Part shown: piece by piece, positions 1 through 64,000 of the stretch
Numbering within the stretch: the stretch's first letter is position 1
Layout of the letters: each line of letters begins with the position of its first letter
Source of the DNA: Dehalococcoidia bacterium
Lineage (GTDB): Bacteria; Chloroflexota; Dehalococcoidia; GIF9; UBA5629
NCBI GenBank assembly: GCA_034433775.1
Contig: DAOUAI010000032.1
Location: 206-64,205 of the forward strand
Reading direction: 5' to 3'
Length of the DNA stretch: 64,000 bases
Notes under the pieces: generated by a model
Seen by the model: the letters and a program-made list of their open reading frames with translations, nothing else
Told to the model about the DNA's origin: nothing
Database searches by the model: none
Program-made: the position numbers and the translations under genes

Positions 1-261
1 ATCATATCACCAGACCGTGTTAAGCAAGGCGAAACCGTAACCATAAGTGCAATGGTAACCAACAGTGGTGAAGTTAGTGGCAGCTATAGCGTGGTTCTAA
101 AAATAAAGGGGACAGTTGAAGGCGTGGAAGAAGTGCATCTAGGACCGAACACCAGTGAAAGAGTTAGCTTCGCCATCACTAAAAACACGCCCGGTTTTTA
201 CAATGTAGAGCTGGAGGGATTAACTGGTAGATTTGTTGTTGAAATGGAGTGGCAAGGCTAA
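1..261 (+). CDS. 3' end of a gene truncated by the window start; beta-rich CARDB-like/cell-surface type domain
   Basis: Frame is open from nt 1 into ORF 52..261; alternating hydrophobic/polar beta-strand pattern; no catalytic motif recognised. Confidence 0.35.
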   Translation: MISPDRVKQGETVTISAMVTNSGEVSGSYSVVLKIKGTVEGVEEVHLGPNTSERVSFAITKNTPGFYNVELEGLTGRFVVEMEWQG

Positions 262-749
262 TTCTCACTTTCCCCGGTCTTTCTCACAACCCTCCAGAGT
301 TTGTCCGGCTGCTCTATACGGTCGATATATAGAACTCCATTAAGATGGTCCAGTTCATGCTCTATCGCCTGCGCAAGAAGTCCTTCGCCTTTAATACGGA
401 CAATCTTACCCGACCTGTCTTGAGCCTTAATTTTGACCCAGATGGATCTCTTCAACTCACCTTGATACCCAGGGATACTGAGGCAGGCCTCTTCAACCAA
501 GCGTTCACCATACTTCTTCACAAATTCGGGGTTAATTAGAACAATAACCTCCTCTCCAGGAACTTCAATAACAGCCAATCTCAGTGGGACACCTACCTGG
601 GGTGCAGCAAGCCCCACCCCTGAAGCAGCACGCATGGTCTCAACCATATCATCAATCAGCCGCTGCACAGCACCATCAATACTGACTATTCTCTTGGCTT
701 TCTGCCTAAGGATAGGGTCAGGTAATACACGGATTGAGAGGATAGACAT
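258..749 (-). CDS. def: peptide deformylase
   Basis: GVGLAAPQVG, EACLSIPG and HELDHLNG (HExxH) motifs of the PDF family. Confidence 0.9.
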   Translation of the reverse strand: MSILSIRVLPDPILRQKAKRIVSIDGAVQRLIDDMVETMRAASGVGLAAPQVGVPLRLAVIEVPGEEVIVLINPEFVKKYGERLVEEACLSIPGYQGELKRSIWVKIKAQDRSGKIVRIKGEGLLAQAIEHELDHLNGVLYIDRIEQPDKLWRVVRKTGESEN

Positions 750-760
750 TCTAAGTAAAA

Positions 761-3196
761 TTAAAGCACATCTATCGGGTCAATGTCCACGGTCCAACCA
801 CGCTTGAAGACCATGGGAGCTAAAAACCCGGAAACATCGCTCCCGCAAAGAAGTATCTGCCACTGATAACGTCCCCGAATGCGGGACACAAAAGATGGTG
901 CTGGTCCAATCAAGCGGATATCCGGAGCCCCTTTTCTGTCAGCTTCACTCAGCAAGAGCTTGGCCACCCGTTGGGCTTCCTTGCGGCATGCGACTTCATT
1001 GGTATGAGTAAAAACCAAGCGAGCCAAACGCCCGAAAGGTGGATAACCAAACTGACGTCGGTAATTCAGTTCTTGTGCGTAGAAATCGGCATAATCATGC
1101 TTTGATGCTGCCTTGATAGCATAATGCTCCGGGCAGTAGGTTTGGATGATCACCCTGCCCGCCGTAAAACCACGCCCTGCCCTCCCCGCCACCTGACACA
1201 AAAGCTGGAATGTCCGTTCTCCAGCCCTAAAATCAGGAAAATTTAAACCGGTGTCTGCACTTATCACCCCCACCAATGTTACCCCTGGCAGATCGAGCCC
1301 CTTAGCCACCATCTGAGTGCCCACAAGTATATCCGCCTCGTGATTACGAAATCGGTTCAGCAACTCCTCGTGAGCCTTACGTCCCAATGTCACATCTCTA
1401 TCCCATCTGATGACCCGGGCCTGGGGGAAAATGCTACGAACCTCTTCCTCAACCTTCTGCGTACCTACACCTAGAAATTTAAGGCGCTGGTCAGAACATC
1501 GAGGACAACTACTAGGTAGCGCGACAGAATAACCACAGCGATGACAGACCAGCCTTTTTGTTGCTGAATGATACGTTAGAGCCACTGTACAACTCCTGCA
1601 ATTAAAAACAAAACCACAATGACGGCACTGAATAAATGTGGCAGTACCACGCCTGTTTAGAAACAAAATTATCTGTCCTCTATTATCTAATGTATCGGCT
1701 ATGGCTGATAAAAGTGCGCTGCTGAAAAGGCTTCGATTTCCCGTCTTAAGTTCATCTCTAAGATCTACAACCTCGACTTCAGGTAACGGCACAATACCCT
1801 GTAGCGCAATACGCTCTTTAAGCTCAACAAGTTCATAGTCCCCCTGTAGGGCCTTATAATACGTCTCGACATCCGGTGTTGCACTTCCCAAAATGACTAC
1901 AGCCCCAGTAAGCTGGGCCAGCTTAATCGCCACATCGCGGGCATGGTAGTACGGTGATTTATCTGATTGCTTATATGTCCATTCATGTTCCTCGTCAATA
2001 ATAATTAACCCGAGATCAGGTTGAGGAGCAAAAAGAGCACTTCTAGGACCAATGACCACATCACACATCCCGTCCCTTATACGACGCCACTCATCAAATT
2101 GCTCCCCCAAAGACAGACCACTATGAAGTACAGCTACTCGTCCCGGAAATCGCGCGGCGAAACGCTCTATTGTTTGAGAAGTCAGGGCAATCTCAGGCAC
2201 AAGACAAATACCACGCTTGCCCTGAGCAACAACCTCAGCCAGAGCTCTGAGATATATTTCAGTCTTACCACTGCCGGTAATGCCATGAAGCAGCAAGACT
2301 GGCGGTGATTTAAAACTGCTTCGCCGAGCTATTCGATCCAAAATCTTCTGCCATGCTTCTCTCTGTGCCCCGGTCAATTCTGGGGGCATAGAGAGACGGA
2401 CCTTCAGATGCGCTAGAGGGTCTCGCCTTACCTCAACAAGCTCTGTAGTCACCAATCCACGCTTTCTCAGCAACCCGATTACCGAATTTGAACAGACCAC
2501 CTTTTGTTTCACTTCAGCTGCACGTACAGCTTTACCCTGCTCAATTAGAAAGTCCAAGACTGCTGCCTGCTTATAAGCCCCTGTCTTTTTAAGACGAATG
2601 ACTTCACTTTCAACTGCTGGAGGCGTCAAGCCCAGCTTTAAGAAAAGCTCATGTTTAGGCTTGACCTTAGCTTGCTCAAGCTCTTGACTTTTAGACACAA
2701 GACGCCGTCGCATTAGTTGCTCAATCGCCAGCTCTGTCTTCCTCTTACCAAACGCCTTTTCGAGCTCTTTTATGCTTACCTTACCTTTACCTTCGAAGAA
2801 ATTTATTACTTGCTTGAGCTCTGACTCTAAATTACCAATATCAGATGGTTGCATCGTAAGCAGTAAAAATGTGACCAAACGACGTTCAAATCCGGGCGGC
2901 AACATTAAAGCAATAGCATCAAACAAAGGAGAGAGATAATATCTACTCAACCAAGAAGCAAGTTCGATGTGGAGAGAAGAAAGCAAAGGCGAAGGTGTAA
3001 TAATATCACTGATTGGTTTGGTGACCTCGATGCTGGGATAATCGCAAAGCCCGACAACTACACCCTGGACAATCTGAGAACCGAACGGTACCCAAACAGC
3101 CTGTCCAATCTCGATTGCTAAGTGTGGAGGTACAGAATAACAAAAACTATGTTGCCGGGCAAAAGGCACATTAACTGCCACATCTGCATAATTCAT
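761..3196 (-). CDS. priA: primosomal protein N' (replication restart helicase PriA)
   Basis: 811 aa; Walker A GITGSGKTEIYL, DEEH box, internal Cys-rich zinc-binding insert (CRHCG...CRSC...CHRCG...CPRC). Confidence 0.9.
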   Translation of the reverse strand: MNYADVAVNVPFARQHSFCYSVPPHLAIEIGQAVWVPFGSQIVQGVVVGLCDYPSIEVTKPISDIITPSPLLSSLHIELASWLSRYYLSPLFDAIALMLPPGFERRLVTFLLLTMQPSDIGNLESELKQVINFFEGKGKVSIKELEKAFGKRKTELAIEQLMRRRLVSKSQELEQAKVKPKHELFLKLGLTPPAVESEVIRLKKTGAYKQAAVLDFLIEQGKAVRAAEVKQKVVCSNSVIGLLRKRGLVTTELVEVRRDPLAHLKVRLSMPPELTGAQREAWQKILDRIARRSSFKSPPVLLLHGITGSGKTEIYLRALAEVVAQGKRGICLVPEIALTSQTIERFAARFPGRVAVLHSGLSLGEQFDEWRRIRDGMCDVVIGPRSALFAPQPDLGLIIIDEEHEWTYKQSDKSPYYHARDVAIKLAQLTGAVVILGSATPDVETYYKALQGDYELVELKERIALQGIVPLPEVEVVDLRDELKTGNRSLFSSALLSAIADTLDNRGQIILFLNRRGTATFIQCRHCGFVFNCRSCTVALTYHSATKRLVCHRCGYSVALPSSCPRCSDQRLKFLGVGTQKVEEEVRSIFPQARVIRWDRDVTLGRKAHEELLNRFRNHEADILVGTQMVAKGLDLPGVTLVGVISADTGLNFPDFRAGERTFQLLCQVAGRAGRGFTAGRVIIQTYCPEHYAIKAASKHDYADFYAQELNYRRQFGYPPFGRLARLVFTHTNEVACRKEAQRVAKLLLSEADRKGAPDIRLIGPAPSFVSRIRGRYQWQILLCGSDVSGFLAPMVFKRGWTVDIDPIDVL

Positions 3197-3216
3197 GCCA
3201 CCGCTTCAACCCTTGC

Positions 3217-3651
3217 TTATGCCTCTTCCTTAACCTCGGCACTATTTGCAGAACCTTCGGCTAGTTCACTCTCACCTATAGCCACCTCTGAACCACCCCC
3301 CACGATCATCCTCTCTCGCCTTTCCTTCAGGCGTGACTCCCGGGCACTAAGTTTACGTATATAGTACAATTTAGCTCTACGCACCTTGCCACGACGCACT
3401 ACTTCTACTTTCTCCAAAAAGGGAGAGTTGAAAGGAAAAGTATGTTCTACCCCAACACCATAAGCAACCTTTCTGATGGTAAAACTGCCGCCTCCACCAC
3501 CACGCCTTACCCTGACAACAAGCCCTTGCAAGGTCTGAACTCGCTCACGGTTAGCTTCTTTAACTCTAACACCAACTCTGACCGTATCTCCGGGAACGAT
3601 CTCGGGTATACTGGAACCTGTTTTAGATTGTGTAAGAATGCTACTATCCAT
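3217..3651 (-). CDS. rplS: 50S ribosomal protein L19 with acidic C-terminal extension
   Basis: L19 core (VRVGVRVKE...RVQTLQGLVV...RKVAYGVGVE) directly downstream of trmD as in the conserved trmD-rplS pair; about 30 extra C-terminal residues. Confidence 0.9.
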   Translation of the reverse strand: MDSSILTQSKTGSSIPEIVPGDTVRVGVRVKEANRERVQTLQGLVVRVRRGGGGGSFTIRKVAYGVGVEHTFPFNSPFLEKVEVVRRGKVRRAKLYYIRKLSARESRLKERRERMIVGGGSEVAIGESELAEGSANSAEVKEEA

Positions 3652-3664
3652 CTTCTATATCCCT

Positions 3665-4426
3665 CTAAGAACCAGTTTGAAAAACTTCATCGAGCAATTT
3701 TTTATCTTCGTCAGAGAGAGTAATCTTACTGAACAAGTCAGGACGTCGCTTAGCCGTCCGCATCAGACGCTGCTGGCGTCGCCATCTGGCAATGGCACCA
3801 TGGTCGCCAGAAAGAAGAACCGGTGGAATTGCCCAGCCCCGATAGACTGCTGGACGAGTATACTGTGGATACTCTAGCAAACCTTCAGTATAGGAGTCTT
3901 CACTCAACGAAGCTTCTGAACCAAGCACACCTGGTAAAAGCCTTACCACACTATCCAATACAACCATGGCAGCTACCTCACCCCCGCTTAACAAGTAATC
4001 ACCAATGCTAATCTCATCGGTGGTTAAATGCTCTGCAACCCTTTCATCAACACCTTCATAGCGCCCACAGATTAATATCATCGATTCATAGCTAGCCAGC
4101 TGCCTGGCGATTTCCTGAGTAAAAAGCCGTCCCTGTGGACTAAGCAAAACAACAGGCACACATGCTAAACCTACCTCCATCTTAATAGCCTCAACAGCCT
4201 CAAATATGGGTTCCGGCTTTAACACCATACCAGCACCGCCACCGTAAGGATAATCATCGACGGTGCGATGCTTATCGTGGGCATAATCGCGGATATTATG
4301 GAGCCTTATATCAACGAGATGGCGTTCTATGGCTCTCCTAACAATACTCGAGCCGATGAAACCATCAAACATCTGAGGGAATAAAGTTAGAACATCGATA
4401 CGCATTTTTACCTTACTGCTACTCAT
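3665..4426 (-). CDS. trmD: tRNA (guanine37-N1)-methyltransferase
   Basis: [13 protein letters not shown] start and SPOUT knot region; conserved synteny with rplS. Confidence 0.9.
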
Positions 4427-4898
4427 GCCCTCTACCGCTAAGAATCTCTATAGCATGCGGTAAGACAGGCAAAATGACCTCAAAACATTCCTTCACAGCT
4501 GCTGGACTACCGGGGAGATTGATGATCAAACACTTGCCCCGAATTCCAGCAACAGCCCGACTCAGTAATGCTTCCGGTTTCTTCTTTGCTGTTTCTATTC
4601 TCATCGCCTCACTCAAACCAGGAACCGTTTTATCAAGCACCATCGAAGTTGCCTCTGGAGTAACATCCCTAGCTGCCAATCCTGTGCCACCACTGGTCAC
4701 AATAAGATCGATACCTTCGACATCGGCCCACTCCTTCAAAGTAGCAGAAATAATATCAACTTCATCAGGTACTATGGCATACCTAACTATCTTAATACCA
4801 AGCTGGCTGATGTATTCACAGACCACCTTGCCACTCTCATCCCCCCTCTCACCACGCCAGCTCCTATCGCTTACCACCAATACTCCACCGAGCAACAT
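4419..4898 (-). CDS. mogA: molybdopterin adenylyltransferase MogA/MoaB family
   Basis: SDR-x-GxD N-terminus, TSGGTG motif, NLPGSP motif; 159 aa. Confidence 0.8.
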
Positions 4899-5058
4899 CT
4901 GTTTATTTTACCACATCCAATAAAAGCTTGAAACCGCTTGGTACCTTGACCTTTAACTACACAAAACAAGAACATCGTTTTTACACAATATATAGGTACT
5001 CATCTAAAAAATTGACTATATATCGACCAGAGCCAAGGTTACACAACTTTCTTGCGTG

Positions 5059-5164
5059 GTGAAAAATTGTGAAAAACCGTGAAAATTGGTGGGGAGGGTA
5101 TTGACAAATTGGGTAACAAGTGTTTTATAATGGTGAAAAGTGGGAAAAAGTGGGAAAAAGGAGG
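5059..5164 (+). promoter_or_regulatory. sigma70-like promoter flanked by phased GTGAA/GTGGG repeats (MraZ-box-like operator array) and an RBS
   Basis: GTGAA at 5059, 5069, 5079 and GTGGG at 5089 (exact 10-bp period); -35 TTGACA 5101-5106; -10 TATAAT 5126-5131; GTGAA 5133, GTGGG 5140, GTGGG 5150; RBS AAGGAGG 5158-5164; ATG 5172. Confidence 0.5.
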
Positions 5165-5171
5165 TAGCACG

Positions 5172-5534
5172 ATGATTGATTGCACGCAATATCGGATAGG
5201 TAACAGCAAGTTATTACGTTTTTTAAGGGACAACAATCACAACAATCTCGAGTTGCAGCTAATCCGCTTTTGGTCTCGCCATCCCCGAGCCAAGCTAAGC
5301 CTCTGTGCTATTGCCTGTGCTTTAGATGTAGCGAAAATCAATCTGAGAGATGCCATTAAGTCACTGGTCATCAAGGGGATACTTCAAGAACAAAACAATG
5401 GCAACGGACTGATCACCTACTCACTGAGTGAAAAGGCAGAGATCCAAGAATGCATAGAGGAGCTGACCAAACTGGACTGGCGTGAGGTCAAAATACTGGA
5501 ACGCCAGCTTGTAGGTGAGGCTATCTTAGTCTAA
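5172..5534 (+). CDS. hypothetical protein, first gene of the mraZ operon (120 aa)
   Basis: ATG 7 nt after AAGGAGG; the 5' part of the listed ORF (5079..5171) reads through the promoter itself and is not coding; no recognisable family. Confidence 0.5.
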   Translation: MIDCTQYRIGNSKLLRFLRDNNHNNLELQLIRFWSRHPRAKLSLCAIACALDVAKINLRDAIKSLVIKGILQEQNNGNGLITYSLSEKAEIQECIEELTKLDWREVKILERQLVGEAILV

Positions 5535-5539
5535 TAAAA

Positions 5540-5965
5540 ATGTTCCTTGGCGAGTACGAATACAAGGTCGACAGCAAAGGCAGACTGCCACTACCCCCGA
5601 AATTCAGACAAGAACTCGGAGGGGAATTGATGCTTACTAGGGGCGCAGAAAGGTGCATCGTCCTTTATCCGGCAGCAGAATGGCATAAGCTGGCTGAAAC
5701 ACTGGCATCACGTGCTGTTTCCCCAAACAAACTGCGTAAGCTAAACCGTGTACTTTTCGGCGCTGCATTCAGCCTAACGCTCGATAGACAGGGCAGAGTT
5801 GCACTTCCACAGCCGCTACGTCAGTACTCTCAGATAGAAGACATAGCTGTTATTGTCGGTGCCAACAACTGCATCGAAATATGGAATCCTGACCTCTGGA
5901 ACGCCGAAAAGGTATCTGCCGAGGAACAAGTCTGGCAGATCATAGAGAGCCTTGAGGGACAGTAA
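5540..5965 (+). CDS. mraZ: transcriptional regulator MraZ
   Basis: Two MraZ repeats (YKVDSKGRLPLP... and DRQGRVALP...); position first in the dcw cluster. Confidence 0.9.
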   Translation: MFLGEYEYKVDSKGRLPLPPKFRQELGGELMLTRGAERCIVLYPAAEWHKLAETLASRAVSPNKLRKLNRVLFGAAFSLTLDRQGRVALPQPLRQYSQIEDIAVIVGANNCIEIWNPDLWNAEKVSAEEQVWQIIESLEGQ

Positions 5966-6927
5966 TGAGTTTAACCATCATGCTACCAACCCATAGACCG
6001 GTAATGTTAAATGAGGTTATAGAAGCGCTGCAGGTCGAAGCCGGGAAACGTTATGTGGACTGCACGCTTGGCTCAGGAGGACATGCTGAAGCGATCCTTA
6101 AAAGAATTATGCCTTACGGGCAACTCCTCGGTATCGATACTGATATCGAAGCTATCAACCTTGTCAGAAGTAGACTTGCAAACTACGCAGGGTCCATGAT
6201 AATAGTGCACGATAACTTTGCCAACCTCAGTGCTATTTGCAAGGAAAACAATTTTTTGCCAGTGCATGGCATTCTCATCGACCTCGGTGTCTCTACAACA
6301 CAATTAGATGTACCGGATCGGGGTTTCAGCTTCCGCTACGATGCCTGCTTGGACATGCGTTTTAATAGGGCAGAAAGATTAACGGCCGCTGACATTGTAA
6401 ACACCTTCTCCGAAGAAGAACTAAATCATCTGATCCGCACATACGGAGAGGAAAGATATAGCCGACAGATAGCGCGTAATATTGTCAAGAACCGCCCTAT
6501 AGTCAGCACACTCCATCTGGCACGCGTTGTAGAACAAGTTACCGGTCACCGCCGTGGCAGAATCCATCCTGCAACCAAGACTTTTCTAGCACTACGCATC
6601 GCTGTTAATCACGAACTGGAAAACCTGGCCGCAGTCTTAAAACAAGCTGTGGAATGCCTTGAATCTGGCGGACGGTTGGTCGTTATTAGTTATCACTCCC
6701 TTGAAGACCGAATCGTAAAGCAATTTATAAATCGAGAAAGCAAGGGGTGTATCTGTCCGCCTGGAACCCCAGTCTGCCAATGTAACCATGTGCCCAGATT
6801 AAAAATAATATCAAAGAAGCCTGTTAGACCTTCTAGCAATGAAATCGGGGCTAACCCTAGGAGTCGCAGTGCTAAACTCAGAATAGCAGAACGCATTAAT
6901 ATTCAGCAGGAGGCTAACCAGTCTTAG
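5965..6927 (+). CDS. rsmH: 16S rRNA (cytosine1402-N4)-methyltransferase RsmH/MraW
   Basis: HRPVMLNEVIEAL, DCTLGSGGHAEAIL SAM-binding motif; start overlaps mraZ stop. Confidence 0.9.
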   Translation: MSLTIMLPTHRPVMLNEVIEALQVEAGKRYVDCTLGSGGHAEAILKRIMPYGQLLGIDTDIEAINLVRSRLANYAGSMIIVHDNFANLSAICKENNFLPVHGILIDLGVSTTQLDVPDRGFSFRYDACLDMRFNRAERLTAADIVNTFSEEELNHLIRTYGEERYSRQIARNIVKNRPIVSTLHLARVVEQVTGHRRGRIHPATKTFLALRIAVNHELENLAAVLKQAVECLESGGRLVVISYHSLEDRIVKQFINRESKGCICPPGTPVCQCNHVPRLKIISKKPVRPSSNEIGANPRSRSAKLRIAERINIQQEANQS

Positions 6928-6956
6928 ACGCTATAAATTTAAAAGGGAGGCGAACA

Positions 6957-8171
6957 ATGAAAAAAGTTATAGCAGCCATCGATGTAGGAACAACAAAGAT
7001 ATGTACCATAGTTGGTACGCTGGACTCGGGAGGCAATATCCAGGTACTCGGAGTTGGCCTTGTACCCTCGCATGGTATGCATAAAGGCATGGTGGTCAAT
7101 GTAGAAGAAGCTCGGGAATCAGTCGCTGAATCAGTGAGACGAGCCGAGCAAGCGAGCGGACTCAAAATAGAAAACGCTTACGTCGGGGTCACCGGGAGGC
7201 ATATAAGTTCTATGAATAGTCACGGAGTTGTTGCCATACCGCGCAATGACCGACTGGTACGACCGGACGACCTTAAGCGAGTCCTGTCCGCTGCTCAACA
7301 AATTAACCTGCCTGATGATAGAAAGATACTCCACGCCATACCACGTGGGTACATGCTAGACAACCAGGAAAGGATCAAAAATCCTGTAGGAATGCATGGT
7401 TTCAGGCTGGACGTAGAAACACACATCATAACCGCAGCTGTAGCCTCGGTACAAAACTTGGTCAAATGCATCCGCAGCGTCGGTGTCGAAATTCAGGACC
7501 TCATCCTGGAACCACTGGCCAGCGGTGAAGCAGTGCTGACACCGGAAGAAAGAGAGGTCGGGGTTATCCTCGCCGATATCGGCGGTGGTACCACCGACAT
7601 AGCAGTATTTAAAGAAGGTAGCATATACCATACATCCGTAATCCCTGTCGCTGGTTATCAAGTAACCAGCGACCTATCCATCGGTTTAGGACTACCTTTC
7701 GAAATTGCCGAAGCGATGAAAAAGAAATATGGCAATGTATACCCTGAGGTGCTCACTAAAAGCCAAGAGACTACTCTCACAGTCGAAGATGGGCACAGCG
7801 TCTCTTACAAAGATCTATGCAGTATCATAAAAGTGCGCATGGAAGAACTCCTTAGACTTATCCTCCTCGAAATGCCAGACTCGAATTATGCTTCTTTAGC
7901 TCCCGCCGGACTGGTACTCACTGGAGGTTCGTCCAAACTTGCAGGGCTTGAAGCTCTAGCCCGAACAACAATCCGCATCCCCACAAGAATTGGTGAGCCC
8001 ATGGGAGTATATGGCATAACGGACATCCTTCATGACCCAGCACACGCCACCGGAGTAGGGCTTTTACTCTGGGGTACAAGAAATCAAGATAAACCAGCAT
8101 GGGAAGCAAGAAAACAAAGCGGGGTTTTCAGTGGCTTTGTAAAGGCACTGAAAAAGTTCTTTGGTGTTTAA
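6957..8171 (+). CDS. ftsA: cell division protein FtsA
   Basis: Actin-like ATPase N-terminus AIDVGTTKICTIVG, DIGGGTTDIAVF phosphate-2 motif; RBS GGGAGG upstream. Confidence 0.9.
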   Translation: MKKVIAAIDVGTTKICTIVGTLDSGGNIQVLGVGLVPSHGMHKGMVVNVEEARESVAESVRRAEQASGLKIENAYVGVTGRHISSMNSHGVVAIPRNDRLVRPDDLKRVLSAAQQINLPDDRKILHAIPRGYMLDNQERIKNPVGMHGFRLDVETHIITAAVASVQNLVKCIRSVGVEIQDLILEPLASGEAVLTPEEREVGVILADIGGGTTDIAVFKEGSIYHTSVIPVAGYQVTSDLSIGLGLPFEIAEAMKKKYGNVYPEVLTKSQETTLTVEDGHSVSYKDLCSIIKVRMEELLRLILLEMPDSNYASLAPAGLVLTGGSSKLAGLEALARTTIRIPTRIGEPMGVYGITDILHDPAHATGVGLLLWGTRNQDKPAWEARKQSGVFSGFVKALKKFFGV

Positions 8172-8209
8172 AACATTAAAGAATAATAGAGAAAAGGAGG
8201 TTTTCAAGA

Positions 8210-9307
8210 ATGGCTAAATCAACATTCTCTATGGCACCAGCCAGAATTAAGGCTATCGGTATTGGTGGCGGCGGCTCAAATGCTATTACCAGAATGGTCA
8301 GAGAGGGAATCAAAGGTGTCGAGTTTATTACCATGAACACCGATGCCCAGGCTCTCGCCCTCTCCGAAGCACCTATAAGAGTCCAGCTAGGAGAAAAGCT
8401 TACCAGGGGTTTGGGTGCCGGCGGTGACCACACTGTAGGCGCTGCAGCCGCTGAGGAAAGCCGCCAGACTATCCAAGAAGTGGTCTCCGGTGCTGACATG
8501 GTCTTTATCACCGCAGGAATGGGTGGGGGCACCGGCACAGGTGGTATTCCAGTGGTTGCAGAAATAGCCAGGCAAAGTGGCGCTCTTACCATTGGCGTTG
8601 TAACCAAACCATTCAGTTTCGAGGGAACAAGGCGCTCCAAAGTAGCTGAAGAAGGCATTCTGAATCTCTGTGAAAAGGTCGACACACTTATAATAATCCC
8701 GAACGACCGACTCCTCGAACTCTGCGATGCCAAAACAACAGTGGACAATGCCTTCAGGCTGGCTGATGATGTACTCAGGCTTGCAGTCCAAGCTATCGCT
8801 GAAGTGGTAACCGTGCCTGGGCTCATCAACCTAGACTTCGCTGACATCAGATCGATAATGAAGAATGCTGGTCCAGCATGGATGTCCGTAGGACGAGCCA
8901 GTGGCCAGAACAGAGCAGTTGAAGCTGCCAGGGCAGCACTCGCCAGCCCTCTGCTAGATGTTTCTGTAAATGGCGCCAAAGGAGTACTATTCAATGTCAC
9001 CGGTGGCAGCAACCTTACCCTCTTCGAATGCAACGAGGCTGCCGAGGTCATAGCACAGGCAGTTGATCCTGACGCTAACATAATATTTGGCGTCGTTTTC
9101 AATCCACAGATGGAAGACGAGATACAGATTACAATAATAGCCACTGGATTCACTGCACAATACGGAGCCGGTGTGCCCACAGAGGCTGAGCTACGTCGCT
9201 TGCTCCGTGGTGTTGCCGAAGATAGCTTAGACGTCCCGTCTTTTCTACGACGTGCACCGCAGTACCCCGCTGCGCGCCCTGCACCTGCCCCCAAAATGCC
9301 CCTGTAA
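8210..9307 (+). CDS. ftsZ: cell division GTPase FtsZ
   Basis: GIGGGGSNAI and GMGGGTGTGG tubulin signature motifs; RBS AAGGAGG upstream. Confidence 0.95.
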   Translation: MAKSTFSMAPARIKAIGIGGGGSNAITRMVREGIKGVEFITMNTDAQALALSEAPIRVQLGEKLTRGLGAGGDHTVGAAAAEESRQTIQEVVSGADMVFITAGMGGGTGTGGIPVVAEIARQSGALTIGVVTKPFSFEGTRRSKVAEEGILNLCEKVDTLIIIPNDRLLELCDAKTTVDNAFRLADDVLRLAVQAIAEVVTVPGLINLDFADIRSIMKNAGPAWMSVGRASGQNRAVEAARAALASPLLDVSVNGAKGVLFNVTGGSNLTLFECNEAAEVIAQAVDPDANIIFGVVFNPQMEDEIQITIIATGFTAQYGAGVPTEAELRRLLRGVAEDSLDVPSFLRRAPQYPAARPAPAPKMPL

Positions 9308-9330
9308 CCCCCAGTCACCCCCTCCCCAAC

Positions 9331-9364
9331 AGAGCGGCAACTTAAAGTTGCCGCTCTGTTTTTA
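9331..9364 (+). terminator. rho-independent terminator after ftsZ
   Basis: Perfect 11-bp stem AGAGCGGCAAC/GTTGCCGCTCT with 5-nt loop, followed by GTTTTT. Confidence 0.7.
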
Positions 9365-9378
9365 AATTCAACTTCGAG

Positions 9379-9407
9379 TTGACAATATCTATATATTGGG
9401 TTATAAT
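9379..9407 (+). promoter_or_regulatory. sigma70-like promoter of nrdR-nrdJ with an AT-rich imperfect palindrome (candidate NrdR box) in the spacer
   Basis: TTGACA 9379-9384, 17-nt spacer, TATAAT 9402-9407; CAATATCTATATATTG at 9383-9398. Confidence 0.4.
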
Positions 9408-9437
9408 TTTGCTGTACCACAGCGTATAGGGGGTATC

Positions 9438-9992
9438 ATGAAGTGTCCCTATTGCGGTGATTCAGAGAGCAAGGTGATTGATTCCAGAGATGTAGGTGAT
9501 GGTATAAGGCGCCGCCGGCAATGTCTTCGTTGTCAGGCTCGATTCACCACATACGAGCAACCACAGCTACGCAACCTCTTCGTAATTAAAAAGGATGGCC
9601 GACGTGAGGAATTCAATCGTGATAAACTGCTTACCGGCGTCCGCAAAGCTTGCGAGAAGCGCCCACTACCCACAGGAAAAATCGACAAGCTGGTCGACGA
9701 CATTGAAGCTGAACTATACCGCCTCGGAAAAACAGAGATCCCTAGCTCCCTGATAGGAGACATGGTGATGGAAAGGTTGCATAACCTAGACCATATAGCC
9801 TATATTCGCTTTGCCAGTGTTTATCGCGAGTTTGCTGATATAGCCACACTAAAACAGGCAGTCGACACCTTGGTAGATACCAGGGCAAGAAGACCACCAG
9901 CTGGTCAATTGCCTTTATTACCGGAGGAAGAGTTAAAGTTTTCAGGGCACCGTCAACGCAGGCGAAGGCAAAATGATCAACCGTCAAAGTAA
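9438..9992 (+). CDS. nrdR: transcriptional repressor NrdR (zinc ribbon plus ATP-cone) with basic C-terminal tail
   Basis: MKCPYCGDSESKVIDSRD...RRRRQCLRCQARFTTYE zinc ribbon then ATP-cone; ATG 9438 preceded by AGGGGG; stop overlaps nrdJ start. Confidence 0.85.
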   Translation: MKCPYCGDSESKVIDSRDVGDGIRRRRQCLRCQARFTTYEQPQLRNLFVIKKDGRREEFNRDKLLTGVRKACEKRPLPTGKIDKLVDDIEAELYRLGKTEIPSSLIGDMVMERLHNLDHIAYIRFASVYREFADIATLKQAVDTLVDTRARRPPAGQLPLLPEEELKFSGHRQRRRRQNDQPSK

Positions 9993-12501
9993 GTTAAGCC
10001 CACAAGCTGCAACTAACCAAAACCGCATAGCCCGTGCTATTTTTGCAGCCGCGGAGGCTATGGGGATTACAGACAGGAAACTGCTGGAAGAGCTTACCGA
10101 TCAAGTTATACAAAGGCTAGAACCGAGACCTACTTTGCCAGGGATGGAGGATCTAGTGTCAAAACAGAGAAAACAAAGCCCCTCACACGCACAAATTAGA
10201 GATGCAGTCAAACAAGTCTTAGCAGGGAAAAAACAACAGACAACAGAGTCCCCACCCAGACTACTTGTCTCACAAGCACCCCCCGAGGCAGAAACAGGAT
10301 TGCACCTTTCTCAGAACGCATTGACTGTGCTTGAAAAAAGATACTTGAAAAGAGATAACCAAGGACAAGTTATCGAGACTCCCGAAGAAATGTTTCGCAG
10401 AGTGGCAAGACATATCGCCTCTGCGGAACTCAATTACGATCCTAAAGCCGATGTCAGCTTTTGGGAAGAGAAGTTTTACCAGCTTATGACCTCTTTGGAA
10501 TTCTTACCTAACTCCCCAACCCTTATGAACGCCGGTAGAGAACTCGGACAACTGTCTGCCTGTTTCGTCATTCCCGTCGATGATTCAATGGAATCCATAT
10601 TTGATGCTGTAAAATATACTGCTTTGATCCATAAAAGTGGTGGCGGCACCGGATTCTCCTTTTCCCGCTTGAGACCTAAAAATGACAGGGTGGGATCGAC
10701 TGGGGGCATCGCCAGCGGTCCAGTTTCTTTCATGCGAGCTTTTGACACGGCGACCGATGTTATTAAACAGGGGGGCATGCGTCGGGGGGCTAATATGGCT
10801 ATCTTAAACGTCGACCACCCCGATATTCTGGATTTCATTTTTGCCAAAGAAGACCCTAAAGCATTAACAAACTTTAACCTTTCAGTAGCCGTGACAGATA
10901 GCTTTATGCAAGCAGTGGAAAACGGAAAGGACTATGACCTGATAAATCCCCGAACCGGTGAGGCCACTGGCAAACTGAACGCTCAAGAAGTGTTTAGAAA
11001 GATTGCCGAAATGGCATGGCGGACCGGAGACCCTGGCATAGTCTTCATCGACACTATAAACAGGTACAACCCCACCCCTCATTTAGGAAGGATAGAAAGC
11101 ACCAACCCGTGCGGCGAACAGCCGCTGTTACCGTTTGAGTCCTGCAATCTCGGTTCTATAAACCTTTCTAAGATGGTCAAATACGAAAATGGTAATCCAG
11201 AGATTGACTTCGTTAAGCTGGGCGAGGTTATTAGACTCGGAGTACGCTTCCTCGACAATGTTATTGACGTCAACGAATTTCCATTACCTCAGATAGAAAG
11301 AATGACTAAGTCCACCAGAAAGATCGGACTCGGCGTAATGGGATTCGCTGATATGCTAATCAAGCTCTGTACCCCTTACAACTCTGAGGAGGCACTGCAA
11401 ATAGCAGAGAGACTCATGCGCTACATATCGGAAGAGGCAACCAAAGAATCTGTAAAACTGGGAATAGAACGGGGCGTGTTCCCTGCATTCAAGGGCAGCA
11501 TTTATGACACAGGCAATGGAATAAGACCGAGAAATGCCTCACGGACCACCATCGCCCCCACCGGTACGCTCAGCATAATTGCTAACTGTTCTAGTGGCAT
11601 TGAGCCACTTTTCGCACTCAGCTATACTCGTCATATCCTCGATGGCGCGGAACTCATCGAGGTTAACCCACATTTCGAAGCAATAGCTAAAAAAGAAGGC
11701 TTTTATTCACAGGAATTTATGGAGGGGCTGGCTAAAGGGAAACGGCTTAAGGATTTCGAAGGTATCCCCGGCTGGGTAAAAGAGGTTTTTGTCACCGCCC
11801 ATGATATTACCCCAGAATGGCACGTAAAGATGCAGGCAGCTTTCCAAAAATACACTGATAGTGCTGTCTCCAAGACAGTTAACTTGCCCCACGAGGCAAC
11901 GGTTGAAGATGTGGCAAAAGTGTTCCTGCTCGCTCACAAACTCGGTCTAAAAGGGATCACGATTTACCGCGACCGCAGTCGTGAAAGCCAGGTGCTGACA
12001 ACCGGTGATATTAAAGAACCTGCTTCCACAACACTGCTAAAACCAAGACATCGCCCTAAAGTTACTAAGGGGATCACTGAACGAGTGACGACAGGCTGTG
12101 GATACATATATGTTACGGTTAATTTCGATGAAAAGGGGATCTGTGAAGTATTTTCCAGCCTTGGCAAAGCAGGCGGCTGTGCGTCAGCACAACTAGAAGC
12201 TACCAGCAGGCTCATCTCCTTAGCCTTAAGATCGGGCATTGATACCGCTTCGATCACAAAACACCTCCGTGGTATCCGCTGTCCATCCGTTGCTTGGGAA
12301 GAAGGACGTGCTATCCTTTCATGTGCTGATGCTATCGCTAGTGTACTGGAGAAATATGTAAAAGACACAGGAACCGGTACTACTGACGATCAAGAAACGA
12401 CTAAGAACTGGGCAGGACAGTGTCCAGAGTGTGGGAATATCCTAATTTATCAAGAAGGTTGCCATATCTGTCCTAGCTGCGGCTACACTAAGTGCGGTTA
12501 G
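9973..12501 (+). CDS. nrdJ: adenosylcobalamin-dependent (class II) ribonucleotide reductase
   Basis: NPCGEQ active-site motif, thiyl-radical region, C-terminal CxxC...CxxC zinc ribbon; about 95-aa N-terminal region upstream of the canonical LTVLEKRYL start, so the true start may be downstream. Confidence 0.9.
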   Translation: MINRQSKLSPQAATNQNRIARAIFAAAEAMGITDRKLLEELTDQVIQRLEPRPTLPGMEDLVSKQRKQSPSHAQIRDAVKQVLAGKKQQTTESPPRLLVSQAPPEAETGLHLSQNALTVLEKRYLKRDNQGQVIETPEEMFRRVARHIASAELNYDPKADVSFWEEKFYQLMTSLEFLPNSPTLMNAGRELGQLSACFVIPVDDSMESIFDAVKYTALIHKSGGGTGFSFSRLRPKNDRVGSTGGIASGPVSFMRAFDTATDVIKQGGMRRGANMAILNVDHPDILDFIFAKEDPKALTNFNLSVAVTDSFMQAVENGKDYDLINPRTGEATGKLNAQEVFRKIAEMAWRTGDPGIVFIDTINRYNPTPHLGRIESTNPCGEQPLLPFESCNLGSINLSKMVKYENGNPEIDFVKLGEVIRLGVRFLDNVIDVNEFPLPQIERMTKSTRKIGLGVMGFADMLIKLCTPYNSEEALQIAERLMRYISEEATKESVKLGIERGVFPAFKGSIYDTGNGIRPRNASRTTIAPTGTLSIIANCSSGIEPLFALSYTRHILDGAELIEVNPHFEAIAKKEGFYSQEFMEGLAKGKRLKDFEGIPGWVKEVFVTAHDITPEWHVKMQAAFQKYTDSAVSKTVNLPHEATVEDVAKVFLLAHKLGLKGITIYRDRSRESQVLTTGDIKEPASTTLLKPRHRPKVTKGITERVTTGCGYIYVTVNFDEKGICEVFSSLGKAGGCASAQLEATSRLISLALRSGIDTASITKHLRGIRCPSVAWEEGRAILSCADAIASVLEKYVKDTGTGTTDDQETTKNWAGQCPECGNILIYQEGCHICPSCGYTKCG

Positions 12502-12513
12502 AGTCCTAAACAA

Positions 12514-13974
12514 TTGGAGGGGCATGTGGAAAACAGCGACCTCACTTTTTCCCAGGCTTTCAAACAGATAGCAAAAAGTGCAAACTCATCATTGCCACTA
12601 AGAAAAGCTCTGAACTCCATAGCCAAGAGCACCACTAAAGCCCTAAAGGCTACAGGCTGTACCATCATGCTCTTAAGCACACAAAGAGAACATCTGGACA
12701 TTGTAGCTGCCTTCGGTCTTAGCGATATGTACCTGAAAAAGGGAGCGCTAAATGCACGGAGGAGCCTCCACGAGGTTATGGAAGGAAAGATAATCTCAAT
12801 CTTCGATGCAAAAGAAGACCAACGGACTCAATATCCAGAAGCCGCAGGAATGGAAAGAATAAGCTCAATCCTAGCAGTTCCTATCCTACAGGGCGGAGAG
12901 GTAATCGGGCAAATTCGCATCTACACCCGCGAACCGACTCATTTTTCTCATGCTGAAAAAGACTTTGCATCAACAGTGGCCAATATAGTCTCCGTGGTAC
13001 TCGAAAAAGCCGAACTCCGCCAACTACTCAAGGACAAACATAAAGCAAGAGTAAGCAAAAGGCAGAGACTGGCTGAAGTCCCTAGATTACCGTCCTCATC
13101 ACTAAGGCCCTCTTCCTTTGGACATCCCAGTGAAGAAGAATTTGCCAAGCTGCTCGATTTTTACAGGATCGAATGGTTATACGAACCACGCTCTTTCCCT
13201 TTGTCATGGCAGGGCGGCAAGATAACAGAGATGTTTACCCCCGACTTTTATCTACCAGAATTGGACCTTTATATTGAACTCACAACTTTAAAACAAAGCC
13301 TGATCACAGAGAAGAACCGTAAAGTACGCCGCCTGCGTGAGCTTTACCCTGATATAAACATCAAACTTCTCACCAGAAACGATTATTTAAGACTATTAGC
13401 TAAATATGGCTACGGAAATCTAGGAGTTACAAAAGTACGAGGAATAGACCGTGTTCTTTTTAGCCATACGCAAATCCAGCGCCGTGTAAAAGCACTTGCG
13501 AAGCAAATTTCACGAGACTATGCTGGCAAGCAACTACTTTTAGTAGGTATCCTCAAGGGCGTTATTTGTTTCATGTCCGACCTTATGCAATATATATCAA
13601 TACCACTTGATATAGATTTTATGGCAATCTCATACTATGGCACCGACGCTGAAACAGTTGTGAAAATAACCAAGGATCTTACTACAAGCATTTCCGGACT
13701 GGATGTCATAATGGTAGAAGATATTGTAGATACAGGAATGACACTCAACTATGTGCTGGGGCACCTCACTTCATACAAACCAGCCAGCTTGCGCGTATGC
13801 ACCCTGCTAGACAAGCGAGTACGTCGCTTGGTCGATGTGCCACTACACTACATCGGTTTTGAAATCCCGGATGAGTTTGTAGTAGGTTACGGACTGGACT
13901 TCCGCGGAGAATACAGAAACCTGCCATTTATCGGCGTACTCAGTCCAGAGCTAACTGAAGAAAGACGAAAATGA
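12514..13974 (+). CDS. three-domain fusion: GAF sensor domain, DUF559/Vsr-like endonuclease-fold domain, hypoxanthine-guanine phosphoribosyltransferase
   Basis: N-terminal GAF fold (about aa 1-170); middle FTPDFYLPELDLYIELTT region resembling DUF559 (VDF...IELDG); C-terminal PRTase with VEDIVDTGMTL PRPP loop. ORF begins with TTG 12514; GTG 12526 five nt after GGAGG is the more likely start. Confidence 0.7.
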   Translation: MEGHVENSDLTFSQAFKQIAKSANSSLPLRKALNSIAKSTTKALKATGCTIMLLSTQREHLDIVAAFGLSDMYLKKGALNARRSLHEVMEGKIISIFDAKEDQRTQYPEAAGMERISSILAVPILQGGEVIGQIRIYTREPTHFSHAEKDFASTVANIVSVVLEKAELRQLLKDKHKARVSKRQRLAEVPRLPSSSLRPSSFGHPSEEEFAKLLDFYRIEWLYEPRSFPLSWQGGKITEMFTPDFYLPELDLYIELTTLKQSLITEKNRKVRRLRELYPDINIKLLTRNDYLRLLAKYGYGNLGVTKVRGIDRVLFSHTQIQRRVKALAKQISRDYAGKQLLLVGILKGVICFMSDLMQYISIPLDIDFMAISYYGTDAETVVKITKDLTTSISGLDVIMVEDIVDTGMTLNYVLGHLTSYKPASLRVCTLLDKRVRRLVDVPLHYIGFEIPDEFVVGYGLDFRGEYRNLPFIGVLSPELTEERRK

Positions 13975-13976
13975 GT

Positions 13977-14076
13977 TGCCCCAAGTAACCTCACCTTCCC
14001 GGCTCCACAATCCAACGCTTTTCGGCCTTCGCCTACCTTGCGTCAGTGCCTCACCGCTTCAGGCTTGACTACTTGG
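13977..14076 (+). terminator. long structured 3' region ending in a hairpin and T-tract
   Basis: TGCCCCAAGT (13977-13986) pairs with ACTTGGGGCA (14061-14070) around a 74-nt internally structured loop, then TTTTTT 14071-14076. Confidence 0.45.
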
Positions 14077-14214
14077 GGCATTTTTTAATATAACACACCT
14101 GAAACACTTTGTCAAGACCCTCTACTAGACTGCTCACTCCCACACGCGGTATAATGGGAGTCACTAAGTCGTTAGCTACCTTAATCTTTAATTCCTAAAA
14201 CAGGAGGAATACCG

Positions 14215-15453
14215 ATGGGGAAAATTTACATCATTGACGTAACTAACCGAGATGGCGTTCAGACTGCCAATCTGGGGTTGTCCAAACTTGAGAAAACAAT
14301 GATAAATCTTTACCTGAATGAGATGGGGGTCTTCCAATCAGAATTCGGATTCCCCACTACTCACCATGAAACTAATTACCTGCAAGCAAATCTAGAGCTG
14401 GCTGAGATGGGTGTGTTGAAGCCGATGAGGTTAGGAGGATGGATAAGAGCTACTGTAGACGACGTAAAGACCGCCTTCAAGCTTGTGCCAAATCTCAAAC
14501 ATCTCAACTTGTCAATTTCTACCTCTGACCAGATGATTCAGGGCAAATTTCTGGGTCGCAAGACCAGAGATGACATCATTCAAATGATGACCGAAGCAGT
14601 AGATGCCGCACGCGAGTATGGTGCTGAGTCAATAGGCGTAAACGCCGAAGATGCCTCGAGAACAGACTTAGATTTCTTAGTCAAATTTGCTTCTCAAGCA
14701 AAGTTACACGGTGCTCACCGTCTTAGATATTGTGACACCCTAGGATATGATAATCCCTTCACTATATACGAGACATCACGAACATTAGCAAAAGAAGTAG
14801 ACATACCTATAGAACTTCACTGCCATGGTGATCTTGGTATGGCAGTAGCTAATTCGCTCGCCGGAGCTAAAGGTGTGCTGGATGCCGGACAAGACGCCTA
14901 TATTAACACAACCGTGAACGGTATCGGAGAACGAGCTGGCAATGCCGATCTGGTCGCTACCGTCCTTGCAGTGACCAAATCTAAGGGATTCGCTGGAAAA
15001 TACCAGTTAGGTAACCACGTTAAACTTAACATGGCATGGAGGATAGCTAAATTTGCCAGTTACGCTTTTAAGGTGCCCATACCCATTAACCAACCAGGGG
15101 TCGGTGCCAATGCATTTGCTCACGCCTCGGGCATCCATGCCGATGGGGTCCTAAAAGACCCACAAAACTACGAACTGTACAGCTATACCGAGCTCGGAAG
15201 AGGTGAACCAGAACTTGTCGAGACTGGAAGCCAGATATGCACCGGTGAGTACGGCGGAATATCAGGCTTCAGACATGTCATGGGTAAAATGGCAGTAGAG
15301 TTCAAAGATAGTCAAGAGGCAGAAACAATACTGGAATTAGTCAGATACGCCAATGTCGCCTGCCAGAAGCCACTTGTTGAAGATGAATTGCTGTTTATTG
15401 CCAAATATCCACAAATCGCTAAAAAGTTATTGACACTTACACCGCTGGTATAA
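14215..15453 (+). CDS. HMGL-like (DRE-TIM) 2-isopropylmalate/citramalate/homocitrate synthase family protein lacking the C-terminal regulatory domain
   Basis: DVTNRDGVQ N-terminus, HCHGDLGMAVANSLAG metal site; 412 aa; RBS AGGAGG upstream. Confidence 0.75.
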   Translation: MGKIYIIDVTNRDGVQTANLGLSKLEKTMINLYLNEMGVFQSEFGFPTTHHETNYLQANLELAEMGVLKPMRLGGWIRATVDDVKTAFKLVPNLKHLNLSISTSDQMIQGKFLGRKTRDDIIQMMTEAVDAAREYGAESIGVNAEDASRTDLDFLVKFASQAKLHGAHRLRYCDTLGYDNPFTIYETSRTLAKEVDIPIELHCHGDLGMAVANSLAGAKGVLDAGQDAYINTTVNGIGERAGNADLVATVLAVTKSKGFAGKYQLGNHVKLNMAWRIAKFASYAFKVPIPINQPGVGANAFAHASGIHADGVLKDPQNYELYSYTELGRGEPELVETGSQICTGEYGGISGFRHVMGKMAVEFKDSQEAETILELVRYANVACQKPLVEDELLFIAKYPQIAKKLLTLTPLV

Positions 15454-15511
15454 TTCGCCTCTCAGATAGAAAGAAGCTGGTTTTATGAATTAAAGCTGAA
15501 AAACTGACTGG

Positions 15512-15961
15512 ATGGCAAAACTGAAAGCTCACTTAATGCCCATTGGAATAGTAAGAAACAAACTTGAAGAGCCAGGACAAAGGAGGTGGCAGAAAGTTAT
15601 CTCCGAAATAATCGTCGACAAGAAACTAGAAACAGCACTGGATGGCGTAGAAGAGTTCTCCCATCTCATAATTGTTTATTGGATGCATAAACTGCCCCAA
15701 AGGCAACAACCGCCAATAAAAGTGCATCCTCGAGGTGAGGACTCATTACCGCTAGTCGGAGTATTTGCCAGCCGGAGCCCAAGCCGCCCCAACCCGATAG
15801 GTATAACAGTAGTAAAGTTGCTTGAGCGCCAGGGAAATATCCTTAAAGTTGCAGGGCTTGACGCGATTAATGGAACACCATTGCTTGACATTAAGCCGTA
15901 CATCCCGTCCCATGATTCAATCAAAAATGCGGTAGTCCCAGAATGGCTTGAACCTAAATAG
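15512..15961 (+). CDS. tRNA m6t6A37 methyltransferase TsaA/TrmO (YaeB family)
   Basis: GVFASRSPSRPNPIG and DGTPLLDIKPY motifs of the UPF0066 beta-barrel family. Confidence 0.8.
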   Translation: MAKLKAHLMPIGIVRNKLEEPGQRRWQKVISEIIVDKKLETALDGVEEFSHLIIVYWMHKLPQRQQPPIKVHPRGEDSLPLVGVFASRSPSRPNPIGITVVKLLERQGNILKVAGLDAINGTPLLDIKPYIPSHDSIKNAVVPEWLEPK

Positions 15962-16023
15962 CCTGCCTATTAAAAAACAAACTTTGACACTGATAATAAA
16001 AAGCAGTTTAATATAAGCACAAA

Positions 16024-16098
16024 GCGGGTGTAATTCAGCGGCAGAATGCTTGCTTCCCAAGCAAGACGTCGGGAGTTCGAATCTCCTCACCCGCTCCA
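16024..16098 (+). tRNA. tRNA-Gly(CCC)
   Basis: Hand-folded cloverleaf: acceptor GCGGGTG/CACCCGC, anticodon loop TTCCCAA, T-loop TTCGAAT, 3' CCA encoded. Confidence 0.85.
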
Positions 16099-16119
16099 CA
16101 ATATTCCTGAGCTAGTAAA

Positions 16120-16320
16120 TTATCGTAACTCCACCTTATGATTTTCACCCGTTCCGTGCTCACACTCTTCACTTTCACAACACTCGCCCACTGCGCCTTC
16201 CATAGTGTACCCACAATTGGGACAGACTATTTTCTCGTCTGTGACCATAGTATCACCTTCTTCTATATAAAATTTATCCAAATCGCCTAAACACTTAGGA
16301 CACACCCACGACCTGACCAA
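16120..16320 (-). CDS. small zinc-ribbon protein (66 aa)
   Basis: CPKC...CPNC plus CCESEECEH cluster; no overlap with other genes. Confidence 0.5.
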   Translation of the reverse strand: MVRSWVCPKCLGDLDKFYIEEGDTMVTDEKIVCPNCGYTMEGAVGECCESEECEHGTGENHKVELR

Positions 16321-16452
16321 AGACGGATACCTCCCATTATGTCAAATGATGCCCTGCCCGACCTGCAAAGAAAACGCCATACCCCGTCAACCACTACCTC
16401 GATATCTCCGACTTGTCACACGCAGGACCTCCACAACATCAGACCGAAGTAT

Positions 16453-18261
16453 TTACAAATACTCCTTTATCTTTGCGGCCAACTTTCGGGGTATTCCTTT
16501 TGTCGAGGTAAGCTCCTCTACTGAAGCCGCCATTATCCGTTCCAATGAGCCAAACCTACGAAGTAAAGCCTTCTTGCGCTTTGGTCCCACACCCGGAATA
16601 GCATCGAGCAATGAGGTCATAGCGTCCCTTTGCCGCAATTTCCGGTGATACCCTAGGGCAAAACGGTGCGCTTCATCCCTCACTCTTTGAAGTAGATGCA
16701 AGGCTGCTGAAGTCCTTGGTATTTCAATCGGTGCCGGGTTGTTTGGTACAAACAAGTCCTCGTTTTCTTTAGCCAAACTAACAACAGGGATATGCTCAAT
16801 TTCAAGCTCTTTCATTACTTCTAAAGCTGCATTTAGATGCCCCCTGCCACCATCGATAAGAACAAGGTCAGGGGTCACCGACCACGTAGCTCCACCCACT
16901 AAGTAGCGCTTGAAACGTCTTGTTAGCATCTCCCGTATCATGGCATAATCATCGATGCAATCCATCACAATCTTGAAACGCCGATAGTGAGCTGGCTTTG
17001 CAAATCCCCTTTCAAAAACTACCATGCCACCTACCGCCGATCTACCCCGGATATTAGACACATCATAACCTTCTATTCTGATAGGGAGACTAGGTAAACC
17101 AAGCCTTTCCTTCAACTCTTCTAAAACTAAAGCTGTCTGCACTGTTGTCGACTGCTTTGCTTGATACATCAGTAGCCCCTGTCGGGCATTTTCGGCAACA
17201 GTATCCATTAACTGTTTTTTAACTCCACGTTGTGGCACAATCAACTTGACGACTGCACCCCTTAAACTCATCAACCACTTAGACAGGGTCTCCGGTTCCT
17301 CGACTGGATGCTGTAACAAGATAAGAGGTGGAATAGAAGTAGCCGAGGTGTAGTACTGCTTAACAAAACTGGTCAAGATTTGTCCAGGCTCCTCGCCATA
17401 AGTGCCATCCAACAGAAAATATTCACGCCCAATGAACCTATCGTTTCTTATAAAAAACACCACCACATAAGCCAGGTCCTTCGTTTGTTCCATAGCAATA
17501 GCATCGTAATCACCCCGCACTGCAACAGCTATTTTCTGTCCTTCAATAACCTTCTCTACAGCCCGAATCTGGTCCCGCAGCATAGCAGCCCTTTCAAAAT
17601 CTAACCTCTTCGACGCTTCGCCCATCTTTTGCTTCAGCTCACGAGCTACCAGCTCTTGCCTGCCCTCCAGAAATAAGATGACTTGTTTTATGATTTCCGC
17701 ATACTGCTCCTTACTCACAGCCCCAGTACAAGGACCGAGACAACGCTTGATATGATACTCAAGACATGGTCTTGTGGCATTCCCTGTAATAGCCTTACTG
17801 CAAGATCGGAAGGGGAATATCTTCTTTAGTAATCTTAGAGTCTGCCGCACCGAACTCGCGCTGGCAAACGGACCAAAATACCTGTCACCGTCCTTCACAA
17901 AACGCCGAGTGATGCGCACAGTTGGCCATTCCTCCTTCAAACCGATCTTTAGGTAAGGAAAACTCTTGTCATCCTTGAGACGGACGTTATAGCTCGGACG
18001 GTATTTCTTAATCAGGTTACACTCTAGAATAAGAGCTTCCTGTTCGGAATCAGTCACAATAGTCTCAATATCACTTATGTTGGCTACTAATTTCTGGTGC
18101 TTATCGGAAAGAGTAGAACCATGACTAAAATAAGCCTGTACACGGCTGCTCAGACACGCCGCCTTGCCCACATATATAACCTTGCCCCGGTTGTCCTTAA
18201 AAATGTAAACGCCGGGTTTCGCTGGCAATGTCTTAAGCTGCTGGACAAAAAACTTGGACAT
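16453..18261 (-). CDS. uvrC: excinuclease ABC subunit C
   Basis: N-terminal GIY-YIG (GVYIFKD...VIYVGKA), UvrBC motif, C-terminal RNase H-like and HhH domains; 602 aa. Confidence 0.9.
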   Translation of the reverse strand: MSKFFVQQLKTLPAKPGVYIFKDNRGKVIYVGKAACLSSRVQAYFSHGSTLSDKHQKLVANISDIETIVTDSEQEALILECNLIKKYRPSYNVRLKDDKSFPYLKIGLKEEWPTVRITRRFVKDGDRYFGPFASASSVRQTLRLLKKIFPFRSCSKAITGNATRPCLEYHIKRCLGPCTGAVSKEQYAEIIKQVILFLEGRQELVARELKQKMGEASKRLDFERAAMLRDQIRAVEKVIEGQKIAVAVRGDYDAIAMEQTKDLAYVVVFFIRNDRFIGREYFLLDGTYGEEPGQILTSFVKQYYTSATSIPPLILLQHPVEEPETLSKWLMSLRGAVVKLIVPQRGVKKQLMDTVAENARQGLLMYQAKQSTTVQTALVLEELKERLGLPSLPIRIEGYDVSNIRGRSAVGGMVVFERGFAKPAHYRRFKIVMDCIDDYAMIREMLTRRFKRYLVGGATWSVTPDLVLIDGGRGHLNAALEVMKELEIEHIPVVSLAKENEDLFVPNNPAPIEIPRTSAALHLLQRVRDEAHRFALGYHRKLRQRDAMTSLLDAIPGVGPKRKKALLRRFGSLERIMAASVEELTSTKGIPRKLAAKIKEYL

Positions 18262-18348
18262 AATCTTGAATTTATTGTAACACCGACCAGAAAACGAAAC
18301 AAAAGGTCAAACTATAAAACAAAAATATATAGCCCTATTTCCAACTTT

Positions 18349-19248
18349 ATGTTAAAATATAAACCGAAAATGCTTTCCGAAATTCGAGCGAGTACAGCTC
18401 CATTCCTTGATTACCTGACTAAAGAAAAGAAGTATTCCCAGAATACTCTGCTTGCCTATACAAGCGACCTGAATCAATTGATTGAATACATAGAGTCAGC
18501 AGTACCAGAAGAAGAACAAACACGGTTACGTCTGGATGCGAAGCTCCTATCTGGGTACTTGCATTCTCTTAAAGATAAGGGCTACAAACCCTCCACTGTA
18601 GCCCGTAAGGTTGCTGCCGCTAAGTCCTTCATCGCCTTCTTACTGGAGAAAGGCAAACTACAAGATGATCTGACCCCCATTTTAACCTCGCCTAAAGTAA
18701 GAAAACCTACACCAAAATCCCTGTCAGTATCAGACATCCGCAATCTGCTGGCTGAGCCAGCCAAGCTCTCTACCCCAGAAGCAAAGAGGGATAAGGCGAT
18801 GCTGGAATTACTGTACGCTACTGGCTTAAGAGCCAGTGAGCTTATGGCATTGAACGTAAAAGACATCAATCTCAAAAAGAATACTGTGAAATGCGTAAGT
18901 CGAGGTTCCAGAACAAGGGTTATACCGATTGACGATAAAGTCGCACAAGTTATCAAGGAGTATCGTGACAATGCTCGTTTACAGTTAACTAATGACGAAA
19001 AGGAAACCGCGCTGTTTGTAAATCGGCGCGGCGAACGGCTTACACGACAGGGTTTTTGGCAAATAGTACAGCATTATGCTAACAAGGCTGGGTTAGAGAT
19101 CAAGGTGACTCCACGCAATATCAGACACAGCTTCGCTATCCAAAAGCTAAAAAGTGGCGCTGACTTACAGTCAGTCAAAGAGCTTTTAGGGCATGCCCAT
19201 GTCTCCACAACCAAAGCCTATACACAAATAGAGCATATAGCGGATTAA
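18349..19248 (+). CDS. tyrosine site-specific recombinase XerC/XerD family
   Basis: R...HxxR...Y catalytic pattern (ATGLRASEL, IRHSFAI, LGHAHVSTTKAYT); ATG 18349 chosen because the upstream ORF part overlaps the uvrC start. Confidence 0.85.
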   Translation: MLKYKPKMLSEIRASTAPFLDYLTKEKKYSQNTLLAYTSDLNQLIEYIESAVPEEEQTRLRLDAKLLSGYLHSLKDKGYKPSTVARKVAAAKSFIAFLLEKGKLQDDLTPILTSPKVRKPTPKSLSVSDIRNLLAEPAKLSTPEAKRDKAMLELLYATGLRASELMALNVKDINLKKNTVKCVSRGSRTRVIPIDDKVAQVIKEYRDNARLQLTNDEKETALFVNRRGERLTRQGFWQIVQHYANKAGLEIKVTPRNIRHSFAIQKLKSGADLQSVKELLGHAHVSTTKAYTQIEHIAD

Positions 19249-19262
19249 GATAGCAAAGTGAG

Positions 19263-19517
19263 GTGTCGATGAAGAAAAAGAGGGCAAAACGAAGAGCAAG
19301 GTACCGGACGACAAAGCCAGCCGGAGGGGCCCCTAAGGGAACGACTGCAACCAGCCAGCCTTCCAAGGCAATAGTAACGGCAGCCGCAGGTACAGCAACT
19401 TTGTCACAAGCACAAAAAGAACAGCATAAATACTTACTGCCAGAGTTAAGGCAGATAGGCATTATAGCTGCTAGCTTGTTCTTAATTCTTATCATCCTGA
19501 GCTTTATACTAGGCTGA
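19263..19517 (+). CDS. small basic protein with one C-terminal transmembrane helix (84 aa)
   Basis: Lys/Arg-rich N-terminus, Ala/Thr-rich linker, hydrophobic IGIIAASLFLILIILSFILG tail; no homology recognised. Confidence 0.35.
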   Translation: MSMKKKRAKRRARYRTTKPAGGAPKGTTATSQPSKAIVTAAAGTATLSQAQKEQHKYLLPELRQIGIIAASLFLILIILSFILG

Positions 19518-19529
19518 AGGTAAAACGGA

Positions 19530-20165
19530 GTGAGTCTTGAGGCAAGCCGAGCCCGGCTATTTGAATCACTGCGCCGAGAGATATCAGATAGACGTGTGCT
19601 TTCGGCGATGGAACGGGTACCACGAGAACTCTTCGTGCCACCGGAATCCTACAACCTCGCTTACGAAGATATACCGCTAAGTATAGGTTACGGACAGACC
19701 ATCTCACAACCATTCATCGTGGCTTTGATGACACAGGCTCTGGGACTGAGAAGCGATGAGAAGGTGCTAGAAATCGGGACGGGGAGCGGTTACCAAACTG
19801 CAATACTCGCTGAATTAGCCAGATGGGTTGTCAGCGTTGAACGCATACCTGAACTTGCAGACTCTGCAAAAACAGTCTTGGATAAGCTTGGCTATAAAAA
19901 CATAGAGATCCATCTAGCAAGCGAAACTTTAGGCTGGCCACAAGGTGCTCCCTATGATGCCATAATAGTTACTGCTGGAGCACCACAAATCCCGCACACA
20001 TTACTCGAACAGTTGGCTAAAAATGGCAGAATGGTCATACCGGTAGGAACAAAATGGGAACAGGACTTATTCAAAGTCAGCAAGAAGGGCAACAAAGTCC
20101 TTGTTGATAACCTGGGTGGCTGCAGATTTGTACCGTTAATCGGCAAGGACGCCTGGGAAGACTGA
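19530..20165 (+). CDS. pcm: protein-L-isoaspartate O-methyltransferase
   Basis: QTISQPFIVA and LEIGTGSGYQTA SAM motifs; 211 aa. Confidence 0.9.
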   Translation: MSLEASRARLFESLRREISDRRVLSAMERVPRELFVPPESYNLAYEDIPLSIGYGQTISQPFIVALMTQALGLRSDEKVLEIGTGSGYQTAILAELARWVVSVERIPELADSAKTVLDKLGYKNIEIHLASETLGWPQGAPYDAIIVTAGAPQIPHTLLEQLAKNGRMVIPVGTKWEQDLFKVSKKGNKVLVDNLGGCRFVPLIGKDAWED

Positions 20166-20176
20166 AGTCCGGTTGC

Positions 20177-20848
20177 TTATATCCCAGCCCTGGGGATAAA
20201 AATGGATGGAATGTTCTCCTTAGGTACCAGAGCACCTACCGGGCACACATCCACACAAGCCAAGCAAGCTTCACACTCAGCCTCTGCTAGCGGCATACCA
20301 GCAAAAGTACTGACAACAGTATCAATACCCCGGAAAGCAAAATCAAGAGTGCCCGCACCTTTTTCGTGACACACCCAGACACATTTACCACAGAGAATGC
20401 ATTTGTTCGGGTCATATATAAATAGTGGATGGCTTGAGTCTACAGGTAGATTTCTGGGTATCTGTTTCAACCTCTTGGGCTTTAGCCTTAACTTCAAGCG
20501 AGCAGCTGTATCCTGAAGCCCGCACTTTCCATTTTTGGCACAGTGAGCGCAATCTAGGTGATGATGACTAATTAGAAATTCGAAAGCAGTGCTCCGTAGT
20601 TTGTTTACCCGAGGGGTATTAAGATGTACTACCATACCATCGCTTACTGGCTCGGTACAAGATGTGACCGGAAACTGCCTGCCTTCAATTTCCACAAAGC
20701 AAAGGCGGCAGGAAGCAAAAGGTGGATTTACTCCCCTGATAGCACAAAGATTGGGAATATAGAATCCGTTATCTAGAGCTACCCAGAGGATCTTTTCGCC
20801 TTTCCTGGCTTTAATCTCAATGCCATCGATAATGCAGTTAACTAACAA
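20177..20848 (-). CDS. HoxU/NuoG-N-terminal-like iron-sulfur protein ([2Fe-2S], His-ligated [4Fe-4S], two [4Fe-4S])
   Basis: CxxxxxxxxxCxxC...C 2Fe-2S pattern, HHLDCAHCAKNGKC, CILCGKCVWVCHE, CEACLACVDVCP. Confidence 0.75.
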   Translation of the reverse strand: MLVNCIIDGIEIKARKGEKILWVALDNGFYIPNLCAIRGVNPPFASCRLCFVEIEGRQFPVTSCTEPVSDGMVVHLNTPRVNKLRSTAFEFLISHHHLDCAHCAKNGKCGLQDTAARLKLRLKPKRLKQIPRNLPVDSSHPLFIYDPNKCILCGKCVWVCHEKGAGTLDFAFRGIDTVVSTFAGMPLAEAECEACLACVDVCPVGALVPKENIPSIFIPRAGI

Positions 20849-20930
20849 ACTGCGGCTCTCCCGGTCTAGAATATGACCCCAAGCTACCTGGTATTCGCAA
20901 CAATCATTACCAAACTAGTGCCTCCAAACC

Positions 20931-21461
20931 TTACCCCTTCTTTCGCCCGTGTTTCAAAAAATTCTCTTCCATAAAATCCACCAGCTCTTCAATTGCTTTT
21001 GGAGAAAAATTTCTAACCCCGCATTCAATCGGTTTCTCCGTCACAACAGCTATCAGGTTTTTCAAATCAAAGGCATTTACCTTATCTGAATCTCTGTAGA
21101 GCTTTATTTTTGGCACCTCGCTTTGCTTGAACCCTTCAGCGAGCAGAATATCATAATCTGCTCCCAGGATTTGTGCCGCCTCACCGAGGGAAAGCTCGTG
21201 CAACACCGGCTTAATCAACACCAGTTGAGTAGAAGAGAGTATCAAAGTCGCCGCACTCCCTGCTTGAATATGCCGCCAGCTATCCTTGTGTGCCTTATCA
21301 AAGGAGGGCTTAGCTAAAGCATGTTTTATGGTCCCCACCTTGTAACCGCGAGACTTCAACTTCACAATAAGTGACTCTATCAGCGTAGTTTTGCCTGATT
21401 TTGATGTGCCCACTATCGCAACAATCGGAGGTGTTCGTTTAACGGCTCTAGCGTTAGACAT
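20931..21461 (-). CDS. mobB: molybdopterin-guanine dinucleotide biosynthesis adapter MobB
   Basis: P-loop IVGTSKSGKTTLIE, 176 aa MobB length. Confidence 0.85.
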   Translation of the reverse strand: MSNARAVKRTPPIVAIVGTSKSGKTTLIESLIVKLKSRGYKVGTIKHALAKPSFDKAHKDSWRHIQAGSAATLILSSTQLVLIKPVLHELSLGEAAQILGADYDILLAEGFKQSEVPKIKLYRDSDKVNAFDLKNLIAVVTEKPIECGVRNFSPKAIEELVDFMEENFLKHGRKKG

Positions 21462-21921
21462 TAGAATAGCCCCAAGGTCGCCTATAAGCCTTCCTCCACG
21501 GTTCTCTTCTCAGGGAGATATAGTCTTTCACTGCTGCCTTGATCGCGCTAACTGCCAACGATGCACAATGGTAATTACCTTCTGGCAGCCCACCCAATGC
21601 CCGAGAAATGTCCTCCTCACAGATTGCCAGCACTTCAGCGATATCCTTGCCTTTGACCAGTTCGGTGGCAACACTTCCGCAAGCGACTGTAGCACCACAA
21701 CCATCTGTCCAGAATGTTACTTCCGCTACCTGTGCCCTGTCTACCTTAATCCACATCTTCATTACTTCACCACACTGGCTACAAACAACTGCAAAACCAT
21801 CAGCATCGCTGAGATCACCTAGATTCCGAGGATTCATCGCGTGGTCAACGACTCTCTCACCATACATCTCCTTCATCCTAGCCGTTATTTGCCTTTCAAG
21901 CTCATCAAATTGGTTGTCCAT
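21454..21921 (-). CDS. NifU/IscU-like Fe-S cluster scaffold protein
   Basis: NPRNLG, DGCGATVACGS and HCASLA Cys motifs typical of the U-type scaffold. Confidence 0.7.
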   Translation of the reverse strand: MDNQFDELERQITARMKEMYGERVVDHAMNPRNLGDLSDADGFAVVCSQCGEVMKMWIKVDRAQVAEVTFWTDGCGATVACGSVATELVKGKDIAEVLAICEEDISRALGGLPEGNYHCASLAVSAIKAAVKDYISLRREPWRKAYRRPWGYSNV

Positions 21922-22252
21922 GCTATCACTCCATCTGCTTTCAATCTATATCCAAGCCGAGCCTTTGTATAAAGTTAGCACCAAAATATCGACTGAACTC
22001 GAATTATAGCATCCTGTCTCACCTTTATCACGCAACATTGCAATCTCTTGAACGAGCGACAACGGCCCCAGCAGCGCTGCTGCAGCTATTTCGTCGCCTC
22101 TTACCCACGAGCCGTGCTAGACACTTCTATTCTCCTATCTGTTCCGGAAATAATCAAGTAACAAGAAAATACAATACCAGGATGACAATAGATGCGTGGT
22201 CTTATGAAAGCACCACTACAAATTGTACGAAAGGCCTGTAGATATAGACCTT

Positions 22253-23716
22253 CTACTTCCTGGAGAGCGTCCTTACTATCTTGCCGCTTCCGTCTCTGAG
22301 GTTCACTTCGAGGGGCATTTTCCCGGGAAGCGTATGTGTGGCACATGCCAGGCATGGGTCGTAAGGCCTGAAAGCCATTTCCACCATGTTTAGCAGTCCC
22401 TCTTTAACCTCAGGACCTTTCACAAACCCCATTGCGGCTTTCTTAACAGAAAGACAAATAGGAGCTGCATTATGCTGCGTAGCTACTATAAGATTGGCTC
22501 TTGTGACCAGCCCTCTATCATCGGTCTCATAATGGTGTATTAAAGTTCCCCTTGCTGCCTCAACACACCCGATACCTATCCTCTTGAGTCTTAAGTTCAT
22601 ATTCCGTATATCCTTGCTGGTTAAAAGAGGTTCATTCGCTATCCGCTGCATGTCCTCAGCAGCCTGAAGCGCTTCTATTAACCGTGCCCAGTGGAAAGCT
22701 AGGGTATGATTGCTGGGCTTGCCCCCTAACGTGTCAAACATCTCCTCATACGCTTTCTGCGCCAGAGGAGTTGCCATACCATCGGCAGCATTCAGCCGGG
22801 CAAGAGGACCAACACGATATAACGATGTCTTATCTCCCTCTATCAATCCATTCCAACCCAATTTTCTAAGGTGAGTCAATCTGATATATGTCCAGGGTTC
22901 AACCCACTCGCCAATGTAATCAACATAGTCCCTGGGGTCGAACAATGCATACTCATTTCCTTTAGTGTCTGTGACTCTAATTTTACCTTCGTAGAAATTC
23001 ACTTTTTTGTCGGCATCCACCAGTCCCATGTTATAGACATTTAGCTTATAAGCATCGTGCAAGATCAGGTCAAGGTATTTCTTTTCGCCAAGCACAGCCT
23101 CTTTGAATAGCTTAAGGGCAAATTGAGCAAACTCCACTGAATCATTTGCCGTGTCTCTAATCCATTTTCTTTCTTCCTCGGTGACACCTCTAGGTACACC
23201 ACCAGGTAACCCGCCTTCAGGATGGGGTGCCTTGCTACCGACAAGGCGAATGATATCGCGGCATCGTTTTCTTATGTCAATTACTTTTTTCCCTATATCT
23301 AACCCCACCCTGCCAATAACGCCGAGTATATTCCTTGCCGCCGGATCAGCATCTGGACCGACAACAAAGTCCGGGGCAGAGAGGAAGAAAAAGTGAATAT
23401 AGTGGTCTTCGAGCATAAACGCATTATAGTGGAGCTGCCTTACCAATTTTGCCGCCGGGGTGGGCTCAACGCTATACACATCGTCCACTGCCTTTGTAGA
23501 TGCCATATTATGGGGTGTAGGACAAACGCCACAAATATTAGGTGTTATCCTTGGCATCTCCTCCACTGGTCTACCAATGCAGAACCTTTCAAAACCTCTT
23601 AGCTCAACCACCTGCCAGTAGGCATCTTCCACGTTACCCTTGTTGTCCAAAAAAATCTCAATTTTACCGTGTCCCTCGAGCCTTGTAATCGGGTTTATAG
23701 TTATATTCTTTGCCAT
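22253..23716 (-). CDS. [NiFe] hydrogenase large subunit, group 3 (MvhA/VhuA-like)
   Basis: N-terminal Ni-binding NICGVCPTPH, C-terminal DPCLACATH followed by a cleavable extension; 487 aa. Confidence 0.9.
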   Translation of the reverse strand: MAKNITINPITRLEGHGKIEIFLDNKGNVEDAYWQVVELRGFERFCIGRPVEEMPRITPNICGVCPTPHNMASTKAVDDVYSVEPTPAAKLVRQLHYNAFMLEDHYIHFFFLSAPDFVVGPDADPAARNILGVIGRVGLDIGKKVIDIRKRCRDIIRLVGSKAPHPEGGLPGGVPRGVTEEERKWIRDTANDSVEFAQFALKLFKEAVLGEKKYLDLILHDAYKLNVYNMGLVDADKKVNFYEGKIRVTDTKGNEYALFDPRDYVDYIGEWVEPWTYIRLTHLRKLGWNGLIEGDKTSLYRVGPLARLNAADGMATPLAQKAYEEMFDTLGGKPSNHTLAFHWARLIEALQAAEDMQRIANEPLLTSKDIRNMNLRLKRIGIGCVEAARGTLIHHYETDDRGLVTRANLIVATQHNAAPICLSVKKAAMGFVKGPEVKEGLLNMVEMAFRPYDPCLACATHTLPGKMPLEVNLRDGSGKIVRTLSRK

Positions 23717-23736
23717 TTCTACTAACTCCTTACTCC

Positions 23737-24702
23737 CTATATTCTTTTGCGCACCAGCGCTGACACCGGCGCCGAGAACCGGTAGAGGTAGCCGGCAAGG
23801 TCGTCTATTTTATCCACAAGCCTCTTTACTTCCTTTTCATCATCAGCATCTAGCATAGAAGCTAATGCAGAGACAAACTTCGTCCCAGCATCTTGTACCC
23901 CTTCCACAGGACCAAAGCAACCCCTGCACGGCAAGTTTATCTTCATGCAGACCTCACCACATCCCGAACGGGTCGCTGGTCCCAGACAAAGTACCCCTTG
24001 CGCAAGAAAACATGTATCCGGGTTAGCTTCCACTTCATGAATACGCTTGACGTCCTTCAACGCAATTCGTGGAGGCTTTGTTTTGTTCCGCTCACAAGTA
24101 TCACAAAGAGCTTTGTGAGGGGCTAAGGTTGAACCTCGCGGTGGCAACTTGCCCGCCAAAACCGCGTTGACCGCACTGGCTATCAGATCAGGTGGTGGTG
24201 GACAACCTGGAAGGTAATAATCAACATCTATAATCTGATTAAGAGCATATACCTGCTCATAAAACTCAGGCAGCGTCAACTCTTTGCCATTTACCTTGGA
24301 TTTGGGCTGAGGGACATTACCTTTTGGGTTCACAACAGTGGGCGCATCACGATAAACCCAGTTAAATATATCCTCTTTAGTAGTAAAATTCGCCATTCCC
24401 GGCGTACCACCAAAACAAGCGCAAGCACCAAAAGCGAGTACTAACTGCGATTTTCGTCTTAAGAGTTCTGCTACCTCTTCATGGTCGGAATTCCTCACAT
24501 GCCCATTGATAATGCTCAAGGCTATTTCTTTGTCCTTCAGCTCCTCAATGTGGTGGTACTTAAAGTCCATAGCCACTGGCCACAGTATGATATCCACAGC
24601 CTCAGCCACCTGCAAAACTGCCTCGTTCAGGTCAACTACAGCCTCGTCACAACCACCACAACTACCCAGCCAACAGATTGCAACCTTCGGTTTATTCGCC
24701 AT
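23737..24702 (-). CDS. [NiFe] hydrogenase small subunit with C-terminal ferredoxin-like extension (MvhG-like)
   Basis: CWLGSCGGCDE proximal cluster, GACACFGG, additional C-terminal Cys clusters; 321 aa. Confidence 0.85.
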   Translation of the reverse strand: MANKPKVAICWLGSCGGCDEAVVDLNEAVLQVAEAVDIILWPVAMDFKYHHIEELKDKEIALSIINGHVRNSDHEEVAELLRRKSQLVLAFGACACFGGTPGMANFTTKEDIFNWVYRDAPTVVNPKGNVPQPKSKVNGKELTLPEFYEQVYALNQIIDVDYYLPGCPPPPDLIASAVNAVLAGKLPPRGSTLAPHKALCDTCERNKTKPPRIALKDVKRIHEVEANPDTCFLAQGVLCLGPATRSGCGEVCMKINLPCRGCFGPVEGVQDAGTKFVSALASMLDADDEKEVKRLVDKIDDLAGYLYRFSAPVSALVRKRI

Positions 24703-24718
24703 CGCTTGTTCTCCTTCC

Positions 24719-25156
24719 TTACCTTTTTGCTTTTGCAGCAGCTAATGCTCGACTCACCGGTTTGATCTTCTTTACCGGTCCCATACTGCGCAAAGTTTCA
24801 GTCATATCTTTAACATGATTAAGTATCTCTTTACCTTCGGGGTCTGAAGAGAGCACTATGCGCACCCGCTCCGTCTCGATACCGTAAGAACTCAGCAACT
24901 TTCTCAATAGATAAACTCTCTTCCGTGCCTCAAAATTACCGTCCTGATAATGGCAGTCCCCCTCAGGACAACCTAAAATAAGAACACCGTCAGCCCCGTT
25001 CTTAAATGCATCTACAATATGGGCGGCATCTATTTTGCCGCTACAAATTATAGGCACCCAGTTCTTTATTTGGGCAGCTAGCTGAGCCTCATCAGCCAAA
25101 TATCCCCAACTAAATTTGCAAGAAAAACAGACTAATTTAGGTTCGAAATTGTTCAC
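24719..25156 (-). CDS. MvhD/FlpD-like [2Fe-2S] hydrogenase delta subunit
   Basis: LVCFSC..., ICSGKIDAAHIVDAFKNGADGVLILGCPEGDCHY pattern; 145 aa. Confidence 0.8.
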   Translation of the reverse strand: MNNFEPKLVCFSCKFSWGYLADEAQLAAQIKNWVPIICSGKIDAAHIVDAFKNGADGVLILGCPEGDCHYQDGNFEARKRVYLLRKLLSSYGIETERVRIVLSSDPEGKEILNHVKDMTETLRSMGPVKKIKPVSRALAAAKAKR

Positions 25157-25183
25157 TTCTCCTCCTTACATCTTAGTTTGTAG

Positions 25184-26977
25184 TTACTGCAACGCCGCAT
25201 AAACTTTATCGATTTTCTCGTAAGTCAGGTCCTCGACCATTTTTCTGGCATCAGAAGGGCAAGCAGCTACACACATGCCACAAGACTTGCATCGGAACAT
25301 ATCAGTGGCAGAGATGATTTTGCCCTCTCTCTCCACAAGATGCGCTGACCCGTAATTACAGGAGTACACACAAATTCCACACCCGCTGCATCTATCCTCA
25401 TCCACCTGGACAGAATAAAGTGACTTCTCAAACCCAATAGATATGCAGGCTTTGCATGATACACAGGGACCACAAGTAGCGCATCTTTTCGCTTCCTCTA
25501 TAGCTTCATCGAGGGTAAGCCCTCTTTCAAACAACTGAAAATGCATCCTCTGCTCAGGCGGTATCCAGACCACCTCAGTTGGCGGCTTATAGTTGGATCT
25601 GAGCGGGATATCGAATTTCTCAAAGTCTCTTCGTCTACCCTCAGTCATATTCAGTCCCCTGAGATACCTGTGGATAGACTCAGCGGCTTCCATCCCTTCT
25701 TTCATCGCCTCAACCATGAACCCTATCCGGCGGACATCACCACCAATAAAGACGTCACGGAATTTAAGACTTTGTAAGGTGTGAGGGTCAACGGCCAGCC
25801 TGCCCCTCTCATCGAGAAGCATCTCATTCTCTAGAACAACCCGGTCAGGCCCCTGCCCTATAGTTATTATAAGAACGTCTCCATCCAGCTCTATCGTGTC
25901 CGATAAGTCAAACTTCGGATTAAATCCCTGCTCATCAAAGACACAGGTACACTTTGGAGACACAATCTTTCTGAACCTGCCTGCTTCACCAATTATCTTC
26001 TGTACACCCCGGGAATATACTATTTGAATTCCCTCTTCCCAGGCTCCCCTTATTTCCTCCTCATCGGCAGGAATACCATCGCGAGAACTTTTATCTTCGC
26101 ACTCCAAACATACCACAGTTACCTCGCCCCCAAGTCTCCTCACCGAGCGCGCAACATCAAACGCCACATTCCCACCACCAATCACAATCACCTTGCGGTA
26201 CTTAAAATAGTCGGGCTCGATATTCCCATGGCTGATCTCGTAAAGCAAAGTATGCCCGTACAACACTCCGGATAGGTCCTGCCCCTCCACTGGTTTACCA
26301 TCGAAGGTCAATATTCTGGGGTAAGGCGTCCCTTTCGCCAAAAATATTGCCTTATACCCCTGCATCCTCAATCTTTCAAAAGTAAGCTTACCTTTACCTA
26401 CCTCAGAATTAAACTTGACATCTATCCCGGCAATCCGTACCAGATTGTCAATGGTAGTCTTTAGCACGTCGTCCGGAAGACGGTAGTCAGGTATAAGCCA
26501 CAAAGCCCCACCCAGCCTGTTTGAAGCTTCAAAAATCGTCGGCTTGTACCCTCTCTTCGCCAGATAGTAGGCACACATCAGACCACCCGGCCCACCCCCC
26601 ACAATCGCCACATTTTCCTTGTCTTTGACTATGTTCAGTTCCTCCCTTTGGTTCAAGTAGTCCGTATAATAGTCTGAGAGGAACCTTTTTAACAGCCTGC
26701 GCCTTATCGCTCCACCTTTGGTCTTATAGTTGCACTCAAGTTCACACAAACCACAAATATAGCCGCAGATGTTGAAAAACGGGTTCTTTTCGTAGAGGTA
26801 ATCACCTATCTGAATTATGCCATTTTTGGCTGACTCGATATCCCTGGGCAAAAGGGAGATAAGCACATTAGTCCGCTGGATATCTTCGTTGATGGGACAT
26901 TTAATCTGACATGGGGGTAACAACTGCTTGACAGCCTCCTCCACATGCGCTCCACCAGTGGTTACTGTACGCCACAT
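25184..26977 (-). CDS. GltD/HdrA-like FAD- and NAD(P)H-binding flavoprotein with N-terminal [4Fe-4S] and C-terminal 2x[4Fe-4S] ferredoxin domain
   Basis: CGYICGLCELEC, VAIVGGGPGGLMCAYYLAKRGY dinucleotide fold, second VIVIGGGNVAFD fold, C-terminal CATCGPCVSCKAC...CSGCGICVYSC...CKSCGMCVAACP. Confidence 0.75.
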   Translation of the reverse strand: MWRTVTTGGAHVEEAVKQLLPPCQIKCPINEDIQRTNVLISLLPRDIESAKNGIIQIGDYLYEKNPFFNICGYICGLCELECNYKTKGGAIRRRLLKRFLSDYYTDYLNQREELNIVKDKENVAIVGGGPGGLMCAYYLAKRGYKPTIFEASNRLGGALWLIPDYRLPDDVLKTTIDNLVRIAGIDVKFNSEVGKGKLTFERLRMQGYKAIFLAKGTPYPRILTFDGKPVEGQDLSGVLYGHTLLYEISHGNIEPDYFKYRKVIVIGGGNVAFDVARSVRRLGGEVTVVCLECEDKSSRDGIPADEEEIRGAWEEGIQIVYSRGVQKIIGEAGRFRKIVSPKCTCVFDEQGFNPKFDLSDTIELDGDVLIITIGQGPDRVVLENEMLLDERGRLAVDPHTLQSLKFRDVFIGGDVRRIGFMVEAMKEGMEAAESIHRYLRGLNMTEGRRRDFEKFDIPLRSNYKPPTEVVWIPPEQRMHFQLFERGLTLDEAIEEAKRCATCGPCVSCKACISIGFEKSLYSVQVDEDRCSGCGICVYSCNYGSAHLVEREGKIISATDMFRCKSCGMCVAACPSDARKMVEDLTYEKIDKVYAALQ

Positions 26978-27034
26978 AATTTACCTCCTTTAACTGCACG
27001 CTGATGCCTGCCAGAAAATCAGCAAAGCCAAAAT

Positions 27035-27063
27035 ATAATACAAAATTACTTACTGTTGTGCAA
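27035..27063 (-). promoter_or_regulatory. sigma70-like promoter for hydrogenase operon B
   Basis: On the minus strand TTGCAC (27063-27058), 17-nt spacer, TATTAT (27040-27035); RBS AAGGAGG immediately upstream of the 26977 start. Confidence 0.4.
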
Positions 27064-27090
27064 GATGCCCATTGTTAAAAGTTGGAGCGC

Positions 27091-27140
27091 TTAAAAAGTA
27101 ACCCCGTCTCTTATCGAGACAAAGTCCTCAGGGGGACTAA
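27091..27140 (-). terminator. putative intrinsic terminator of hydrogenase operon A
   Basis: Minus-strand hairpins AGTCC-CCCTGA-GGACT and GTCTC-GATAA-GAGAC followed by GGGGTTACTTTTT, just after the hoxH-like stop. Confidence 0.4.
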
Positions 27141-27151
27141 CAGAGACAATC

Positions 27152-28615
27152 TCAGTTCGTCAGCTCTCCCAAAAGTTCGCCCTTCTGTGAGATAAGCTGC
27201 ACTCTGAACGGCATCTGGCCTAGAACGTGTGTGGAGCAAGAGAGACAGGGATCGTAACAGCGGATCGCCACTTCTACCCGGTTGAGGATACCCTCAGTGA
27301 CCTTGCCATTTTTTATGAACTCCTTAGCCACCTCATACACCGCACGGTTCATTGCCCAGTTGTTGTTACCTGTGGCCACAATAAGATTAACCTTCAGGAT
27401 CTTACCAGTATCATCCACCCAGTAATGATGAAACAAAGTGCCCCTGGGAGCTTCGATAACTCCCACACCTTGCTCGTTATATTTTCCGGACTCTACAATC
27501 AAATCTGTAGAACAAATATCCTTATCTTCCAGCAATTGCTGAGCTCTTTCCAAAGAATAAAGTAATTCGATGAGACGTGCATAATGGTAGTAGAGCGAAC
27601 CTTCCACTATGCCATTCTTACCCAAGCTTTTAAAATTTTTGAGCTCTGATTGGGCCCTATAAGTTGATATCGCCCCACAGACATTCAAACGAGCCAGAGG
27701 ACCAGCCCTGTAGACTCCCTTCGGATAACCTTGCTTTTTATAAAAGGGGAACTTGAGATATGACCAGTCTTCCACATACTCATTGATGATATTCAGGTAG
27801 TTAGCAGGATCGAACTGGTCTTCAAGAACCTTACCTTCAGCATCAATTAGCCTCAATTTGCCATCATAAAGTTCGAGATTATTGTCTTTGTCCACCAATC
27901 CCAGATATCCTGTAGGAAAGCTTGCACATGTACAGACAAAATCTTTGTTGCGCTCATAAAATTGCTTTATTATCCCAATAGCAGCCTCAGCATCAGCTAT
28001 CATCTGGTCAATTTGTCTGAGAAAACGGTCGCGGTCAGATGGTGATAACGCTGTGTTCATGCCCCCGGGCACTGCACCATTAGGATGAACCTTTTTCCCG
28101 CCGATGGCTTGAATAATTGCCTGCCCGAAACCACGAAGCCTCACACCTTTGATAGCAAGCTCGGGGTTCGTCTCAATCAACCCCACCACATTCCGCTTCG
28201 CTGGCTCATAGTCCAGCCCCAGAAGTAAATCTGGACTAGCCAGATGGAAAAAGTGGAGAGCATGCGACTGGATAAATTGTCCCATATGCATTAGCTCTCG
28301 AAGTAACTTTGCCGGTCGGGTCAGTTCAACACCAAGAATTGCATCGCAAGCTTTGGCAGAGGCTAAATGATGGCTCACCGGGCAGATACCACAAATTCGC
28401 GGAGTGATCACAGGCATCTCCCAGAACACTCTGCCCTCGCAGAACTTCTCAAAGCCACGGAATTGAGTCACATGAAATCGAGCATCCAGAACATTCCCGT
28501 TATCATCAAGTTGAATGGTCACCTTACCGTGACCCTCAAGCCTGGTGACCGGGTTTATCTCAATTGTTTTACGATTTTCAGGAATTTCCTTGGTCTTCTT
28601 AACTTCAGTCGCCAT
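27152..28615 (-). CDS. [NiFe] hydrogenase large subunit, group 3 (HoxH-like)
   Basis: [12 protein letters not shown]-terminal Ni site, [10 protein letters not shown]-terminal site; 487 aa. Confidence 0.9.
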
Positions 28616-28627
28616 TCTGCACCTCTT

Positions 28628-29164
28628 TTAATCAAAGCGCATCATTTCACTGGGCAACACAGGTATCCGCCCCTCCAATAGTTCCTTTAAAGCGTAGAGA
28701 ATTGCCTTGGCATCTGGAGGACAACCTGGCACATAGCAGTCCACCTTTACCACGTGGTTCACCGGCTTCACCTGCTCCAGCAACGCTGGTACCCCGGGTG
28801 GACGAGGTATTTTCCCATCACAGGTGCTCTCAGTCTCAATATAGGCACGCCTTAGCACCTCATCTTTGTCAAATGTACTGCGCATTCCACAGACTCCACC
28901 AAAACAAGCGCAATCACCCCAAGCCATCAAAATCTTACAGTTAGCCCTGAGTTCTTTCAAAACCTCTTCTTCCTCCGTATTTCCTACCGAACCTTCCACT
29001 ATACCTACGTCCACTGGCGAGAACTCCTTGATATCGGTGATCGGGCTCCTAGTAAACTCAACCGCATTAAGTAATTCCACTATCGCCTCATCTATATCTA
29101 GAAATGACATATGACATCCGGAACAAGCTTCCAGCCAAACAGTAGCTACCTTCACTTTCGCCAT
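28628..29164 (-). CDS. [NiFe] hydrogenase small subunit, short group-3 type (HoxY-like)
   Basis: WLEACSGCHMS, GDCACFGG, VPGCPP; 178 aa with proximal cluster only. Confidence 0.85.
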   Translation of the reverse strand: MAKVKVATVWLEACSGCHMSFLDIDEAIVELLNAVEFTRSPITDIKEFSPVDVGIVEGSVGNTEEEEVLKELRANCKILMAWGDCACFGGVCGMRSTFDKDEVLRRAYIETESTCDGKIPRPPGVPALLEQVKPVNHVVKVDCYVPGCPPDAKAILYALKELLEGRIPVLPSEMMRFD

Positions 29165-29189
29165 AGAAACAACTCCCTCTATTTAGTGA

Positions 29190-31184
29190 TTACCTGCTGA
29201 GCCGCCTGTCGACCTCGCTGATGAGTTCCCAGTCAGCACGAATTCCTTCCGGTGGCCTGACAAGCCGCGTGGTATGTTTAGTTAGGCCATCGATGGTAGT
29301 ATAAGTCCCGCTGACCTCTGTCCAGAGTGGTGACGGCAATACCACGTCTGCTTCGGAGACAACACCAGACATAAAGCTTGCCTGTGCCACGAGGAATTCA
29401 ATACCGCTAGGACGAGCTGCCAATCCAGGCAACTCGGAGCAATCTTCACCTAAGAGTAAGTACAAAGCCTTTATGGAACCGTCTTTGAGTAACTTTGCCA
29501 AACTGAACTCACCACTATTGACCACCTCCGTATTCCAGAGCCCAACGCTATTTCCTCCCGGCTTTAACCACAGCGTCTTCAATGTCCGTCCCCCGTCTCC
29601 AAATAAGCTCGCTAGGCCAAAAAGCAATGCTACCAATCCCGGCTTCTCTTGCTGCAAAAACCCCTGCCCATAGATAACAACACAGCGCTTTGCCTTAGCT
29701 ACCATAGAAGCAGCACTCTTCAGTCCTTCATAATCAAGACCTGCGCGCTCACAAACATCTGCTGGCTTAATGTCCGAAAGCGAAGCAGCAAACTTTTTGT
29801 TCCTGGCCGGGTTGCCGATCACACCTTCGTCAATAATTATTCTAGACAAAGCTTTAATGGCTAACTCTTCCTTACCTTTGTCCGGACACAACCACAACAC
29901 CGCTTGATAAGGAAAACTGTTTCTCACAGCGTCGAAAACAATGAGATTCGCCCCATTTCGCCTGACTGCACGGACAATGAGGGAACCAATCACAGGATGG
30001 GTCTCCAGAGGATCAGCGCCAGCCACAAACAGGCAATCGGCCTCCAATAGTTCCTCGACTGAGCGGAGTTCGAGGTCTTTTAACTCCTTTTTACCATCTG
30101 ATGCTTGCAATGCCTGCCCGACAACCCTGAAATAATCCCCATCCAGGCTATCAAGTCGCTTACTTCCTAGAGAGCCCGTTATAAACTCCTTGAAAGCCCT
30201 GGCAGACTCGTTAGATAATTGGCTCGAAATCAACCCAGCAATACTATTAGCGCCGTGACGTGTCTTCATATCCCGTAACTTGGTAGACACAATCTCTATA
30301 GCCTCCGCCAAGGAACAAGGCTCTAGCTTACCGTTGCTCCGCTTTAGCGGGGTCAGAATGCGTTTGGCAGTTACCTGCGAGAAAGAAAAACGCCCTTTCC
30401 TGCACAGCAGACCACGCGGTTTGGAAAGGTCAGGGCTGTCAATTTTCACTACCCTGTTGTCTTTGATAAATGCCTTAATCTCACAGCCGACACCGCATAT
30501 CGGACAAACACTTGTCACCTGCTCACATTCTGAACTCCTGCCCTTATAAGCGCTGGACTTTGAGAAAATAGCACCGGTGGGACAAACCTGGAAACAAGCC
30601 CCGCAAGAAATGCATGAGGACTCCCCAAGTGGTTGACCCAGGTCAGCCACCACCCTGTCCCGCCAGCCACGGTAACCAAAGTCCAGAATATGGATACCAG
30701 CAAATTCGTCACACGCCCGTATGCAGCGTCCACAAAGAACACATCGGTTATGGTCAACAACCAGATATTTGTTCACCGAGTCCACGGGCAATGATGGCCA
30801 GGAAAGGGGATATCGTAAGTTGTCCATCTGATAGCGATAAGCGAGTGCCTGTAATTCACATTCTCCACTAGCTACACATTGTGCACATAGATGGTTTTTC
30901 TCGGTAAACATCAACTCGAGGATGAGACGACGATATTTCTCCAGTTTTTCAGTATGTGTCTGCACTACCAAACCATCCCGTGCAGGATAAGTACAGGCCG
31001 GCATCACTCGCCTTTCTCCTTCTATTTCCACCAGACAGAGCCTGCAAGCAGCCACATCGCTCAGCCCATCGTAATGACACAGCGTTGGAAGGTCGATATT
31101 ATTCGCCTTGCAAACCTCAAGGATAGTATCACCTTCTTTCCCTTTGACCTGTTTCCCGTTGATGGTTAAAGTAATCTCGTTCAT
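29190..31184 (-). CDS. NuoG/HoxU/FdhA-like subunit: N-terminal 2Fe-2S plus 4Fe-4S domains followed by a partial molybdopterin-oxidoreductase-like domain
   Basis: CxxxxxxxxxxCxxC 2Fe-2S, HLCAQCVASGEC, CVLCGRCIRACDE, CISCGACFQVCP, MopB-type CPICGVGCEI plus RILTPLKR; 664 aa. Confidence 0.8.
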   Translation of the reverse strand: MNEITLTINGKQVKGKEGDTILEVCKANNIDLPTLCHYDGLSDVAACRLCLVEIEGERRVMPACTYPARDGLVVQTHTEKLEKYRRLILELMFTEKNHLCAQCVASGECELQALAYRYQMDNLRYPLSWPSLPVDSVNKYLVVDHNRCVLCGRCIRACDEFAGIHILDFGYRGWRDRVVADLGQPLGESSCISCGACFQVCPTGAIFSKSSAYKGRSSECEQVTSVCPICGVGCEIKAFIKDNRVVKIDSPDLSKPRGLLCRKGRFSFSQVTAKRILTPLKRSNGKLEPCSLAEAIEIVSTKLRDMKTRHGANSIAGLISSQLSNESARAFKEFITGSLGSKRLDSLDGDYFRVVGQALQASDGKKELKDLELRSVEELLEADCLFVAGADPLETHPVIGSLIVRAVRRNGANLIVFDAVRNSFPYQAVLWLCPDKGKEELAIKALSRIIIDEGVIGNPARNKKFAASLSDIKPADVCERAGLDYEGLKSAASMVAKAKRCVVIYGQGFLQQEKPGLVALLFGLASLFGDGGRTLKTLWLKPGGNSVGLWNTEVVNSGEFSLAKLLKDGSIKALYLLLGEDCSELPGLAARPSGIEFLVAQASFMSGVVSEADVVLPSPLWTEVSGTYTTIDGLTKHTTRLVRPPEGIRADWELISEVDRRLSR

Positions 31185-31186
31185 CC

Positions 31187-34100
31187 TTATTCTCCTACCT
31201 CAAGGTCGCATCTCAGGCACCTTTTAGCTTCCCTTCTGGCTTCTTCTTCTGTAAGAGGCAGTTCTATCTCTTCAAAGCTCTGCCGCCTTTTCTCTACGGG
31301 AAGCGTTGGTGCCTCTCGCCGGGGTTGTTCTTTCCATATTTCTTTAGCCACATCAATAGGCAACTCTTCAGCAATCTCAACTTTACGTTTAAGCTCGTGC
31401 AACTCCACTCTAGATGTATCTCCCCTGAGATACTTGTCTATAGCTATAGCCGCCCTCCTCCCGTCAGCAATAGCATATATTACCATGTCAGGACCCCTGA
31501 CAAAGTCACCGCCAGCGAAAATGCCAGGGACATTAGTAGCTAAAGTGTTGGAGTCGATTCGAAGTCGATCCCACTCTGTTCTTTCCAGGCGGCTATCCGG
31601 GGGCAAGAAAGAGAGGTCTGGCGCTTGCCCCACAGCAGCAATTACTGCGTCTGCCTCCACCACGAAATCAGAGCCCGGGATAGGTGCTGGCCTGCGTCTA
31701 CCGCTTGCATCGATATCTCCCAACTCCATGCGAACGCACCGCAAACCTGTGACCTTCCAGTTCTCACTCAAAATCCGCACTGGGTTGACTAAGAAGTTCA
31801 TCTTAACCCCCTCAGCCACTGCCCCCTCATATTCCACCTCGGACACTGGCATCTCCTCTCGAGTGCGGCGGTAATAGATGTTCACCTCTTCTGCCCCGAG
31901 TCTTAGCGCAGCACGTGCTGAATCTATAGCCACATTACCGCCACCGATAACAGCTACTCTCCGCTCGATCTTCGTCTGCCTACCAATTTTGACATCACGC
32001 AAAAAAGTGAGGCCATAATAAAGACCGGTCAGTCCCTCCACCTCGCCAGGAATCCCTATCCGCTGGCTTTTTTGTGCTCCTGCGGCGATAAAAACCGCAT
32101 CGTAGCCACTTTGCAGAAGGTGCCTCACACGGAAATTCTCGTTTATCGGTGTGCTATACCTGATCTCCACCCCCCGCTTTGCAATGTACTCGATTTCCTG
32201 TTCGATAACTTTACGCGGTAAGCGGAACTCCGGGATGGCTACAGCAAGCATCCCACCACCCACTGGAAGCGCTTCAAACACCGTCACACCATATCCCATC
32301 TGCGCCAAGAAATAGGCACAGCTAAGACCTGTTGGACCAGCCCCGACCACAGCCACCTTCTGAGGCTTAGTCCTGGGAAAAGGCTGAGGTGGGGGCACTT
32401 TATCGAGATTATCAAAATACCAATCGGCAGCAAATCGCTTGAGTGCCCGAATAGCCATAGGTTCATCAATATCTTTTCGCCGGCACTTGTATTCGCATGG
32501 ATGATGGCAGATTCGCCCACATATTGCTGGGAATGGGTTGCGTTCTCTGATAGTCTCCACCGCCTCCAAATACTCCCCGGCAGCAATATGAGCAATATAT
32601 TTCGGGATATTAATGCCCACCGGGCAAGTATGCTGACAAGGTGACGGAAATAACGCCTGACATACTGCAGCCGGGCACCGCTTGTCCATGATATGGGCTT
32701 CGTACTCCTCCCTGAAATGTCGCACAGTAGTCAGCACAGGATTAGGCGAAGTCTGCCCGAGTCCACAAAGTGAGCAGGAGCTTACCATCTCAGCAAGTTC
32801 TTCGATGGTGCTCAAGTCTTCCATCGTTCCCTCGCCGTTCGTTATCTTGGTCAGTAATTCTAGCATCTTAGGTATCCCTGCCCGACAGGGAGTGCACTTA
32901 CCGCACGACTCGTCTCTGGTGAACTGGAGGAAAAACTTAGCCACATCAACCATACAGCTATCTTCGTCCATTACCACCAGACCTCCAGACCCCATAATCG
33001 CGCCGAGACTGGTGATAGACTCATAGTCTACAGGTGTGTTAATATGCTGAGTAGGAATAACACCACCAGAAGGCCCCCCCATCTGCACCGCCTTAAATCT
33101 CTTGCCTTCTGGTATGCCACCGCCGATATCAAAGATTATTCTTCCCAACCTCGTCCCCAGAGGGACTTCAACCAGCCCGGTGTTGTTTATTTTTCCTACT
33201 AGACAAAGTACCTTCGTGCCCTTACTTCTTTCCGTACCCACAGCTGAAAACCAGTCTGCTCCCTTCCAGATGATTTGCGGCACGTTTGACCAGGTCTCTA
33301 CATTATTAATAGTGGTCGGCTTACCAAAAAGTCCTTTGTTCGCAGGAAACGGCGGACGCTGCCGTGGGTTGCCACGCCTACCCTCAATAGATATTAAAAG
33401 TGCTGTTTCTTCACCACAGACAAAAGCCCCCGCCCCAGGGAAAATATCAAGGTCAAATTCAAATCCTGTGCCCAGTATATTTTTCCCCAGTAACCCATGT
33501 TCTCGGGCCTGCTCAATAGCATGTCGTAACGTTTCAATAGCTAAAGGATACTCAGCTCGTATATAGGCATACCCTTGGCGCACATTACCGATAGCGTAAG
33601 CACCTATTGTCATTCCCTCGATTATGGAGTGCGGATTGCCCTCCAAAACGGCACGGTTCATATACGCCCCGGGGTCACCTTCGTCGCCGTTACATACCAC
33701 AAATTTCTCATCCCCAGGCGCGTTGCGAACAAACCCCCACTTAGTAGCTGCAGGGAATCCAGCACCACCACGCCCCCTTAAACCGGACTTCCGAACCTCA
33801 TCCAGGACTTCATCAGGGGACATTTGCGTTAATACCTTAGCCAACGCCTGGTAGCCATCCCTGGCAATATATTCCTCGATATCCATCGGGTCAATATCCT
33901 GATTATGCATTATCCTTATCTCTTGAAATCCAAAAGGGGGAGACTCAGTATCCAGCACCCATTCTGCTACCGGTGTCCCTTTGATAAGATGCTGGTCAAC
34001 AATGCGCTGCACTTTATCCTCAGAGAGGTCAGCGTAGATAAATCTCCTCTTATTTCCAGGCTCAATAACAGTAATTACAGGTTCACGCCCGCATAGTCCA

Positions 34101-34315
34101 ATGCAGCTTGCCTTTAACACAACTACATCAGACAACTTCCGAGATGCTATCTCGCGCTCGAGAGCCGCCAGTATCCGGTTTGCCCCTGAGGATATACCAC
34201 ATGTACCTAGATGCACTCTGACCTGTATCTTCTTTTCCCGCTCTGCAACTTTAGCCTGAGCCTGTTCCTTCCAGCTTGAAAGCTCTTTCACTGACGCAAG
34301 TGGCTTTACAATCAT
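31187..34315 (-). CDS. fusion of NuoF/HoxF-like NADH-binding FMN/[4Fe-4S] subunit (with N-terminal thioredoxin-like 2Fe-2S domain) and a C-terminal GltD-like NAD(P)H:FAD oxidoreductase
   Basis: GRGGAGFPAATKWGF and ESCGKCTPCR (NuoF core); extra clusters CSLCGLG, CPAAVCQALFPSPCQHTCP, CGRICHHPCEYKC; VAVVGAGPTGLSCAYFLAQMGY plus VAVIGGGNVAIDSAR dinucleotide folds; 1042 aa. Confidence 0.8.
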   Translation of the reverse strand: MIVKPLASVKELSSWKEQAQAKVAEREKKIQVRVHLGTCGISSGANRILAALEREIASRKLSDVVVLKASCIGLCGREPVITVIEPGNKRRFIYADLSEDKVQRIVDQHLIKGTPVAEWVLDTESPPFGFQEIRIMHNQDIDPMDIEEYIARDGYQALAKVLTQMSPDEVLDEVRKSGLRGRGGAGFPAATKWGFVRNAPGDEKFVVCNGDEGDPGAYMNRAVLEGNPHSIIEGMTIGAYAIGNVRQGYAYIRAEYPLAIETLRHAIEQAREHGLLGKNILGTGFEFDLDIFPGAGAFVCGEETALLISIEGRRGNPRQRPPFPANKGLFGKPTTINNVETWSNVPQIIWKGADWFSAVGTERSKGTKVLCLVGKINNTGLVEVPLGTRLGRIIFDIGGGIPEGKRFKAVQMGGPSGGVIPTQHINTPVDYESITSLGAIMGSGGLVVMDEDSCMVDVAKFFLQFTRDESCGKCTPCRAGIPKMLELLTKITNGEGTMEDLSTIEELAEMVSSCSLCGLGQTSPNPVLTTVRHFREEYEAHIMDKRCPAAVCQALFPSPCQHTCPVGINIPKYIAHIAAGEYLEAVETIRERNPFPAICGRICHHPCEYKCRRKDIDEPMAIRALKRFAADWYFDNLDKVPPPQPFPRTKPQKVAVVGAGPTGLSCAYFLAQMGYGVTVFEALPVGGGMLAVAIPEFRLPRKVIEQEIEYIAKRGVEIRYSTPINENFRVRHLLQSGYDAVFIAAGAQKSQRIGIPGEVEGLTGLYYGLTFLRDVKIGRQTKIERRVAVIGGGNVAIDSARAALRLGAEEVNIYYRRTREEMPVSEVEYEGAVAEGVKMNFLVNPVRILSENWKVTGLRCVRMELGDIDASGRRRPAPIPGSDFVVEADAVIAAVGQAPDLSFLPPDSRLERTEWDRLRIDSNTLATNVPGIFAGGDFVRGPDMVIYAIADGRRAAIAIDKYLRGDTSRVELHELKRKVEIAEELPIDVAKEIWKEQPRREAPTLPVEKRRQSFEEIELPLTEEEARREAKRCLRCDLEVGE

Positions 34316-34332
34316 CTTGTCCCCCTAATCAC

Positions 34333-34872
34333 CTAACTATAGGAATCTAGGATTTCTTTTAATTTGCTTGGCTTCACTTTTCTATGCACATCATGCCCAA
34401 TGGCTATCACCGGCGACAAACCACAGCAACCGAGACATCTGACCGTTTCCAATGAAAACTTACCATCAGGGGTAATACCCTTGGGCTCCAGACCATAGTC
34501 CTTCTTTAATGCCTTCAAAATCCTCTCGGACCCCTTAACATAGCAACTCGTCCCCGTACAGACTTGAATAACATGTTTACCCTTTGGCACAAGAGAGAAA
34601 AAGTGGTAAAAACTGACTATACCATAGACCTCACTCAAGGGCACTTTCATCTCAGCCGAGACCACTCGTAACACTTCAGGCGGTAAATAACCTACAATCC
34701 CCTGCACCTGCTGCAATACCCGTATTATAGCCCCCGCCTTCCCAGCATTTTCATCTACCACCTTAAGTATCCGCTGCAAAACCTCTCGGTTAATACCCTC
34801 CGCTGTTTTTGTTGCCGTAGCAGTACCTGTTTGCTGCACAGTTGCCCCCTTTGATATTTGAGTATGATTCAA
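34333..34872 (-). CDS. NuoE/HoxE-like thioredoxin-fold [2Fe-2S] subunit
   Basis: VCTGTSCYVKG...CLGCCGLSP 2Fe-2S ligand pattern of the 24-kDa subunit family. Confidence 0.85.
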   Translation of the reverse strand: MNHTQISKGATVQQTGTATATKTAEGINREVLQRILKVVDENAGKAGAIIRVLQQVQGIVGYLPPEVLRVVSAEMKVPLSEVYGIVSFYHFFSLVPKGKHVIQVCTGTSCYVKGSERILKALKKDYGLEPKGITPDGKFSLETVRCLGCCGLSPVIAIGHDVHRKVKPSKLKEILDSYS

Positions 34873-35240
34873 ACTTCCTGCAAGATTATGTCATATTAGC
34901 ACTCAAGCCAGTAACCGCAAAACCTCTCCTTATAAAGTATCCCTGAACTAACACATTGCTTACATCGTACTTTTTGCCTAGATTCAAACCGGACTTTCAG
35001 CCACAGCCAAACATATTGCCACCTGTAACTGTGCCATGGCTCGTACACTGTACATTTTATCATATACAAGCATCTTATAAAGGTAAAAGATGTCCTGCCC
35101 TCAAAAGCACAACGCAACCCGTTAGTTTTAACTGAGGCAAATTGACCATAGCAATACTGATGGATTAAACAGCAATAGAACAACCAAAGCCCTTGAGGGA
35201 AAACGCATTAAAACATCGAGAACAAAAAGATAGAACACAG

Positions 35241-35313
35241 TAGGCCGTGCAGGAATCGAACCTGCGACACCCTGATTAAAAGTCAGGTGCTCTACCGACT
35301 GAGCTAACGGCCC
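35241..35313 (-). tRNA. tRNA-Lys(TTT)
   Basis: Hand-folded: acceptor GGGCCGT, anticodon loop CTTTTAA, T-loop TTCGATT; no encoded CCA. Confidence 0.85.
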
Positions 35314-35396
35314 ATCAGTCTATGCACATTATAGCAACCACAGCTAGTTAGAACAAAGATGGAAACTGCAGAAAACTGCCCCCTAACGAAGAGACG

Positions 35397-35693
35397 CTAT
35401 TTACTAGGCTCTTCTCCGGACTCCTCTGCGGAAAGAATAGTATGGATATACTGCGCCAGAGCCGGGTGTATATCACAGATGAAACCATCCCGGGTCGCTT
35501 CTACCGAGAAGGTCAACCTCCCAGGCTTTCGTGGTGAGTTATCGAACTTGTGCAACCCGGAATCGTCCCACGGCATCTCTTTGCCCAACACCTCCAGCAT
35601 GCCTCTTACATCGCGAGGCTGTTGAAGTACCACCTCGAAGCGTAATTGCTTAGCTAAAAGGTTAAGTTGGTCCGTTCTTAATTTTATCCTCAT
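35397..35693 (-). CDS. hypothetical protein (98 aa)
   Basis: ORF co-oriented with flanking minus-strand genes; a plus-strand 88-aa ORF overlaps it; no family recognised. Confidence 0.35.
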   Translation of the reverse strand: MRIKLRTDQLNLLAKQLRFEVVLQQPRDVRGMLEVLGKEMPWDDSGLHKFDNSPRKPGRLTFSVEATRDGFICDIHPALAQYIHTILSAEESGEEPSK

Positions 35694-35858
35694 AGCTTGG
35701 CCTTTACTCCTAATATTAGAACCTTCTTACTGTCACCCCAAATTAATCTCTATTGTCCAATGGGACGTGAGAAAGTTTACCACTTTCGCCACCCTCAAAT
35801 CAATAATCACACCGGACACATGGTCCCAGCGTTTCATAATCACTATACAAGCCCGAGT

Positions 35859-36584
35859 TCATACGCTGAGAAATTGAGCAAGGGATATTGCATTGTAGAC
35901 TGCATAGGCTTGCGCGTCGTTATTAAAGTAAACATATACCGCCCTCAGGTCCCTACCTATCTCGTTAATCTTTGCCGCCCATGCTCTTAGTTCTTCGTCG
36001 CTATAACAGCTCCAGTACAACCCTCTGCTACCGTGAAAACGAAAATAGGCAAAATCGGCTGTAGCCACGACCGGGCAAGTAAAACCGGGCATATCAAAGA
36101 CACATAGTCCAACATTGTACTGTCTCAAAATAGCAAAAATTTTACTATCAAGCCAGGACTCGTTACGGAATTCAAATGTATGCTGGTAACCAGAAGGTAA
36201 AGCCTCCAGGAAAGCTCTCAGGACACTTTCATTGCGCTTCATGCCTGGTGGTAGCTGGTATAAGAGTGGCCCCAGCTTATTACGTAAAAAACCAGCATGA
36301 TCCAAAAAAGTCCGCAGTGGCTCTTCAGCGTTCCTCAGCCTCTTTATGTGCGTGATAAAACGGTTGACTTTCACAGCAAAAACAAAGTCCGGGGGCGAAG
36401 CTTCATACCAACTTGTAAAAGCCCGCTCGGAGGGTAGCCGGTAAAAACTGTTGTTGAGTTCTACTGTCTTAAAGTGCTGTGAATAGAATTCTAACCATTT
36501 CGTCTTGGTAAGTCCCTCAGGGTAAAAAAGCTCCCGCCAGTGATCGTAGTGCCAGCCACTGGTGCCGATAAGATACACAGCCAT
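35859..36584 (-). CDS. DUF72 (UPF0759, YecE-like) family protein
   Basis: IGTSGWHYDHW start and overall DUF72 length and pattern. Confidence 0.75.
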   Translation of the reverse strand: MAVYLIGTSGWHYDHWRELFYPEGLTKTKWLEFYSQHFKTVELNNSFYRLPSERAFTSWYEASPPDFVFAVKVNRFITHIKRLRNAEEPLRTFLDHAGFLRNKLGPLLYQLPPGMKRNESVLRAFLEALPSGYQHTFEFRNESWLDSKIFAILRQYNVGLCVFDMPGFTCPVVATADFAYFRFHGSRGLYWSCYSDEELRAWAAKINEIGRDLRAVYVYFNNDAQAYAVYNAISLAQFLSV

Positions 36585-36730
36585 CCTCGCCCCCCTCTGT
36601 AAACTATATAAAATTTATGAGTACTACCTTCTCCACCTTTCAAGCTGTGTCTTCCCCCCTTTCTAGGCAGAGACAGGCTCGAATTGGAAATGTCACTGGA
36701 TTACCTAAATGCAAATTTGTTTGACAAAAC

Positions 36731-37507
36731 TCATAGTTGTGATAGATCGAATTTCATGCCATCACGCGCTGCAATGACCCTTGTACCAGTTTTCTCACTC
36801 AATTCTCGTGCTATTTCCCAAGGCTTCGACCTCCATATAGACATGCCAAAATGCGTCAATATCGCCACTTTTGGCTTTACCTCGTCGATGATTTTTTTGG
36901 CTTCTGGAATAGCTAGATGGTCAACGCCCTCCCTGGGCTCGAGCATGACCACATTCATCACCAGCAGTTCACCACGGTAATAATCAGCCAAGCCCTCAAA
37001 ATACTTGGTATCGGTGATCCAGGCAATAGTATGCTTGGGAGTATTGAAAACAAAGCCGTAAGTTTCCACAGGGTGTTTATGCCGTATAGGGGTAGAAAAA
37101 GACACATCTCCTACTGTATAATGCCCGCCTTCCTTCAAAATTTCTATTCTTTCAGGGTAATCATGCGTGTACGGAAAGACCACAGCCCCCTCACCAAAAG
37201 CATCGGCAGGTGCAAACAAGACTCCCTTGTGTTTGAAACCACCCTCAGTCATCGCCTCGATCATGATATTGATGTCGCCGGAATGGTCGATATGTTTGTG
37301 TGACAGGATAATAGCCTGAAGATGAGCAGCATCCAGCTTCTTCTTAGCACTATACACAAGGCATCCGGGACCAGGGTCTAAAAGCAATTCGGTACCACCG
37401 AAGCTAAGCCAAGTACCACCAGAGGCTAGCAACTGTCTGGTGACCACAAACCGAGCACCAGCAGTACCCAAGAAAATTATGGAATCATCGAAATTCGGCA
37501 CCGTCAT
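36731..37507 (-). CDS. MBL-fold metallo-hydrolase
   Basis: SHKHIDHSGD (HxHxDH) zinc motif, downstream His/Asp ligands. Confidence 0.8.
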   Translation of the reverse strand: MTVPNFDDSIIFLGTAGARFVVTRQLLASGGTWLSFGGTELLLDPGPGCLVYSAKKKLDAAHLQAIILSHKHIDHSGDINIMIEAMTEGGFKHKGVLFAPADAFGEGAVVFPYTHDYPERIEILKEGGHYTVGDVSFSTPIRHKHPVETYGFVFNTPKHTIAWITDTKYFEGLADYYRGELLVMNVVMLEPREGVDHLAIPEAKKIIDEVKPKVAILTHFGMSIWRSKPWEIARELSEKTGTRVIAARDGMKFDLSQL

Positions 37508-37574
37508 AATTATACCAAGTTATAGCTAGCCCTTTTAATTGTATTTTGCTAAAATTTCGCCTAAAGTACCAATT

Positions 37575-38495
37575 ATGAAAGACCTGCAAACCGATATCGC
37601 TAAACTCATTAGAGAGTATTACGATAAGACCAGCAACCTTCTGACCATAGGCACAGTGGAATCTGCCACAGGGGGAAGGATCGGGGACAAAATAACTAAT
37701 GTTGCTGGTAGTTCCGATTATTACAAAGGTTCCATCGTTGCTTATAGCAACGAGATAAAAGCTAGAATCGTGGGGGTGAAAAAGGAGACATTGAGAAAGC
37801 ATGGTGCTGTAAGTCGTGAGACCGCCCAGGAAATGGCAGAAGGTGGCAGAAAACTCCTCAGGGTAGATATTTGTGTATCAGATACAGGAATCGCTGGACC
37901 TGCTGGTGCCACTCCAGAAAAACCCGTAGGGCTTTTCTATATCGGGCTTTCAGCTAAAGACGCCACATGGGTCAGAGAATACCGCTTCCCGGGCGACCGC
38001 GAGGAGAATAAACAAAAAGCTGCTGAAGCAACATTGGAGCTATTAAAAGAATACTTACAAACCCGCCTCAAGGGAACGTCGGAGACCCCTCTCGAAGAAA
38101 AACATGTGGTCACTTGCTTTTTAGAACATAAAGGCAAAATCCTGCTCCTGAGGCGAAGCGCCAAGGTGAGCACATACCGTCGGAGTTGGGCTGGCGTCAG
38201 CGGCTATATAGAAACAAACGATATAGACCAGGCATATACCGAAATAAGTGAAGAAACAGAACTTTACAAGAACGATCTGAAACTTGTCCGCAAAGGGGAG
38301 CCCATCGAGGTCATCGATCAAAACCTGAACAGAAGATGGATTGTGCACCCATTCCTCTTCCACGTCAAGAACCCTGATAAAATCAAAATCGACTGGGAAC
38401 ATACGGAACTCAGATGGATTAAACCCGGCGAACTAAGAAAATACCACACTGTTCCCGGGTTGAAGGAGGCACTTGACCGCGTATATAAGCGATAG
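37575..38495 (+). CDS. fusion of CinA-C/PncC-like NMN deamidase domain and a C-terminal NUDIX hydrolase domain
   Basis: TVESATGGRIGDKITNVAGSSDYY (PncC signature) then a NUDIX box region (GYIETNDIDQAYTEISEETEL); ATG 37575 chosen by spacing to the ESATGG motif. Confidence 0.75.
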   Translation: MKDLQTDIAKLIREYYDKTSNLLTIGTVESATGGRIGDKITNVAGSSDYYKGSIVAYSNEIKARIVGVKKETLRKHGAVSRETAQEMAEGGRKLLRVDICVSDTGIAGPAGATPEKPVGLFYIGLSAKDATWVREYRFPGDREENKQKAAEATLELLKEYLQTRLKGTSETPLEEKHVVTCFLEHKGKILLLRRSAKVSTYRRSWAGVSGYIETNDIDQAYTEISEETELYKNDLKLVRKGEPIEVIDQNLNRRWIVHPFLFHVKNPDKIKIDWEHTELRWIKPGELRKYHTVPGLKEALDRVYKR

Positions 38496-38602
38496 GCAGA
38501 TACTAAGACTAAGAAAAGGCTTCGTCTGCGCGCCTCCGAATACACAAGCCATGCTAAGTCTAAAACCTTGTCATCTCAAATATAGAAGGAAATTTTGCAA
38601 AG

Positions 38603-40123
38603 TTGCTAGCTAGAGTAAAAACTGCCGCCATAGTGGGTCTGGATGCCCAGATAGTAGAGGTCGAGGTCGACATAGCCAGCGGACTGCCAACAACAGTTAT
38701 AGTTGGACTACCGGACACTGCTGTGCAAGAGGCAAGAGAACGGGTCCGTGCTGCCATCCGCAATTCGGGCTGCAGTTTTCCTGCTCGAAGGATTACGATA
38801 AACCTAGCTCCGGCTGACCTCAAGAAAGCTGGACCAGCATACGACCTTCCGATCGCGATCGGCATACTGCTCAGTTCAGGACAAATCAATGCTGATGTTT
38901 CACAGACTATGTTCCTTGGAGAACTCTCTCTAGACGGTGCTTTACGACACACTCAGGGCATACTGCCAATGGTGTCGCTGGCTCGCGAGAAAGGACTGCC
39001 TCAGGTCTTTGTACCTGCCGCCGATGCAAGAGAAGCCGCTTTAATAAAAGGTATAAGTATCTTTCCCATTATTTCACTGGCCCAACTGGTCAGCCACTTT
39101 CGAGGCGAGACAATAATTTCCGAATATCAATCAGACACATCGTGGCAAAGCACAGATACAAGCCATGCTTCAGTGGACCTCTGTCACATAAAAGGACAGG
39201 AACATGCCAAGCGTGCCTTGGAGATAGCTGCCGCTGGCGGACACAACGTACTGATGTCCGGACCTCCAGGTAGCGGGAAAACCATGTTGGCTCGCTCACT
39301 GCCCTCGATAATGCCAGGGATGACCTTCGACGAAGCCCTAGAGGTGACCAAAATATACAGTGTCAGCGGGCTTCTTTCTCCCGATACTCCTCTTATAACC
39401 CAACGCCCTTTCCGCTCACCGCACTACACTATCTCACACGCCGGTCTCGTTGGTGGGGGGCACTGGCCCCGCCCCGGCGAAATAAGTCTGAGCCACCGTG
39501 GTGTGCTTTTCCTCGACGAATTCCCTGAATTCAGCCATATCGCCTTAGAGTCCCTGCGCCAACCGCTTGAGGACAAGGTTGTCACCATCAGTCGGGCACA
39601 AGGAAGTGTAACTTTCCCGGCAAATTTCATGCTTGTAGCTGCAATGAATCCCTGCCCTTGCGGCTATTATGGCGACCCTACCAAAGAATGTAAGTGCTCC
39701 TCGGGGGAAATCTCCCGCTATCAGAAGCGGATTAGCGGTCCACTTTTAGACCGCATAGATATCTTTATCGAAGTGCCTCGCTTGGAATACGAAAAACTCA
39801 CCGATGAGTCACTCTGTGAGACCTCGAGTGACGTCCGCAGCAGAGTAGAAGCCGCTAGAAGGACCCAACAACACAGATTCCGCGGCACAAAACTGACCTG
39901 CAATGCCGAGATGACACCAGTAGAGGTCAAGGAATTCTGCCGTCTGGAAACTGAAGCCCAGAGTTTGCTAAGAGCAGCTATGAAGCAATTCCATTTCACC
40001 GCTCGCTCTTTTCACCGCATACTCAAGCTCGCCAGGACCATCGCCGACCTAGATTGTACAGATGCTATCAAACCCCACCATCTTGCAGAGGCATTTCAAT
40101 ACCGTCAGCGGGGGCCCACTTAA
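38603..40123 (+). CDS. YifB/ComM family Mg-chelatase-like AAA+ ATPase
   Basis: N-terminal Lon-like domain, Walker A GPPGSGKTMLA, sensor and arginine-finger region; 506 aa. Confidence 0.85.
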   Translation: MLARVKTAAIVGLDAQIVEVEVDIASGLPTTVIVGLPDTAVQEARERVRAAIRNSGCSFPARRITINLAPADLKKAGPAYDLPIAIGILLSSGQINADVSQTMFLGELSLDGALRHTQGILPMVSLAREKGLPQVFVPAADAREAALIKGISIFPIISLAQLVSHFRGETIISEYQSDTSWQSTDTSHASVDLCHIKGQEHAKRALEIAAAGGHNVLMSGPPGSGKTMLARSLPSIMPGMTFDEALEVTKIYSVSGLLSPDTPLITQRPFRSPHYTISHAGLVGGGHWPRPGEISLSHRGVLFLDEFPEFSHIALESLRQPLEDKVVTISRAQGSVTFPANFMLVAAMNPCPCGYYGDPTKECKCSSGEISRYQKRISGPLLDRIDIFIEVPRLEYEKLTDESLCETSSDVRSRVEAARRTQQHRFRGTKLTCNAEMTPVEVKEFCRLETEAQSLLRAAMKQFHFTARSFHRILKLARTIADLDCTDAIKPHHLAEAFQYRQRGPT

Positions 40124-40195
40124 ATCAACTCAAAAGAGCAACCTCTAATGTAGTGCAGGACTAAACATAAAGATGACTGCTGCTAGCCCTGATAG

Positions 40196-40912
40196 CTAGC
40201 CCCGCTCGTTGGACCGCCTAAAGGAATCCGGTAATTCAAATTCAGCCCGTCCAGCAGTACATTTATCAAGGCTCCGCATCACACCATGAAGACGATGATA
40301 AGGTATTGAAACCAGTAAGTCCTCGGGATTATACCCTTGCAATCGTCGACTAGTATAGTCCATAAGGCTCACATTAAGTTCGCCACTCACAAGCGGATAA
40401 GCTACAGCTTGATGACAGGTTGAACCAGACATTTCCAGTTTAGGAGGTATACCTGTAGAATACATGTCGAGCGTGACTAAACGGCATGCCTGCAAAGCAT
40501 TACAGATAAACAGCACTACATCAGGCTCGAACTCGGCTTTTTCCATAGGGGATAGGACAACATGCTCAGCAAGACCCAAAGGTGGTGCCGTAGATAAATA
40601 TTGAACCCGATGGAACGCGGCTATGGAACAGAACAGCTTCTCGCCCCTCACCAAGAATTCCTTAAGCGCTTTATCACCTTCACCTTTTGGTCTCTCGGTC
40701 AACCCCAAGTGCCATGACCCTCCCCGGCAAGAGGAACTTTCCGCCGTAAGGTCGATGATCTCCCCATCCCGTGCCTTAAGAAAAGCCTCGCACACACGAT
40801 GTCTCCCGGAAATTGCCTCGCCCGGGGGCTTCATCGAATAAGTGATGGCCACAGGACTTCCAATGAGCCCGATGACAGCTTTGATCTCCTCGGTATAGCT
40901 TTTCCACTCCAT
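40196..40912 (-). CDS. hypothetical protein, DUF169-like
   Basis: About 240 aa with conserved Cys; family assignment is from memory of the length and pattern only. Confidence 0.45.
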   Translation of the reverse strand: MEWKSYTEEIKAVIGLIGSPVAITYSMKPPGEAISGRHRVCEAFLKARDGEIIDLTAESSSCRGGSWHLGLTERPKGEGDKALKEFLVRGEKLFCSIAAFHRVQYLSTAPPLGLAEHVVLSPMEKAEFEPDVVLFICNALQACRLVTLDMYSTGIPPKLEMSGSTCHQAVAYPLVSGELNVSLMDYTSRRLQGYNPEDLLVSIPYHRLHGVMRSLDKCTAGRAEFELPDSFRRSNERG

Positions 40913-40937
40913 TTTTGCCTCCTTTTTATGAAGTGCC

Positions 40938-41273
40938 TTACTGGACTAGCTTCATAGTTATTAAGGCTGCGACCATATAAAGGAAAACGCCGGTAACCAC
41001 CGATGGCACAAGTCCCCACCGCTGTAACATAAATATCATAGCAAAAGCGTACAAGGCCCATGCCGGAAGTAATAATAGCATACCACGGAAATACGATACG
41101 GTTGCATTAGCACCCCCGGTCAAGTATATACTGACCAGTGTTACTACCGTAACACTGGGGAAGAAAGCCACGAAAGCGGCGAGTAACCCTTTGCCGGAGC
41201 TGCCAAAATAAGTCACCACGGCGACGATTGTTCCACCAATTAAGAAATACAGGAGCAGCAGCTTTACACTCAT
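40938..41273 (-). CDS. small integral membrane protein (3 predicted TM helices)
   Basis: Three hydrophobic stretches of about 20 aa each; 111 aa. Confidence 0.5.
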   Translation of the reverse strand: MSVKLLLLYFLIGGTIVAVVTYFGSSGKGLLAAFVAFFPSVTVVTLVSIYLTGGANATVSYFRGMLLLLPAWALYAFAMIFMLQRWGLVPSVVTGVFLYMVAALITMKLVQ

Positions 41274-41381
41274 AAGTCGCCTCCGGAAAAGAGTTTATTT
41301 CCAGCCCCCAGACTTCACACCTCGAGCACAGACAAGCCCATCAGAGTTACAAAAGTAAAAATTTATCGCTCTGGAAACCCA

Positions 41382-42815
41382 CTACAACCCCAGCCTGGGT
41401 TTGTGCCCTGCCCAAGGTCTTGCCTGTTCAAGCTGTGCCGCTAGACGGAAAAGCGTTGCCTCATCACCAAAGCGGCCCACAAAATGGACACCGACAGGAA
41501 GACCATCAGTATTCCAGAATAGCGGCACTGACATAGCTGGCTGCCCTGTGATATTACATATAGGTGTAAAAGGAACAAATTCGGCAGCCCGACGTTGAGC
41601 ATAGAATGGGTCGTCGGGGGGACAGTCAAACGAGCCGAGAGGCAACGGCGGCTCAGCTAAAGTTGGTGTGAGCCAGACATGGTAATCAAGGAAGAACTTA
41701 GCTACTTCTCTCGAAAATCTTTGCAGCAGATTCACTGCAATTAAGTATTCTGATGCAGTCCGCCGACGCCCCATCTCATAAATAGCCCAGGTTGCTGGCT
41801 CAAACTGCTCCGGCACCGGTCTCTTGCCCATAGCCAGAGCAGCAGCTTCAATCGTTGAAGCACATCCGGCTGCCCAAACGGTCATGAATGCACGATTCAC
41901 CAATTCACTATCCACCACTGGCGAAAACTCAATCATCTCGTGACCAAGCTCAGCACATAGCCTTGCTGCGTCTAGGACCGCGGTAACACAATCAGAGTGT
42001 ACTGCAGCACCTGTAGGAGCCTTAACAGTAAAAGCAATACGAAGACGTCCTGGTGGCACGCCTACTTCGCTCTTGAAAGGACGACGCCTTGGTGGTGCCC
42101 AGTAAGGATCACCCGGGCTTGGTCCGCAAGTAGCATCAAGAAGGGTTGCGCTGTCACGAACAGTGCGCGTCAAAGCATGTTCCACCACCAGCCCACCCAT
42201 AATGTCGCCAAAATCAGGACCCAAGGGATTCCGGCCACGTGTCGGTTTCAACCCGAAAAGCCCGCAGCAGGACGCTGGGATACGAATCGAGCCACCGCCA
42301 TCATTGCCATGAGCCATGGGTACCATTCCAGCAGCTACAGCGGCTGCTGACCCACCGCTGGAACCACCCACCGTTTTCGTTAAATCCCAAGGATTATGGC
42401 ACGGACCAAATAACCGTGGCTCTGTAGTCGGCAAAAGTCCGAACTCTGGCGTGTTAGTCTTACCCAAGATGATCAACCCGGCACGCTTCAGCCTTATCAC
42501 GAGCTCACTATCGCTGGAAGATATGAAGTCAGCTAGAAAGGCACTACCCAGGGTCATGCGGACTCCCTTATACGATGCCAGGAGGTCTTTAAGCAAAAAA
42601 GGCACCCCGGTGAATGGTCCCTTGGGCAACTTGCCAGTGGCTAAAGCACGAGCCTGGTCATACATAGGTGTGACCACAGCATTAAGTAACGGGTTCAACC
42701 TCTCAATTCTTTCAATAGCTGCATCTACAAGCTCTAGCGGCGTAACTTCCTTGCGTTTGACCAGTTCTGCCTGAGCAGTGGCATCAAGAAAAGCCAGTTC
42801 GTCCGCCTTTATCAC
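41382..42815 (-). CDS. amidase-signature family amidase
   Basis: [16 protein letters not shown] amidase signature, Ser-cisSer-Lys triad context; 477 aa. Confidence 0.85.
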
Positions 42816-42840
42816 TTCCCACCTCCTTAAAAATAAATGC

Positions 42841-43113
42841 CTATTTCTCCACCCGCCTCAGCTCAAAGACTACTGGATTTGCCGGATCGGGGCAGGCAAT
42901 AGTAGTCTTATGCTGACTTGGTTCCCACGGGAAACCACCACCCAACTGTAGAACCGAAACAAACGGAAATAAAACATAGAACGCCCAGCAGCACATACCA
43001 GGTGGAGTCATGTCGCCGATCACGAATTCGTCCCCCACCTTATGACCAGCAGCACAATGTCCCTCTTGCGAGACAACCTTGGCAACCACTTCATAGGACT
43101 CTCCCTGAGACAT
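42841..43113 (-). CDS. TIGR04076-family small Cys/His-rich protein (91 aa)
   Basis: [32 protein letters not shown]...[15 protein letters not shown]; start at ATG preceded by GGAGGTG; the upstream 37 codons of the listed ORF are not needed. Confidence 0.55.
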
Positions 43114-43331
43114 ATACCCACACCTCCTTACATTTTCAAGGCAATCATTGCAACACAAGCCACCACACAAAACCTCCACCATTAAACAGTGATCAAAAAT
43201 TAGGTGGCAAGCAACACAGGGCAACAAGTGGAAACGAAGAGTCCCATCAAACCAACCGCCTCACCGTCTGTTTCGAAACTAATGATATCCTACTCCCTAG
43301 CGTGCTTGCCACCAAGAAAAAACTGACAGCT

Positions 43332-43724
43332 TTACTTAACTTCTACTGTAGCCCCAGCCTCTTCCAGCTTTTTCTTTATTGTAGCTGCCTCTTCCTTACC
43401 TATACCCTCCTTGACAGGCTTCGGGGCGCTTTCCACAAGCTCTTTAGCCTCCTTCAGCCCCAAAGTGGTAACCTCTCGCACTGCTTTGATCACATTGATC
43501 TTATTCTCACCAACCTCCTTTAAAATGACCGTAAATTCGGTCTTCTCTTCCTCAGCTGGTGCAGCTGCCACTGATGCACCTGGAGCCGTTGGGGCTGCAG
43601 CTACTGCTACTGGTGATGCAGTGATGCCAAACTCCTCCTCTAGAGCTTTAACCAACTCGGCTAACTCCAAAACCGTCATCTTTTTTACCGCTGCTATAAT
43701 TTCCTCTTTTGTCATTGTTATCAC
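43332..43724 (-). CDS. rplL: 50S ribosomal protein L7/L12
   Basis: Ala/Glu-rich hinge and a conserved C-terminal domain ([20 protein letters not shown]...[20 protein letters not shown]). Confidence 0.9.
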
Positions 43725-43819
43725 TCCTTTTCCTTAGAATAATCACTTCAGCCCAGATTGTTTTCCGGGACTGTTTTTTTCACTCGAGCTTCAGCCTTTA
43801 ATCCTCACATCCGATAATC

Positions 43820-44356
43820 TTAATTTCCCCCAATCTGCTGGGCCCTGAGATTCAACACGCTGACAAACGACCGTAACGGGGCAGCCAACATGTTATGTAA
43901 AATTTGCAACGGTGCTTGCAATTGACCGATCAACCTGGCAAGTAAAACTTCTCGCGATGGTAATGTAGCCAAACTTGATACCCCTTCAGCATTCAATAGC
44001 TTGTCGCCTAACACTCCACCTTTGATCTGCAGCACCGATCCGGATGACTGAATATATTCCCGCAAGACACGCGCTGGCTTGACCACATCATCAAAACAGA
44101 ATGCTAAAGCCACAGGACCGTTCAACAATACACTCAATTGCTGTACACCAGCTTTCTCAGCGGCAAACCTAGCTAAGGTATTTTTCACCACACGATATTC
44201 AATACCCTCGTCCGCGAGCAAGCGACGAAGCTGCATTACTTCCCTCGCCGTTATTCCTCGGTAATCTACAGCTATAGCTATAGAACAACGAGATAGCCTT
44301 TCAGCTAATTCCTCTATAACTTTTTTCTTTTTTTCTTTCTCTTTCGGCATATACAC
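43820..44356 (-). CDS. rplJ: 50S ribosomal protein L10
   Basis: L10 fold and synteny with rplL. Confidence 0.9.
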   Translation of the reverse strand: MYMPKEKEKKKKVIEELAERLSRCSIAIAVDYRGITAREVMQLRRLLADEGIEYRVVKNTLARFAAEKAGVQQLSVLLNGPVALAFCFDDVVKPARVLREYIQSSGSVLQIKGGVLGDKLLNAEGVSSLATLPSREVLLARLIGQLQAPLQILHNMLAAPLRSFVSVLNLRAQQIGGN

Positions 44357-44530
44357 ACCCCCTATAACCTAAAAAAGTCCTTGTGCCTAGGCATCAAGGA
44401 CTTCTACGAAAACTTCCTTTCTGGTCAGCCTAGGCAGGCCTGCAATTTAAGCCCTAAGAGGCACCTGCGGTTATGGGCACAGACCAAAATTTATGCTATT
44501 TTCAGTTAACCAAAATCCAGCCTCTTAAGC
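44357..44530 (-). promoter_or_regulatory. rplJ leader region (candidate L10-L12 autoregulatory leader)
   Basis: 174-nt untranslated gap between rplA and rplJ, the canonical position of the L10 leader. Confidence 0.4.
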
Positions 44531-45232
44531 TTAGGACAAAAGCGTCTTCAAGTCAAGTCTGATCCCTGGTCCCATGGTGGTCGATAGGAAAGCACTGCGG
44601 ATGTACTGTCCCTTTGCTCCGCTGGGCCGAGCTCTCACTACAGACTCCACCACTGCATTTAGATTGTCCAGGAGTTGGTTATCAGCAAAGCTGATTTTGC
44701 CAATCGGTACATGGATAATCCCCGTCCTATCCAAGCGGAACTCTACCCTGCCTTTGCGAGCATCAGCTATAGCCCGCGGTAAGTCCTCTGCAGATACCAC
44801 GGTCCCTGACTTGGGATTAGGCATCAGCCCCTTGCGCCCTAATATCCTGCCTAACTTACCCACTTTACCCATCATGTCCGGTGTTGCAATGCCAACATCG
44901 AAGTCAAGCCAGCCGTCCTCTATCTTCTTAATAAGCTCATCACCACCCACATAATCAGCACCAGCCCCCTCAGCACTTCGAGCAGCCTCGCCTTGGGCAA
45001 AGACTAAAACCTTGATTCTCTTGCCCAGCCCATGTGGCAAAATAGCTATGCCACGTACTTGCTGCTCAGCGCTTCTCGGGTCAAGCCCCATCCTTAAATG
45101 TAGCTCAACAGTCTCATCAAACTTGGCAAATGCAGCCTTCTTGGCTAATGCAATGGCCTCGTTTGGTGGATAAGCAATCGCTCGATCCAAGACTTTGACA
45201 GCGCTCTGATATTTTTTACCTCTAGTCGTCAT
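44531..45232 (-). CDS. rplA: 50S ribosomal protein L1
   Basis: L1 family sequence, 233 aa, synteny. Confidence 0.9.
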
Positions 45233-45235
45233 ATT

Positions 45236-45658
45236 TTATTCCACCTTGATACCCATACTACGTGCTGTACCTTCAACAATTTTTGCTGCGGCCTCAACGT
45301 CCCGTGCATTCAAATCTTTCATCTTGAGTTTAGCAATTTCATAAAGCTTAGACCGCGATAAAGTGCCTGCACTCTGCCTACCCGGAGTACCACTTCCCTT
45401 TTCGATGCCTAAAGACTTCTTCAGCAAATCGGAAGCTGGAGGTGTTTTAGTGACAAAACTGAACGACCTGTCTTCATATATGGTTATTTCCACCGGTACG
45501 ATAGAGCCAGCCTGCGATTTAGTCCTCTCATTGTAGTCCTTACAAAAAGCCATGATATTGACACCGTGCTGACCAAGAGCTGGTCCTACCGGTGGAGCAG
45601 GTGTTGCTTTACCAGCCTCGATCTGCAATTTTATAACTGCTTTAATCTTTTTAGCCAT
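45236..45658 (-). CDS. rplK: 50S ribosomal protein L11
   Basis: [29 protein letters not shown] start. Confidence 0.9.
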
Positions 45659-45660
45659 CC

Positions 45661-46194
45661 TTATAACCTCTGAACCTGTAAGAAATCAAGCTCCACAGAC
45701 GTCTCACGACCGAACAACGTTAGCAATACTCTAACTTTGCCCCTTGTCTCATTTATCTCATCAACAACCCCCACAAAATCAGTGAATGGCCCGTCGACCA
45801 CACGCACACTATCGCCCTTCCGAAATCCTATCTTTACTCTAGGAACGCCCTCTTTCATCTGCTTCAATATAGACTCCACCTCCGATTCAGACAGTGGCGT
45901 CGGTTTGCTACCACTGCCTACAAAACCGGTTATTCCTGGTGTATTCCGCACCACATTCCAGCTCTTATCATCCATTTTCATCTGCACAAGCACGTATCCC
46001 GGGAATACTTTTTTCGTCACTGTCCTGCGCTGCCCACCTTTGACCTCTATCTCTTCTTCGGTTGGAATCACAACCTGGAAAATCTTGTCCGCGGCGTCCA
46101 TGAACTTCACTCGCTGCTCCAGAGCTTTCTTTACACGCTCTTCATACCCAGAATAAGTATGCACGATATACCACTTTCTATCATTGTCAGTCAT
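45661..46194 (-). CDS. nusG: transcription termination/antitermination factor NusG
   Basis: NGN domain plus KOW motif ([11 protein letters not shown]). Confidence 0.9.
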
Positions 46195-46200
46195 GGAAAA

Positions 46201-46431
46201 TTAGCTCCCGCCCAAGAAGATTTTAGACACGAGTTCTGCAAAACCGTAGTCCAGAACTCCTAAAATGAGCCCGACTGCAACACATAAAGCAATAACCATA
46301 AGCGTCAACCGCAAGGTCTCCTGTCTTGATGGCCAAACAACTTTCCTTAACTCACCAACGATGTCGCTGATAAAAGCGAACCTTGAACGTTTTTTGGGCT
46401 TGGCAGTCTGAAGCTGAGCTTTCTTCACCAA
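46201..46431 (-). CDS. secE: preprotein translocase subunit SecE
   Basis: Single C-terminal TM helix, position between rpmG and nusG; non-ATG (TTG/GTG) start. Confidence 0.8.
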   Translation of the reverse strand: MVKKAQLQTAKPKKRSRFAFISDIVGELRKVVWPSRQETLRLTLMVIALCVAVGLILGVLDYGFAELVSKIFLGGS

Positions 46432-46434
46432 AGA

Positions 46435-46602
46435 TTATCTGGTCTCCCGGTGGAGTGTGTGAGCATGACAACGTGGACAATACTTACGTAACTCCAACCG
46501 CTGCGGGTCATTCTTCTTATTCTTCGTGGTAGTATAGGTCCTCTCCTGGCATTGAGTACACGCCAAGTGGATAATACCACGAGATTCACCTTTCTTAGCC
46601 AT
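46435..46602 (-). CDS. rpmG: 50S ribosomal protein L33 (55 aa, below the ORF-track length cutoff)
   Basis: Hand translation [55 protein letters not shown] with CxxC...CxxC zinc ribbon. Confidence 0.8.
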
Positions 46603-46604
46603 GA

Positions 46605-47802
46605 CTATTCTAATATCTTGCTGATAGCACCAGCACCAACTGTTCTGCCACCCTCTCTAATAGCAAAACGCAGCCCGGATTCCAAGGCAACCGGGTATAT
46701 CAACTTAACAGTCATCTTTATATTATCTCCAGGCATTACCATCTCAACACCCTTGGGCAACTCGATAGTGCCAGTGACATCCAATGTTCGTATATAAAAC
46801 TGAGGCTTGTAACCATTAAAGAAGGGGGTGTGACGCCCACCTTCCTCTTTTGTCAACACGTACACCTCAGCTTCAAAATGCGTGTGGGGCGTGATAGAGC
46901 CAGGAGCAGCCAGGACCTGCCCCCTCTCGATTTCATCACGCTCTATGCCTCTGAGCAGACAGCCAACCGCATCGCCAGGCTCTGCAAACTCAAGCGTTTT
47001 ATGGAACATCTCCAAGCCCGTTATCACGGTCTTGCGTGTTTCTTTGATGCCAACAATCTCAACTTCATCACCTACCTTCGCCACACCACGCTCCACCCTG
47101 CCTGGCTACTGTGCCACGCCCCTTGATTCCAAAAACGTCTTCGACCGGCATCAAGAACGGCTTATCCTTCGGTCTAACAGGCAATGGAACCCACTCGTCG
47201 ACAGCATCCGTCAGCTGAAGAATCTTGCCGCACCACTGACACTCCCTCTTACCACAGCCGCACTCCAAAGCTTTTAACGCGCTTACTCTAACCACAGGCG
47301 TCTTGTCACCCGGGAAACCGTATTTTGCAAGTAACTCCCTAACTTCAAGTTCAACAAGCTCGAGCAGCTCTTCGTCCTCCATAGCATCTACCTTGTTCAA
47401 TGCTACCAGCATACTGGGCACCTCGACCTGGCGAGCCAGAAGAATATGCTCTCTGGTCTGGGGCATAGGACCATCGGGAGCACTCACCACCAGTATCGCA
47501 CCATCCATCTGGGCTGCACCTGTAATCATGTTCTTTATATAGTCGGCATGCCCGGGGCAGTCCACATGAGCATAATGGCGTTTCTCAGTCTCATACTCAA
47601 TATGAGCGATAGCAATCGTCAAACCGCGTGCTTTCTCCTCAGGAGCATTATCTATAGAATCAAATGAGCGAAACTGAGTTGGTCCATTCTTCGACAACAC
47701 CAGCGTAATCGCTGAGGTCAAAGTGGTCTTGCCATGGTCCACATGACCAATTGTCCCTACATTAACATGCGGTTTGGTTCGCTCAAAAACCTTCTTTGCC
47801 AT
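46605..47802 (-). pseudogene. tuf: elongation factor Tu split by an apparent 2-nt deletion (frameshift near 47103)
   Basis: N-terminal ORF ([22 protein letters not shown]) ends ...[17 protein letters not shown]; C-terminal part resumes in the +1 frame as [15 protein letters not shown]; the junction corresponds to canonical GRGTVVTGRVERG. Confidence 0.85.
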
Positions 47803-47826
47803 TTTTAAAACCCTCCTTTTCTACCG

Positions 47827-47899
47827 AGCCCACAACCAGATTCGAACTGGTGACCCCGTTCTTACCAAGAACGTGCTCTACCTGCTGAGCTATGTGGGC
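47827..47899 (-). tRNA. tRNA-Thr(GGT)
   Basis: Hand-folded: acceptor GCCCACA/TGTGGGC, anticodon loop TTGGTAA, T-loop TTCGAAT. Confidence 0.85.
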
Positions 47900-47984
47900 A
47901 ACTAATTACGTTATCCCTTTTCAGGGTTACCAAAATTTTTATCAGATTATACACTATTTTAATAAACTCTCCAAGATTTGCAAG

Positions 47985-48070
47985 TGGTGGAGGGGGTAGG
48001 ATTCGAACCTACGCAGCCTTCAGGCGGCAGATTTACAGTCTGCTCCGATTGTCCACTCCGGCACCCCTCC
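47985..48070 (-). tRNA. tRNA-Tyr(GTA), long variable arm, CCA encoded
   Basis: Acceptor GGAGGGG/CCCCTCC, anticodon loop CTGTAAA, long variable arm, T-loop TTCGAAT; close resemblance to E. coli tyrT. Confidence 0.85.
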
Positions 48071-48085
48071 CAGACAATACACGAT

Positions 48086-48158
48086 AGCCCGAGAGGGGAG
48101 TCGAACCCGCTAACCTACCGATTACAAGTCGGTTGCGCTACCATTGCGCCACTCGGGC
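48086..48158 (-). tRNA. tRNA-Thr(TGT)
   Basis: Acceptor GCCCGAG/CTCGGGC, anticodon loop CTTGTAA, T-loop TTCGACT; one C-C mismatch in the T-stem. Confidence 0.7.
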
Positions 48159-48330
48159 AAACAAGCTTAGCACTCTGGCTTCGCCTTGAACTATGCTCAA
48201 TTTCAGGCTCTTAGTATAAATAAAGAGAAGAGTAAAAGTCAAACTAAGCGAGGCATTTTACTCTCAGGTGATAAGGTCTTGTCTGTTATCTAAGGTGTGT
48301 CTTCTTCACCTTGAATGATAACAACCTCAG

Positions 48331-48957
48331 CTATTCGACCCCAGCACCTGAAACAAGCCTTTGACCGGCAATAAAAGCCTCGTCCAATGCTGCTGGATAT
48401 CGCAGAATGGCCCCCTTCTCATCAATCCCGGAAAAGGTTACCTCACCAGCATAGTCCACATCTAGAGTCGCGAACAAGCTCTTCACCGTCGCTATCGCTG
48501 GCCGGAACAGGTTGTGTACCTTCCTCCCACCCACCGAAACGAACAGTCCACTACGTTCCTTACCCGAGGGAATAGACACCGGCAGCTTGAGGACATACTT
48601 TACAACCCAGAGCGCCTGGCAGCGGTCAATCATAGCCTTAGTCTGAGCTGTCAGCCCCATGAAGAAAATCGGTGACGCTAATACGATACGATCTGCTTCC
48701 CTTAAATCAACGTGCAACCACTGCATATCATCATTTACAACACATTTGCCTGTGTTCAAACAACCATCACAATGCCGGCAAGGAGCAATGTCCAGCTCAC
48801 TAAGCACAACAGTCTTGACCTTAGCTCCCTGTTCAGCAGCACCAGCCATTACACGCTGAAGGAGAACATCCGTATTGCCATTACGCCGGGGGCTACCAGC
48901 TATACCCAGAACCTTTATATTTCGGACTACCTCTTTCTTTTCCTTGTTATTAAACAT
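48331..48957 (-). CDS. iron-sulfur flavoprotein (Isf) / NADPH-dependent FMN reductase family
   Basis: KVLGIAGSPRRNGNTDVL flavodoxin-like start plus compact Cys motif CRHCDGCLNTGKC; start ATG 48957. Confidence 0.75.
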   Translation of the reverse strand: MFNNKEKKEVVRNIKVLGIAGSPRRNGNTDVLLQRVMAGAAEQGAKVKTVVLSELDIAPCRHCDGCLNTGKCVVNDDMQWLHVDLREADRIVLASPIFFMGLTAQTKAMIDRCQALWVVKYVLKLPVSIPSGKERSGLFVSVGGRKVHNLFRPAIATVKSLFATLDVDYAGEVTFSGIDEKGAILRYPAALDEAFIAGQRLVSGAGVE

Positions 48958-49226
48958 TCTGTGTTCACCTGAATACAGTAACAAACAAAACTTTCTGCTC
49001 CTCATTCGGGACACTCATGCTGGGACAGACTGCCACAAAATGCATTAAGGTGACACAACTCATTATACTTTAGCAACACAACGATTATCTAATCATCGCC
49101 CGCAAAACACGAAAACAGAAATGGCAAAGCCGGTCCGGCACAATATATTTTGCAGGCAACAGCACAAATAGGCTAAAATTAAAAGCACTTTTTATTTTAT
49201 CAAACCGAAACCCAGCGAGGGAGAAA

Positions 49227-49928
49227 ATGATAAAGGACAAAATACTACAACAAGCCAGGAAAGAAAAAAGAACACTGCTCACCGAGATCGAATCCAAAGA
49301 CCTTCTAGAAGAGGCTGGGATACCTGTTGCCAAGGCTAAGTTAGCACGGACAAGGTCCCAAGCAATTTCCTTAAGCAAAGAGATGGGGTTCCCTGTGGCA
49401 CTGAAAATCGTTTCACCTGATGTAATCCATAAAAGCGATTCCGGTGGTGTCAAACTTGGACTTCGCAATGCAACCCAAGTTAGCAAAGCTTACAGTGACA
49501 TACTTTCCTCAGTGAAACAGCGCCATCCTGATGCAAGAATTTATGGTGTCTCAGTCCAGAAGATGGCTCGCCCGGGGATAGAAGTTATAATCGGCATGAC
49601 AAAAGATGCACAATTTGGCCCAGTGCTGATGTTCGGACTCGGTGGAATCCTAGTCGAGGTTCTAAAGGATGTTGCTTTCAGAATAGTACCACTCACAAAA
49701 AGAGATGCCAGAGAAATGATAAAAGAGATAAAAGGCTACCCGCTGCTCCAGGGTTACAGAGGACAAGAGCCTGCGGATATTGCTTTCCTTGAAGAATTGC
49801 TGATAAAAGTCTCCAACTTTATCGAGAAAAACCCTGAGATAAAAGAGTTGGACCTCAATCCCGTTTTCGCTTATAGAAGCGGAGCAGTAGCGGTGGATGC
49901 CCGGGTGATTCTGGAACCTTTTTCATAA
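49227..49928 (+). CDS. ATP-grasp domain protein, ADP-forming acetyl-CoA synthetase beta / succinyl-CoA ligase beta-like
   Basis: LLEEAGIPV, ALKIVSPDVIHKSDSGGVKLGL, IEVIIGM ATP-grasp pattern; no alpha (CoA-binding) partner in the window. Confidence 0.65.
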   Translation: MIKDKILQQARKEKRTLLTEIESKDLLEEAGIPVAKAKLARTRSQAISLSKEMGFPVALKIVSPDVIHKSDSGGVKLGLRNATQVSKAYSDILSSVKQRHPDARIYGVSVQKMARPGIEVIIGMTKDAQFGPVLMFGLGGILVEVLKDVAFRIVPLTKRDAREMIKEIKGYPLLQGYRGQEPADIAFLEELLIKVSNFIEKNPEIKELDLNPVFAYRSGAVAVDARVILEPFS

Positions 49929-50002
49929 TCACCTTCAAGCTTGGATACACAAAAACTCGCGCTTGAACACCACCCGTAAGATACCCTGCCTTGCCTAAAA
50001 TA

Positions 50003-50038
50003 GCTTAATTGCAGCTAAAGACAAAACTGCAATTAAGC
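50003..50038. terminator. perfect 12-bp stem-loop between convergent transcripts
   Basis: GCTTAATTGCAG ... CTGCAATTAAGC with 12-nt loop; U-rich run follows on the minus strand only. Confidence 0.4.
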
Positions 50039-50096
50039 ACACTCTATCAGCAAGGTAAATAAAGAGGTTAGCAGGGAAATTAGTCTTTAAATAAAA

Positions 50097-50170
50097 CGAC
50101 CCCGATGGGATTCGAACCCACGATCTCCACCGTGACAGGGTGGCATGTTAGTCCGCTACACTACGGGGCC
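50097..50170 (-). tRNA. tRNA-Asp(GTC)
   Basis: Acceptor GGCCCCG/CGGGGTC (one G-U), anticodon loop CTGTCAC, T-loop TTCGAAT, discriminator G. Confidence 0.8.
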
Positions 50171-50640
50171 ACGCTCTATGAGAAAGCTCTACTATAAGGG
50201 CAACAGCCCTTAAAATCTAGAAGTAAGTCTACCAACACTACATCAGAAGTGTCAAGGATTGTACTCGTCCAGTACACCAGTGACACATATTCTCAATTGT
50301 TTAATGGAAAGCTGCAGCTAGATTCCCCTTACCTGTCCTCTCCCGCAAGGGGGAAAGGGATAAAAAGGTAGCTCTCCCACAGAGGTGAGAGGACTTTTCT
50401 CCATTGATAGGAGAATTCTTCCTTCTCTCCTCCCTTGACGAGAAAGCTCTTCCTTCCTCCTCTCTTTTGGCGGGAGAGGACTAAGGTGAGGGTGAAATAA
50501 AGCAGCCGGTGTCCTTCCCGTTTCTGCTACGTCCTGTGTCGTCCATCTATCTGAACGAGATCAGGAATCCCCAGCTCTTCAGAATTAGCTCGTGCCAGCT
50601 TGACAGTTATTCGAAACGTCTGTTACCATGAATTGACAAA

Positions 50641-50713
50641 GGGGATATAGCTCAATAGGGAGAGCACTGCGTTCGCATCGCAGGGGTCGGGGGTTCGAAT
50701 CCCCCTATCTCCA
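50641..50713 (+). tRNA. tRNA-Ala(CGC)
   Basis: Acceptor GGGGATA/TATCTCC with G3:U70 alanine identity pair, anticodon loop TTCGCAT, T-stem GGGGG/CCCCC. Confidence 0.8.
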
Positions 50714-50968
50714 TTTAATTTCAATAGAGCTAACAGGGAAATTTTGGCAACCTTATTTAATAGCTCGGCCCCATTGAGAATCTTATCCAAGACATCATTT
50801 TTCTGAAAGTTAACTTAGCCCGCTAGGTTTACACACGTGCTACAACCGTACGATACTCCTCGGTATCTCTAGAAGCACATTCAATGCAGTCCTGCTCGCC
50901 AGAAGGATAGAGACTTGCAAAATATGATTGATATGCGCATCTGATTATTTCTGCTAAAATAGTGTTCA

Positions 50969-53656
50969 TTGAAGAGGGAAATGGTAACAGGTAATTATAC
51001 TGAGCTGGATAAAAGCATATTTGCCGCTATAAAAACACTAAGCAAGAAAGTAGACCGCTCTTTCACCACACAGCAGATCGCTGATTTAGCATTATGTGAA
51101 CTTCAAAAAATAATGCCCGGGGTAGACTGCTGGATACTAATTATCGACCGAGATCAAAAGATGCCTTCTCTTATCGCACATCATAGCTTAAATACAGGGA
51201 CAATAGAAAGAATAGTCGACGACAAAACAACCAAAAGCATCATCTCCCAAACCATCGCATCAGCACAACCTGTGGTTATATCTAACCTGCTTGCCGCGCA
51301 GAAATACAACGAAAGGCTGGTTCAGTCTGGATATCTTTCCTTCGCCAGCATTCCAATTAAAGCAGCAAACAGGATAATAGGCATTTTAGGACTTGCTTCG
51401 AACATCGAGTCCAGAATTACAACTCAAGAAATAGAAGTGCTTGACACATTCGTTTACTTCCTTGCAACTATCCTCGAGAAATCACTCATCCAACAACGAA
51501 ACCAAGAGAATGAGAAAACTCTGGCTTTAGTCAACAACTTGACCAAGATCATCACTTCAAGCCTGAATTTAAATGAGGTATATGAATGGTTTGCAGAGGA
51601 ATTAAGAAAAATTATGGATGTCGATTGGGCAAGTATTGTAATCATAGAGGGAGATAAGCTGAGATTTTACGCTATGTCCTCAAAAATAGACTCCGCCTGG
51701 CAGACAGGAGATGTTGTGCCACTCGCTGGGACAGCTACAGAATACGTAGCTACAACGAAAAAACCATTTATAGAACCCGACTTGGCGAAGAAAAGGAAAT
51801 TCTGGACAGGAAAGTACCACCTGGAACGCGGTGTAAGGTCAATAGTCTATTTACCTTTACTGGCAGCAGGTGAAGCCTTCGGAGCACTGATCATCGCCAG
51901 CCATCGTCCCCGCGCTTATGGAGAAAAGGAGCTAAACCTGTTAAGAAATGTCGTGGGTCAAATAGCGCTACCCATTAGAAACACACGGCTATTTGAGGAA
52001 GCGGAACAAAAAAGACAACTCCTCGCTTCGATTGCCCGTGTAACCAAGACCATAGTCTCAGATATAGATTTTAGCAAGGTTTTCCAGAGCTTCACTGAAG
52101 AGCTACAAAAGTTAGTGCATTTCGACTGGGCCTCCATAACAGTGGTCGAAGGAGATCGAGTAAAGTTTTTGGTCACATCACACGATGCGCCAGCAGAGCT
52201 ACAAACCGGCAAGACCCGCCCGCTTAAAAACTCGATAACAGGCCTGGTATTGAAGGAAAAGAGAACCATCATCCAGACTGACACAGCCGAGGACCGATTA
52301 TCACCTGTTGATGAAATTAAATTCAGCGCAGGTTCTAGGTCCTCTATCCATATTCCCCTATACGGTAAAGGAGAGGTGTTTGGGAGCTTGAACCTCTTCA
52401 GTTATAAACAAAACGCCTACGGCGAAAAAGAAAGAGAAATACTGGAACAACTTGCAAATCAGATAGCGGGAGCTATTTGGAGCGCTCAGCTTTACGCCAA
52501 AACCGAGCAACAAGCACGAACAGATGAGCTTACAGGATTGTACAACCGCCGTTACTTCGAGGAGTGCCTTAACCGTGAGATTGGACGCCATTCTCGATAC
52601 GGTGGCATTTTGTCATTAGTCATCTTAGACCTTGATTCGTTCAAAACCTACAATGACATTCGGGGGCACCTTGCAGGCGATAAAATACTCAGCCGAATAG
52701 GACAACTAATAAAAAGAACGATCAGAAATATCGACCTAGCTTTTCGCTATGGCGGCGATGAGTTTGCACTCATCTTGCCACAAACAGGGATAGAACAAGC
52801 TTACGTGGTGGCTGAGCGTGTACGCAGACAAATCAGCAACAAAATGTGGGCTAAGCAACTTTTATTCACTGCCAGTTTTGGACTAGCCACATGGCCAGGT
52901 GATGGCACAACTGCTGACGAACTATGCAATGCTGCTGACCAGGCGCTGTATTACGCCAAAAGGACTGGCGGAAACCGAATACAAGTGGCGGCGAAGACCC
53001 TCCTGACTTCGACGGATAGCCATTTAACCACCGGGACTACAGCAGAAAAAGGTATCCTGAGCATTATCCATGCTTTAGCCGCTGCCGTCGAAGCCAGAGA
53101 CATCTATACCCATGGTCACTCACAGAGGGTCCGTGATTACGCTATAGCTTTAGCCGAAGCACTGGGTTTGCCCACTGACAGGACAATCAACTTAAGCACC
53201 GCAGCTCTGCTACACGATATAGGTAAAATCGGCATCCCCGATGAGCTGCTTAGAAAAAACGATAAAATGACTGCCGAGCAATGGGAGATTATCCAGTCAC
53301 ACACAAAGCTGGCAGCCGCGATAGTTGGGCGCATACCTAGCCTGACCCCTTGTCTACCCGCTATACTTCACCACCACGAAAGATGGGACGGTAAGGGTTA
53401 TCCCACAGGACTCCAGGGTGAAGCCATTCCGCTAGAAGCCCGCATTCTAGCTATCGCTGATGCCTTTGAAGCTATGACAGCCTCTAGACCCTACCACCAG
53501 CCTATGCCACTCAGTCGAGCAATAGAGGAACTGAAGCGCAACTCTGGTACTCAATTCGACCCCAAGCTAGTCGAGGTCTTTCTAAATATCGTACCTGAAC
53601 TTTCCACCAAGTCTGCACGACAAAGACCCCATAGCGAAGAACGTATCAGACTATAA
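50969..53656 (+). CDS. multidomain c-di-GMP signalling protein: tandem GAF domains, GGDEF diguanylate cyclase, HD-GYP phosphodiesterase
   Basis: Three GAF-like repeats (DWASIVIIEGD..., DWASITVVEGD...), RYGGDEF (intact GGDEF), HD-GYP motifs HDIGKIGIP and HHHERWDGKGYP; 895 aa. Confidence 0.85.
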   Translation: MKREMVTGNYTELDKSIFAAIKTLSKKVDRSFTTQQIADLALCELQKIMPGVDCWILIIDRDQKMPSLIAHHSLNTGTIERIVDDKTTKSIISQTIASAQPVVISNLLAAQKYNERLVQSGYLSFASIPIKAANRIIGILGLASNIESRITTQEIEVLDTFVYFLATILEKSLIQQRNQENEKTLALVNNLTKIITSSLNLNEVYEWFAEELRKIMDVDWASIVIIEGDKLRFYAMSSKIDSAWQTGDVVPLAGTATEYVATTKKPFIEPDLAKKRKFWTGKYHLERGVRSIVYLPLLAAGEAFGALIIASHRPRAYGEKELNLLRNVVGQIALPIRNTRLFEEAEQKRQLLASIARVTKTIVSDIDFSKVFQSFTEELQKLVHFDWASITVVEGDRVKFLVTSHDAPAELQTGKTRPLKNSITGLVLKEKRTIIQTDTAEDRLSPVDEIKFSAGSRSSIHIPLYGKGEVFGSLNLFSYKQNAYGEKEREILEQLANQIAGAIWSAQLYAKTEQQARTDELTGLYNRRYFEECLNREIGRHSRYGGILSLVILDLDSFKTYNDIRGHLAGDKILSRIGQLIKRTIRNIDLAFRYGGDEFALILPQTGIEQAYVVAERVRRQISNKMWAKQLLFTASFGLATWPGDGTTADELCNAADQALYYAKRTGGNRIQVAAKTLLTSTDSHLTTGTTAEKGILSIIHALAAAVEARDIYTHGHSQRVRDYAIALAEALGLPTDRTINLSTAALLHDIGKIGIPDELLRKNDKMTAEQWEIIQSHTKLAAAIVGRIPSLTPCLPAILHHHERWDGKGYPTGLQGEAIPLEARILAIADAFEAMTASRPYHQPMPLSRAIEELKRNSGTQFDPKLVEVFLNIVPELSTKSARQRPHSEERIRL

Positions 53657-53806
53657 ATTTGGTCAGTATAGCCCCACTGTAAACTCTGGCTACTAAAATT
53701 ATTCCTAAGATACCTCAATCACAAACTACACCGATCGCACATATTGCCCTCAAAAAACATGAATGCTAAAATAGCACGACTAAGCCAACTCATCCTGTTT
53801 TTGTAA

Positions 53807-55165
53807 ATGGCAGCAATAAGCCAGATACTCGCCACCACTATCTTTCTGGCGATGTTCGCCGTAATCATAAGCGGCAGGGTACATCGTTATATACCAGCCG
53901 TTGTCGGTGCTGCCCTTGTAATTACGCTTGTATTCCTGCTAGTTATGCAAAGCCCATCTTCAGCAATTAATGTGCTAAATATCAACCAGCTCGTGCAACT
54001 GAGATTCTGGGTACCAGGGAAAGAACAGATAGAATCTGATGGAGTCAACTGGCAAACTGTAATCTTCATCGCCGGTATGATGACTATGGTAGAAGGACTA
54101 AGCAAAGTAGGCTTTTTCCGCTGGATATGTCTTCATATGGCAAGGTTGGTCAATTACCAAGTGCTTCCCATCCTTGTTGTCTTTATGGTGCTCTCAGCTT
54201 TTCTAGCAATGTTTATTGATAGCATTACAGTGCTACTGTTTCTTGCTTCGACCACTATAGAGCTGTCCCGGTTGCTCAAATTTGATCCTGTTCCTATGAT
54301 AATCGCTGAAATCTTTGCTGCCAATACAGGGGGCAGCGCTACCATGTGCGGTGACCCACCGAATATAATTATCGGTACTGCATTCGGCTATACTTTCACA
54401 GACTTTGCCATCAATACTGGACCTATTGCTTGGGCAGGCATGGTCGTGAGCATCGTATATTTCTACTTCTGCACGCGCCGTGCTCTTGTTTCCAAGCCTG
54501 CCTCCCACTCACCGCAAGACCGATACCCAGAACCAAATGAGGCTATTGTGAACAAAAAGTTGTTCTGGCTATTTACGGCGATTTTTATCTTTATAGTGTT
54601 GCTGCTCATTACACATGCGGAGACAGGGCTCTCGGTGGCTCTTATCGGTGTTATCGCCGCTATCTTGACCTTGCTCACAGGCAGAAAGGAGTCTGCTGGC
54701 ATCATCAAAAGGTTAGACTGGCGCACTTTGCTCTTTTTAATTGGACTGTTCATCTGCGTAGGCGGACTGGAAGAGACCGGAGTACTCAAAATCGTGGCAG
54801 GACACATCGAAAAAATGTCAGGAGGAAAGCTGATCCTAGTGATACCTATGATTATATGGGCCTCTGCATTCGCCTCGGCTATAGTGGACAATATCCCATT
54901 TGCAGCCACAATGGTACCAGTGATAAGTAGCCTATCTCATAGCACTGGACTTAGCCTATCTACATTGAGCTGGAGTTTAGCCTTGGGTACGGATATCGGT
55001 GGCAACGCTACTCCAATTGGAGCATCAGCTAACGTAGTCGGCACTGCTATTGCAGAAAGGGAAGGCTATCCCATTAGCTGGGGTAGGTTTCTAAAATATG
55101 CTTTGCCAGCGACAATCCTCGTTGTTGCCCTATGTCATTTATTACTAGTTTTGAGGTATACTTAA
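53807..55165 (+). CDS. ArsB/NhaD-superfamily ion transporter (about 12 TM)
   Basis: Highly hydrophobic 452-aa protein with internal-repeat topology typical of ArsB/NhaD/CitMHS permeases. Confidence 0.7.
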   Translation: MAAISQILATTIFLAMFAVIISGRVHRYIPAVVGAALVITLVFLLVMQSPSSAINVLNINQLVQLRFWVPGKEQIESDGVNWQTVIFIAGMMTMVEGLSKVGFFRWICLHMARLVNYQVLPILVVFMVLSAFLAMFIDSITVLLFLASTTIELSRLLKFDPVPMIIAEIFAANTGGSATMCGDPPNIIIGTAFGYTFTDFAINTGPIAWAGMVVSIVYFYFCTRRALVSKPASHSPQDRYPEPNEAIVNKKLFWLFTAIFIFIVLLLITHAETGLSVALIGVIAAILTLLTGRKESAGIIKRLDWRTLLFLIGLFICVGGLEETGVLKIVAGHIEKMSGGKLILVIPMIIWASAFASAIVDNIPFAATMVPVISSLSHSTGLSLSTLSWSLALGTDIGGNATPIGASANVVGTAIAEREGYPISWGRFLKYALPATILVVALCHLLLVLRYT

Positions 55166-55169
55166 AGCT

Positions 55170-56042
55170 ATGTTTGAAAGCATCCTTGTTGCTTTAGACG
55201 GTTCAAAGCTAGCTGAACAAGCATTGCCTTACACTGCAGAGATAGCTAATGCATTCGTCTCTGAGATTTTTCTGATTAAGGTGTGCCGGATTGAAGAAAC
55301 AGAATTTAGATCCGTTTCTCAGGCTTACCTTAATAAGCAGGCAGAACAACTGAGAAAAAAACTGATTGGAGAAGTCAGAATCGATACTGCAGTTCCACTA
55401 GGCAGACCTGCACAGGAGATTATCAGATACGCCATAGAAAAGAATATCAGCCTTATTATCATAACATCAACCGGGCGCTCGGGCATAATCCCTCGGTTGC
55501 TAGGTAGCACTGCTAACGAAATAATTCATTCCGCTAAAGTGCCGCTACTTGTGGTCAAGGTCTCTAAATCACCACCTTCTTCGGTAAAATTAAAACGACT
55601 TCTCGTGCCGCTTGATGGCTCGGAAAGAAGTGAAGCAATACTACCCTATACTGCTAGACTGGCACAGAATCTATCTGCCGAGGTGATCTTGATACAAATA
55701 GTCGCTCCTGGTAGACATGTCCACACCATTGGTGGCTTGGACTATGTCTACTTCAAAGACAAAGATATGGAATCTATGAAATCAAAGGCACAAGAATACC
55801 TTGACAGAATAGTTGCCAGGCTAGCCAGAGAGCACATGACCATAAAGCGTGAGATAAGAATCGGTGAACCGTCCTCAGAGATAGTCAGTTATGCTGATGA
55901 AAATCATTGTGACTTAATTACAATGTCGAGCCACGGGCACTCGTACATGGAAAGATGGACTTACGGTAGCGTGACATATAAAATCTTGCACTCCAGCAAC
56001 CGACCTGTACTCATTCTGCCGCTGAAAACCACCGATACCTAA
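55170..56042 (+). CDS. tandem universal stress protein (2x UspA domains)
   Basis: Two repeats each with ILVALDGS / LLVPLDGSE starts and ...ITMSSHGHS ATP-binding ends. Confidence 0.85.
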   Translation: MFESILVALDGSKLAEQALPYTAEIANAFVSEIFLIKVCRIEETEFRSVSQAYLNKQAEQLRKKLIGEVRIDTAVPLGRPAQEIIRYAIEKNISLIIITSTGRSGIIPRLLGSTANEIIHSAKVPLLVVKVSKSPPSSVKLKRLLVPLDGSERSEAILPYTARLAQNLSAEVILIQIVAPGRHVHTIGGLDYVYFKDKDMESMKSKAQEYLDRIVARLAREHMTIKREIRIGEPSSEIVSYADENHCDLITMSSHGHSYMERWTYGSVTYKILHSSNRPVLILPLKTTDT

Positions 56043-56125
56043 GCTGACCTTGAATACTTGACGATGCTTATCTCCTAATGCTATCCTTAGCTTAAATAAA
56101 TGCACTTTGAAACGAGGAGAAATTA

Positions 56126-56461
56126 ATGAACTACGAACGCGAATTGCTAAAAGGTAGTACCGACTCTTTGCTTTTATCTCTGATCAACAACCAACCGATG
56201 TACGGTTATCAGATCATTAAAGAACTGGAGCGAAGAAGCAACGGCTACTTCCAGTTTAAAGAAGGCACTCTTTACCCGGCATTGCACCGGTTGGAGAAGG
56301 CCGGGCTTATTTACGGCAAGTGGCAAAAATTGCCTAACGGACAGGAAAGACGTTATTACTATATAACCCTGAAGGGGCAAAAAATGCTGGCAGAAAGACT
56401 GGCAATATGGCAAGATTTTTCCACAGCGGTTTCTTTGATTATGCAGCCAGCAAGCAATTGA
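56126..56461 (+). CDS. PadR-family transcriptional regulator
   Basis: YGYQIIKEL...GTLYPALHRLEKAGLI winged-helix signature. Confidence 0.85.
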   Translation: MNYERELLKGSTDSLLLSLINNQPMYGYQIIKELERRSNGYFQFKEGTLYPALHRLEKAGLIYGKWQKLPNGQERRYYYITLKGQKMLAERLAIWQDFSTAVSLIMQPASN

Positions 56462-56473
56462 CGGACTGTTATA

Positions 56474-57379
56474 GTGGCACCAATTAAGTTGAGTTATTTT
56501 GAAAACCTAAAAAGATATTTAAGGCTCGACCCCGAGCTCGAAAGTGATGTGATAAAGGAAATCTATACTCACTTAGAAGACAGAAGTCACGAACTAAAAG
56601 AGTCGGGACTCTCCGAGGAAGAAGCTACAAACATTGCCACTAGAATTTTAGGGCCACCGCAGTTAGTTGCTCGCCAGATATATGAAGTTTACAGCCAAGG
56701 CACATGGCGCCAAGCGCTATGTGCCGGATTGCCCCACCTCCTGATAGCTCTACTATTTGCTCTACATTTTTGGAACAACGTTTTCTCTTTAGCGATAGTG
56801 CTTGTTCTCGTCGTTAGCGTTACCATTTATGGTTGGTGTCACGGTCGACCGAACTGGCTGTTCCCATGGCTAGGCTATTCATTAGTCCCGGTAATAGCCA
56901 CTGGAGCCCTCCTGATTTATCTGCCAGGAGCCTGGTCATGGTTTGCAATTCTAGCCTACATACCCCTAGTCCTCCCTGTCATTATCTCCGTTACCAAAGC
57001 ATCTTTAAAGCGGGACTGGCTTTTCACTTCATTAATGTTGCTTCCCCTGCCCATAACAATAGGCTGGATAGTCGCCCTGTTGGGAAATATTAACTTATTA
57101 TGGAAAGAGCAAATTCAACACTTTGCGCCTATGATCGCTTTAAGTTTTTCCGTTCTAGCAATAGCCGCGGCTACTTTCATCCGTATGAAACAACGTTGGG
57201 CGAAGTTTGGAACTTTAATAGTGTTCGAATCAATCGTCTTCATTATGATTGTTTACGCTGGCAAAAGCTCTGTAAGTCCAGTTACCTGGCTACTCATCGC
57301 CTTGCTCGGTTTGTTCCTTCTCTTTGGTCCAGCTCTACTGGCACAGAACTTCACTAGAAATCACTCAAAACCAGCCTAG
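56474..57379 (+). CDS. membrane protein with N-terminal DUF1700-like helical domain (PadR partner)
   Basis: N-terminal LKRYLRLDPELESDVIKEIYTHLED... then 5-6 TM helices; gene pairing with padR. Confidence 0.65.
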   Translation: MAPIKLSYFENLKRYLRLDPELESDVIKEIYTHLEDRSHELKESGLSEEEATNIATRILGPPQLVARQIYEVYSQGTWRQALCAGLPHLLIALLFALHFWNNVFSLAIVLVLVVSVTIYGWCHGRPNWLFPWLGYSLVPVIATGALLIYLPGAWSWFAILAYIPLVLPVIISVTKASLKRDWLFTSLMLLPLPITIGWIVALLGNINLLWKEQIQHFAPMIALSFSVLAIAAATFIRMKQRWAKFGTLIVFESIVFIMIVYAGKSSVSPVTWLLIALLGLFLLFGPALLAQNFTRNHSKPA

Positions 57380-57452
57380 ATTTCCAAACAATTCAACCTC
57401 TATCCCCTTATCAAAGCACCAAATTATGTCACAGTGGGAGGTATGCTGGAAA

Positions 57453-57896
57453 TTATTTCCACAGCCCTTTATGCAACTGCTTAGCCTCATTCTCTGCCTC
57501 CACCAGATATTTTTGGTACCTCGTGTCAGGCAAATACGCCCTAGCAAGAGCATAGCCATTCCTTACCATTTCTGCGTTAACAAACACACCATTCGCATAC
57601 ACATAACGTAATAGTCTTCCAAAGTCATCTCGATCAGAAACATCCTTTTCCATCTTGACCCGTTTTCCCATAACCAACCGCTCATTGAACTGCTTCGCCT
57701 CTAAATAGTACGGCTCATTTTTCTCCGGAGCGTCAATGCCGATATAACGCACGTGGTAGCCTCCTTCAACTACAATAGTGTCACCATCAATAACCCGTAT
57801 TACCCTAGCTGTCTCAACATCGCCAGCACACCCCACCACCAGCAAAAAAACAACCAGTGCTAAAGCAACAGAGTTTCTCCATTGAACCAAAGGCAT
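57453..57896 (-). CDS. thermonuclease (SNase-like) lipoprotein
   Basis: Signal peptide with lipobox LVVGC; VIDGDTIVV...VRYIGIDAPE SNase catalytic motifs; start ATG 57896. Confidence 0.8.
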   Translation of the reverse strand: MPLVQWRNSVALALVVFLLVVGCAGDVETARVIRVIDGDTIVVEGGYHVRYIGIDAPEKNEPYYLEAKQFNERLVMGKRVKMEKDVSDRDDFGRLLRYVYANGVFVNAEMVRNGYALARAYLPDTRYQKYLVEAENEAKQLHKGLWK

Positions 57897-58029
57897 CGCA
57901 CTTATTAATTTCACAATCTCATTCAATCTCGCTAGCTGTTCAAACAGCAATAAATTGTGAAATAGGGCAGACAAGGTAAAGGATATACACTAAGAAGATA
58001 CCAGCAAAACTCTGAATATTATCAACCTT

Positions 58030-59070
58030 CTACCACAGACCTTGCTGTGCGGGATGACCCTTCCGATAAACAAGTCCAAGATGCTCATAGGCAAGCTTTG
58101 TAGCTGCCCTGCCTCTGGGAGTACGCTCTATAAACCCTAATTGAAGTAAATAAGGCTCGTATACATCCATTATTGTATCGGCCTCTTCACTGATAGATGC
58201 GGCTATAGTCTCCAAGCCAACCGGTCCACCGTTAAATTTCTCAATAATAGTATGCAATATTTTATGGTCAATCTCATCCAGTCCAAGAGAATCTACTTCC
58301 AGCCTTAGAAGTGCCTCAATCGCCACCGACTCGGTAATCACACCATCAGCTACCACCTGAGCATAATCGCGCACTCTTTTGAGAAGACGATTAGCAACCC
58401 GGGGTGTCCCTCGAGCCCGACAGGCAATTTGACTTAGCCCCCCTTCGTCTATTTCGATATGCAGCAGGTCTGCAGACCGCCTGAGGATCTTTTTGATTGA
58501 CATATCGTCATAAAAATCGAGACGGTACACAGCACCAAACCTATCCCTTAAAGGCGGACTCATCAAAGCATAGCGAGTCGTAGCCCCAATCAAGGTGAAT
58601 GGTGGCAAGTTTAAACGGAGGCTACGCGCTCCCGGTCCTTTACCAATCACTATATCTATAACAAATTCCTCCATCGCTGGATAAAGGACTTCCTCCACAG
58701 GATGGCTAAGCCGGTGAATCTCGTCAATGAAAAAACTGTCGTTCTTCTGCAGGTTAGTCAAGATAGCTGCTAAGTCACCGGGACGTTCTATCGCTGGTCC
58801 TGACGTGACCTTGATATTAACCCCCATCTCAGCAGCAATAATATAAGCCAGAGTAGTCTTACCCAAGCCGGGTGGCCCATAAAACAAAATGTGGTCTAGT
58901 GGTTCGCTTCTTTTTTTAGCTGCAGCAATCGCTATTTCTAAATTTGCTTTAACTTTGTCTTGACCAATAAATTCTTCCAAACGTCGGGGGCGGAGCCTGG
59001 TATCCAGCGATACATCGTCTGCACTTGGCTTGGCTGAAATTATCCGTGTCCTTGTTTCTTTCTCCTTCAT
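58030..59070 (-). CDS. ruvB: Holliday junction branch-migration ATPase RuvB
   Basis: [23 protein letters not shown] Walker A, RuvB winged-helix C-terminus. Confidence 0.9.
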
Positions 59071-59358
59071 TTTACCGCTGCATAACTTCGTAATTAACCG
59101 TCACCGCACCACATTATAGCATTATATCTGCATATTTCCCTACTCCGTTGCTGTAACTAATCCAGTTATTGTAAAAGTTCTAGCGATACATGACAAAACA
59201 CCGGTCGACACCAAACCCGATCCTGCAGAAAAGGCAGCTAAATTCCAGAAGTCGTGGCAAAACGGGCAAACAAACCAGAACTAACCCTTCCCACCACATT
59301 CGAAATTTTTAAGTTCGGATGTATTTTCAACCTTATCCCCACCAAGAGACCAATTTCT

Positions 59359-62300
59359 CTAGAGCGCAGGTAACATATCTCGATCGACAGGGACAGCTTC
59401 CTCCTCTGAAGACAAAGCCCGCGCCGGAATAAGCTTGCCTATAATTACATTCTCCTTGAGACCAAGCAGGCGGTCTGTCTTCCCCCAAATCGCCGCTTCC
59501 GTCAAAACTCTAGTAGTCTCCTGGAACGAAGCAGCAGATAGCCAGCTGTCAGTATTCAAAGAGGCACGAGTGATACCCAAAAGAACAGTCTGGGCTGTAG
59601 CTGGCTCACCACCTTCCGCCAGTACTTTAGCGTTTATGCTCTCATACTCAAATCGGTCAACCAGGTCACCAGGTAAAAGGTCAGTATCACCAGGAGACTC
59701 AATGCGTACACGCCTCAACATCTGGCGGATGATAATTTCAATGTGCTTATCATTGATATTGACACCCTGCGAGCGATAGACCTTTTGCACTTCCTCAGCC
59801 AAGTATTGCTGTACGGCATCCCTGCCCATTATGCGCAGAATATCTTGCGGGTCGATCACCCCATCTGTCAGTTGTTCCCCGGCTTTCACTCTATCTCCTG
59901 GCTTGACCCGGATGCGACTTCCAGAAGGAATTACATATTCACGTTCCTCAACTTCCTCATACCCGATAAAGATTTGCCTGTTGCGGACGGTCACAGTACC
60001 AGAAACCCTGGCTATAATAAGGGAGTCATCGGCAACTGCCAGACGCTGCTCAGCTATTTCCTCTGGAGACCGAGAGGCTATAGAAGCGAGTCTGGTTCCA
60101 GCCTCGACCCATTGCCCATCAGTCACCAGCAAGGTAGCTCCTGAGGGCAAAGAATACTCGTCCTGATAGTATTCAGAACTGACAACCTTGACCTTCCGCA
60201 TATCCTGAGTCTCGATCACATCGTCCACAACACCATCGATCTCAGAAACAACAGCCACACCTTTCGGGACCCTAGCCTCAAACAACTCTTCGACTCTCGG
60301 CAAACCTGTAGTGATATCGGCACCGACCACGCCCCCTGTATGGAAAGTCCGCAAAGTTAGCTGTGTGCCGGGTTCACCGATACTTTGAGCAGCAATGATA
60401 CCCACAGCAGTGCCAATAGCTACCAACCCTCGTCTAGCTAGATCCCGCCCATAGCAATGCTGACAGATACCTCGCTTTGAACGACAACTCAAAGGTGACC
60501 TGACATAAACCTGCGTAATACCTGCATCGATAATTTGTTTCGCCTTATCCTCATTTATTTCTTCATTTCTGCGAACAATAACTTCACCGGTCACCGGATT
60601 AATAACATCAGCAGCCGCCAAACGTCCCAAGATTCGCTCACTCAAAGGTGGCAATAATCCCTTGTCAGGCTTGTCAAACAACCAGACACCTTCCTCGGTA
60701 CCACAGTCCTTTTCCAGAATAATCAAATCTTGAGCCACATCTATAAGTCGGCGTGTAAGATAACCAGCATCAGAAGTTCTCAGCGCAGTATCAGCTAGAC
60801 CCTTGCGGGCTCCATGAGTTGAAATAAAATACTCTATTACATCGAGCCCCTCACGAAAACTGGAGCGGATAGGAAAGTCTATTATCCTGCCAGAAGGGTC
60901 GGTCATAAGACCGCGCATCCCAGCCATCTGTCTAATCTGCGAGATGTTACCTTTAGCACCCGATGTTGCCATCATATAAAGTCCGCCATAACGATCAAGC
61001 GATTGGGCGACAGTATCTGTAATCTTATCTGTGGTCTCCGACCACACCTGGATTGCACTACTATATCTCTCGTCTTCTGTAATCAATCCCCGATCGTATT
61101 GACTTTCAATAACAGCTATCTTTTCCTCGCCTTCTTCTAAAATCTTCGCTTTGTTCTTCGGCACCTCGATGTCCTTGGCAGCAATGGTTACTCCTGATTT
61201 GGTAGCAAACTCAAACCCTAAGCGTTTAAGGCTATCGAGCATTGTCACCGTAGGAGCGCTTCCTAATACACGATAACAATCCAATACCAAACGTTTAAGT
61301 GAGGCTTTGTCCATTACCTGATTACAGAAGCGGAACTCAGGTGGCAGCACTTCATTGAACAAAATCCGCCCTACACTGGTTTTCAGCCTTGCCCCTCCCG
61401 ATTCAAGCCTCACCTCTATCTCGGCATGTAATTCTACGGCACCCGTCTCATAAGCCAGCTTAGCTTCATCAAAACTACCAAAGACCATCCCTTCCCCTCT
61501 AGCCCCCGGACGGGTGATAGTAAGATAATAACAGCCTAGTACCATATCTAGCGTAGGTGTCATCACAGGTTCACCACAGCTTGGTAGTAGCATATTATGA
61601 ATACTAAGTACGTGTTCCTTCGCTTCCCTAACTGCTGCCCGAGAGAGAGGCACATGAACTGCCATCTGATCGCCGTCGAAATCCGCATTAAAGGCAGCGC
61701 AAACTAACGGGTGGATCTGAATCGCACTGCCTTCGATAAGAACCGGCTCGAAAGCCTGAATGCTCAAGCGGTGCAAAGTGGGAGCCCTGTTAAGCAAAAC
61801 CGGACGTTCTTTAACCACTTCAGCCAGAATATCCCATACCTCAGGTCTTGCTCTTTCTACCTGTCTGCGGGCGCTCTTAATGTTGTGAGCATAGCCCTGA
61901 TCGATAAGGCGTCTCATTACAAAAGGCTTAAATAACTCCAGGGCCATATGTTTAGGTAAACCACACTGATGTAATTTTAATTCAGGTCCAACAACAATAA
62001 CTGAACGGCCACTGTAGTCCACCCGCTTGCCCAATAAGTTCTGACGGAAACGTCCCTGCTTCCCCCGAAGCATATCCGATAGAGACTTCAGCCTGTGAGT
62101 TCCGCTCACTGCAGCCGCTCGTCCCCTGCGCCCACTATCAACAAGCGCGTCAACAGCCTCTTGAAGCATTCTTTTCTCGTTACGAATGATTATCTCAGGG
62201 GCACCCAGGTCTATCAACCGCTTAAGACGATTATTACGATTAATCACCCGGCGGTAAAGGTCATTAAGATCGCTGGTAGCAAACCGCCCCCCATCAAGTT

Positions 62301-63246
62301 GCACTATGGGGCGAAGATCTGGGGGTAACACCGGGAGAACAGTCAATATCATCCACTCCGGCTTATTACCACTGCGCCAAAAAGCCTCTACCACCCGCAA
62401 CCTCTTTATCGCCTTTTTGCGGCGCTGCCCAGAACTAGAACGAACCTCGTCCCAGAGTTCCTGCCGCAACTTCTCCAGATCCATATCCCTCAAAATGTCA
62501 AGGATTGCCTCCGCCCCCATAGCAGCTTTAAAGAAATCGCCATAATCCCCCTTCAACTCCTGATATTGATTTTCAGTGAGGAGCATCAACGGCTGCAAGT
62601 TTTCAAGAATTGATATCCTTTCCTGTAACATGTCCTGAAGTTCCGCTTTCTCCTCTTCAAACTCACGCCGCAACTCGTTTATTTTCGTGATTGTCTCCAG
62701 ATTTGAAGTAGGCTGTCCCTTAGCTTGCTCATGAGAAATGCGTTTCTCCAGTGCTGCTTCCCTTTTCGAAACCCGCTGTCTAAGGCTTTCTTTCAGTCTT
62801 TTAACTACTTCGTCACGAGCCTGAGTATCAACCGAGGTGACAATATACTGCGCAAAATACAGAACTCGCTCGAGATTACGAGGGGAAATATCCAAGAGCA
62901 ATGCCAATCTGCTGGGTATCCCCTTGGCAAACCAGACATGAGCCACCGGTGCGGCTAGTTCAATATGCCCCATGCGTATTCTACGTACACGGGAGTGCTC
63001 TACTGTAACGCCACACCTATCACAAGTCACACCCCGATACCGTATCTTTTTATATTTTCCACAATAGCATTCGTAGTTCTTTGTCGGTCCAAAAATTCTT
63101 TCGCAAAAAAGCCCATCCTTTTCCGGTTTTAGAGTGCGATAGTTTATCGTCTCTGGTTCAGTTACTTCACCATAAGACCAGCTTCGAATCTGCTCTGGCG
63201 AAGCCAGTGAGATTCGAACAGCATTGAAATCATTTACTTCTATCAT
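59359..63246 (-). CDS. rpoC: DNA-directed RNA polymerase subunit beta'
   Basis: N-terminal zinc-binding CxxC...CxxC, NADFDGD catalytic motif, 1295 aa. Confidence 0.95.
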
Positions 63247-63258
63247 CTTGCCTCTCCC

Positions 63259-64000
<742 letters not shown>

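Follow-up and report, generated by a model that had tools for sequence, protein, structure and literature searches.

A HydB-GltD fusion as the predicted diaphorase subunit of a Bfu-type [NiFe]-hydrogenase in Dehalococcoidia

Known complexes with HydB- and GltD-type modules

The closest described relative of the locus presented here is the NiFe-HydABCSL hydrogenase of Acetomicrobium mobile (NiFe-Bfu; PDB 7T2R/7T30) (PMC8880783, PMC9304861), which uses ferredoxin and whose HydB subunit ends in a ferredoxin-like domain with two [4Fe-4S] clusters, B3 and B4. This domain is a known low-potential exit: electrons arrive from the mobile C1 cluster and move onward to ferredoxin (PMC12018979). In the solved Bfu structures, the domain at the B3/B4 position communicates with the FMN only by way of the gated mobile cluster of HydC (PMC12018979). 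The signature residues of Bfu enzymes (the His/Cys site, A-x-M, a Phe and GGPSG) have been defined in PMC9304861 and in a 2026 preprint on the Hox hydrogenase.

A second group is formed by NfnABC/StnABC (PDB 9BOV, 9N5U, 8OH5; PMC7483475, PMC10482914, PMC11829005, PMC12018979), in which a GltD module sits inside the NuoG-like A subunit and delivers mid-potential electrons to the FMN. Experimentally, the GltD-type module of NfnABC is an NADPH-specific, non-bifurcating entry site (PMC9304861, PMC11829005). NfnB keeps the ferredoxin-like domain, the C subunit is NuoE-like, and NfnABC lacks a hydrogenase. The fold of Fer4_20 plus Pyr_redox_2, with motifs for FAD and NADPH, is also that of NfnSL (also called NfnAB) and GltD; in NfnSL, bifurcation takes place at the GltD-type FAD, which depends on the NfnS partner. 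In known Bfu enzymes, the bifurcating flavin is instead the FMN site and not a GltD-type FAD.

It must be noted that a HydB-glutamate-synthase-type fusion has already been published for archaeal group F hybrid [FeFe]/[NiFe] complexes (2024; PMC11216029). These complexes, known from AlphaFold models only, are predicted to bifurcate and combine a HydB carrying a glutamate-synthase (GltA) domain with a group 3 [NiFe] large subunit, a NuoG-like conduit and a HydA-HyhS fusion with an H-cluster. Finally, according to a preprint, cyanobacterial HoxEFUYH (group 3d; bioRxiv 10.64898/2026.06.25.734504) both bifurcates and confurcates with ferredoxin and NAD(H), NADPH being inactive; its HoxF has the bifurcation motifs but neither B3/B4 nor a GltD module.

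The fusion gene and its two halves

The window analysed (64,000 nucleotides of a Dehalococcoidia bacterium contig, DAOUAI010000032.1) contains a hydB-gltD fusion gene at 31187..34315. The gene is encoded by the minus strand (34315→31187), which corrects the sequence-only reading made earlier, and is an uninterrupted open reading frame of 1042 amino acids joining a Bfu-type HydB core to a GltD/NfnL-type NADPH-FAD module. Its ATG start is preceded by a Shine-Dalgarno-like stretch (AGGGGGA, 6 nt upstream) and by the stop codon of hoxE/hydC (17 nt upstream). The junction between both halves is located at residues 552/558 (nt ~32,640-32,660), that is, at the ~32.6 kb guessed earlier, where a frameshift artefact had also been considered.

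The fusion gene is real and widely conserved. Full-length homologues (~1029 amino acids, 63-85% identical), drawn from four assembly sources (NCBI, JGI, ENA and Logan), form over 120 clusters at the 90% identity level, and species-representative genomes contain 38 full-length copies; the junction sequence is invariant across the alignments. A frameshift is excluded by this conservation with an invariant junction. The broader idea that an assembly error, a frameshift or a pseudogene welded hydB to a separate gltD-like gene can appeal to the existence of both halves as separate proteins in other organisms, but it is barely conceivable in view of these homologues, of a C-terminal CxxC kept in 127/129 fusions, and of a GltD part which has no N-terminal segment or start of its own and begins 5 residues past a HydB ligand.

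Residues 1-552 correspond to a Bfu-type HydB, approximately 65% identical to that of A. mobile. Among PDB matches, residues 32-556 score 703 bits against 7T2R_B versus ~390 bits against complex-I NuoF, and NfnB/StnB also score far above the latter; judged by these comparisons, this half is Bfu-type HydB rather than plain HoxF/NuoF. The NuoF core recognised earlier was recovered with Pfam above the gathering cut-off, as Complex1_51K (146 bits; FMN/NAD(H)-binding domain, residues 174-346, 33278..33796, minus strand) and NADH_4Fe-4S (115 bits, residues 457-541). The former contains GRGGAG (181-186), F195 and A217-Y218-M219, with GRGGAGFPAATKWGF at residues 181-195; an SLBB match at residues 371-419 falls under the Pfam cut-off. 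The latter belongs to a region (residues 457-552, 32660..32947, minus strand) comprising the [4Fe-4S] cluster B1 and a Zn/'B2' site, with ESCGKCTPCR at 469-478 and B1 ligands C471, C474, C477 and C517. The Bfu-specific hinge residues C454, T492, H541, C547 and C552 were mapped by alignment from C438/C476/H525/C531/C536 of A. mobile, whose hinge C476 is thus a Thr in the fusion. Two extra Cys clusters had been proposed as well; one of them, C547-x4-C552 (with C454 and H541), is, however, no addition but the Zn/'B2' site that every Bfu-type HydB has. C454, H541, C547, C552, the four B1 cysteines, A217 and M219 are shared by all 129 fusions, F195 is kept in 125 of them, and GGPSG (413-417) is invariant in a 42-sequence alignment; by alignment, every bifurcation signature residue is hence present in the HydB half.

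The N-terminal thioredoxin-like domain (residues 27-108, 33992..34237, minus strand) matches 2Fe-2S_thioredx with 21 bits, under the Pfam cut-off, and aligns to the N-termini of HydB and NfnB. The thioredoxin-like domain proposed earlier stands, but its candidate 'B5' ligands are H35, C39, C71 and C75 (kept in 120, 121, 128 and 128 of the 129 fusions, respectively) and not the four Cys of A. mobile. The metal of this site, [2Fe-2S] or Zn, is putative; the equivalent site of Csac and Tsi NfnB holds Zn (PMC12018979).

Residues 558-1042 constitute a module of the GltD/NfnL kind, in which two [4Fe-4S] sites are followed by motifs for FAD and NADPH. It matches the NADPH module of NfnA/StnC best, with 414 bits, and NfnABC/StnABC are top or near-top matches over the whole chain, NfnB for the N-terminal half and the GltD insert of NfnA for the C-terminal one. 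The iron-sulfur domain (residues 558-634, 32414..32644, minus strand; Fer4_20 at 539-634, 90 bits) includes CGRICHHPCEYKC at residues 599-611. The ligands of its proximal cluster are C564, C603, C607 and K626, equated by alignment with the A7 ligands C108/C147/C151/K170 of Csac NfnA; those of the distal cluster are C560, C611 and the C-terminal CxxC. The FAD and NADP(H) Rossmann domains (residues 653-952, 31460..32359, minus strand; Pyr_redox_2, 117 bits) carry GAGPTG (658-663), GGGNVA (791-796) and YRR (815-817), and the motifs GAGPxG for FAD and GGGNxAxD...YRR for NADPH are nearly invariant across phyla. The C-terminal tail (residues 1007-1042 plus stop, 31187..31297, minus strand), which ends in EAKRCLRCDLEVGE, aligns to residues 13-43 of 4ylf_B and is the counterpart of the segment with which canonical GltD/NfnL proteins begin. 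In other words, the module is circularly permuted: the RCLxC segment, N-terminal in canonical NfnSL/GltD, is here C-terminal, collinear with NfnA/StnC, with which the fusion also shares the Lys-ligated proximal cluster and the YRR motif. The tail supplies C1033 and C1036 of the conserved CxxC, a part of the permuted iron-sulfur domain that had been overlooked when a complete GltD-type module with two Rossmann folds was described; otherwise this description was right, and so was the prediction of two distinct flavin and pyridine-nucleotide modules in one chain, since all four expected Pfam domains exceed their gathering cut-offs and the motifs of both sets are present. Structure prediction agreed for the GltD half (TM 0.79 against NfnL 4ylf_B; 0.75-0.79 against NfnSL/GltD structures) but modelled the NuoF half poorly (mean pLDDT 70; ~30-40 at residues 290-390). 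The GltD half looks functional from its sequence and of the NADPH type, motif similarity being what points to NADP(H) specificity.

The GltD module occupies the exact place of the ferredoxin-like domain of HydB, after C552, and a Pfam search of the full protein detected no Fer4-type domain. Where A. mobile HydB ends in two [4Fe-4S] clusters, the fusion has a 490-aa GltD module with FAD- and NADP(H)-binding sites. An unfused HydB from Dehalococcoidia (locus L043, MAG CSMAG_2243; 632 amino acids) is 67% identical to the fusion and collinear over residues 3-555, shares its His-x3-Cys N-terminal motif, and is likewise encoded between an upstream HydC and a downstream HydA-like gene. Past C552, in contrast, it continues into a canonical 2x CxxCxxCxxxCP ferredoxin-like domain and, therefore, represents the natural 'before' state of the swap.

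Operon and genomic context

The fusion is the second gene of a five-gene operon on the minus strand, with intergenic gaps of 2-25 nt: (i) hydC/hoxE (34333..34872), a NuoE-like [2Fe-2S] subunit of 179 amino acids (2Fe-2S_thioredx, 166 bits; best PDB match 7t2r_C, 150 bits); (ii) the fusion; (iii) a HydA-like conduit of 664 amino acids (29190..31184), identified with Pfam and matching 7t2r_A over its full length (393 bits), which joins a NuoG-type N-terminus to a molybdopterin-oxidoreductase-like domain that lacks the dinucleotide-binding domain; (iv) a [NiFe]-hydrogenase small subunit of 178 amino acids (28628..29164; Oxidored_q6, 105 bits; NCBIfam); and (v) a large subunit of 487 amino acids (27152..28615; NiFeSe_Hases, with a 10-letter motif and DPCLSCSTH). 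The NuoE-like and NuoG-like neighbours noticed earlier are thus confirmed, with the [NiFe] genes next to them. Promoter-like sites 5' of hydC (35054..35087, minus strand) and a terminator-like hairpin 26 nt past the large-subunit stop (27100..27126, minus strand; 11-bp stem and T run) are consensus matches only. A tRNA-Lys gene (35240-35313) bounds the region upstream of hydC, and no ferredoxin gene is found within the five-gene operon.

All five products have 7T2R as their best solved match, and the A. mobile enzyme has the same five subunits and gene types, including a long HydA-type conduit with a vestigial molybdopterin-like domain; the two HydB cores have B1, the His/Cys hinge and the motifs of the flavin pocket in common. 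Although the subunits are also of HoxE/F/U/Y/H type, HoxU is short (NCBIfam model of 238 positions; 5xf9_B, 242 amino acids) compared with the 664 amino acids of the conduit here, and the large subunit is closer to A. mobile (7t2r_D, 615 bits) than to the NAD-reducing Hox-type 5xf9_D (464 bits) or MvhA (423 bits). The NuoE-like C subunit is common to NfnABC/StnABC, but there the GltD module is not at the C-terminus of B; the NfnS partner of NfnSL is absent here. The archaeal hybrid complexes, likened by description, resemble this locus in their HydB fusion, large subunit and conduit and differ in their HydA-HyhS fusion.

Across loci encoding the fusion, HydC lies upstream in 35/38. Of 30 informative loci, 23 keep the [NiFe] gene order, and all but one of these carry the label Dehalococcoidia/Chloroflexota; in other loci the neighbour is an [FeFe] HydA, FdhA/MetVF or a Glu_synthase-domain gene. 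To the question raised earlier, whether such fusions always adjoin hoxYH-type genes, the answer is no. As regards the earlier proposal of a transhydrogenating or bifurcating entry module, the link to bifurcation has become firmer through the Bfu signature residues and the proximity of the GltD half to NfnABC/Stn.

Coupling of H2 with NAD(H) and NADP(H)

Since the ferredoxin-binding end has been swapped for an NADPH/FAD module, the predicted enzyme probably links H2 to both NADH and NADPH. In its specific form, our preferred reading (to which we give a probability of about 0.45) is that the fusion acts as the diaphorase, or B, subunit of a cytoplasmic Bfu/HydABCSL-type [NiFe]-hydrogenase with five subunits, which would couple H2 to NAD(H) at the FMN and to NADP(H) at the FAD, NADP(H) possibly replacing ferredoxin as low-potential partner. 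The Ni-Fe site would oxidise H2, and electrons would reach the B1-FMN-C1 site by way of the small subunit and then the HydA-like conduit. There, NAD+ would take one electron pair at the FMN, whereas the second pair would pass via the HydC cluster, presumably near the distal GltD cluster, to the two GltD clusters, the FAD and NADP+. The net reaction would be 2 H2 + NAD+ + NADP+ <-> NADH + NADPH + 2 H+, in which NADP(H) would stand in for the ferredoxin of HydABCSL as low-potential partner and NAD(H) would be the high-potential one. To the gene with its domains and conserved ligands, the swap point, the operon synteny and the nearest solved relatives, all of which the sequence comparisons show, this scheme adds by inference that the cofactors are bound, that the subunits assemble, that electrons pass from HydC to the GltD arm, that both reductions are energetically coupled and that ferredoxin takes no part.

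Ferredoxin might nevertheless remain a substrate, in a bifurcation of H2, NAD+ and ferredoxin as in HydABCSL or cyanobacterial Hox. Its docking site would then be formed either by the clusters of HydC and the HydB N-terminus or by the distal GltD cluster, with NADP(H) as a fourth partner through the GltD arm; NADP(H) could donate or accept electrons at mid-potential, next to the existing partner, and the complex would thus combine a hydrogenase with an Nfn-type transhydrogenase. Synechocystis HoxEFUYH couples H2, NAD+ and ferredoxin without B3/B4, apparently at the [2Fe-2S] clusters of HoxE (E1) and the HoxF N-terminus (F2) (bioRxiv 10.64898/2026.06.25.734504), and hence the loss of B3/B4 is no proof of lost ferredoxin coupling. 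The conserved N-terminal site and the adjacent HydC fit such docking, NADPH is a mid-potential donor in NfnABC, the two GltD-type clusters of NfnSL (matched here by 4ylf_B and 5jca_L) are a route to ferredoxin, and the authors of the archaeal study named ferredoxin as the probable electron acceptor of the GltA domain in HydB (PMC11216029). The GltD module, however, has taken the exact place of the ferredoxin domain, whereas in NfnABC it sits in the HydA conduit, the N-terminal site may hold Zn, as in Csac and Tsi NfnB, and the operon lacks a ferredoxin gene, all of which makes a retained ferredoxin somewhat unlikely.

Group 3 [NiFe]-hydrogenases that work with NAD(P) without coupling are well known, and the enzyme could also be a plain, non-bifurcating hydrogenase of dual specificity, passing electrons from H2 to the FMN (NAD+) or the FAD (NADP+) without obligatory coupling and equilibrating both pools or acting as a slow NADH/NADPH transhydrogenase. 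Both nucleotide sites seem intact, and 5xf9 is the second-best match of the large subunit. Moreover, in-cell potentials are approximately -280 mV for NAD(H) and -380 mV for NADP(H) (PMC9304861); for an enzyme that bifurcates, this gap of ~100 mV is narrow, so that little energy would be gained by coupling, and it counts against our own reading. But the HydB core, 65% identical to that of a proven bifurcating enzyme, has all the residues reported to separate bifurcating from non-bifurcating homologues (His/Cys3 hinge, A-x-M, Phe, GGPSG), and in solved Bfu enzymes the domain at the swap position reaches the FMN only through the gated HydC cluster. Simple dual specificity is, in consequence, improbable.

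If the preferred reading, that is, coupling of H2 with both NAD(H) and NADP(H), holds true, the equilibrium of the proposed reaction would lie near 100-200 Pa H2: below this range, H2 would be made from NADH and NADPH, and above it, H2 would charge both pools.

Reality and domain architecture of the fusion

The hydB-gltD gene (31187..34315, minus strand) is an unbroken open reading frame of 1042 codons, with an ATG start that is preceded by AGGGGGA and lies 17 nt past the stop of the upstream NuoE-like gene. Four Pfam domains, the same ones that the sequence-only reading had named for a check, score above the gathering threshold: (i) Complex1_51K (residues 174-346); (ii) NADH_4Fe-4S (residues 457-541, 115 bits); (iii) Fer4_20 (residues 539-634); and (iv) Pyr_redox_2 (residues 653-952). 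Two further Pfam matches are weak, i.e., a thioredoxin-like [2Fe-2S] domain (residues 27-108; 21 bits vs a cut-off of 24.8) and SLBB (residues 371-419). Among NCBIfam models, nuoF_fam covers residues 140-542, and residues 511-1036 match a GltD-type model named "NAD(P)-binding protein." All the motifs quoted in that earlier reading are found in the protein, and the junction it had guessed indeed lies at about 32.65 kb.

Homologues were searched for among 5.8 billion proteins, which yielded more than 120 clusters of full-length fusions of about 1029 aa, 63-85% identical, from NCBI, JGI, ENA, and Logan assemblies. Their names, from Dehalococcoidia/Chloroflexi, are just "FAD-dependent oxidoreductase," "NuoF" or "hydrogenase," and the look-up of cluster members added no functional annotation, the names returned being generic ("NADH-quinone oxidoreductase subunit F," "FAD-dependent oxidoreductase"). 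Species-representative genomes, when scanned, contained 38 full-length copies; the top match is that of the Dehalococcoidia MAG H85_861 (98% identity), and the window thus comes from an organism closely related to that one. Across 129 aligned fusions, the residues of the junction and all the proposed metal ligands are invariant or nearly invariant. A frameshift or misassembly that joined two genes, an alternative raised from the sequence, is ruled out by the conservation of the same fusion across independent assemblies: the protein is real, and the chance that the reading frame is an artefact is negligible.

A Bfu-type HydB core joined to a permuted GltD module

The closest PDB match of residues 32-556, at about 65% identity, is HydB of the bifurcating NiFe-HydABCSL hydrogenase of Acetomicrobium mobile (7T2R_B, 703 bits), followed by NfnB of NfnABC, StnB, and [FeFe] HydB, while complex-I NuoF reaches about 390 bits only. 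A plain HoxF/NuoF diaphorase was rejected, since Bfu-type HydB/NfnB scores about 300 bits higher and residues exclusive to the Bfu family (electron-bifurcating enzymes that share the BfuBC core) are present. The cysteines of the B1 [4Fe-4S] cluster beside the FMN (C471, C474, C477, and C517) are invariant in the 129 fusions. The flavin-pocket markers of bifurcating members are also present, namely F195 (125 of the 129 fusions), A217-Y218-M219 (A217 and M219 invariant), and GGPSG at 413-417, which is invariant in a 42-sequence alignment.

The ligands of the A. mobile "B2" site (C438, C476, H525, C531, and C536; PMC9304861) map to C454, T492, H541, C547, and C552. All but the second are invariant in the 129 fusions, and position 492 carries Thr or Ser, which is the case in most BfuB proteins. 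The histidine of this site, nowadays regarded as a Zn site (PMC11829005, PMC12018979), occurs in bifurcating homologues and is reported to be absent from non-bifurcating ones (PMC9304861). The sequence-only reading had counted C547/C552 within an "extra" cysteine cluster, an assignment that does not hold: these residues are the hinge (Zn/"B2") ligands of every Bfu HydB, including the unfused HydB of locus L043 from another Dehalococcoidia MAG. C599, Val in half of the family, was likewise discarded as a ligand. In the N-terminal "B5" domain, where the Pfam match falls below the cut-off, a His35-x3-Cys39...Cys71-x3-Cys75 set is conserved, and this candidate site may hold a [2Fe-2S] cluster or, like that of some Bfu members, Zn.

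The C-terminal half (residues 558-1037) finds its best match in the GltD-like insert of NfnA (9BOV_A, residues 102-567; 414 bits), followed by Tsi NfnA, StnC and then NfnL and GltD. It combines the elements of the GltD/NfnL family, that is, Fer4_20, Pyr_redox_2, the FAD motif GxGxxG and the NADPH motif GxGxxA...YRR; in the form GAGPxG and GGGNxAxD…YRR, both motifs are nearly invariant, fusions of other phyla included. Residues C564, C603, C607, and K626 align with C108, C147, C151, and K170 of Csac NfnA, the three cysteines and lysine of the A7 cluster. In its make-up, the module corresponds to that of the Nfn-Bfu enzymes, a GltD/NfnL-type FAD-NADPH unit with sites for two [4Fe-4S] clusters, where 3 Cys + Lys are the ligands of the proximal cluster. 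Among the 129 fusions, residue 626 is most often K (101), otherwise R (16) or H (12).

The order of the module differs from the canonical one. In GltD/NfnL, an RC(L)xC segment is N-terminal and precedes PCxxxCP, an order not found in the fusion, where the corresponding RCLRC segment (residues 1032-1036) lies at the extreme C-terminus. In the alignment, the final 35 residues, ending EEARREAKRCLRCDLEVGE, are the counterpart of the N-terminal stretch of canonical NfnL (4YLF_B 13-43) and, in consequence, the GltD module is circularly permuted exactly as in NfnA/StnC. C1033 and C1036, present in 127 of the 129 fusions, most likely join C560 and C611 as ligands of the distal cluster, as judged from the alignments. 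In a single-chain AF2 model built on the 42-sequence alignment (mean pLDDT 70), the FMN domain is badly modelled and meaningful fold matches come from the GltD half only, which superposes on NfnL (4ylf_B) with a TM score of 0.79.

Characterised Bfu B subunits carry a C-terminal ferredoxin-like domain with two [4Fe-4S] clusters, B3 and B4, which accepts electrons of low potential from the mobile cluster of HydC/NfnC and passes them on to ferredoxin (PMC12018979). Pfam finds no Fer4-type domain in the fusion, and what follows C552 is the Fer4_20 domain of GltD, whose iron-sulfur part begins 5 residues past that cysteine. The L043 HydB (632 aa), encoded in a canonical unfused HydC-HydB-HydA-like set (L043 2143-6041), is 67% identical to the fusion and collinear with it up to C552, past which it has a canonical 2×CxxCxxCxxxCP domain. 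As this collinear protein has a B3/B4-type domain at that point, the NADPH/FAD module sits at the structural position of the ferredoxin arm and, since both proteins occur in the same class, ferredoxin-type and NADPH-type versions coexist in Dehalococcoidia. In a neighbour-joining tree of HydB cores, too crude to tell one origin from several, the fusions fall into at least three separate groups. The fusion and the unfused L043 HydB represent a natural domain swap and a clean experimental pair, with which it could be tested whether the mobile HydC cluster passes low-potential electrons to whatever occupies the C-terminal position of HydB.

Operon, related loci, and genomic surroundings

The fusion gene belongs to a five-gene set on the minus strand, with intergenic gaps of 2-25 nt: (i) hydC (NuoE-like; 34872..34333); (ii) the fusion; (iii) a HydA-like conduit of 664 aa (31184..29190); (iv) the hydrogenase small subunit (29164..28628); and (v) the large subunit (28615..27152). 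By consensus matches, the set is preceded by a promoter-like site and followed, after 26 nt, by a terminator-like hairpin. A tRNA-Lys(UUU) gene (35240..35313, minus strand) is directly upstream of the operon, and the window contains six more tRNA genes. HydC (166 bits to 2Fe-2S_thioredx; CTGTSC...CLGCC) has its best match in 7t2r_C, and the match of the A subunit to 7t2r_A is full-length; hence the fusion is encoded together with a NuoG-like A subunit and a NuoE-like C subunit for the C1 [2Fe-2S] cluster. When the fusion, HydC, the HydA-like protein and the large subunit were searched against the PDB, the best match was in each case the corresponding chain of 7T2R.

Orthologous fusions are widespread and, on the question that the sequence-only reading had raised, they are not always located beside hoxYH-type genes: the same five-gene order occurs in 23 of the 30 loci with enough downstream sequence, in each case but one in a locus labelled Dehalococcoidia or Chloroflexota. 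Elsewhere, the neighbours of the fusion include [FeFe] HydA (Bacillota, Planctomycetota), FdhA with MetVF, a selenocysteine-type FdhA, and a Glu_synthase-domain protein. This variety of partner genes indicates that HydB-GltD is a reusable core, like the ordinary BfuBC core.

In two Chloroflexi MAGs (L012 6882-14630 and L016 6876-14679), a NuoE + NuoF-GltD pair is flanked on one side by an FdhA-like molybdopterin subunit (872-885 aa, with Molydop_binding) and on the other by MetV/MetF (methylene-THF reductase), an arrangement that suggests an NAD(P)H-linked formate dehydrogenase/MTHFR redox module of the Wood-Ljungdahl pathway. The [FeFe] counterpart of the hydrogenase arrangement, in which the fusion is followed by a full HydA (Fe_hyd_lg_C + Fe_hyd_SSU), was observed in a Bacillota MAG (L035 1913-6707) and a Planctomycetaceae MAG (L037 9989-14956). 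In a Thermodesulfobacteriota MAG (L034 3421-6165), the FdhA-like gene by the fusion is split into ORFs of 368 and 541 aa by one in-frame stop, likely a selenocysteine UGA rather than the mark of a pseudogene. One metagenome contig (L080 7239-17976) carries two tandem NuoE + fusion pairs, then a short HoxU-like protein and a Glu_synthase protein (PF01645) of 528 aa, and another locus (L040 5221-10656) pairs the fusion with a Glu_synthase-domain protein; an NAD(P)H-linked GltB-like enzyme on the same core is possible in both. Related proteins (among P0171, P0177, and P0144) include some of about 650 aa with NADH_4Fe-4S, Fer4_20, and Pyr_redox_2, without the FMN domain, and a 1130-aa Desulfobaccales fusion with an extra 2x[4Fe-4S] domain after the RCLxC motif.

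Immediately downstream of the operon lies a second [NiFe]-hydrogenase cluster (22253..26977, minus strand). Its genes encode a GltD-like flavoprotein of 597 aa that has a 2x[4Fe-4S] domain at its C-terminus (26977..25184), MvhD (25156..24719), and the small (321 aa, 24702..23737) and large (487 aa, 23716..22253) subunits. In this Mvh-type hydrogenase, a GltD/NfnL-like protein takes the usual place of HdrA, so that the locus has two different hydrogenases, each carrying a GltD-type NAD(P)H module. The two clusters are linked in many of the Dehalococcoidia loci examined, the second being downstream or divergently upstream of the fusion operon. After both clusters there is a trio on the minus strand (20177..21921) of NifU/IscU-like (21921..21454), MobB-like (21461..20931), and short HoxU/NuoG-N-terminal-type FeS (223 aa, 20848..20177) proteins, which recurs after hydrogenase genes in related loci (e.g., L004, L005, L030, and L033).

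Proposed reaction and relation to known enzymes

The best-supported reading, to which we give a probability of about 45%, is a Bfu-type [NiFe]-hydrogenase that would use NAD(H) at the FMN of the HydB core and NADP(H) at the GltD FAD, with the latter connected, instead of ferredoxin, to the B1-FMN-C1 site on its low-potential side. The net reaction would be 2 H2 + NAD+ + NADP+ ⇌ NADH + NADPH + 2 H+. With the in-cell potentials given in PMC9304861 (NAD, about -280 mV; NADP, about -380 mV), our own Nernst estimate would place the balance point at about 100-200 Pa H2. NADH could be vented as H2 with the help of NADPH, or both pools could be charged from H2. More tentatively, the enzyme may be a ferredoxin-independent confurcating/bifurcating [NiFe]-hydrogenase with NADP(H) as the low-potential partner in ferredoxin's stead. 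If this is true, it would be the first Bfu-type enzyme with H2 and both pyridine nucleotides as its three substrates.

It is rather unlikely, though to be weighed seriously, that ferredoxin is still used, as in cyanobacterial HoxEFUYH, with NADP(H) as a fourth partner: HoxEFUYH lacks B3/B4 and still bifurcates (bioRxiv 10.64898/2026.06.25.734504); against this reading, the ferredoxin-arm position of the fusion is taken by the NADPH/FAD module. An uncoupled NAD(P) hydrogenase with dual specificity appears less probable still; the protein retains the flavin-pocket markers and "B2" histidine of bifurcating members.

In proposed function, a hydrogenase that couples H2 to NAD(H) and NADP(H) would work most like NiFe-HydABCSL, as far as the sequences indicate, and it has parts in common with NfnABC/Stn. 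Nevertheless, the B3/B4 domain that is defining in the Bfu family is missing from the fusion. In the Nfn-Bfu enzymes (NfnABC/Stn), it is the A (NuoG/HydA-like) subunit that contains the GltD module as an insert, and B keeps its ferredoxin-like domain, whereas here the module is C-terminal on B, and Pfam finds neither Pyr_redox_2 nor Fer4_20 in the A subunit. Group 3d Hox enzymes (HoxEFUYH), in turn, are marked by a short HoxU (about 240 aa), a HoxF that carries no additional modules and a Hox-clade large subunit; in the present operon, the 664-aa conduit matches A. mobile HydA, the HoxF-like protein is extended by GltD, and the large subunit, compared by bit scores, gives 615 bits to 7t2r_D vs 464 bits to 5xf9_D of Hox.

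The census of the Bfu family gathered its members by the ferredoxin-like domain (IPR017896) and excluded metagenomic data (PMC9304861); hence, the fusion variant was outside its reach. Archaeal hybrid [FeFe]/[NiFe] hydrogenases have been described, from AlphaFold models, with a "glutamate synthase (GltA) domain" on HydB, whose acceptor, "likely ferredoxin," was not settled by the authors (PMC11216029). This domain is the sole precedent found in the literature covered, mostly outside subscription journals, in which no description was found of the bacterial fusion or of its swap relation to the ferredoxin domain.

The Dehalococcoidia and their relatives within Chloroflexota, most of them uncultured, rank among the most abundant bacteria of the subsurface. 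If H2 is coupled to both pyridine nucleotides, these organisms would have a ferredoxin-free route to NADPH from H2 or, at low H2 pressure, a means of venting NADH and NADPH as H2, and the reaction repertoire of the Bfu family would be wider.

Follow-up and report, generated by a model that had tools for sequence, protein, structure and literature searches.

The interrupted tuf gene and its surroundings

The window, by which we mean the whole 64-kb stretch of DNA that was analysed, carries on its minus strand an EF-Tu gene (tuf), located directly downstream of three tRNA genes and followed by the genes from rpmG to rplL (Table 1), an organization that is the classic tufB-type arrangement, tRNA-Thr/Tyr/Thr-tuf-(rpmG)-secE-nusG-rplKAJL. 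The reading frame of this tuf is interrupted. Three-frame translation of the minus-strand ORF 47802..47068 gave a product of 244 amino acids that follows canonical EF-Tu through GIKGRGTVA and then ends with 11 foreign residues and a stop, and the neighbouring frame (47102..46608, stop codon at 46605-46607) runs to the normal EF-Tu C-terminus. The frame breaks after GTA GCC A (47103) and picks up again at GGC AGG GTG from 47102 downwards, a deletion of two nucleotides, ‘CG’, sitting between 47103 and 47102, in the codon for the Thr of the invariant GRGTVATGRVERG motif. Instead of one uninterrupted frame of about 394-405 codons, the broken gene would yield products of 244 and approximately 160 amino acids; with the two bases put back, it encodes a 399-amino-acid EF-Tu. 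When this repaired protein was searched against the window with tblastn, residues 1-233 (47802..47104) and 235-399 (47102..46608) were placed in different frames at 100% identity each. The break and the resumption one frame over had been described in the original prediction, and its coordinates and peptide strings proved correct when compared with the ORF list, the translation and the tblastn result. The gap is a deterministic feature of the sequence, to which a chance test does not apply.

Judged from its sequence, the broken gene is beyond doubt that of EF-Tu: the repaired protein aligned with EF-Tu chains of the PDB over residues 1-399 (best E = 7e-198), its similarity to EF-Tu is full length, and its relatives carry the families PF00009, PF03144 and PF03143 (GTP_EFTU, GTP_EFTU_D2 and GTP_EFTU_D3). 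The Shine-Dalgarno sequence and the ATG are intact, and the gene has one lesion.

Table 1. Coordinates of the tuf gene, of its parts and of the adjacent genes in the window
Feature	Position	Strand	Basis
tuf (whole)	47802..46605	minus	
tuf codons 1-233, original frame: G domain and first strands of domain II	47104..47802	minus	tblastn with repaired EF-Tu, 100% identity; ORF list
Orphan base A, what is left of the Thr234 codon, which is ACG in relatives	47103..47103	minus	alignment with L001-L010 (relative loci)
tuf codons 235-399 and stop codon, one frame over: rest of domain II and domain III	46605..47102	minus	tblastn, 100% identity; translation
Premature TGA closing the shifted N-terminal product after 11 out-of-frame residues	47068..47070	minus	ORF list; translation
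tRNA-Thr(UGU), tRNA-Tyr(GUA), tRNA-Thr(GGU), directly upstream of tuf	47826..48158	minus	ARAGORN; Rfam tRNA matches
Downstream genes rpmG to rplL, all intact	43332..46602	minus	ORFs; gene order of relatives; tblastn, 93-100% identity, full length
rpmG	46435-46602	minus	
secE	46201-46431	minus	
nusG	45661-46194	minus	
rplK	45236-45658	minus	
rplA	44531-45232	minus	
rplJ	43820-44356	minus	
rplL	43332-43724	minus	

Several other features of the window were recorded. At residues 180-193 of EF-Tu (47224-47265, minus strand), domain I contains a Cys-rich insert of five residues, whose four Cys are conserved in all 118 closest relatives. Two Dehalococcoidia MAG loci (L012, L013) and an Aquificota MAG (L020) carry the insert as well; other Dehalococcoidia loci and the solved EF-Tu structures that match best lack it. 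It may be a zinc knuckle. Further along the minus strand, a dense redox cluster (20177-34872) includes two pairs of [NiFe]-hydrogenase large and small subunits, an MvhD-like protein, an HdrA-like flavoprotein, a 1042-amino-acid fusion of NuoF-like and GltD/NfnB-like modules (31187-34315) and a 664-amino-acid formate-dehydrogenase-alpha-like protein (29190-31184) that gave no Pfam match to the usual C-terminal molybdopterin-binding domain. On the minus strand at 58030-64000, the gene that comes after rpoC and an rpoB truncated by the end of the window is ruvB, in place of the rpsL-rpsG-fusA operon. The rpoBC pair lies upstream of the rplKAJL cluster and apart from it, not downstream, a placement that is atypical with respect to the classical rplKAJL-rpoBC order.

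Comparison with relatives and possible recoding at the junction

Through NusG sequences identical to that of the window, we found ten relative loci in independent ENA, JGI and NCBI assemblies, which share about 94% DNA identity with the window over 6.6-8.5 kb. All ten encode an intact 399-amino-acid EF-Tu, with identical gene order and Pfam families. At the junction they read GTA GCC/T ACG GGC/T AGG/A, where the window reads GTA GCC A-- GGC AGG; since the relatives read GCC ACG GGC AGR, it is ‘CG’ in the Thr codon that the window lacks. The proposal that two nucleotides are missing near 47103, and that repair of the Thr codon restores EF-Tu, was thus borne out to the base. The remaining indels between the window and these relatives over 8.5 kb are all intergenic or in leaders, the tuf gap being the sole frame-breaking difference, and the repaired EF-Tu differs from those of its two closest relatives at 5 of 399 residues. 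Conservation extends further: the 118 closest full-length EF-Tu sequences (88-99% identity) are all 399 amino acids long, GRGTV[A/V]TGRVERG is kept in each of the 26 closest EF-Tu inspected at the junction, and GRGTVxTGRxERG, the domain II strand that holds the break, is invariant in solved EF-Tu structures. MAGs of Dehalococcoidia/Chloroflexota are the nearest relatives with a name. A second small deletion specific to the window was noted near tuf, in non-coding sequence: at about 47803-47810, the run of A residues separating the Shine-Dalgarno sequence (AAGGAGGG) from the tuf ATG is one A short relative to all ten loci.

A gap of this kind could in principle be bridged during expression. The deletion would then be real, and EF-Tu would be made by programmed +1/-2 frameshifting at GCC AGG C or by transcriptional slippage, or would arise from the association of two fragments translated separately. 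Some features of the junction are compatible with such a mechanism, in that the overlap between the two frames is as short as about 30 nt, AGG is in some cases a rare codon, and a GTG start (47096) follows shortly after the break. However, none of the relatives has the frameshift (10/10 near-identical loci and 26/26 closest sequences are in frame, and 118/118 are 399 amino acids long), and the junction GTA GCC A GGC AGG contains no slippery heptamer (X XXY YYZ), no CUU UGA-like motif, no stop-codon-assisted shift site and no homopolymer run that would permit transcriptional slippage. At gathering thresholds, Rfam matched only tRNAs in the window and no recoding element. The site therefore shows neither of the two marks of a programmed frameshift, namely conservation in orthologues and a shift-prone motif accompanied by a stimulator or a known RNA family. 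The GCC codon in the P site cannot re-pair in the +1 frame (CCA), and the sole Shine-Dalgarno-like sequence, AAGGGG, lies about 17 nt upstream of the junction, compared with roughly 3 nt in prfB.

The consequences for the protein are also unfavourable to this explanation. With a +1 shift the protein would lose the invariant Thr234, and with a -2 shift it would have Pro in its place, in a conserved beta-strand; a C-terminal part started independently at the GTG at 47096 would split the beta-barrel of domain II. EF-Tu is moreover required at very high abundance, with which inefficient recoding is incompatible. In established cases, the signals are well defined: the +1 site of prfB (RF2) consists of CUU UGA C with a Shine-Dalgarno-like sequence 3 nt upstream, and the -1 site of dnaX of A AAA AAG and a hairpin. 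The window tuf resembles prfB and dnaX in being an essential, translation-related gene with an interrupted frame, but their sites are conserved across species and carry defined signals, whereas the interruption studied here occurs in one contig and has none of those signals. Recoding was therefore rejected, the site being unconserved and devoid of signals: we regard rescue of a real deletion during or after expression as very improbable, and the specific case of a signal-less +1/-2 shift at GCC-A-GGC, or of a two-fragment EF-Tu, in a sole essential tuf as scarcely credible.

Decay, copy number and occurrence of the deletion

If the frame had been broken for long, the C-terminal half would have been left untranslated and would have evolved neutrally. 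We calculated dN/dS by the Nei-Gojobori method between the window and three relatives; codons 1-233 gave 0.024-0.046 and codons 235-399 gave 0.022-0.049, values indistinguishable from those between intact orthologues (0.03-0.05). None of the marks of an ageing pseudogene, such as raised dN/dS, extra lesions or loss of the start or of the ribosome-binding site, was found in either half of tuf. This lack of relaxation indicates that the lesion is either extremely recent or not real.

An extremely recent lesion would mean a new tuf pseudogene backed by a second intact tuf, or a defective minority allele of the population that happened to be assembled. Duplication of tuf is common in bacteria, and Proteobacteria carry the pair tufA/tufB, either copy of which can be inactivated in Salmonella and E. 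coli without loss of viability. The tufB-type locus of the window recalls this situation, in which a cell with a str-operon copy would tolerate a broken tuf. Such copies occur in Chloroflexia, since at two loci among the matches listed (L027, L066) tuf stands in a fusA-tuf-rpsJ context, and the part of the genome inspected amounts to 64 kb. Two further points lend some weight to a real event: with the contig otherwise clean, there is no particular reason to expect a chance error to hit tuf, and a 2-nt deletion outside a homopolymer is not the commonest kind of error.

Against a backup copy, tblastn with the repaired protein detected no second tuf in the 64-kb window. All contigs with the exact EF-Tu of two relatives (11 and 24, respectively) have tuf in the tuf-secE-nusG-rplKAJL context, none of the 35 showing fusA-tuf-rpsJ, and likewise the nine Dehalococcoidia-labelled loci among the matches listed from species-representative genomes all have the nusG context and none the fusA-linked one. 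The fusA/rpsJ context was found in many other phyla among the matches listed, and the best match of the repaired EF-Tu on species-representative genome contigs was 82% identical among those listed. Our literature search on tuf copy number in Dehalococcoides returned nothing usable. The presence of tuf only in the tRNA-tuf-rpmG-secE-nusG-rplK context, and never after fusA, suggests that tuf is single-copy in this lineage. EF-Tu being essential, a fixed knockout of a sole tuf copy would not be viable. The ‘single-copy-type’ label first given to the gene thus agrees with the context of tuf in the relatives and may hold for this genome itself.

The condition of the gene and the distribution of the deletion also weigh against a real lesion. 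As neither half has a non-synonymous excess or additional lesions, any pseudogenisation could only be of extremely recent date, and the allele without CG was found in no other assembly. Compared with the loss of one copy of a tufA/tufB pair, the present case differs in that no str-operon (fusA-tuf-rpsJ) copy was detected in the lineage of the window and that its tuf is undecayed. We thus consider a real and very recent lesion unlikely.

Variation in the surroundings of tuf was seen at some of the loci compared. In one relative (L001 932-1933, L094 2042-3043), an ISL3-family transposase lies directly upstream of the tRNA-tuf cluster and replaces the flavodoxin-like and ATP-grasp genes found there in the window (about 48300-50000) and in other relatives. 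Among the matches listed, a few MAG loci from Chloroflexota, Acidobacteriota and Bipolaricaulota (L015, L041 and L082) have an EF-G-like GTPase upstream of tuf and nusG/rplK downstream, as if the two classical contexts of tuf had been combined.

The deletion was also looked for in large sequence collections. In a collection of 15 billion proteins, the broken products of 244 and 159 amino acids come only from one NCBI contig of 64,226 bp, evidently the source of the window, as do the L1 and L11 proteins of the window; the 163-amino-acid C-terminal piece of tuf with a GTG start is absent from the collection, as is the SecE of the window, which has a TTG start, and for both of these M-start translations were also tried. 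A junction pattern accepting both forms, with which JGI metagenome contigs were searched for the allele without CG, matched two contigs, both intact, and a short junction-centred protein search for fragments of the same strain returned only fragments of at most 87% identity. A Logan contig (L011, run SRR11582153) is 100% identical to positions 48545-49935 of the window, and the same strain was therefore sequenced in that run; a literature search for the run accession yielded nothing usable. The L10 and L12 proteins of the window are present in Logan as well; the Logan contigs of this strain end before tuf, and none of the ten predicted partial products of the contig neighbouring L011 is on record. 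No independent contig of the same strain spanning the tuf junction was found among the Logan contigs and the protein-collection look-ups.

Origin of the two-base gap

We then considered the quality of the contig. None of the approximately 58 other ORFs in the 64 kb compared with Pfam looks split or truncated, and tuf is the sole broken gene; NrdR and ribonucleotide reductase overlap as separate genes, and rpoB leaves the window at its end. About 90% of the sequence is coding. As the other genes appear full length and the other indels are intergenic, the assembly is not generally indel-ridden, and an error-prone long-read assembly as a general property was rejected, there being no further split gene in the 64 kb. 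A chimeric join at the deletion received no clear support, since informative sites are interleaved over the whole 8.5 kb with no clear breakpoint; within tuf they divide 11:7 upstream and 4:10 downstream of the gap, a weak shift. Separately, an antisense ORF of 414 amino acids (8176-9420, minus strand) covers ftsZ (8210-9307, plus strand); it has no family match, is longer than the real gene and is almost certainly a spurious shadow ORF.

Taken together, the data indicate that the two-base gap is most probably an indel introduced by sequencing, assembly or consensus polishing of a draft contig. An error is the likeliest cause because every close relative is intact and neither half of the gene has decayed. 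Further support of this reading comes from three observations. First, the deletion occurs in no other public assembly. Second, the lineage seems to hold one tuf locus, so that a genuine knockout should be lethal. Third, the site is unconserved and has no recoding signals. Counted against an artefact are the cleanness of the rest of the contig, the nature of the change (ACGGGC to AGGC, a 2-nt deletion outside a homopolymer, which is not the commonest platform error type) and the lack of a clear chimeric breakpoint coinciding with the gap. As in the frameshift artefacts of draft and metagenome-assembled genomes, a single small indel affects an otherwise perfectly conserved essential gene in one assembly while the relatives are intact; unlike typical ones, the indel has two nucleotides, lies outside a long homopolymer and is accompanied by no further broken genes on the contig. 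The evidence agrees with the order in which the original prediction had ranked its explanations, an indel coming first, a second intact tuf second and correction at the level of expression third.

In the scenario of an artefact, ‘CG’ would have been lost during sequencing, assembly or polishing of the draft contig, which is probably metagenome-assembled, and the organism, a Dehalococcoidia-like member of the Chloroflexota, would almost certainly possess an intact 399-amino-acid EF-Tu with GCC ACN GGC AGG at the junction. Reads across the junction would be expected to show the intact frame.

Frameshifts of this kind in draft genomes are labelled ‘frameshifted; pseudo’ by NCBI PGAP. If the gap is an artefact, it concerns curation alone: it calls for correction of the contig or for marking of the gene as frameshifted, and this genome would be miscounted by completeness or marker-gene pipelines relying on tuf. 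A real deletion in a single-copy tuf would instead mean either an undetected paralogue in this Dehalococcoidia-like lineage or a new recoding mechanism, both of which are unlikely; in the latter case, recoding would affect one of the most highly expressed bacterial genes.

Follow-up and report, generated by a model that had tools for sequence, protein, structure and literature searches.

A lineage-specific, hairpin-rich insertion between two conserved tRNA promoters in a Dehalococcoidia genome

The spacer between tRNA-Asp and tRNA-Ala

The spacer between the divergent tRNA-Asp and tRNA-Ala genes of this Dehalococcoidia bacterium consists of two parts, a conserved divergent tRNA promoter region of ~160 bp and a lineage-specific insertion of 308 bp. 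Within the window (the whole stretch of 64 kb that was analyzed), 15 kb around the spacer were annotated and included nusG, rplK, rplA, rplJ, tuf, an FMN reductase, an ATP-grasp gene, and genes for a GAF-GGDEF-HD protein, a CitMHS transporter, and Usp, all belonging to the core genome, and no transposase or integrase was identified in these 15 kb. An exact look-up of the flanking proteins returned one 1.4-kb Logan contig, which stops short of the spacer, and no record of the GGDEF protein. An ATP-grasp gene identical to that of the window is carried by SRR11582153. The spacer and its flanking genes comprise the following features:

50096-50171, - strand: tRNA-Asp (GTC), called by ARAGORN, 61.7 bits with the Rfam tRNA model
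50172-50258, - strand: conserved tRNA-Asp leader and promoter, 10/12 matches in a promoter scan, TG before the -10 box
50255-50258: left AGGA, candidate target-site duplication, overlapping the last base of the tRNA-Asp -35 box
50259-50566: extra DNA present only in the window (308 bp), made up of 304 bp of new sequence (50259-50562) and the second AGGA (50563-50566)
50567-50640, + strand: conserved region upstream of tRNA-Ala with its promoter, 10/12 matches in the promoter scan
50641-50713, + strand: tRNA-Ala (CGC), called by ARAGORN, 69.3 bits with the Rfam tRNA model

Every feature listed in the original prediction was confirmed, some with coordinates shifted by one base. The original prediction that the spacer lacks any ORF of at least 60 aa was borne out, the longest ORF with a start codon being 40 aa and the longest stop-free frame 80 aa, and the polypyrimidine run that it described is present (CTCTTCCTTCCTCCTCTCTTTT, beginning at 50447). 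The spacer had also been called GA/CT-rich, which holds for successive blocks with purine fractions of 0.16, 0.77, 0.26, and 0.82 but not for the spacer as a whole (48% purine and 47% GC); this alternation of pyrimidine-rich and purine-rich DNA is a signature of stacked hairpins. A direct repeat of GAGAAAGCTCT exists, at 50180 and 50440 rather than at 50181 and 50439 as first given, with one copy in the conserved tRNA-Asp leader and one in the insert. Chance 11-mer repeats are expected at ~0.03 in 470 bp by our rough estimate, and the repeat was set aside as probably coincidental, its copies being split between conserved leader and insert.

Each tRNA gene is preceded by a promoter with an 18-nt spacer between its hexamers. 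On the - strand, the tRNA-Asp promoter has TTGACA as the -35 box (50255-50250) and TAGACT as the -10 box (50231-50226), lying ~55 nt upstream of the mature tRNA-Asp 5' end with a leader of ~48 nt. On the + strand, the tRNA-Ala promoter has TTGACA (50600-50605) and TACCAT (50624-50629), 12 nt upstream of tRNA-Ala. The insert abuts the tRNA-Asp -35 box on its upstream side and stops 33 nt short of the tRNA-Ala -35 box.

Comparison with related genomes

Relatives were retrieved with the 233-aa ATP-grasp protein encoded just upstream (gene 49227-49928), giving 80 loci from GTDB species representatives, 79 of them labelled Dehalococcoidia or Chloroflexota (Chloroflexi) and the remaining one (L075) labelled "uncultured delta proteobacterium". 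Full local synteny, i.e., tRNA-Thr/Tyr/Thr, the ATP-grasp gene, tRNA-Asp (-), and tRNA-Ala (+), was kept in three of the 80 loci (L002, L004, and L005), with nucleotide identities to the window of ~94% over 20 kb for L002 and ~79% for L004 and L005. The tRNA-Asp sequence was the same in all three relatives; AGTGTCAAG and TAAGTCTACCA in its leader and promoter were unchanged across all four genomes, and GCTTGACAG and TACCAT upstream of tRNA-Ala were likewise invariant (4/4). As both hexamer pairs are invariant in the four genomes, the ancestral spacer of 160 bp is a compact region of divergent promoters, and the two divergently transcribed tRNA genes share the conserved ~160 bp as their control region.

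The spacer itself measures 469 bp in the window versus 160 bp in L002, 155 bp in L004, and 156 bp in L005. The four-way alignment displayed a single block of ~308 columns occupied only by the window, with conserved sequence on either side; these flanks match L002 almost completely and L004 and L005 only in part. The BLAST alignment of the window with L002 correspondingly stops at 50258 and restarts at 50563, and no further indel of at least 6 bp was found within the aligned blocks of these two genomes. The filled site in the window reads GTGTCA-AGGA-[304 bp]-AGGA-ATCCCC and the empty site in L002 reads GTGTCA-AGGA-ATCCCC with a single AGGA, such that AGGA forms a direct repeat at both junctions (50255-50258 and 50563-50566) and the exact junction is ambiguous over up to 4 bp. 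Junction microhomology of at least 4 nt had a frequency of 0.017 at random window positions 305 nt apart; the repeat is a candidate target-site duplication and could equally be explained by microhomology-mediated joining. The sole other large difference between the window and L002 is ~150 extra bp in L002 directly after tRNA-Ala.

The alignments firmly establish the structured 308 bp as a lineage-specific insertion between two conserved tRNA promoters, dated after the split from the closest sequenced relative and therefore recent. An "unexplained gap" of this kind had been read as either a non-coding RNA or a decayed insertion; an insertion is supported for the 308 bp, and the remainder of the gap turned out to be conserved tRNA promoters and leaders. 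Palindromes are prone to deletion, and precise deletions can occur between short direct repeats such as AGGA, by which the 308 bp might be ancestral and lost in the relatives. This would require the same precise deletion in L002 and in the outgroups L004 and L005, in which the spacers are colinear, and as both outgroups (~79%) have the short form, a single gain in the lineage of the window is more parsimonious than repeated identical losses. One or more sequence errors or frameshifts are also probable in the window (tuf has a 2-nt gap versus L002), which would be in keeping with an assembly artefact; the insert is, however, unique and imperfectly palindromic with intact flanks, and duplicates or joins no other stretch of the window. 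An ancestral sequence or an artefact is accordingly considered highly improbable.

Anatomy of the insert and occurrence of its motifs elsewhere

The insert is built from a palindromic left end, a core of hairpin motifs, and a right end as follows:

50260-50276: perfect 17-bp palindrome at the left end, TGTACT-CGTCC-AGTACA
50322-50497: long imperfect palindrome (~176 nt), a REPIN-like hairpin with perfect 12-bp arms at 50335-50346 and 50470-50481
50322-50370, - strand: hairpin-motif copy A, degenerate and in reverse orientation, CCCCTTACCTGTCCTCTCCC-GCAA-GGGGGAAAGGGATAAAAAGGTA, read from the sequence
50371-50455: inner hairpins and direct repeats, from a repeat search and folds
50448-50497, + strand: hairpin-motif copy B, CTTCCTTCCTCCTCTC-TTTTGGC-GGGAGAGGACTAAGGTGAGGGTGAAA, with nhmmer and regex matches to solo copies
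50547-50562: right end, CTATCTGAACGAGATC, putative degenerate inverted copy of the left palindrome, with a small hairpin ATCT-GAACG-AGAT

Two structures of the original prediction were recovered, namely the exact 12-bp inverted repeat, whose arms are separated by 123 nt and whose chance expectation we estimate at ~0.007, and the GTACT...AGTAC hairpin (at 50261 and 50271), which lies within the perfect 17-bp palindrome. Copies A and B of the hairpin motif are inverted relative to each other (self-match of the core on the opposite strand, E 2.6e-8), and their outer arms pair to give the 12-bp inverted repeat and the long hairpin. Between them lie an inner hairpin GCTCTCCCACAGAGGTGAGAGGAC (50371-50394), a second hairpin TTCTCC-ATTGATA-GGAGAA (50397-50415), and a 31-nt tandem pair (50394-50424 and 50425-50455) with 71% identity; Tandem Repeats Finder reported nothing for these inner repeats, the 31- and 34-nt repeats being too degenerate. 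In single-stranded DNA, the left hairpin extends to 50249-50285 by pairing of native GTGTCA..GG with CC..TGACAC of the insert. Aligned with the reverse complement of the right end, the left end matches at 10/17 positions (TG-TACT-CGTCC-AGTA-CA versus TG-ATCT-CGTTC-AGAT-AG), a weak similarity equalled by ~4% of random 305-nt window segments (p ~0.04), and the loops of the two end hairpins are related (CGTCC on the left and CGTTC on the right). These features are suggestive of a right end that is an inverted copy of the left end. The stretch 50565-50581 also resembles the tRNA-Ala 3' end (13/17), a likeness judged to be at chance level by our estimate.

Folding of 50318-50500 gave a minimum free energy of -86.2 kcal/mol (z -5.0) for the + strand and -87.9 kcal/mol (z -6.3) for the - strand, and on either strand the core hairpin was more stable than all 200 shuffles. 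Equal predicted stability on both strands is typical of a DNA palindrome. The original prediction favored a 6S-like RNA, sRNA, or riboregulator, for which an Rfam search provided no candidate: no family reached its gathering score in 50172-50640, the whole window yielded seven tRNAs only, and with E<=10 and permissive filters the sole match in 50172-50640 was to GHRLOS (11.5 bits), a human lncRNA family with a gathering score of 48, which was taken as chance. The remaining sub-threshold matches fell on tRNAs or outside the gap. The reading of the gap as a housekeeping-type, conserved non-coding RNA is not supported. L002, L004, and L005 all lack the structured part, which counts against a conserved RNA by the criterion of the original prediction itself (no conservation in relatives).

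A recently acquired sRNA gene or cis-regulatory RNA, in which a transcribed hairpin serves, for example, as decoy, stabilizer, or terminator or regulates the transcripts of the neighboring tRNAs, would be compatible with the strong predicted structure, with a promoter-like GTGTCA-17-TACAAT on the - strand at the left end of the insert, and with the weak terminator-like hairpin at 50397-50415; many REP elements have also been proposed to be transcribed and to act as RNA hairpins (PMC3733652). The promoter-like site, the only one in the insert, nevertheless faces tRNA-Asp, i.e., outward and away from the hairpin, and no T-run follows the large hairpin on either strand. Both strands fold equally well, as DNA palindromes do, no Rfam family matched, and absence from a relative with 94% identity marks the sequence as dispensable. 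The solo copies of the motif described below retain the stem sequence without covariation, and an RNA gene of this kind is regarded as quite improbable.

The hairpin motif, of the form CCTCTCCC-loop-GGGAGAGGAnTAAGGTGAGGGTGA, occurred sporadically in other Dehalococcoidia and in one contig of a viral catalogue. Solo copies of CCTCTCCC-loop-GGGAGAGG-N(1-8)-GGTGAGGG were identified in L067 (19938-19984, nhmmer E 7.7e-6), L073 (8243-8293, a full palindrome), L075 (two copies), and L038, the last of which was also a weak nhmmer match to copy A. The IMG/VR contig L085 carried one copy (8953-9001) with similarity extending beyond the motif (GGGAGAGGACTAAGGTGAGGGTGAAAT..GCAGCC). In the ~1.2 Mb of window and loci, a strict pattern gave seven matches, comprising copy B, one L073 palindrome matched on both strands, and four others, and no further unit was found elsewhere in the 64-kb window. 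The solo copies keep the stem sequence and display no compensatory changes, which fits repeat DNA rather than a structurally selected RNA.

A second full copy of the 304 bp was found neither in the 64-kb window and the 80 related loci (~1.2 Mb; blastn and nhmmer, the latter on 85 loci), nor in phage and plasmid collections, nor in viral contigs searched with a left-end 18-mer and two further insert k-mers, nor in JGI metagenomes searched with a left-end 20-mer. The 80-aa stop-free frame, translated and compared with a protein database, gave no candidates. Six-frame peptides of the palindrome gave none either, but this search also missed P0001, its word index being unsuited to such peptides.

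The left end was found beyond this genome. The JGI metagenome scan with GTACTCGTCCAGTACACCAG (the left-end 20-mer) retrieved three contigs, L082, L083, and L084, in which an Rfam scan at gathering score gave only tRNAs and chance matches. The left-end 29 nt are 100% identical to L082 (1165-1193), and a longer match of 37/39 positions (95%) between L082 and window positions 50250-50288 spans the junction and includes the native TGTCAAG; L083 and L084 (two copies) have the 17-mer and flanking bases in common with the window. To the right of the palindrome, the first ~10 nt (CCAGTGACAC) are common to three instances and the sequence beyond is unrelated. The other carriers share only ~40 nt with the window and neither its body nor its right end, no right-end motif common to the carriers was found, and what follows the palindrome in L082 and L083 is another hairpin repeat, of the GTCATTGCGAGG type.

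Four of the five instances have GTCAAG on the left side of the palindrome, at a distance of 3-4 nt. The palindrome of L082 makes up the 3' end of a gene of the HTH_17/Sigma70_r4 "excisionase family" (114 aa), and protein P0002 of L088 is 90% identical to the L082 protein. The two contigs are the same in sequence up to GTCAAGAAGT, after which L088 has 62 nt of normal gene end versus 147 nt of palindrome-led sequence in L082 before they realign. GTCAAG was thus already present in the element-free relative in two independent comparisons (window/L002 and L082/L088). As a control, the bare 17-mer had six occurrences in viral contigs, all with neither of the flanking features and resembling chance or coding sequence. 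These alignments suggest that palindrome-led segments prefer a site just after GTCAAG, in a small number of cases of which the L082 event also involved a deletion. On the opposite strand, GTCAAG overlaps a TTGACA-type -35 box.

Several other roles for the palindrome were considered and rejected. As an operator upstream of a -35 box it would lie, in L082, inside or antisense to the gene end, and the promoter implied in L084 would be directed into a tRNA fragment in antisense orientation. Nor do genes of the HTH family normally end in it, as L088 has a different 62-nt end versus the 147-nt replacement in L082, and a link to the IS3 family was discarded, since the IS3-family element of L084 has unrelated inverted repeats. 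No published paper containing the palindrome was found, the motif strings retrieving unrelated eukaryotic papers only, and no literature combined Dehalococcoid* and MITE.

Two further readings were considered. The insert may be the scar of a larger integrative or mobile element or a fragment captured from one, left by deletion or joined via (G)TGTCAAGGA microhomology, and not a transposing unit. The left junction lies inside a similarity that covers both native and inserted DNA (the 39-nt L082 match), the palindrome-led segment of L082 replaces 62 nt of the HTH_17 gene 3' end instead of being a clean insertion, and the carriers have only one end in common. Genomic context points in the same direction, as a homologue of the HTH_17 gene lies ~1.5 kb from two Phage_integrase genes in L086, one L084 copy lies ~180 nt from an apparent tRNA 3' fragment that ARAGORN did not call, and an indel of 150 bp particular to L002 adjoins the same tRNA-Ala; integration classically occurs at tRNA loci. 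The flanks in the window are otherwise untouched and the 4-bp junction repeat is tidy, no integrase, att-like tRNA duplication, or other element gene lies nearby, and the likeness of 50565-50581 to the tRNA-Ala 3' end is about that expected by chance, so that an origin as a scar is judged unlikely. The other reading, given a similarly low likelihood, is that the insert belongs to a so far undescribed class of small mobile DNA of Dehalococcoidia-type genomes, which would have one conserved ~30-nt hairpin end (TGTACT-CGTCC-AGTACA-CCAGTGACAC), a target 3-4 nt downstream of GTCAAG, and variable loads of REP-like hairpins. Pairing of such an end (TGACAC..CC) with its target (GG..GTGTCA) would allow DNA-guided target choice.

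Origin of the insert and comparison with known systems

The insert is best explained as a non-autonomous mobile element of the MITE/REPIN kind that was moved in trans and tolerated as both core promoters were left intact, with a probability of roughly 0.6. By this mechanism, 304 bp of non-coding DNA, built from the palindromic left end, the degenerate inverted right end, and the core of inverted and tandem hairpin motifs, would have landed between the promoters against the tRNA-Asp -35 box, duplicating the 4 bp AGGA. A transposase or recombinase acting in trans may have preferred a site 3-4 nt downstream of GTCAAG, and the location was probably kept as the space between the two core promoters tolerates insertion. 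Effects on the cell would be incidental, with the promoters 308 bp further apart, a cruciform-prone palindrome, and the promoter-like GTGTCA-17-TACAAT facing tRNA-Asp.

For annotation, the gap should not be called a non-coding RNA gene and is a promoter region with a strain-level insertion. For an uncultured Dehalococcoidia lineage, it provides a dated case of the movement of small hairpin-repeat DNA, present in this genome and absent at 94% identity, in which the insertion fell exactly between two tRNA promoters and broke neither. If the GTCAAG preference is true, the conserved palindromic end would be the hallmark of a mobile element that is site-specific and targets promoter-like sequence.

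The insert resembles a MITE or a REP cluster but is a demonstrated member of neither. Of the other systems considered, 6S RNA and the long-hairpin sRNAs share with it an irregular hairpin of ~180 nt in a non-coding gap, whereas the insert has no match to an Rfam 6S or other bacterial RNA family, is absent at 94% identity, folds equally on both strands, and has no promoter or terminator framing the hairpin. IS91/ISCR-type rolling-circle elements insert next to CAAG or GAAC, and those of the IS91 type are not known to make a target duplication. The conserved end beside a (GT)CAAG target with DNA of variable sequence and length beyond resembles these elements as a lead only, from which the insert differs by the 3-4 nt between CAAG and the conserved end, the lack of an HUH transposase, and the 4-bp duplication.

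The core of short hairpin units arranged head-to-head and in tandem to make a larger hairpin resembles REP, REPIN, and BIME sequences (PMC3733652; PMC3116915), in which a palindromic unit of 20-40 bp often occurs as inverted dimers; here a CCTCTCCC-loop-GGGAGAGG pair forms the 176-nt hairpin, and the unit motif is dispersed in the intergenic DNA of related genomes. REP units are defined with a GTAG or CGTC tetranucleotide tag at one end (PMC3733652), whereas inspection revealed no consistent GTAG/CGTC tag in the copies of the window, L038, L067, L073, L075, and L085. CGTC is confined to the loop of the left-end palindrome, which is unrelated. Further differences are an apparently low copy number, with no other unit in the 64-kb window, and purine/pyrimidine-asymmetric arms and a GGTGAGGGTGA tail that are foreign to the described families. 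RAYT proteins are tyrosine transposases of the IS200/IS605 type, and no RAYT gene was seen in the annotated 15 kb.

MITEs such as the Correia elements of Neisseria and the enterobacterial ERIC sequences provide the other close parallel, being, like the insert of ~300 bp, small, non-coding, and intergenic with a long hairpin. The insert has known MITE attributes in its small size (304 bp versus <~600 bp) without coding capacity, the AGGA pair as a candidate target-site duplication (chance ~0.017), and some terminal inverted similarity, together with presence or absence between close relatives and a position adjoining a promoter with promoter-like sequence facing outward. It departs from MITEs in being known as one copy only in the data searched whereas MITEs are multicopy, in its weak inverted ends (10/17), and in that no parent IS or transposase with its ends was found, the other left-end carriers differing in body and right end. 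As a small repeat-type insertion, the feature is of an ordinary kind, and its position is unusual and neatly resolved.

Insertions and junctions at the tRNA locus

In the closest relative of the window (L002, about 94% nucleotide identity), which lacks the 308-bp insert, other DNA was found beside tRNA-Ala. The features at this locus are as follows:

L002:11203-11356 (= window ~50735), AT-rich extra DNA of ~150 bp, directly downstream of tRNA-Ala
Window 50258-50286, minus strand, promoter-like GTGTCA-17 nt-TACAAT arising at the insert's left end
Window 50003-50038, minus strand, terminator-like hairpin (14-bp stem, then a T-run), directly downstream of tRNA-Asp

The L002 segment is bordered on both sides by a TAACA direct repeat, and no further copies were identified among the related loci retrieved for comparison. 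It is unrelated to the insert and absent from the window, so two sister lineages have gained small insertions independently at the same tRNA locus.

The TACAAT -10 box of the promoter-like site straddles the insert junction, the site facing the native tRNA-Asp promoter; its counterpart in metagenome contig L082 reads GTGTCA-17-TACACT. Immediately to the right of the insertion, GAATCCCCAGCTCTTCA (50565-50581) matched the tRNA-Ala 3' end (50697-50713) at 13/17 positions, for which we estimate a chance expectation of ~1; this similarity is common to the window and L002 and not to L004 or L005 (about 79% identity). The 50003-50038 hairpin is probably the tRNA-Asp terminator.

The tuf reading frame

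Window 46605-47802, minus strand, tuf (EF-Tu), two overlapping ORFs of 244 + 163 aa, break around 47090

In L002, tuf is one 399-aa ORF versus two in the window, where the alignment is 2 nt short (GCCA--GGCAGG vs GCCACGGGCAGG); the difference is either an assembly error or a genuine frameshift.

Dispersed hairpins and HTH_17 proteins

Several contigs carry a second, likewise dispersed hairpin repeat, GTCATTGCGAGG... / TGTCATTCTGAGC...GAATGACG, adjoining the palindrome of the insert's left end or a GGGAGAGG-type motif; the L083 copy comes after a small GIY-YIG nuclease gene.

L082:1195-1312, second hairpin repeat
L083:1180-1240, minus strand, second hairpin repeat
L085:8780-8900 (IMG/VR contig), second hairpin repeat
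L082:844-1188, proteins P0001-P0120 and L086:6001-9963, HTH_17/Sigma70_r4 "excisionase family"

These ~114-aa HTH_17/Sigma70_r4 proteins form a large family (>300 matches), encoded in most cases on contigs of <2 kb, which may be a sign of repeated DNA. On a 182-kb Dehalococcoidia contig, two Phage_integrase genes lie ~1.5 kb from one member.
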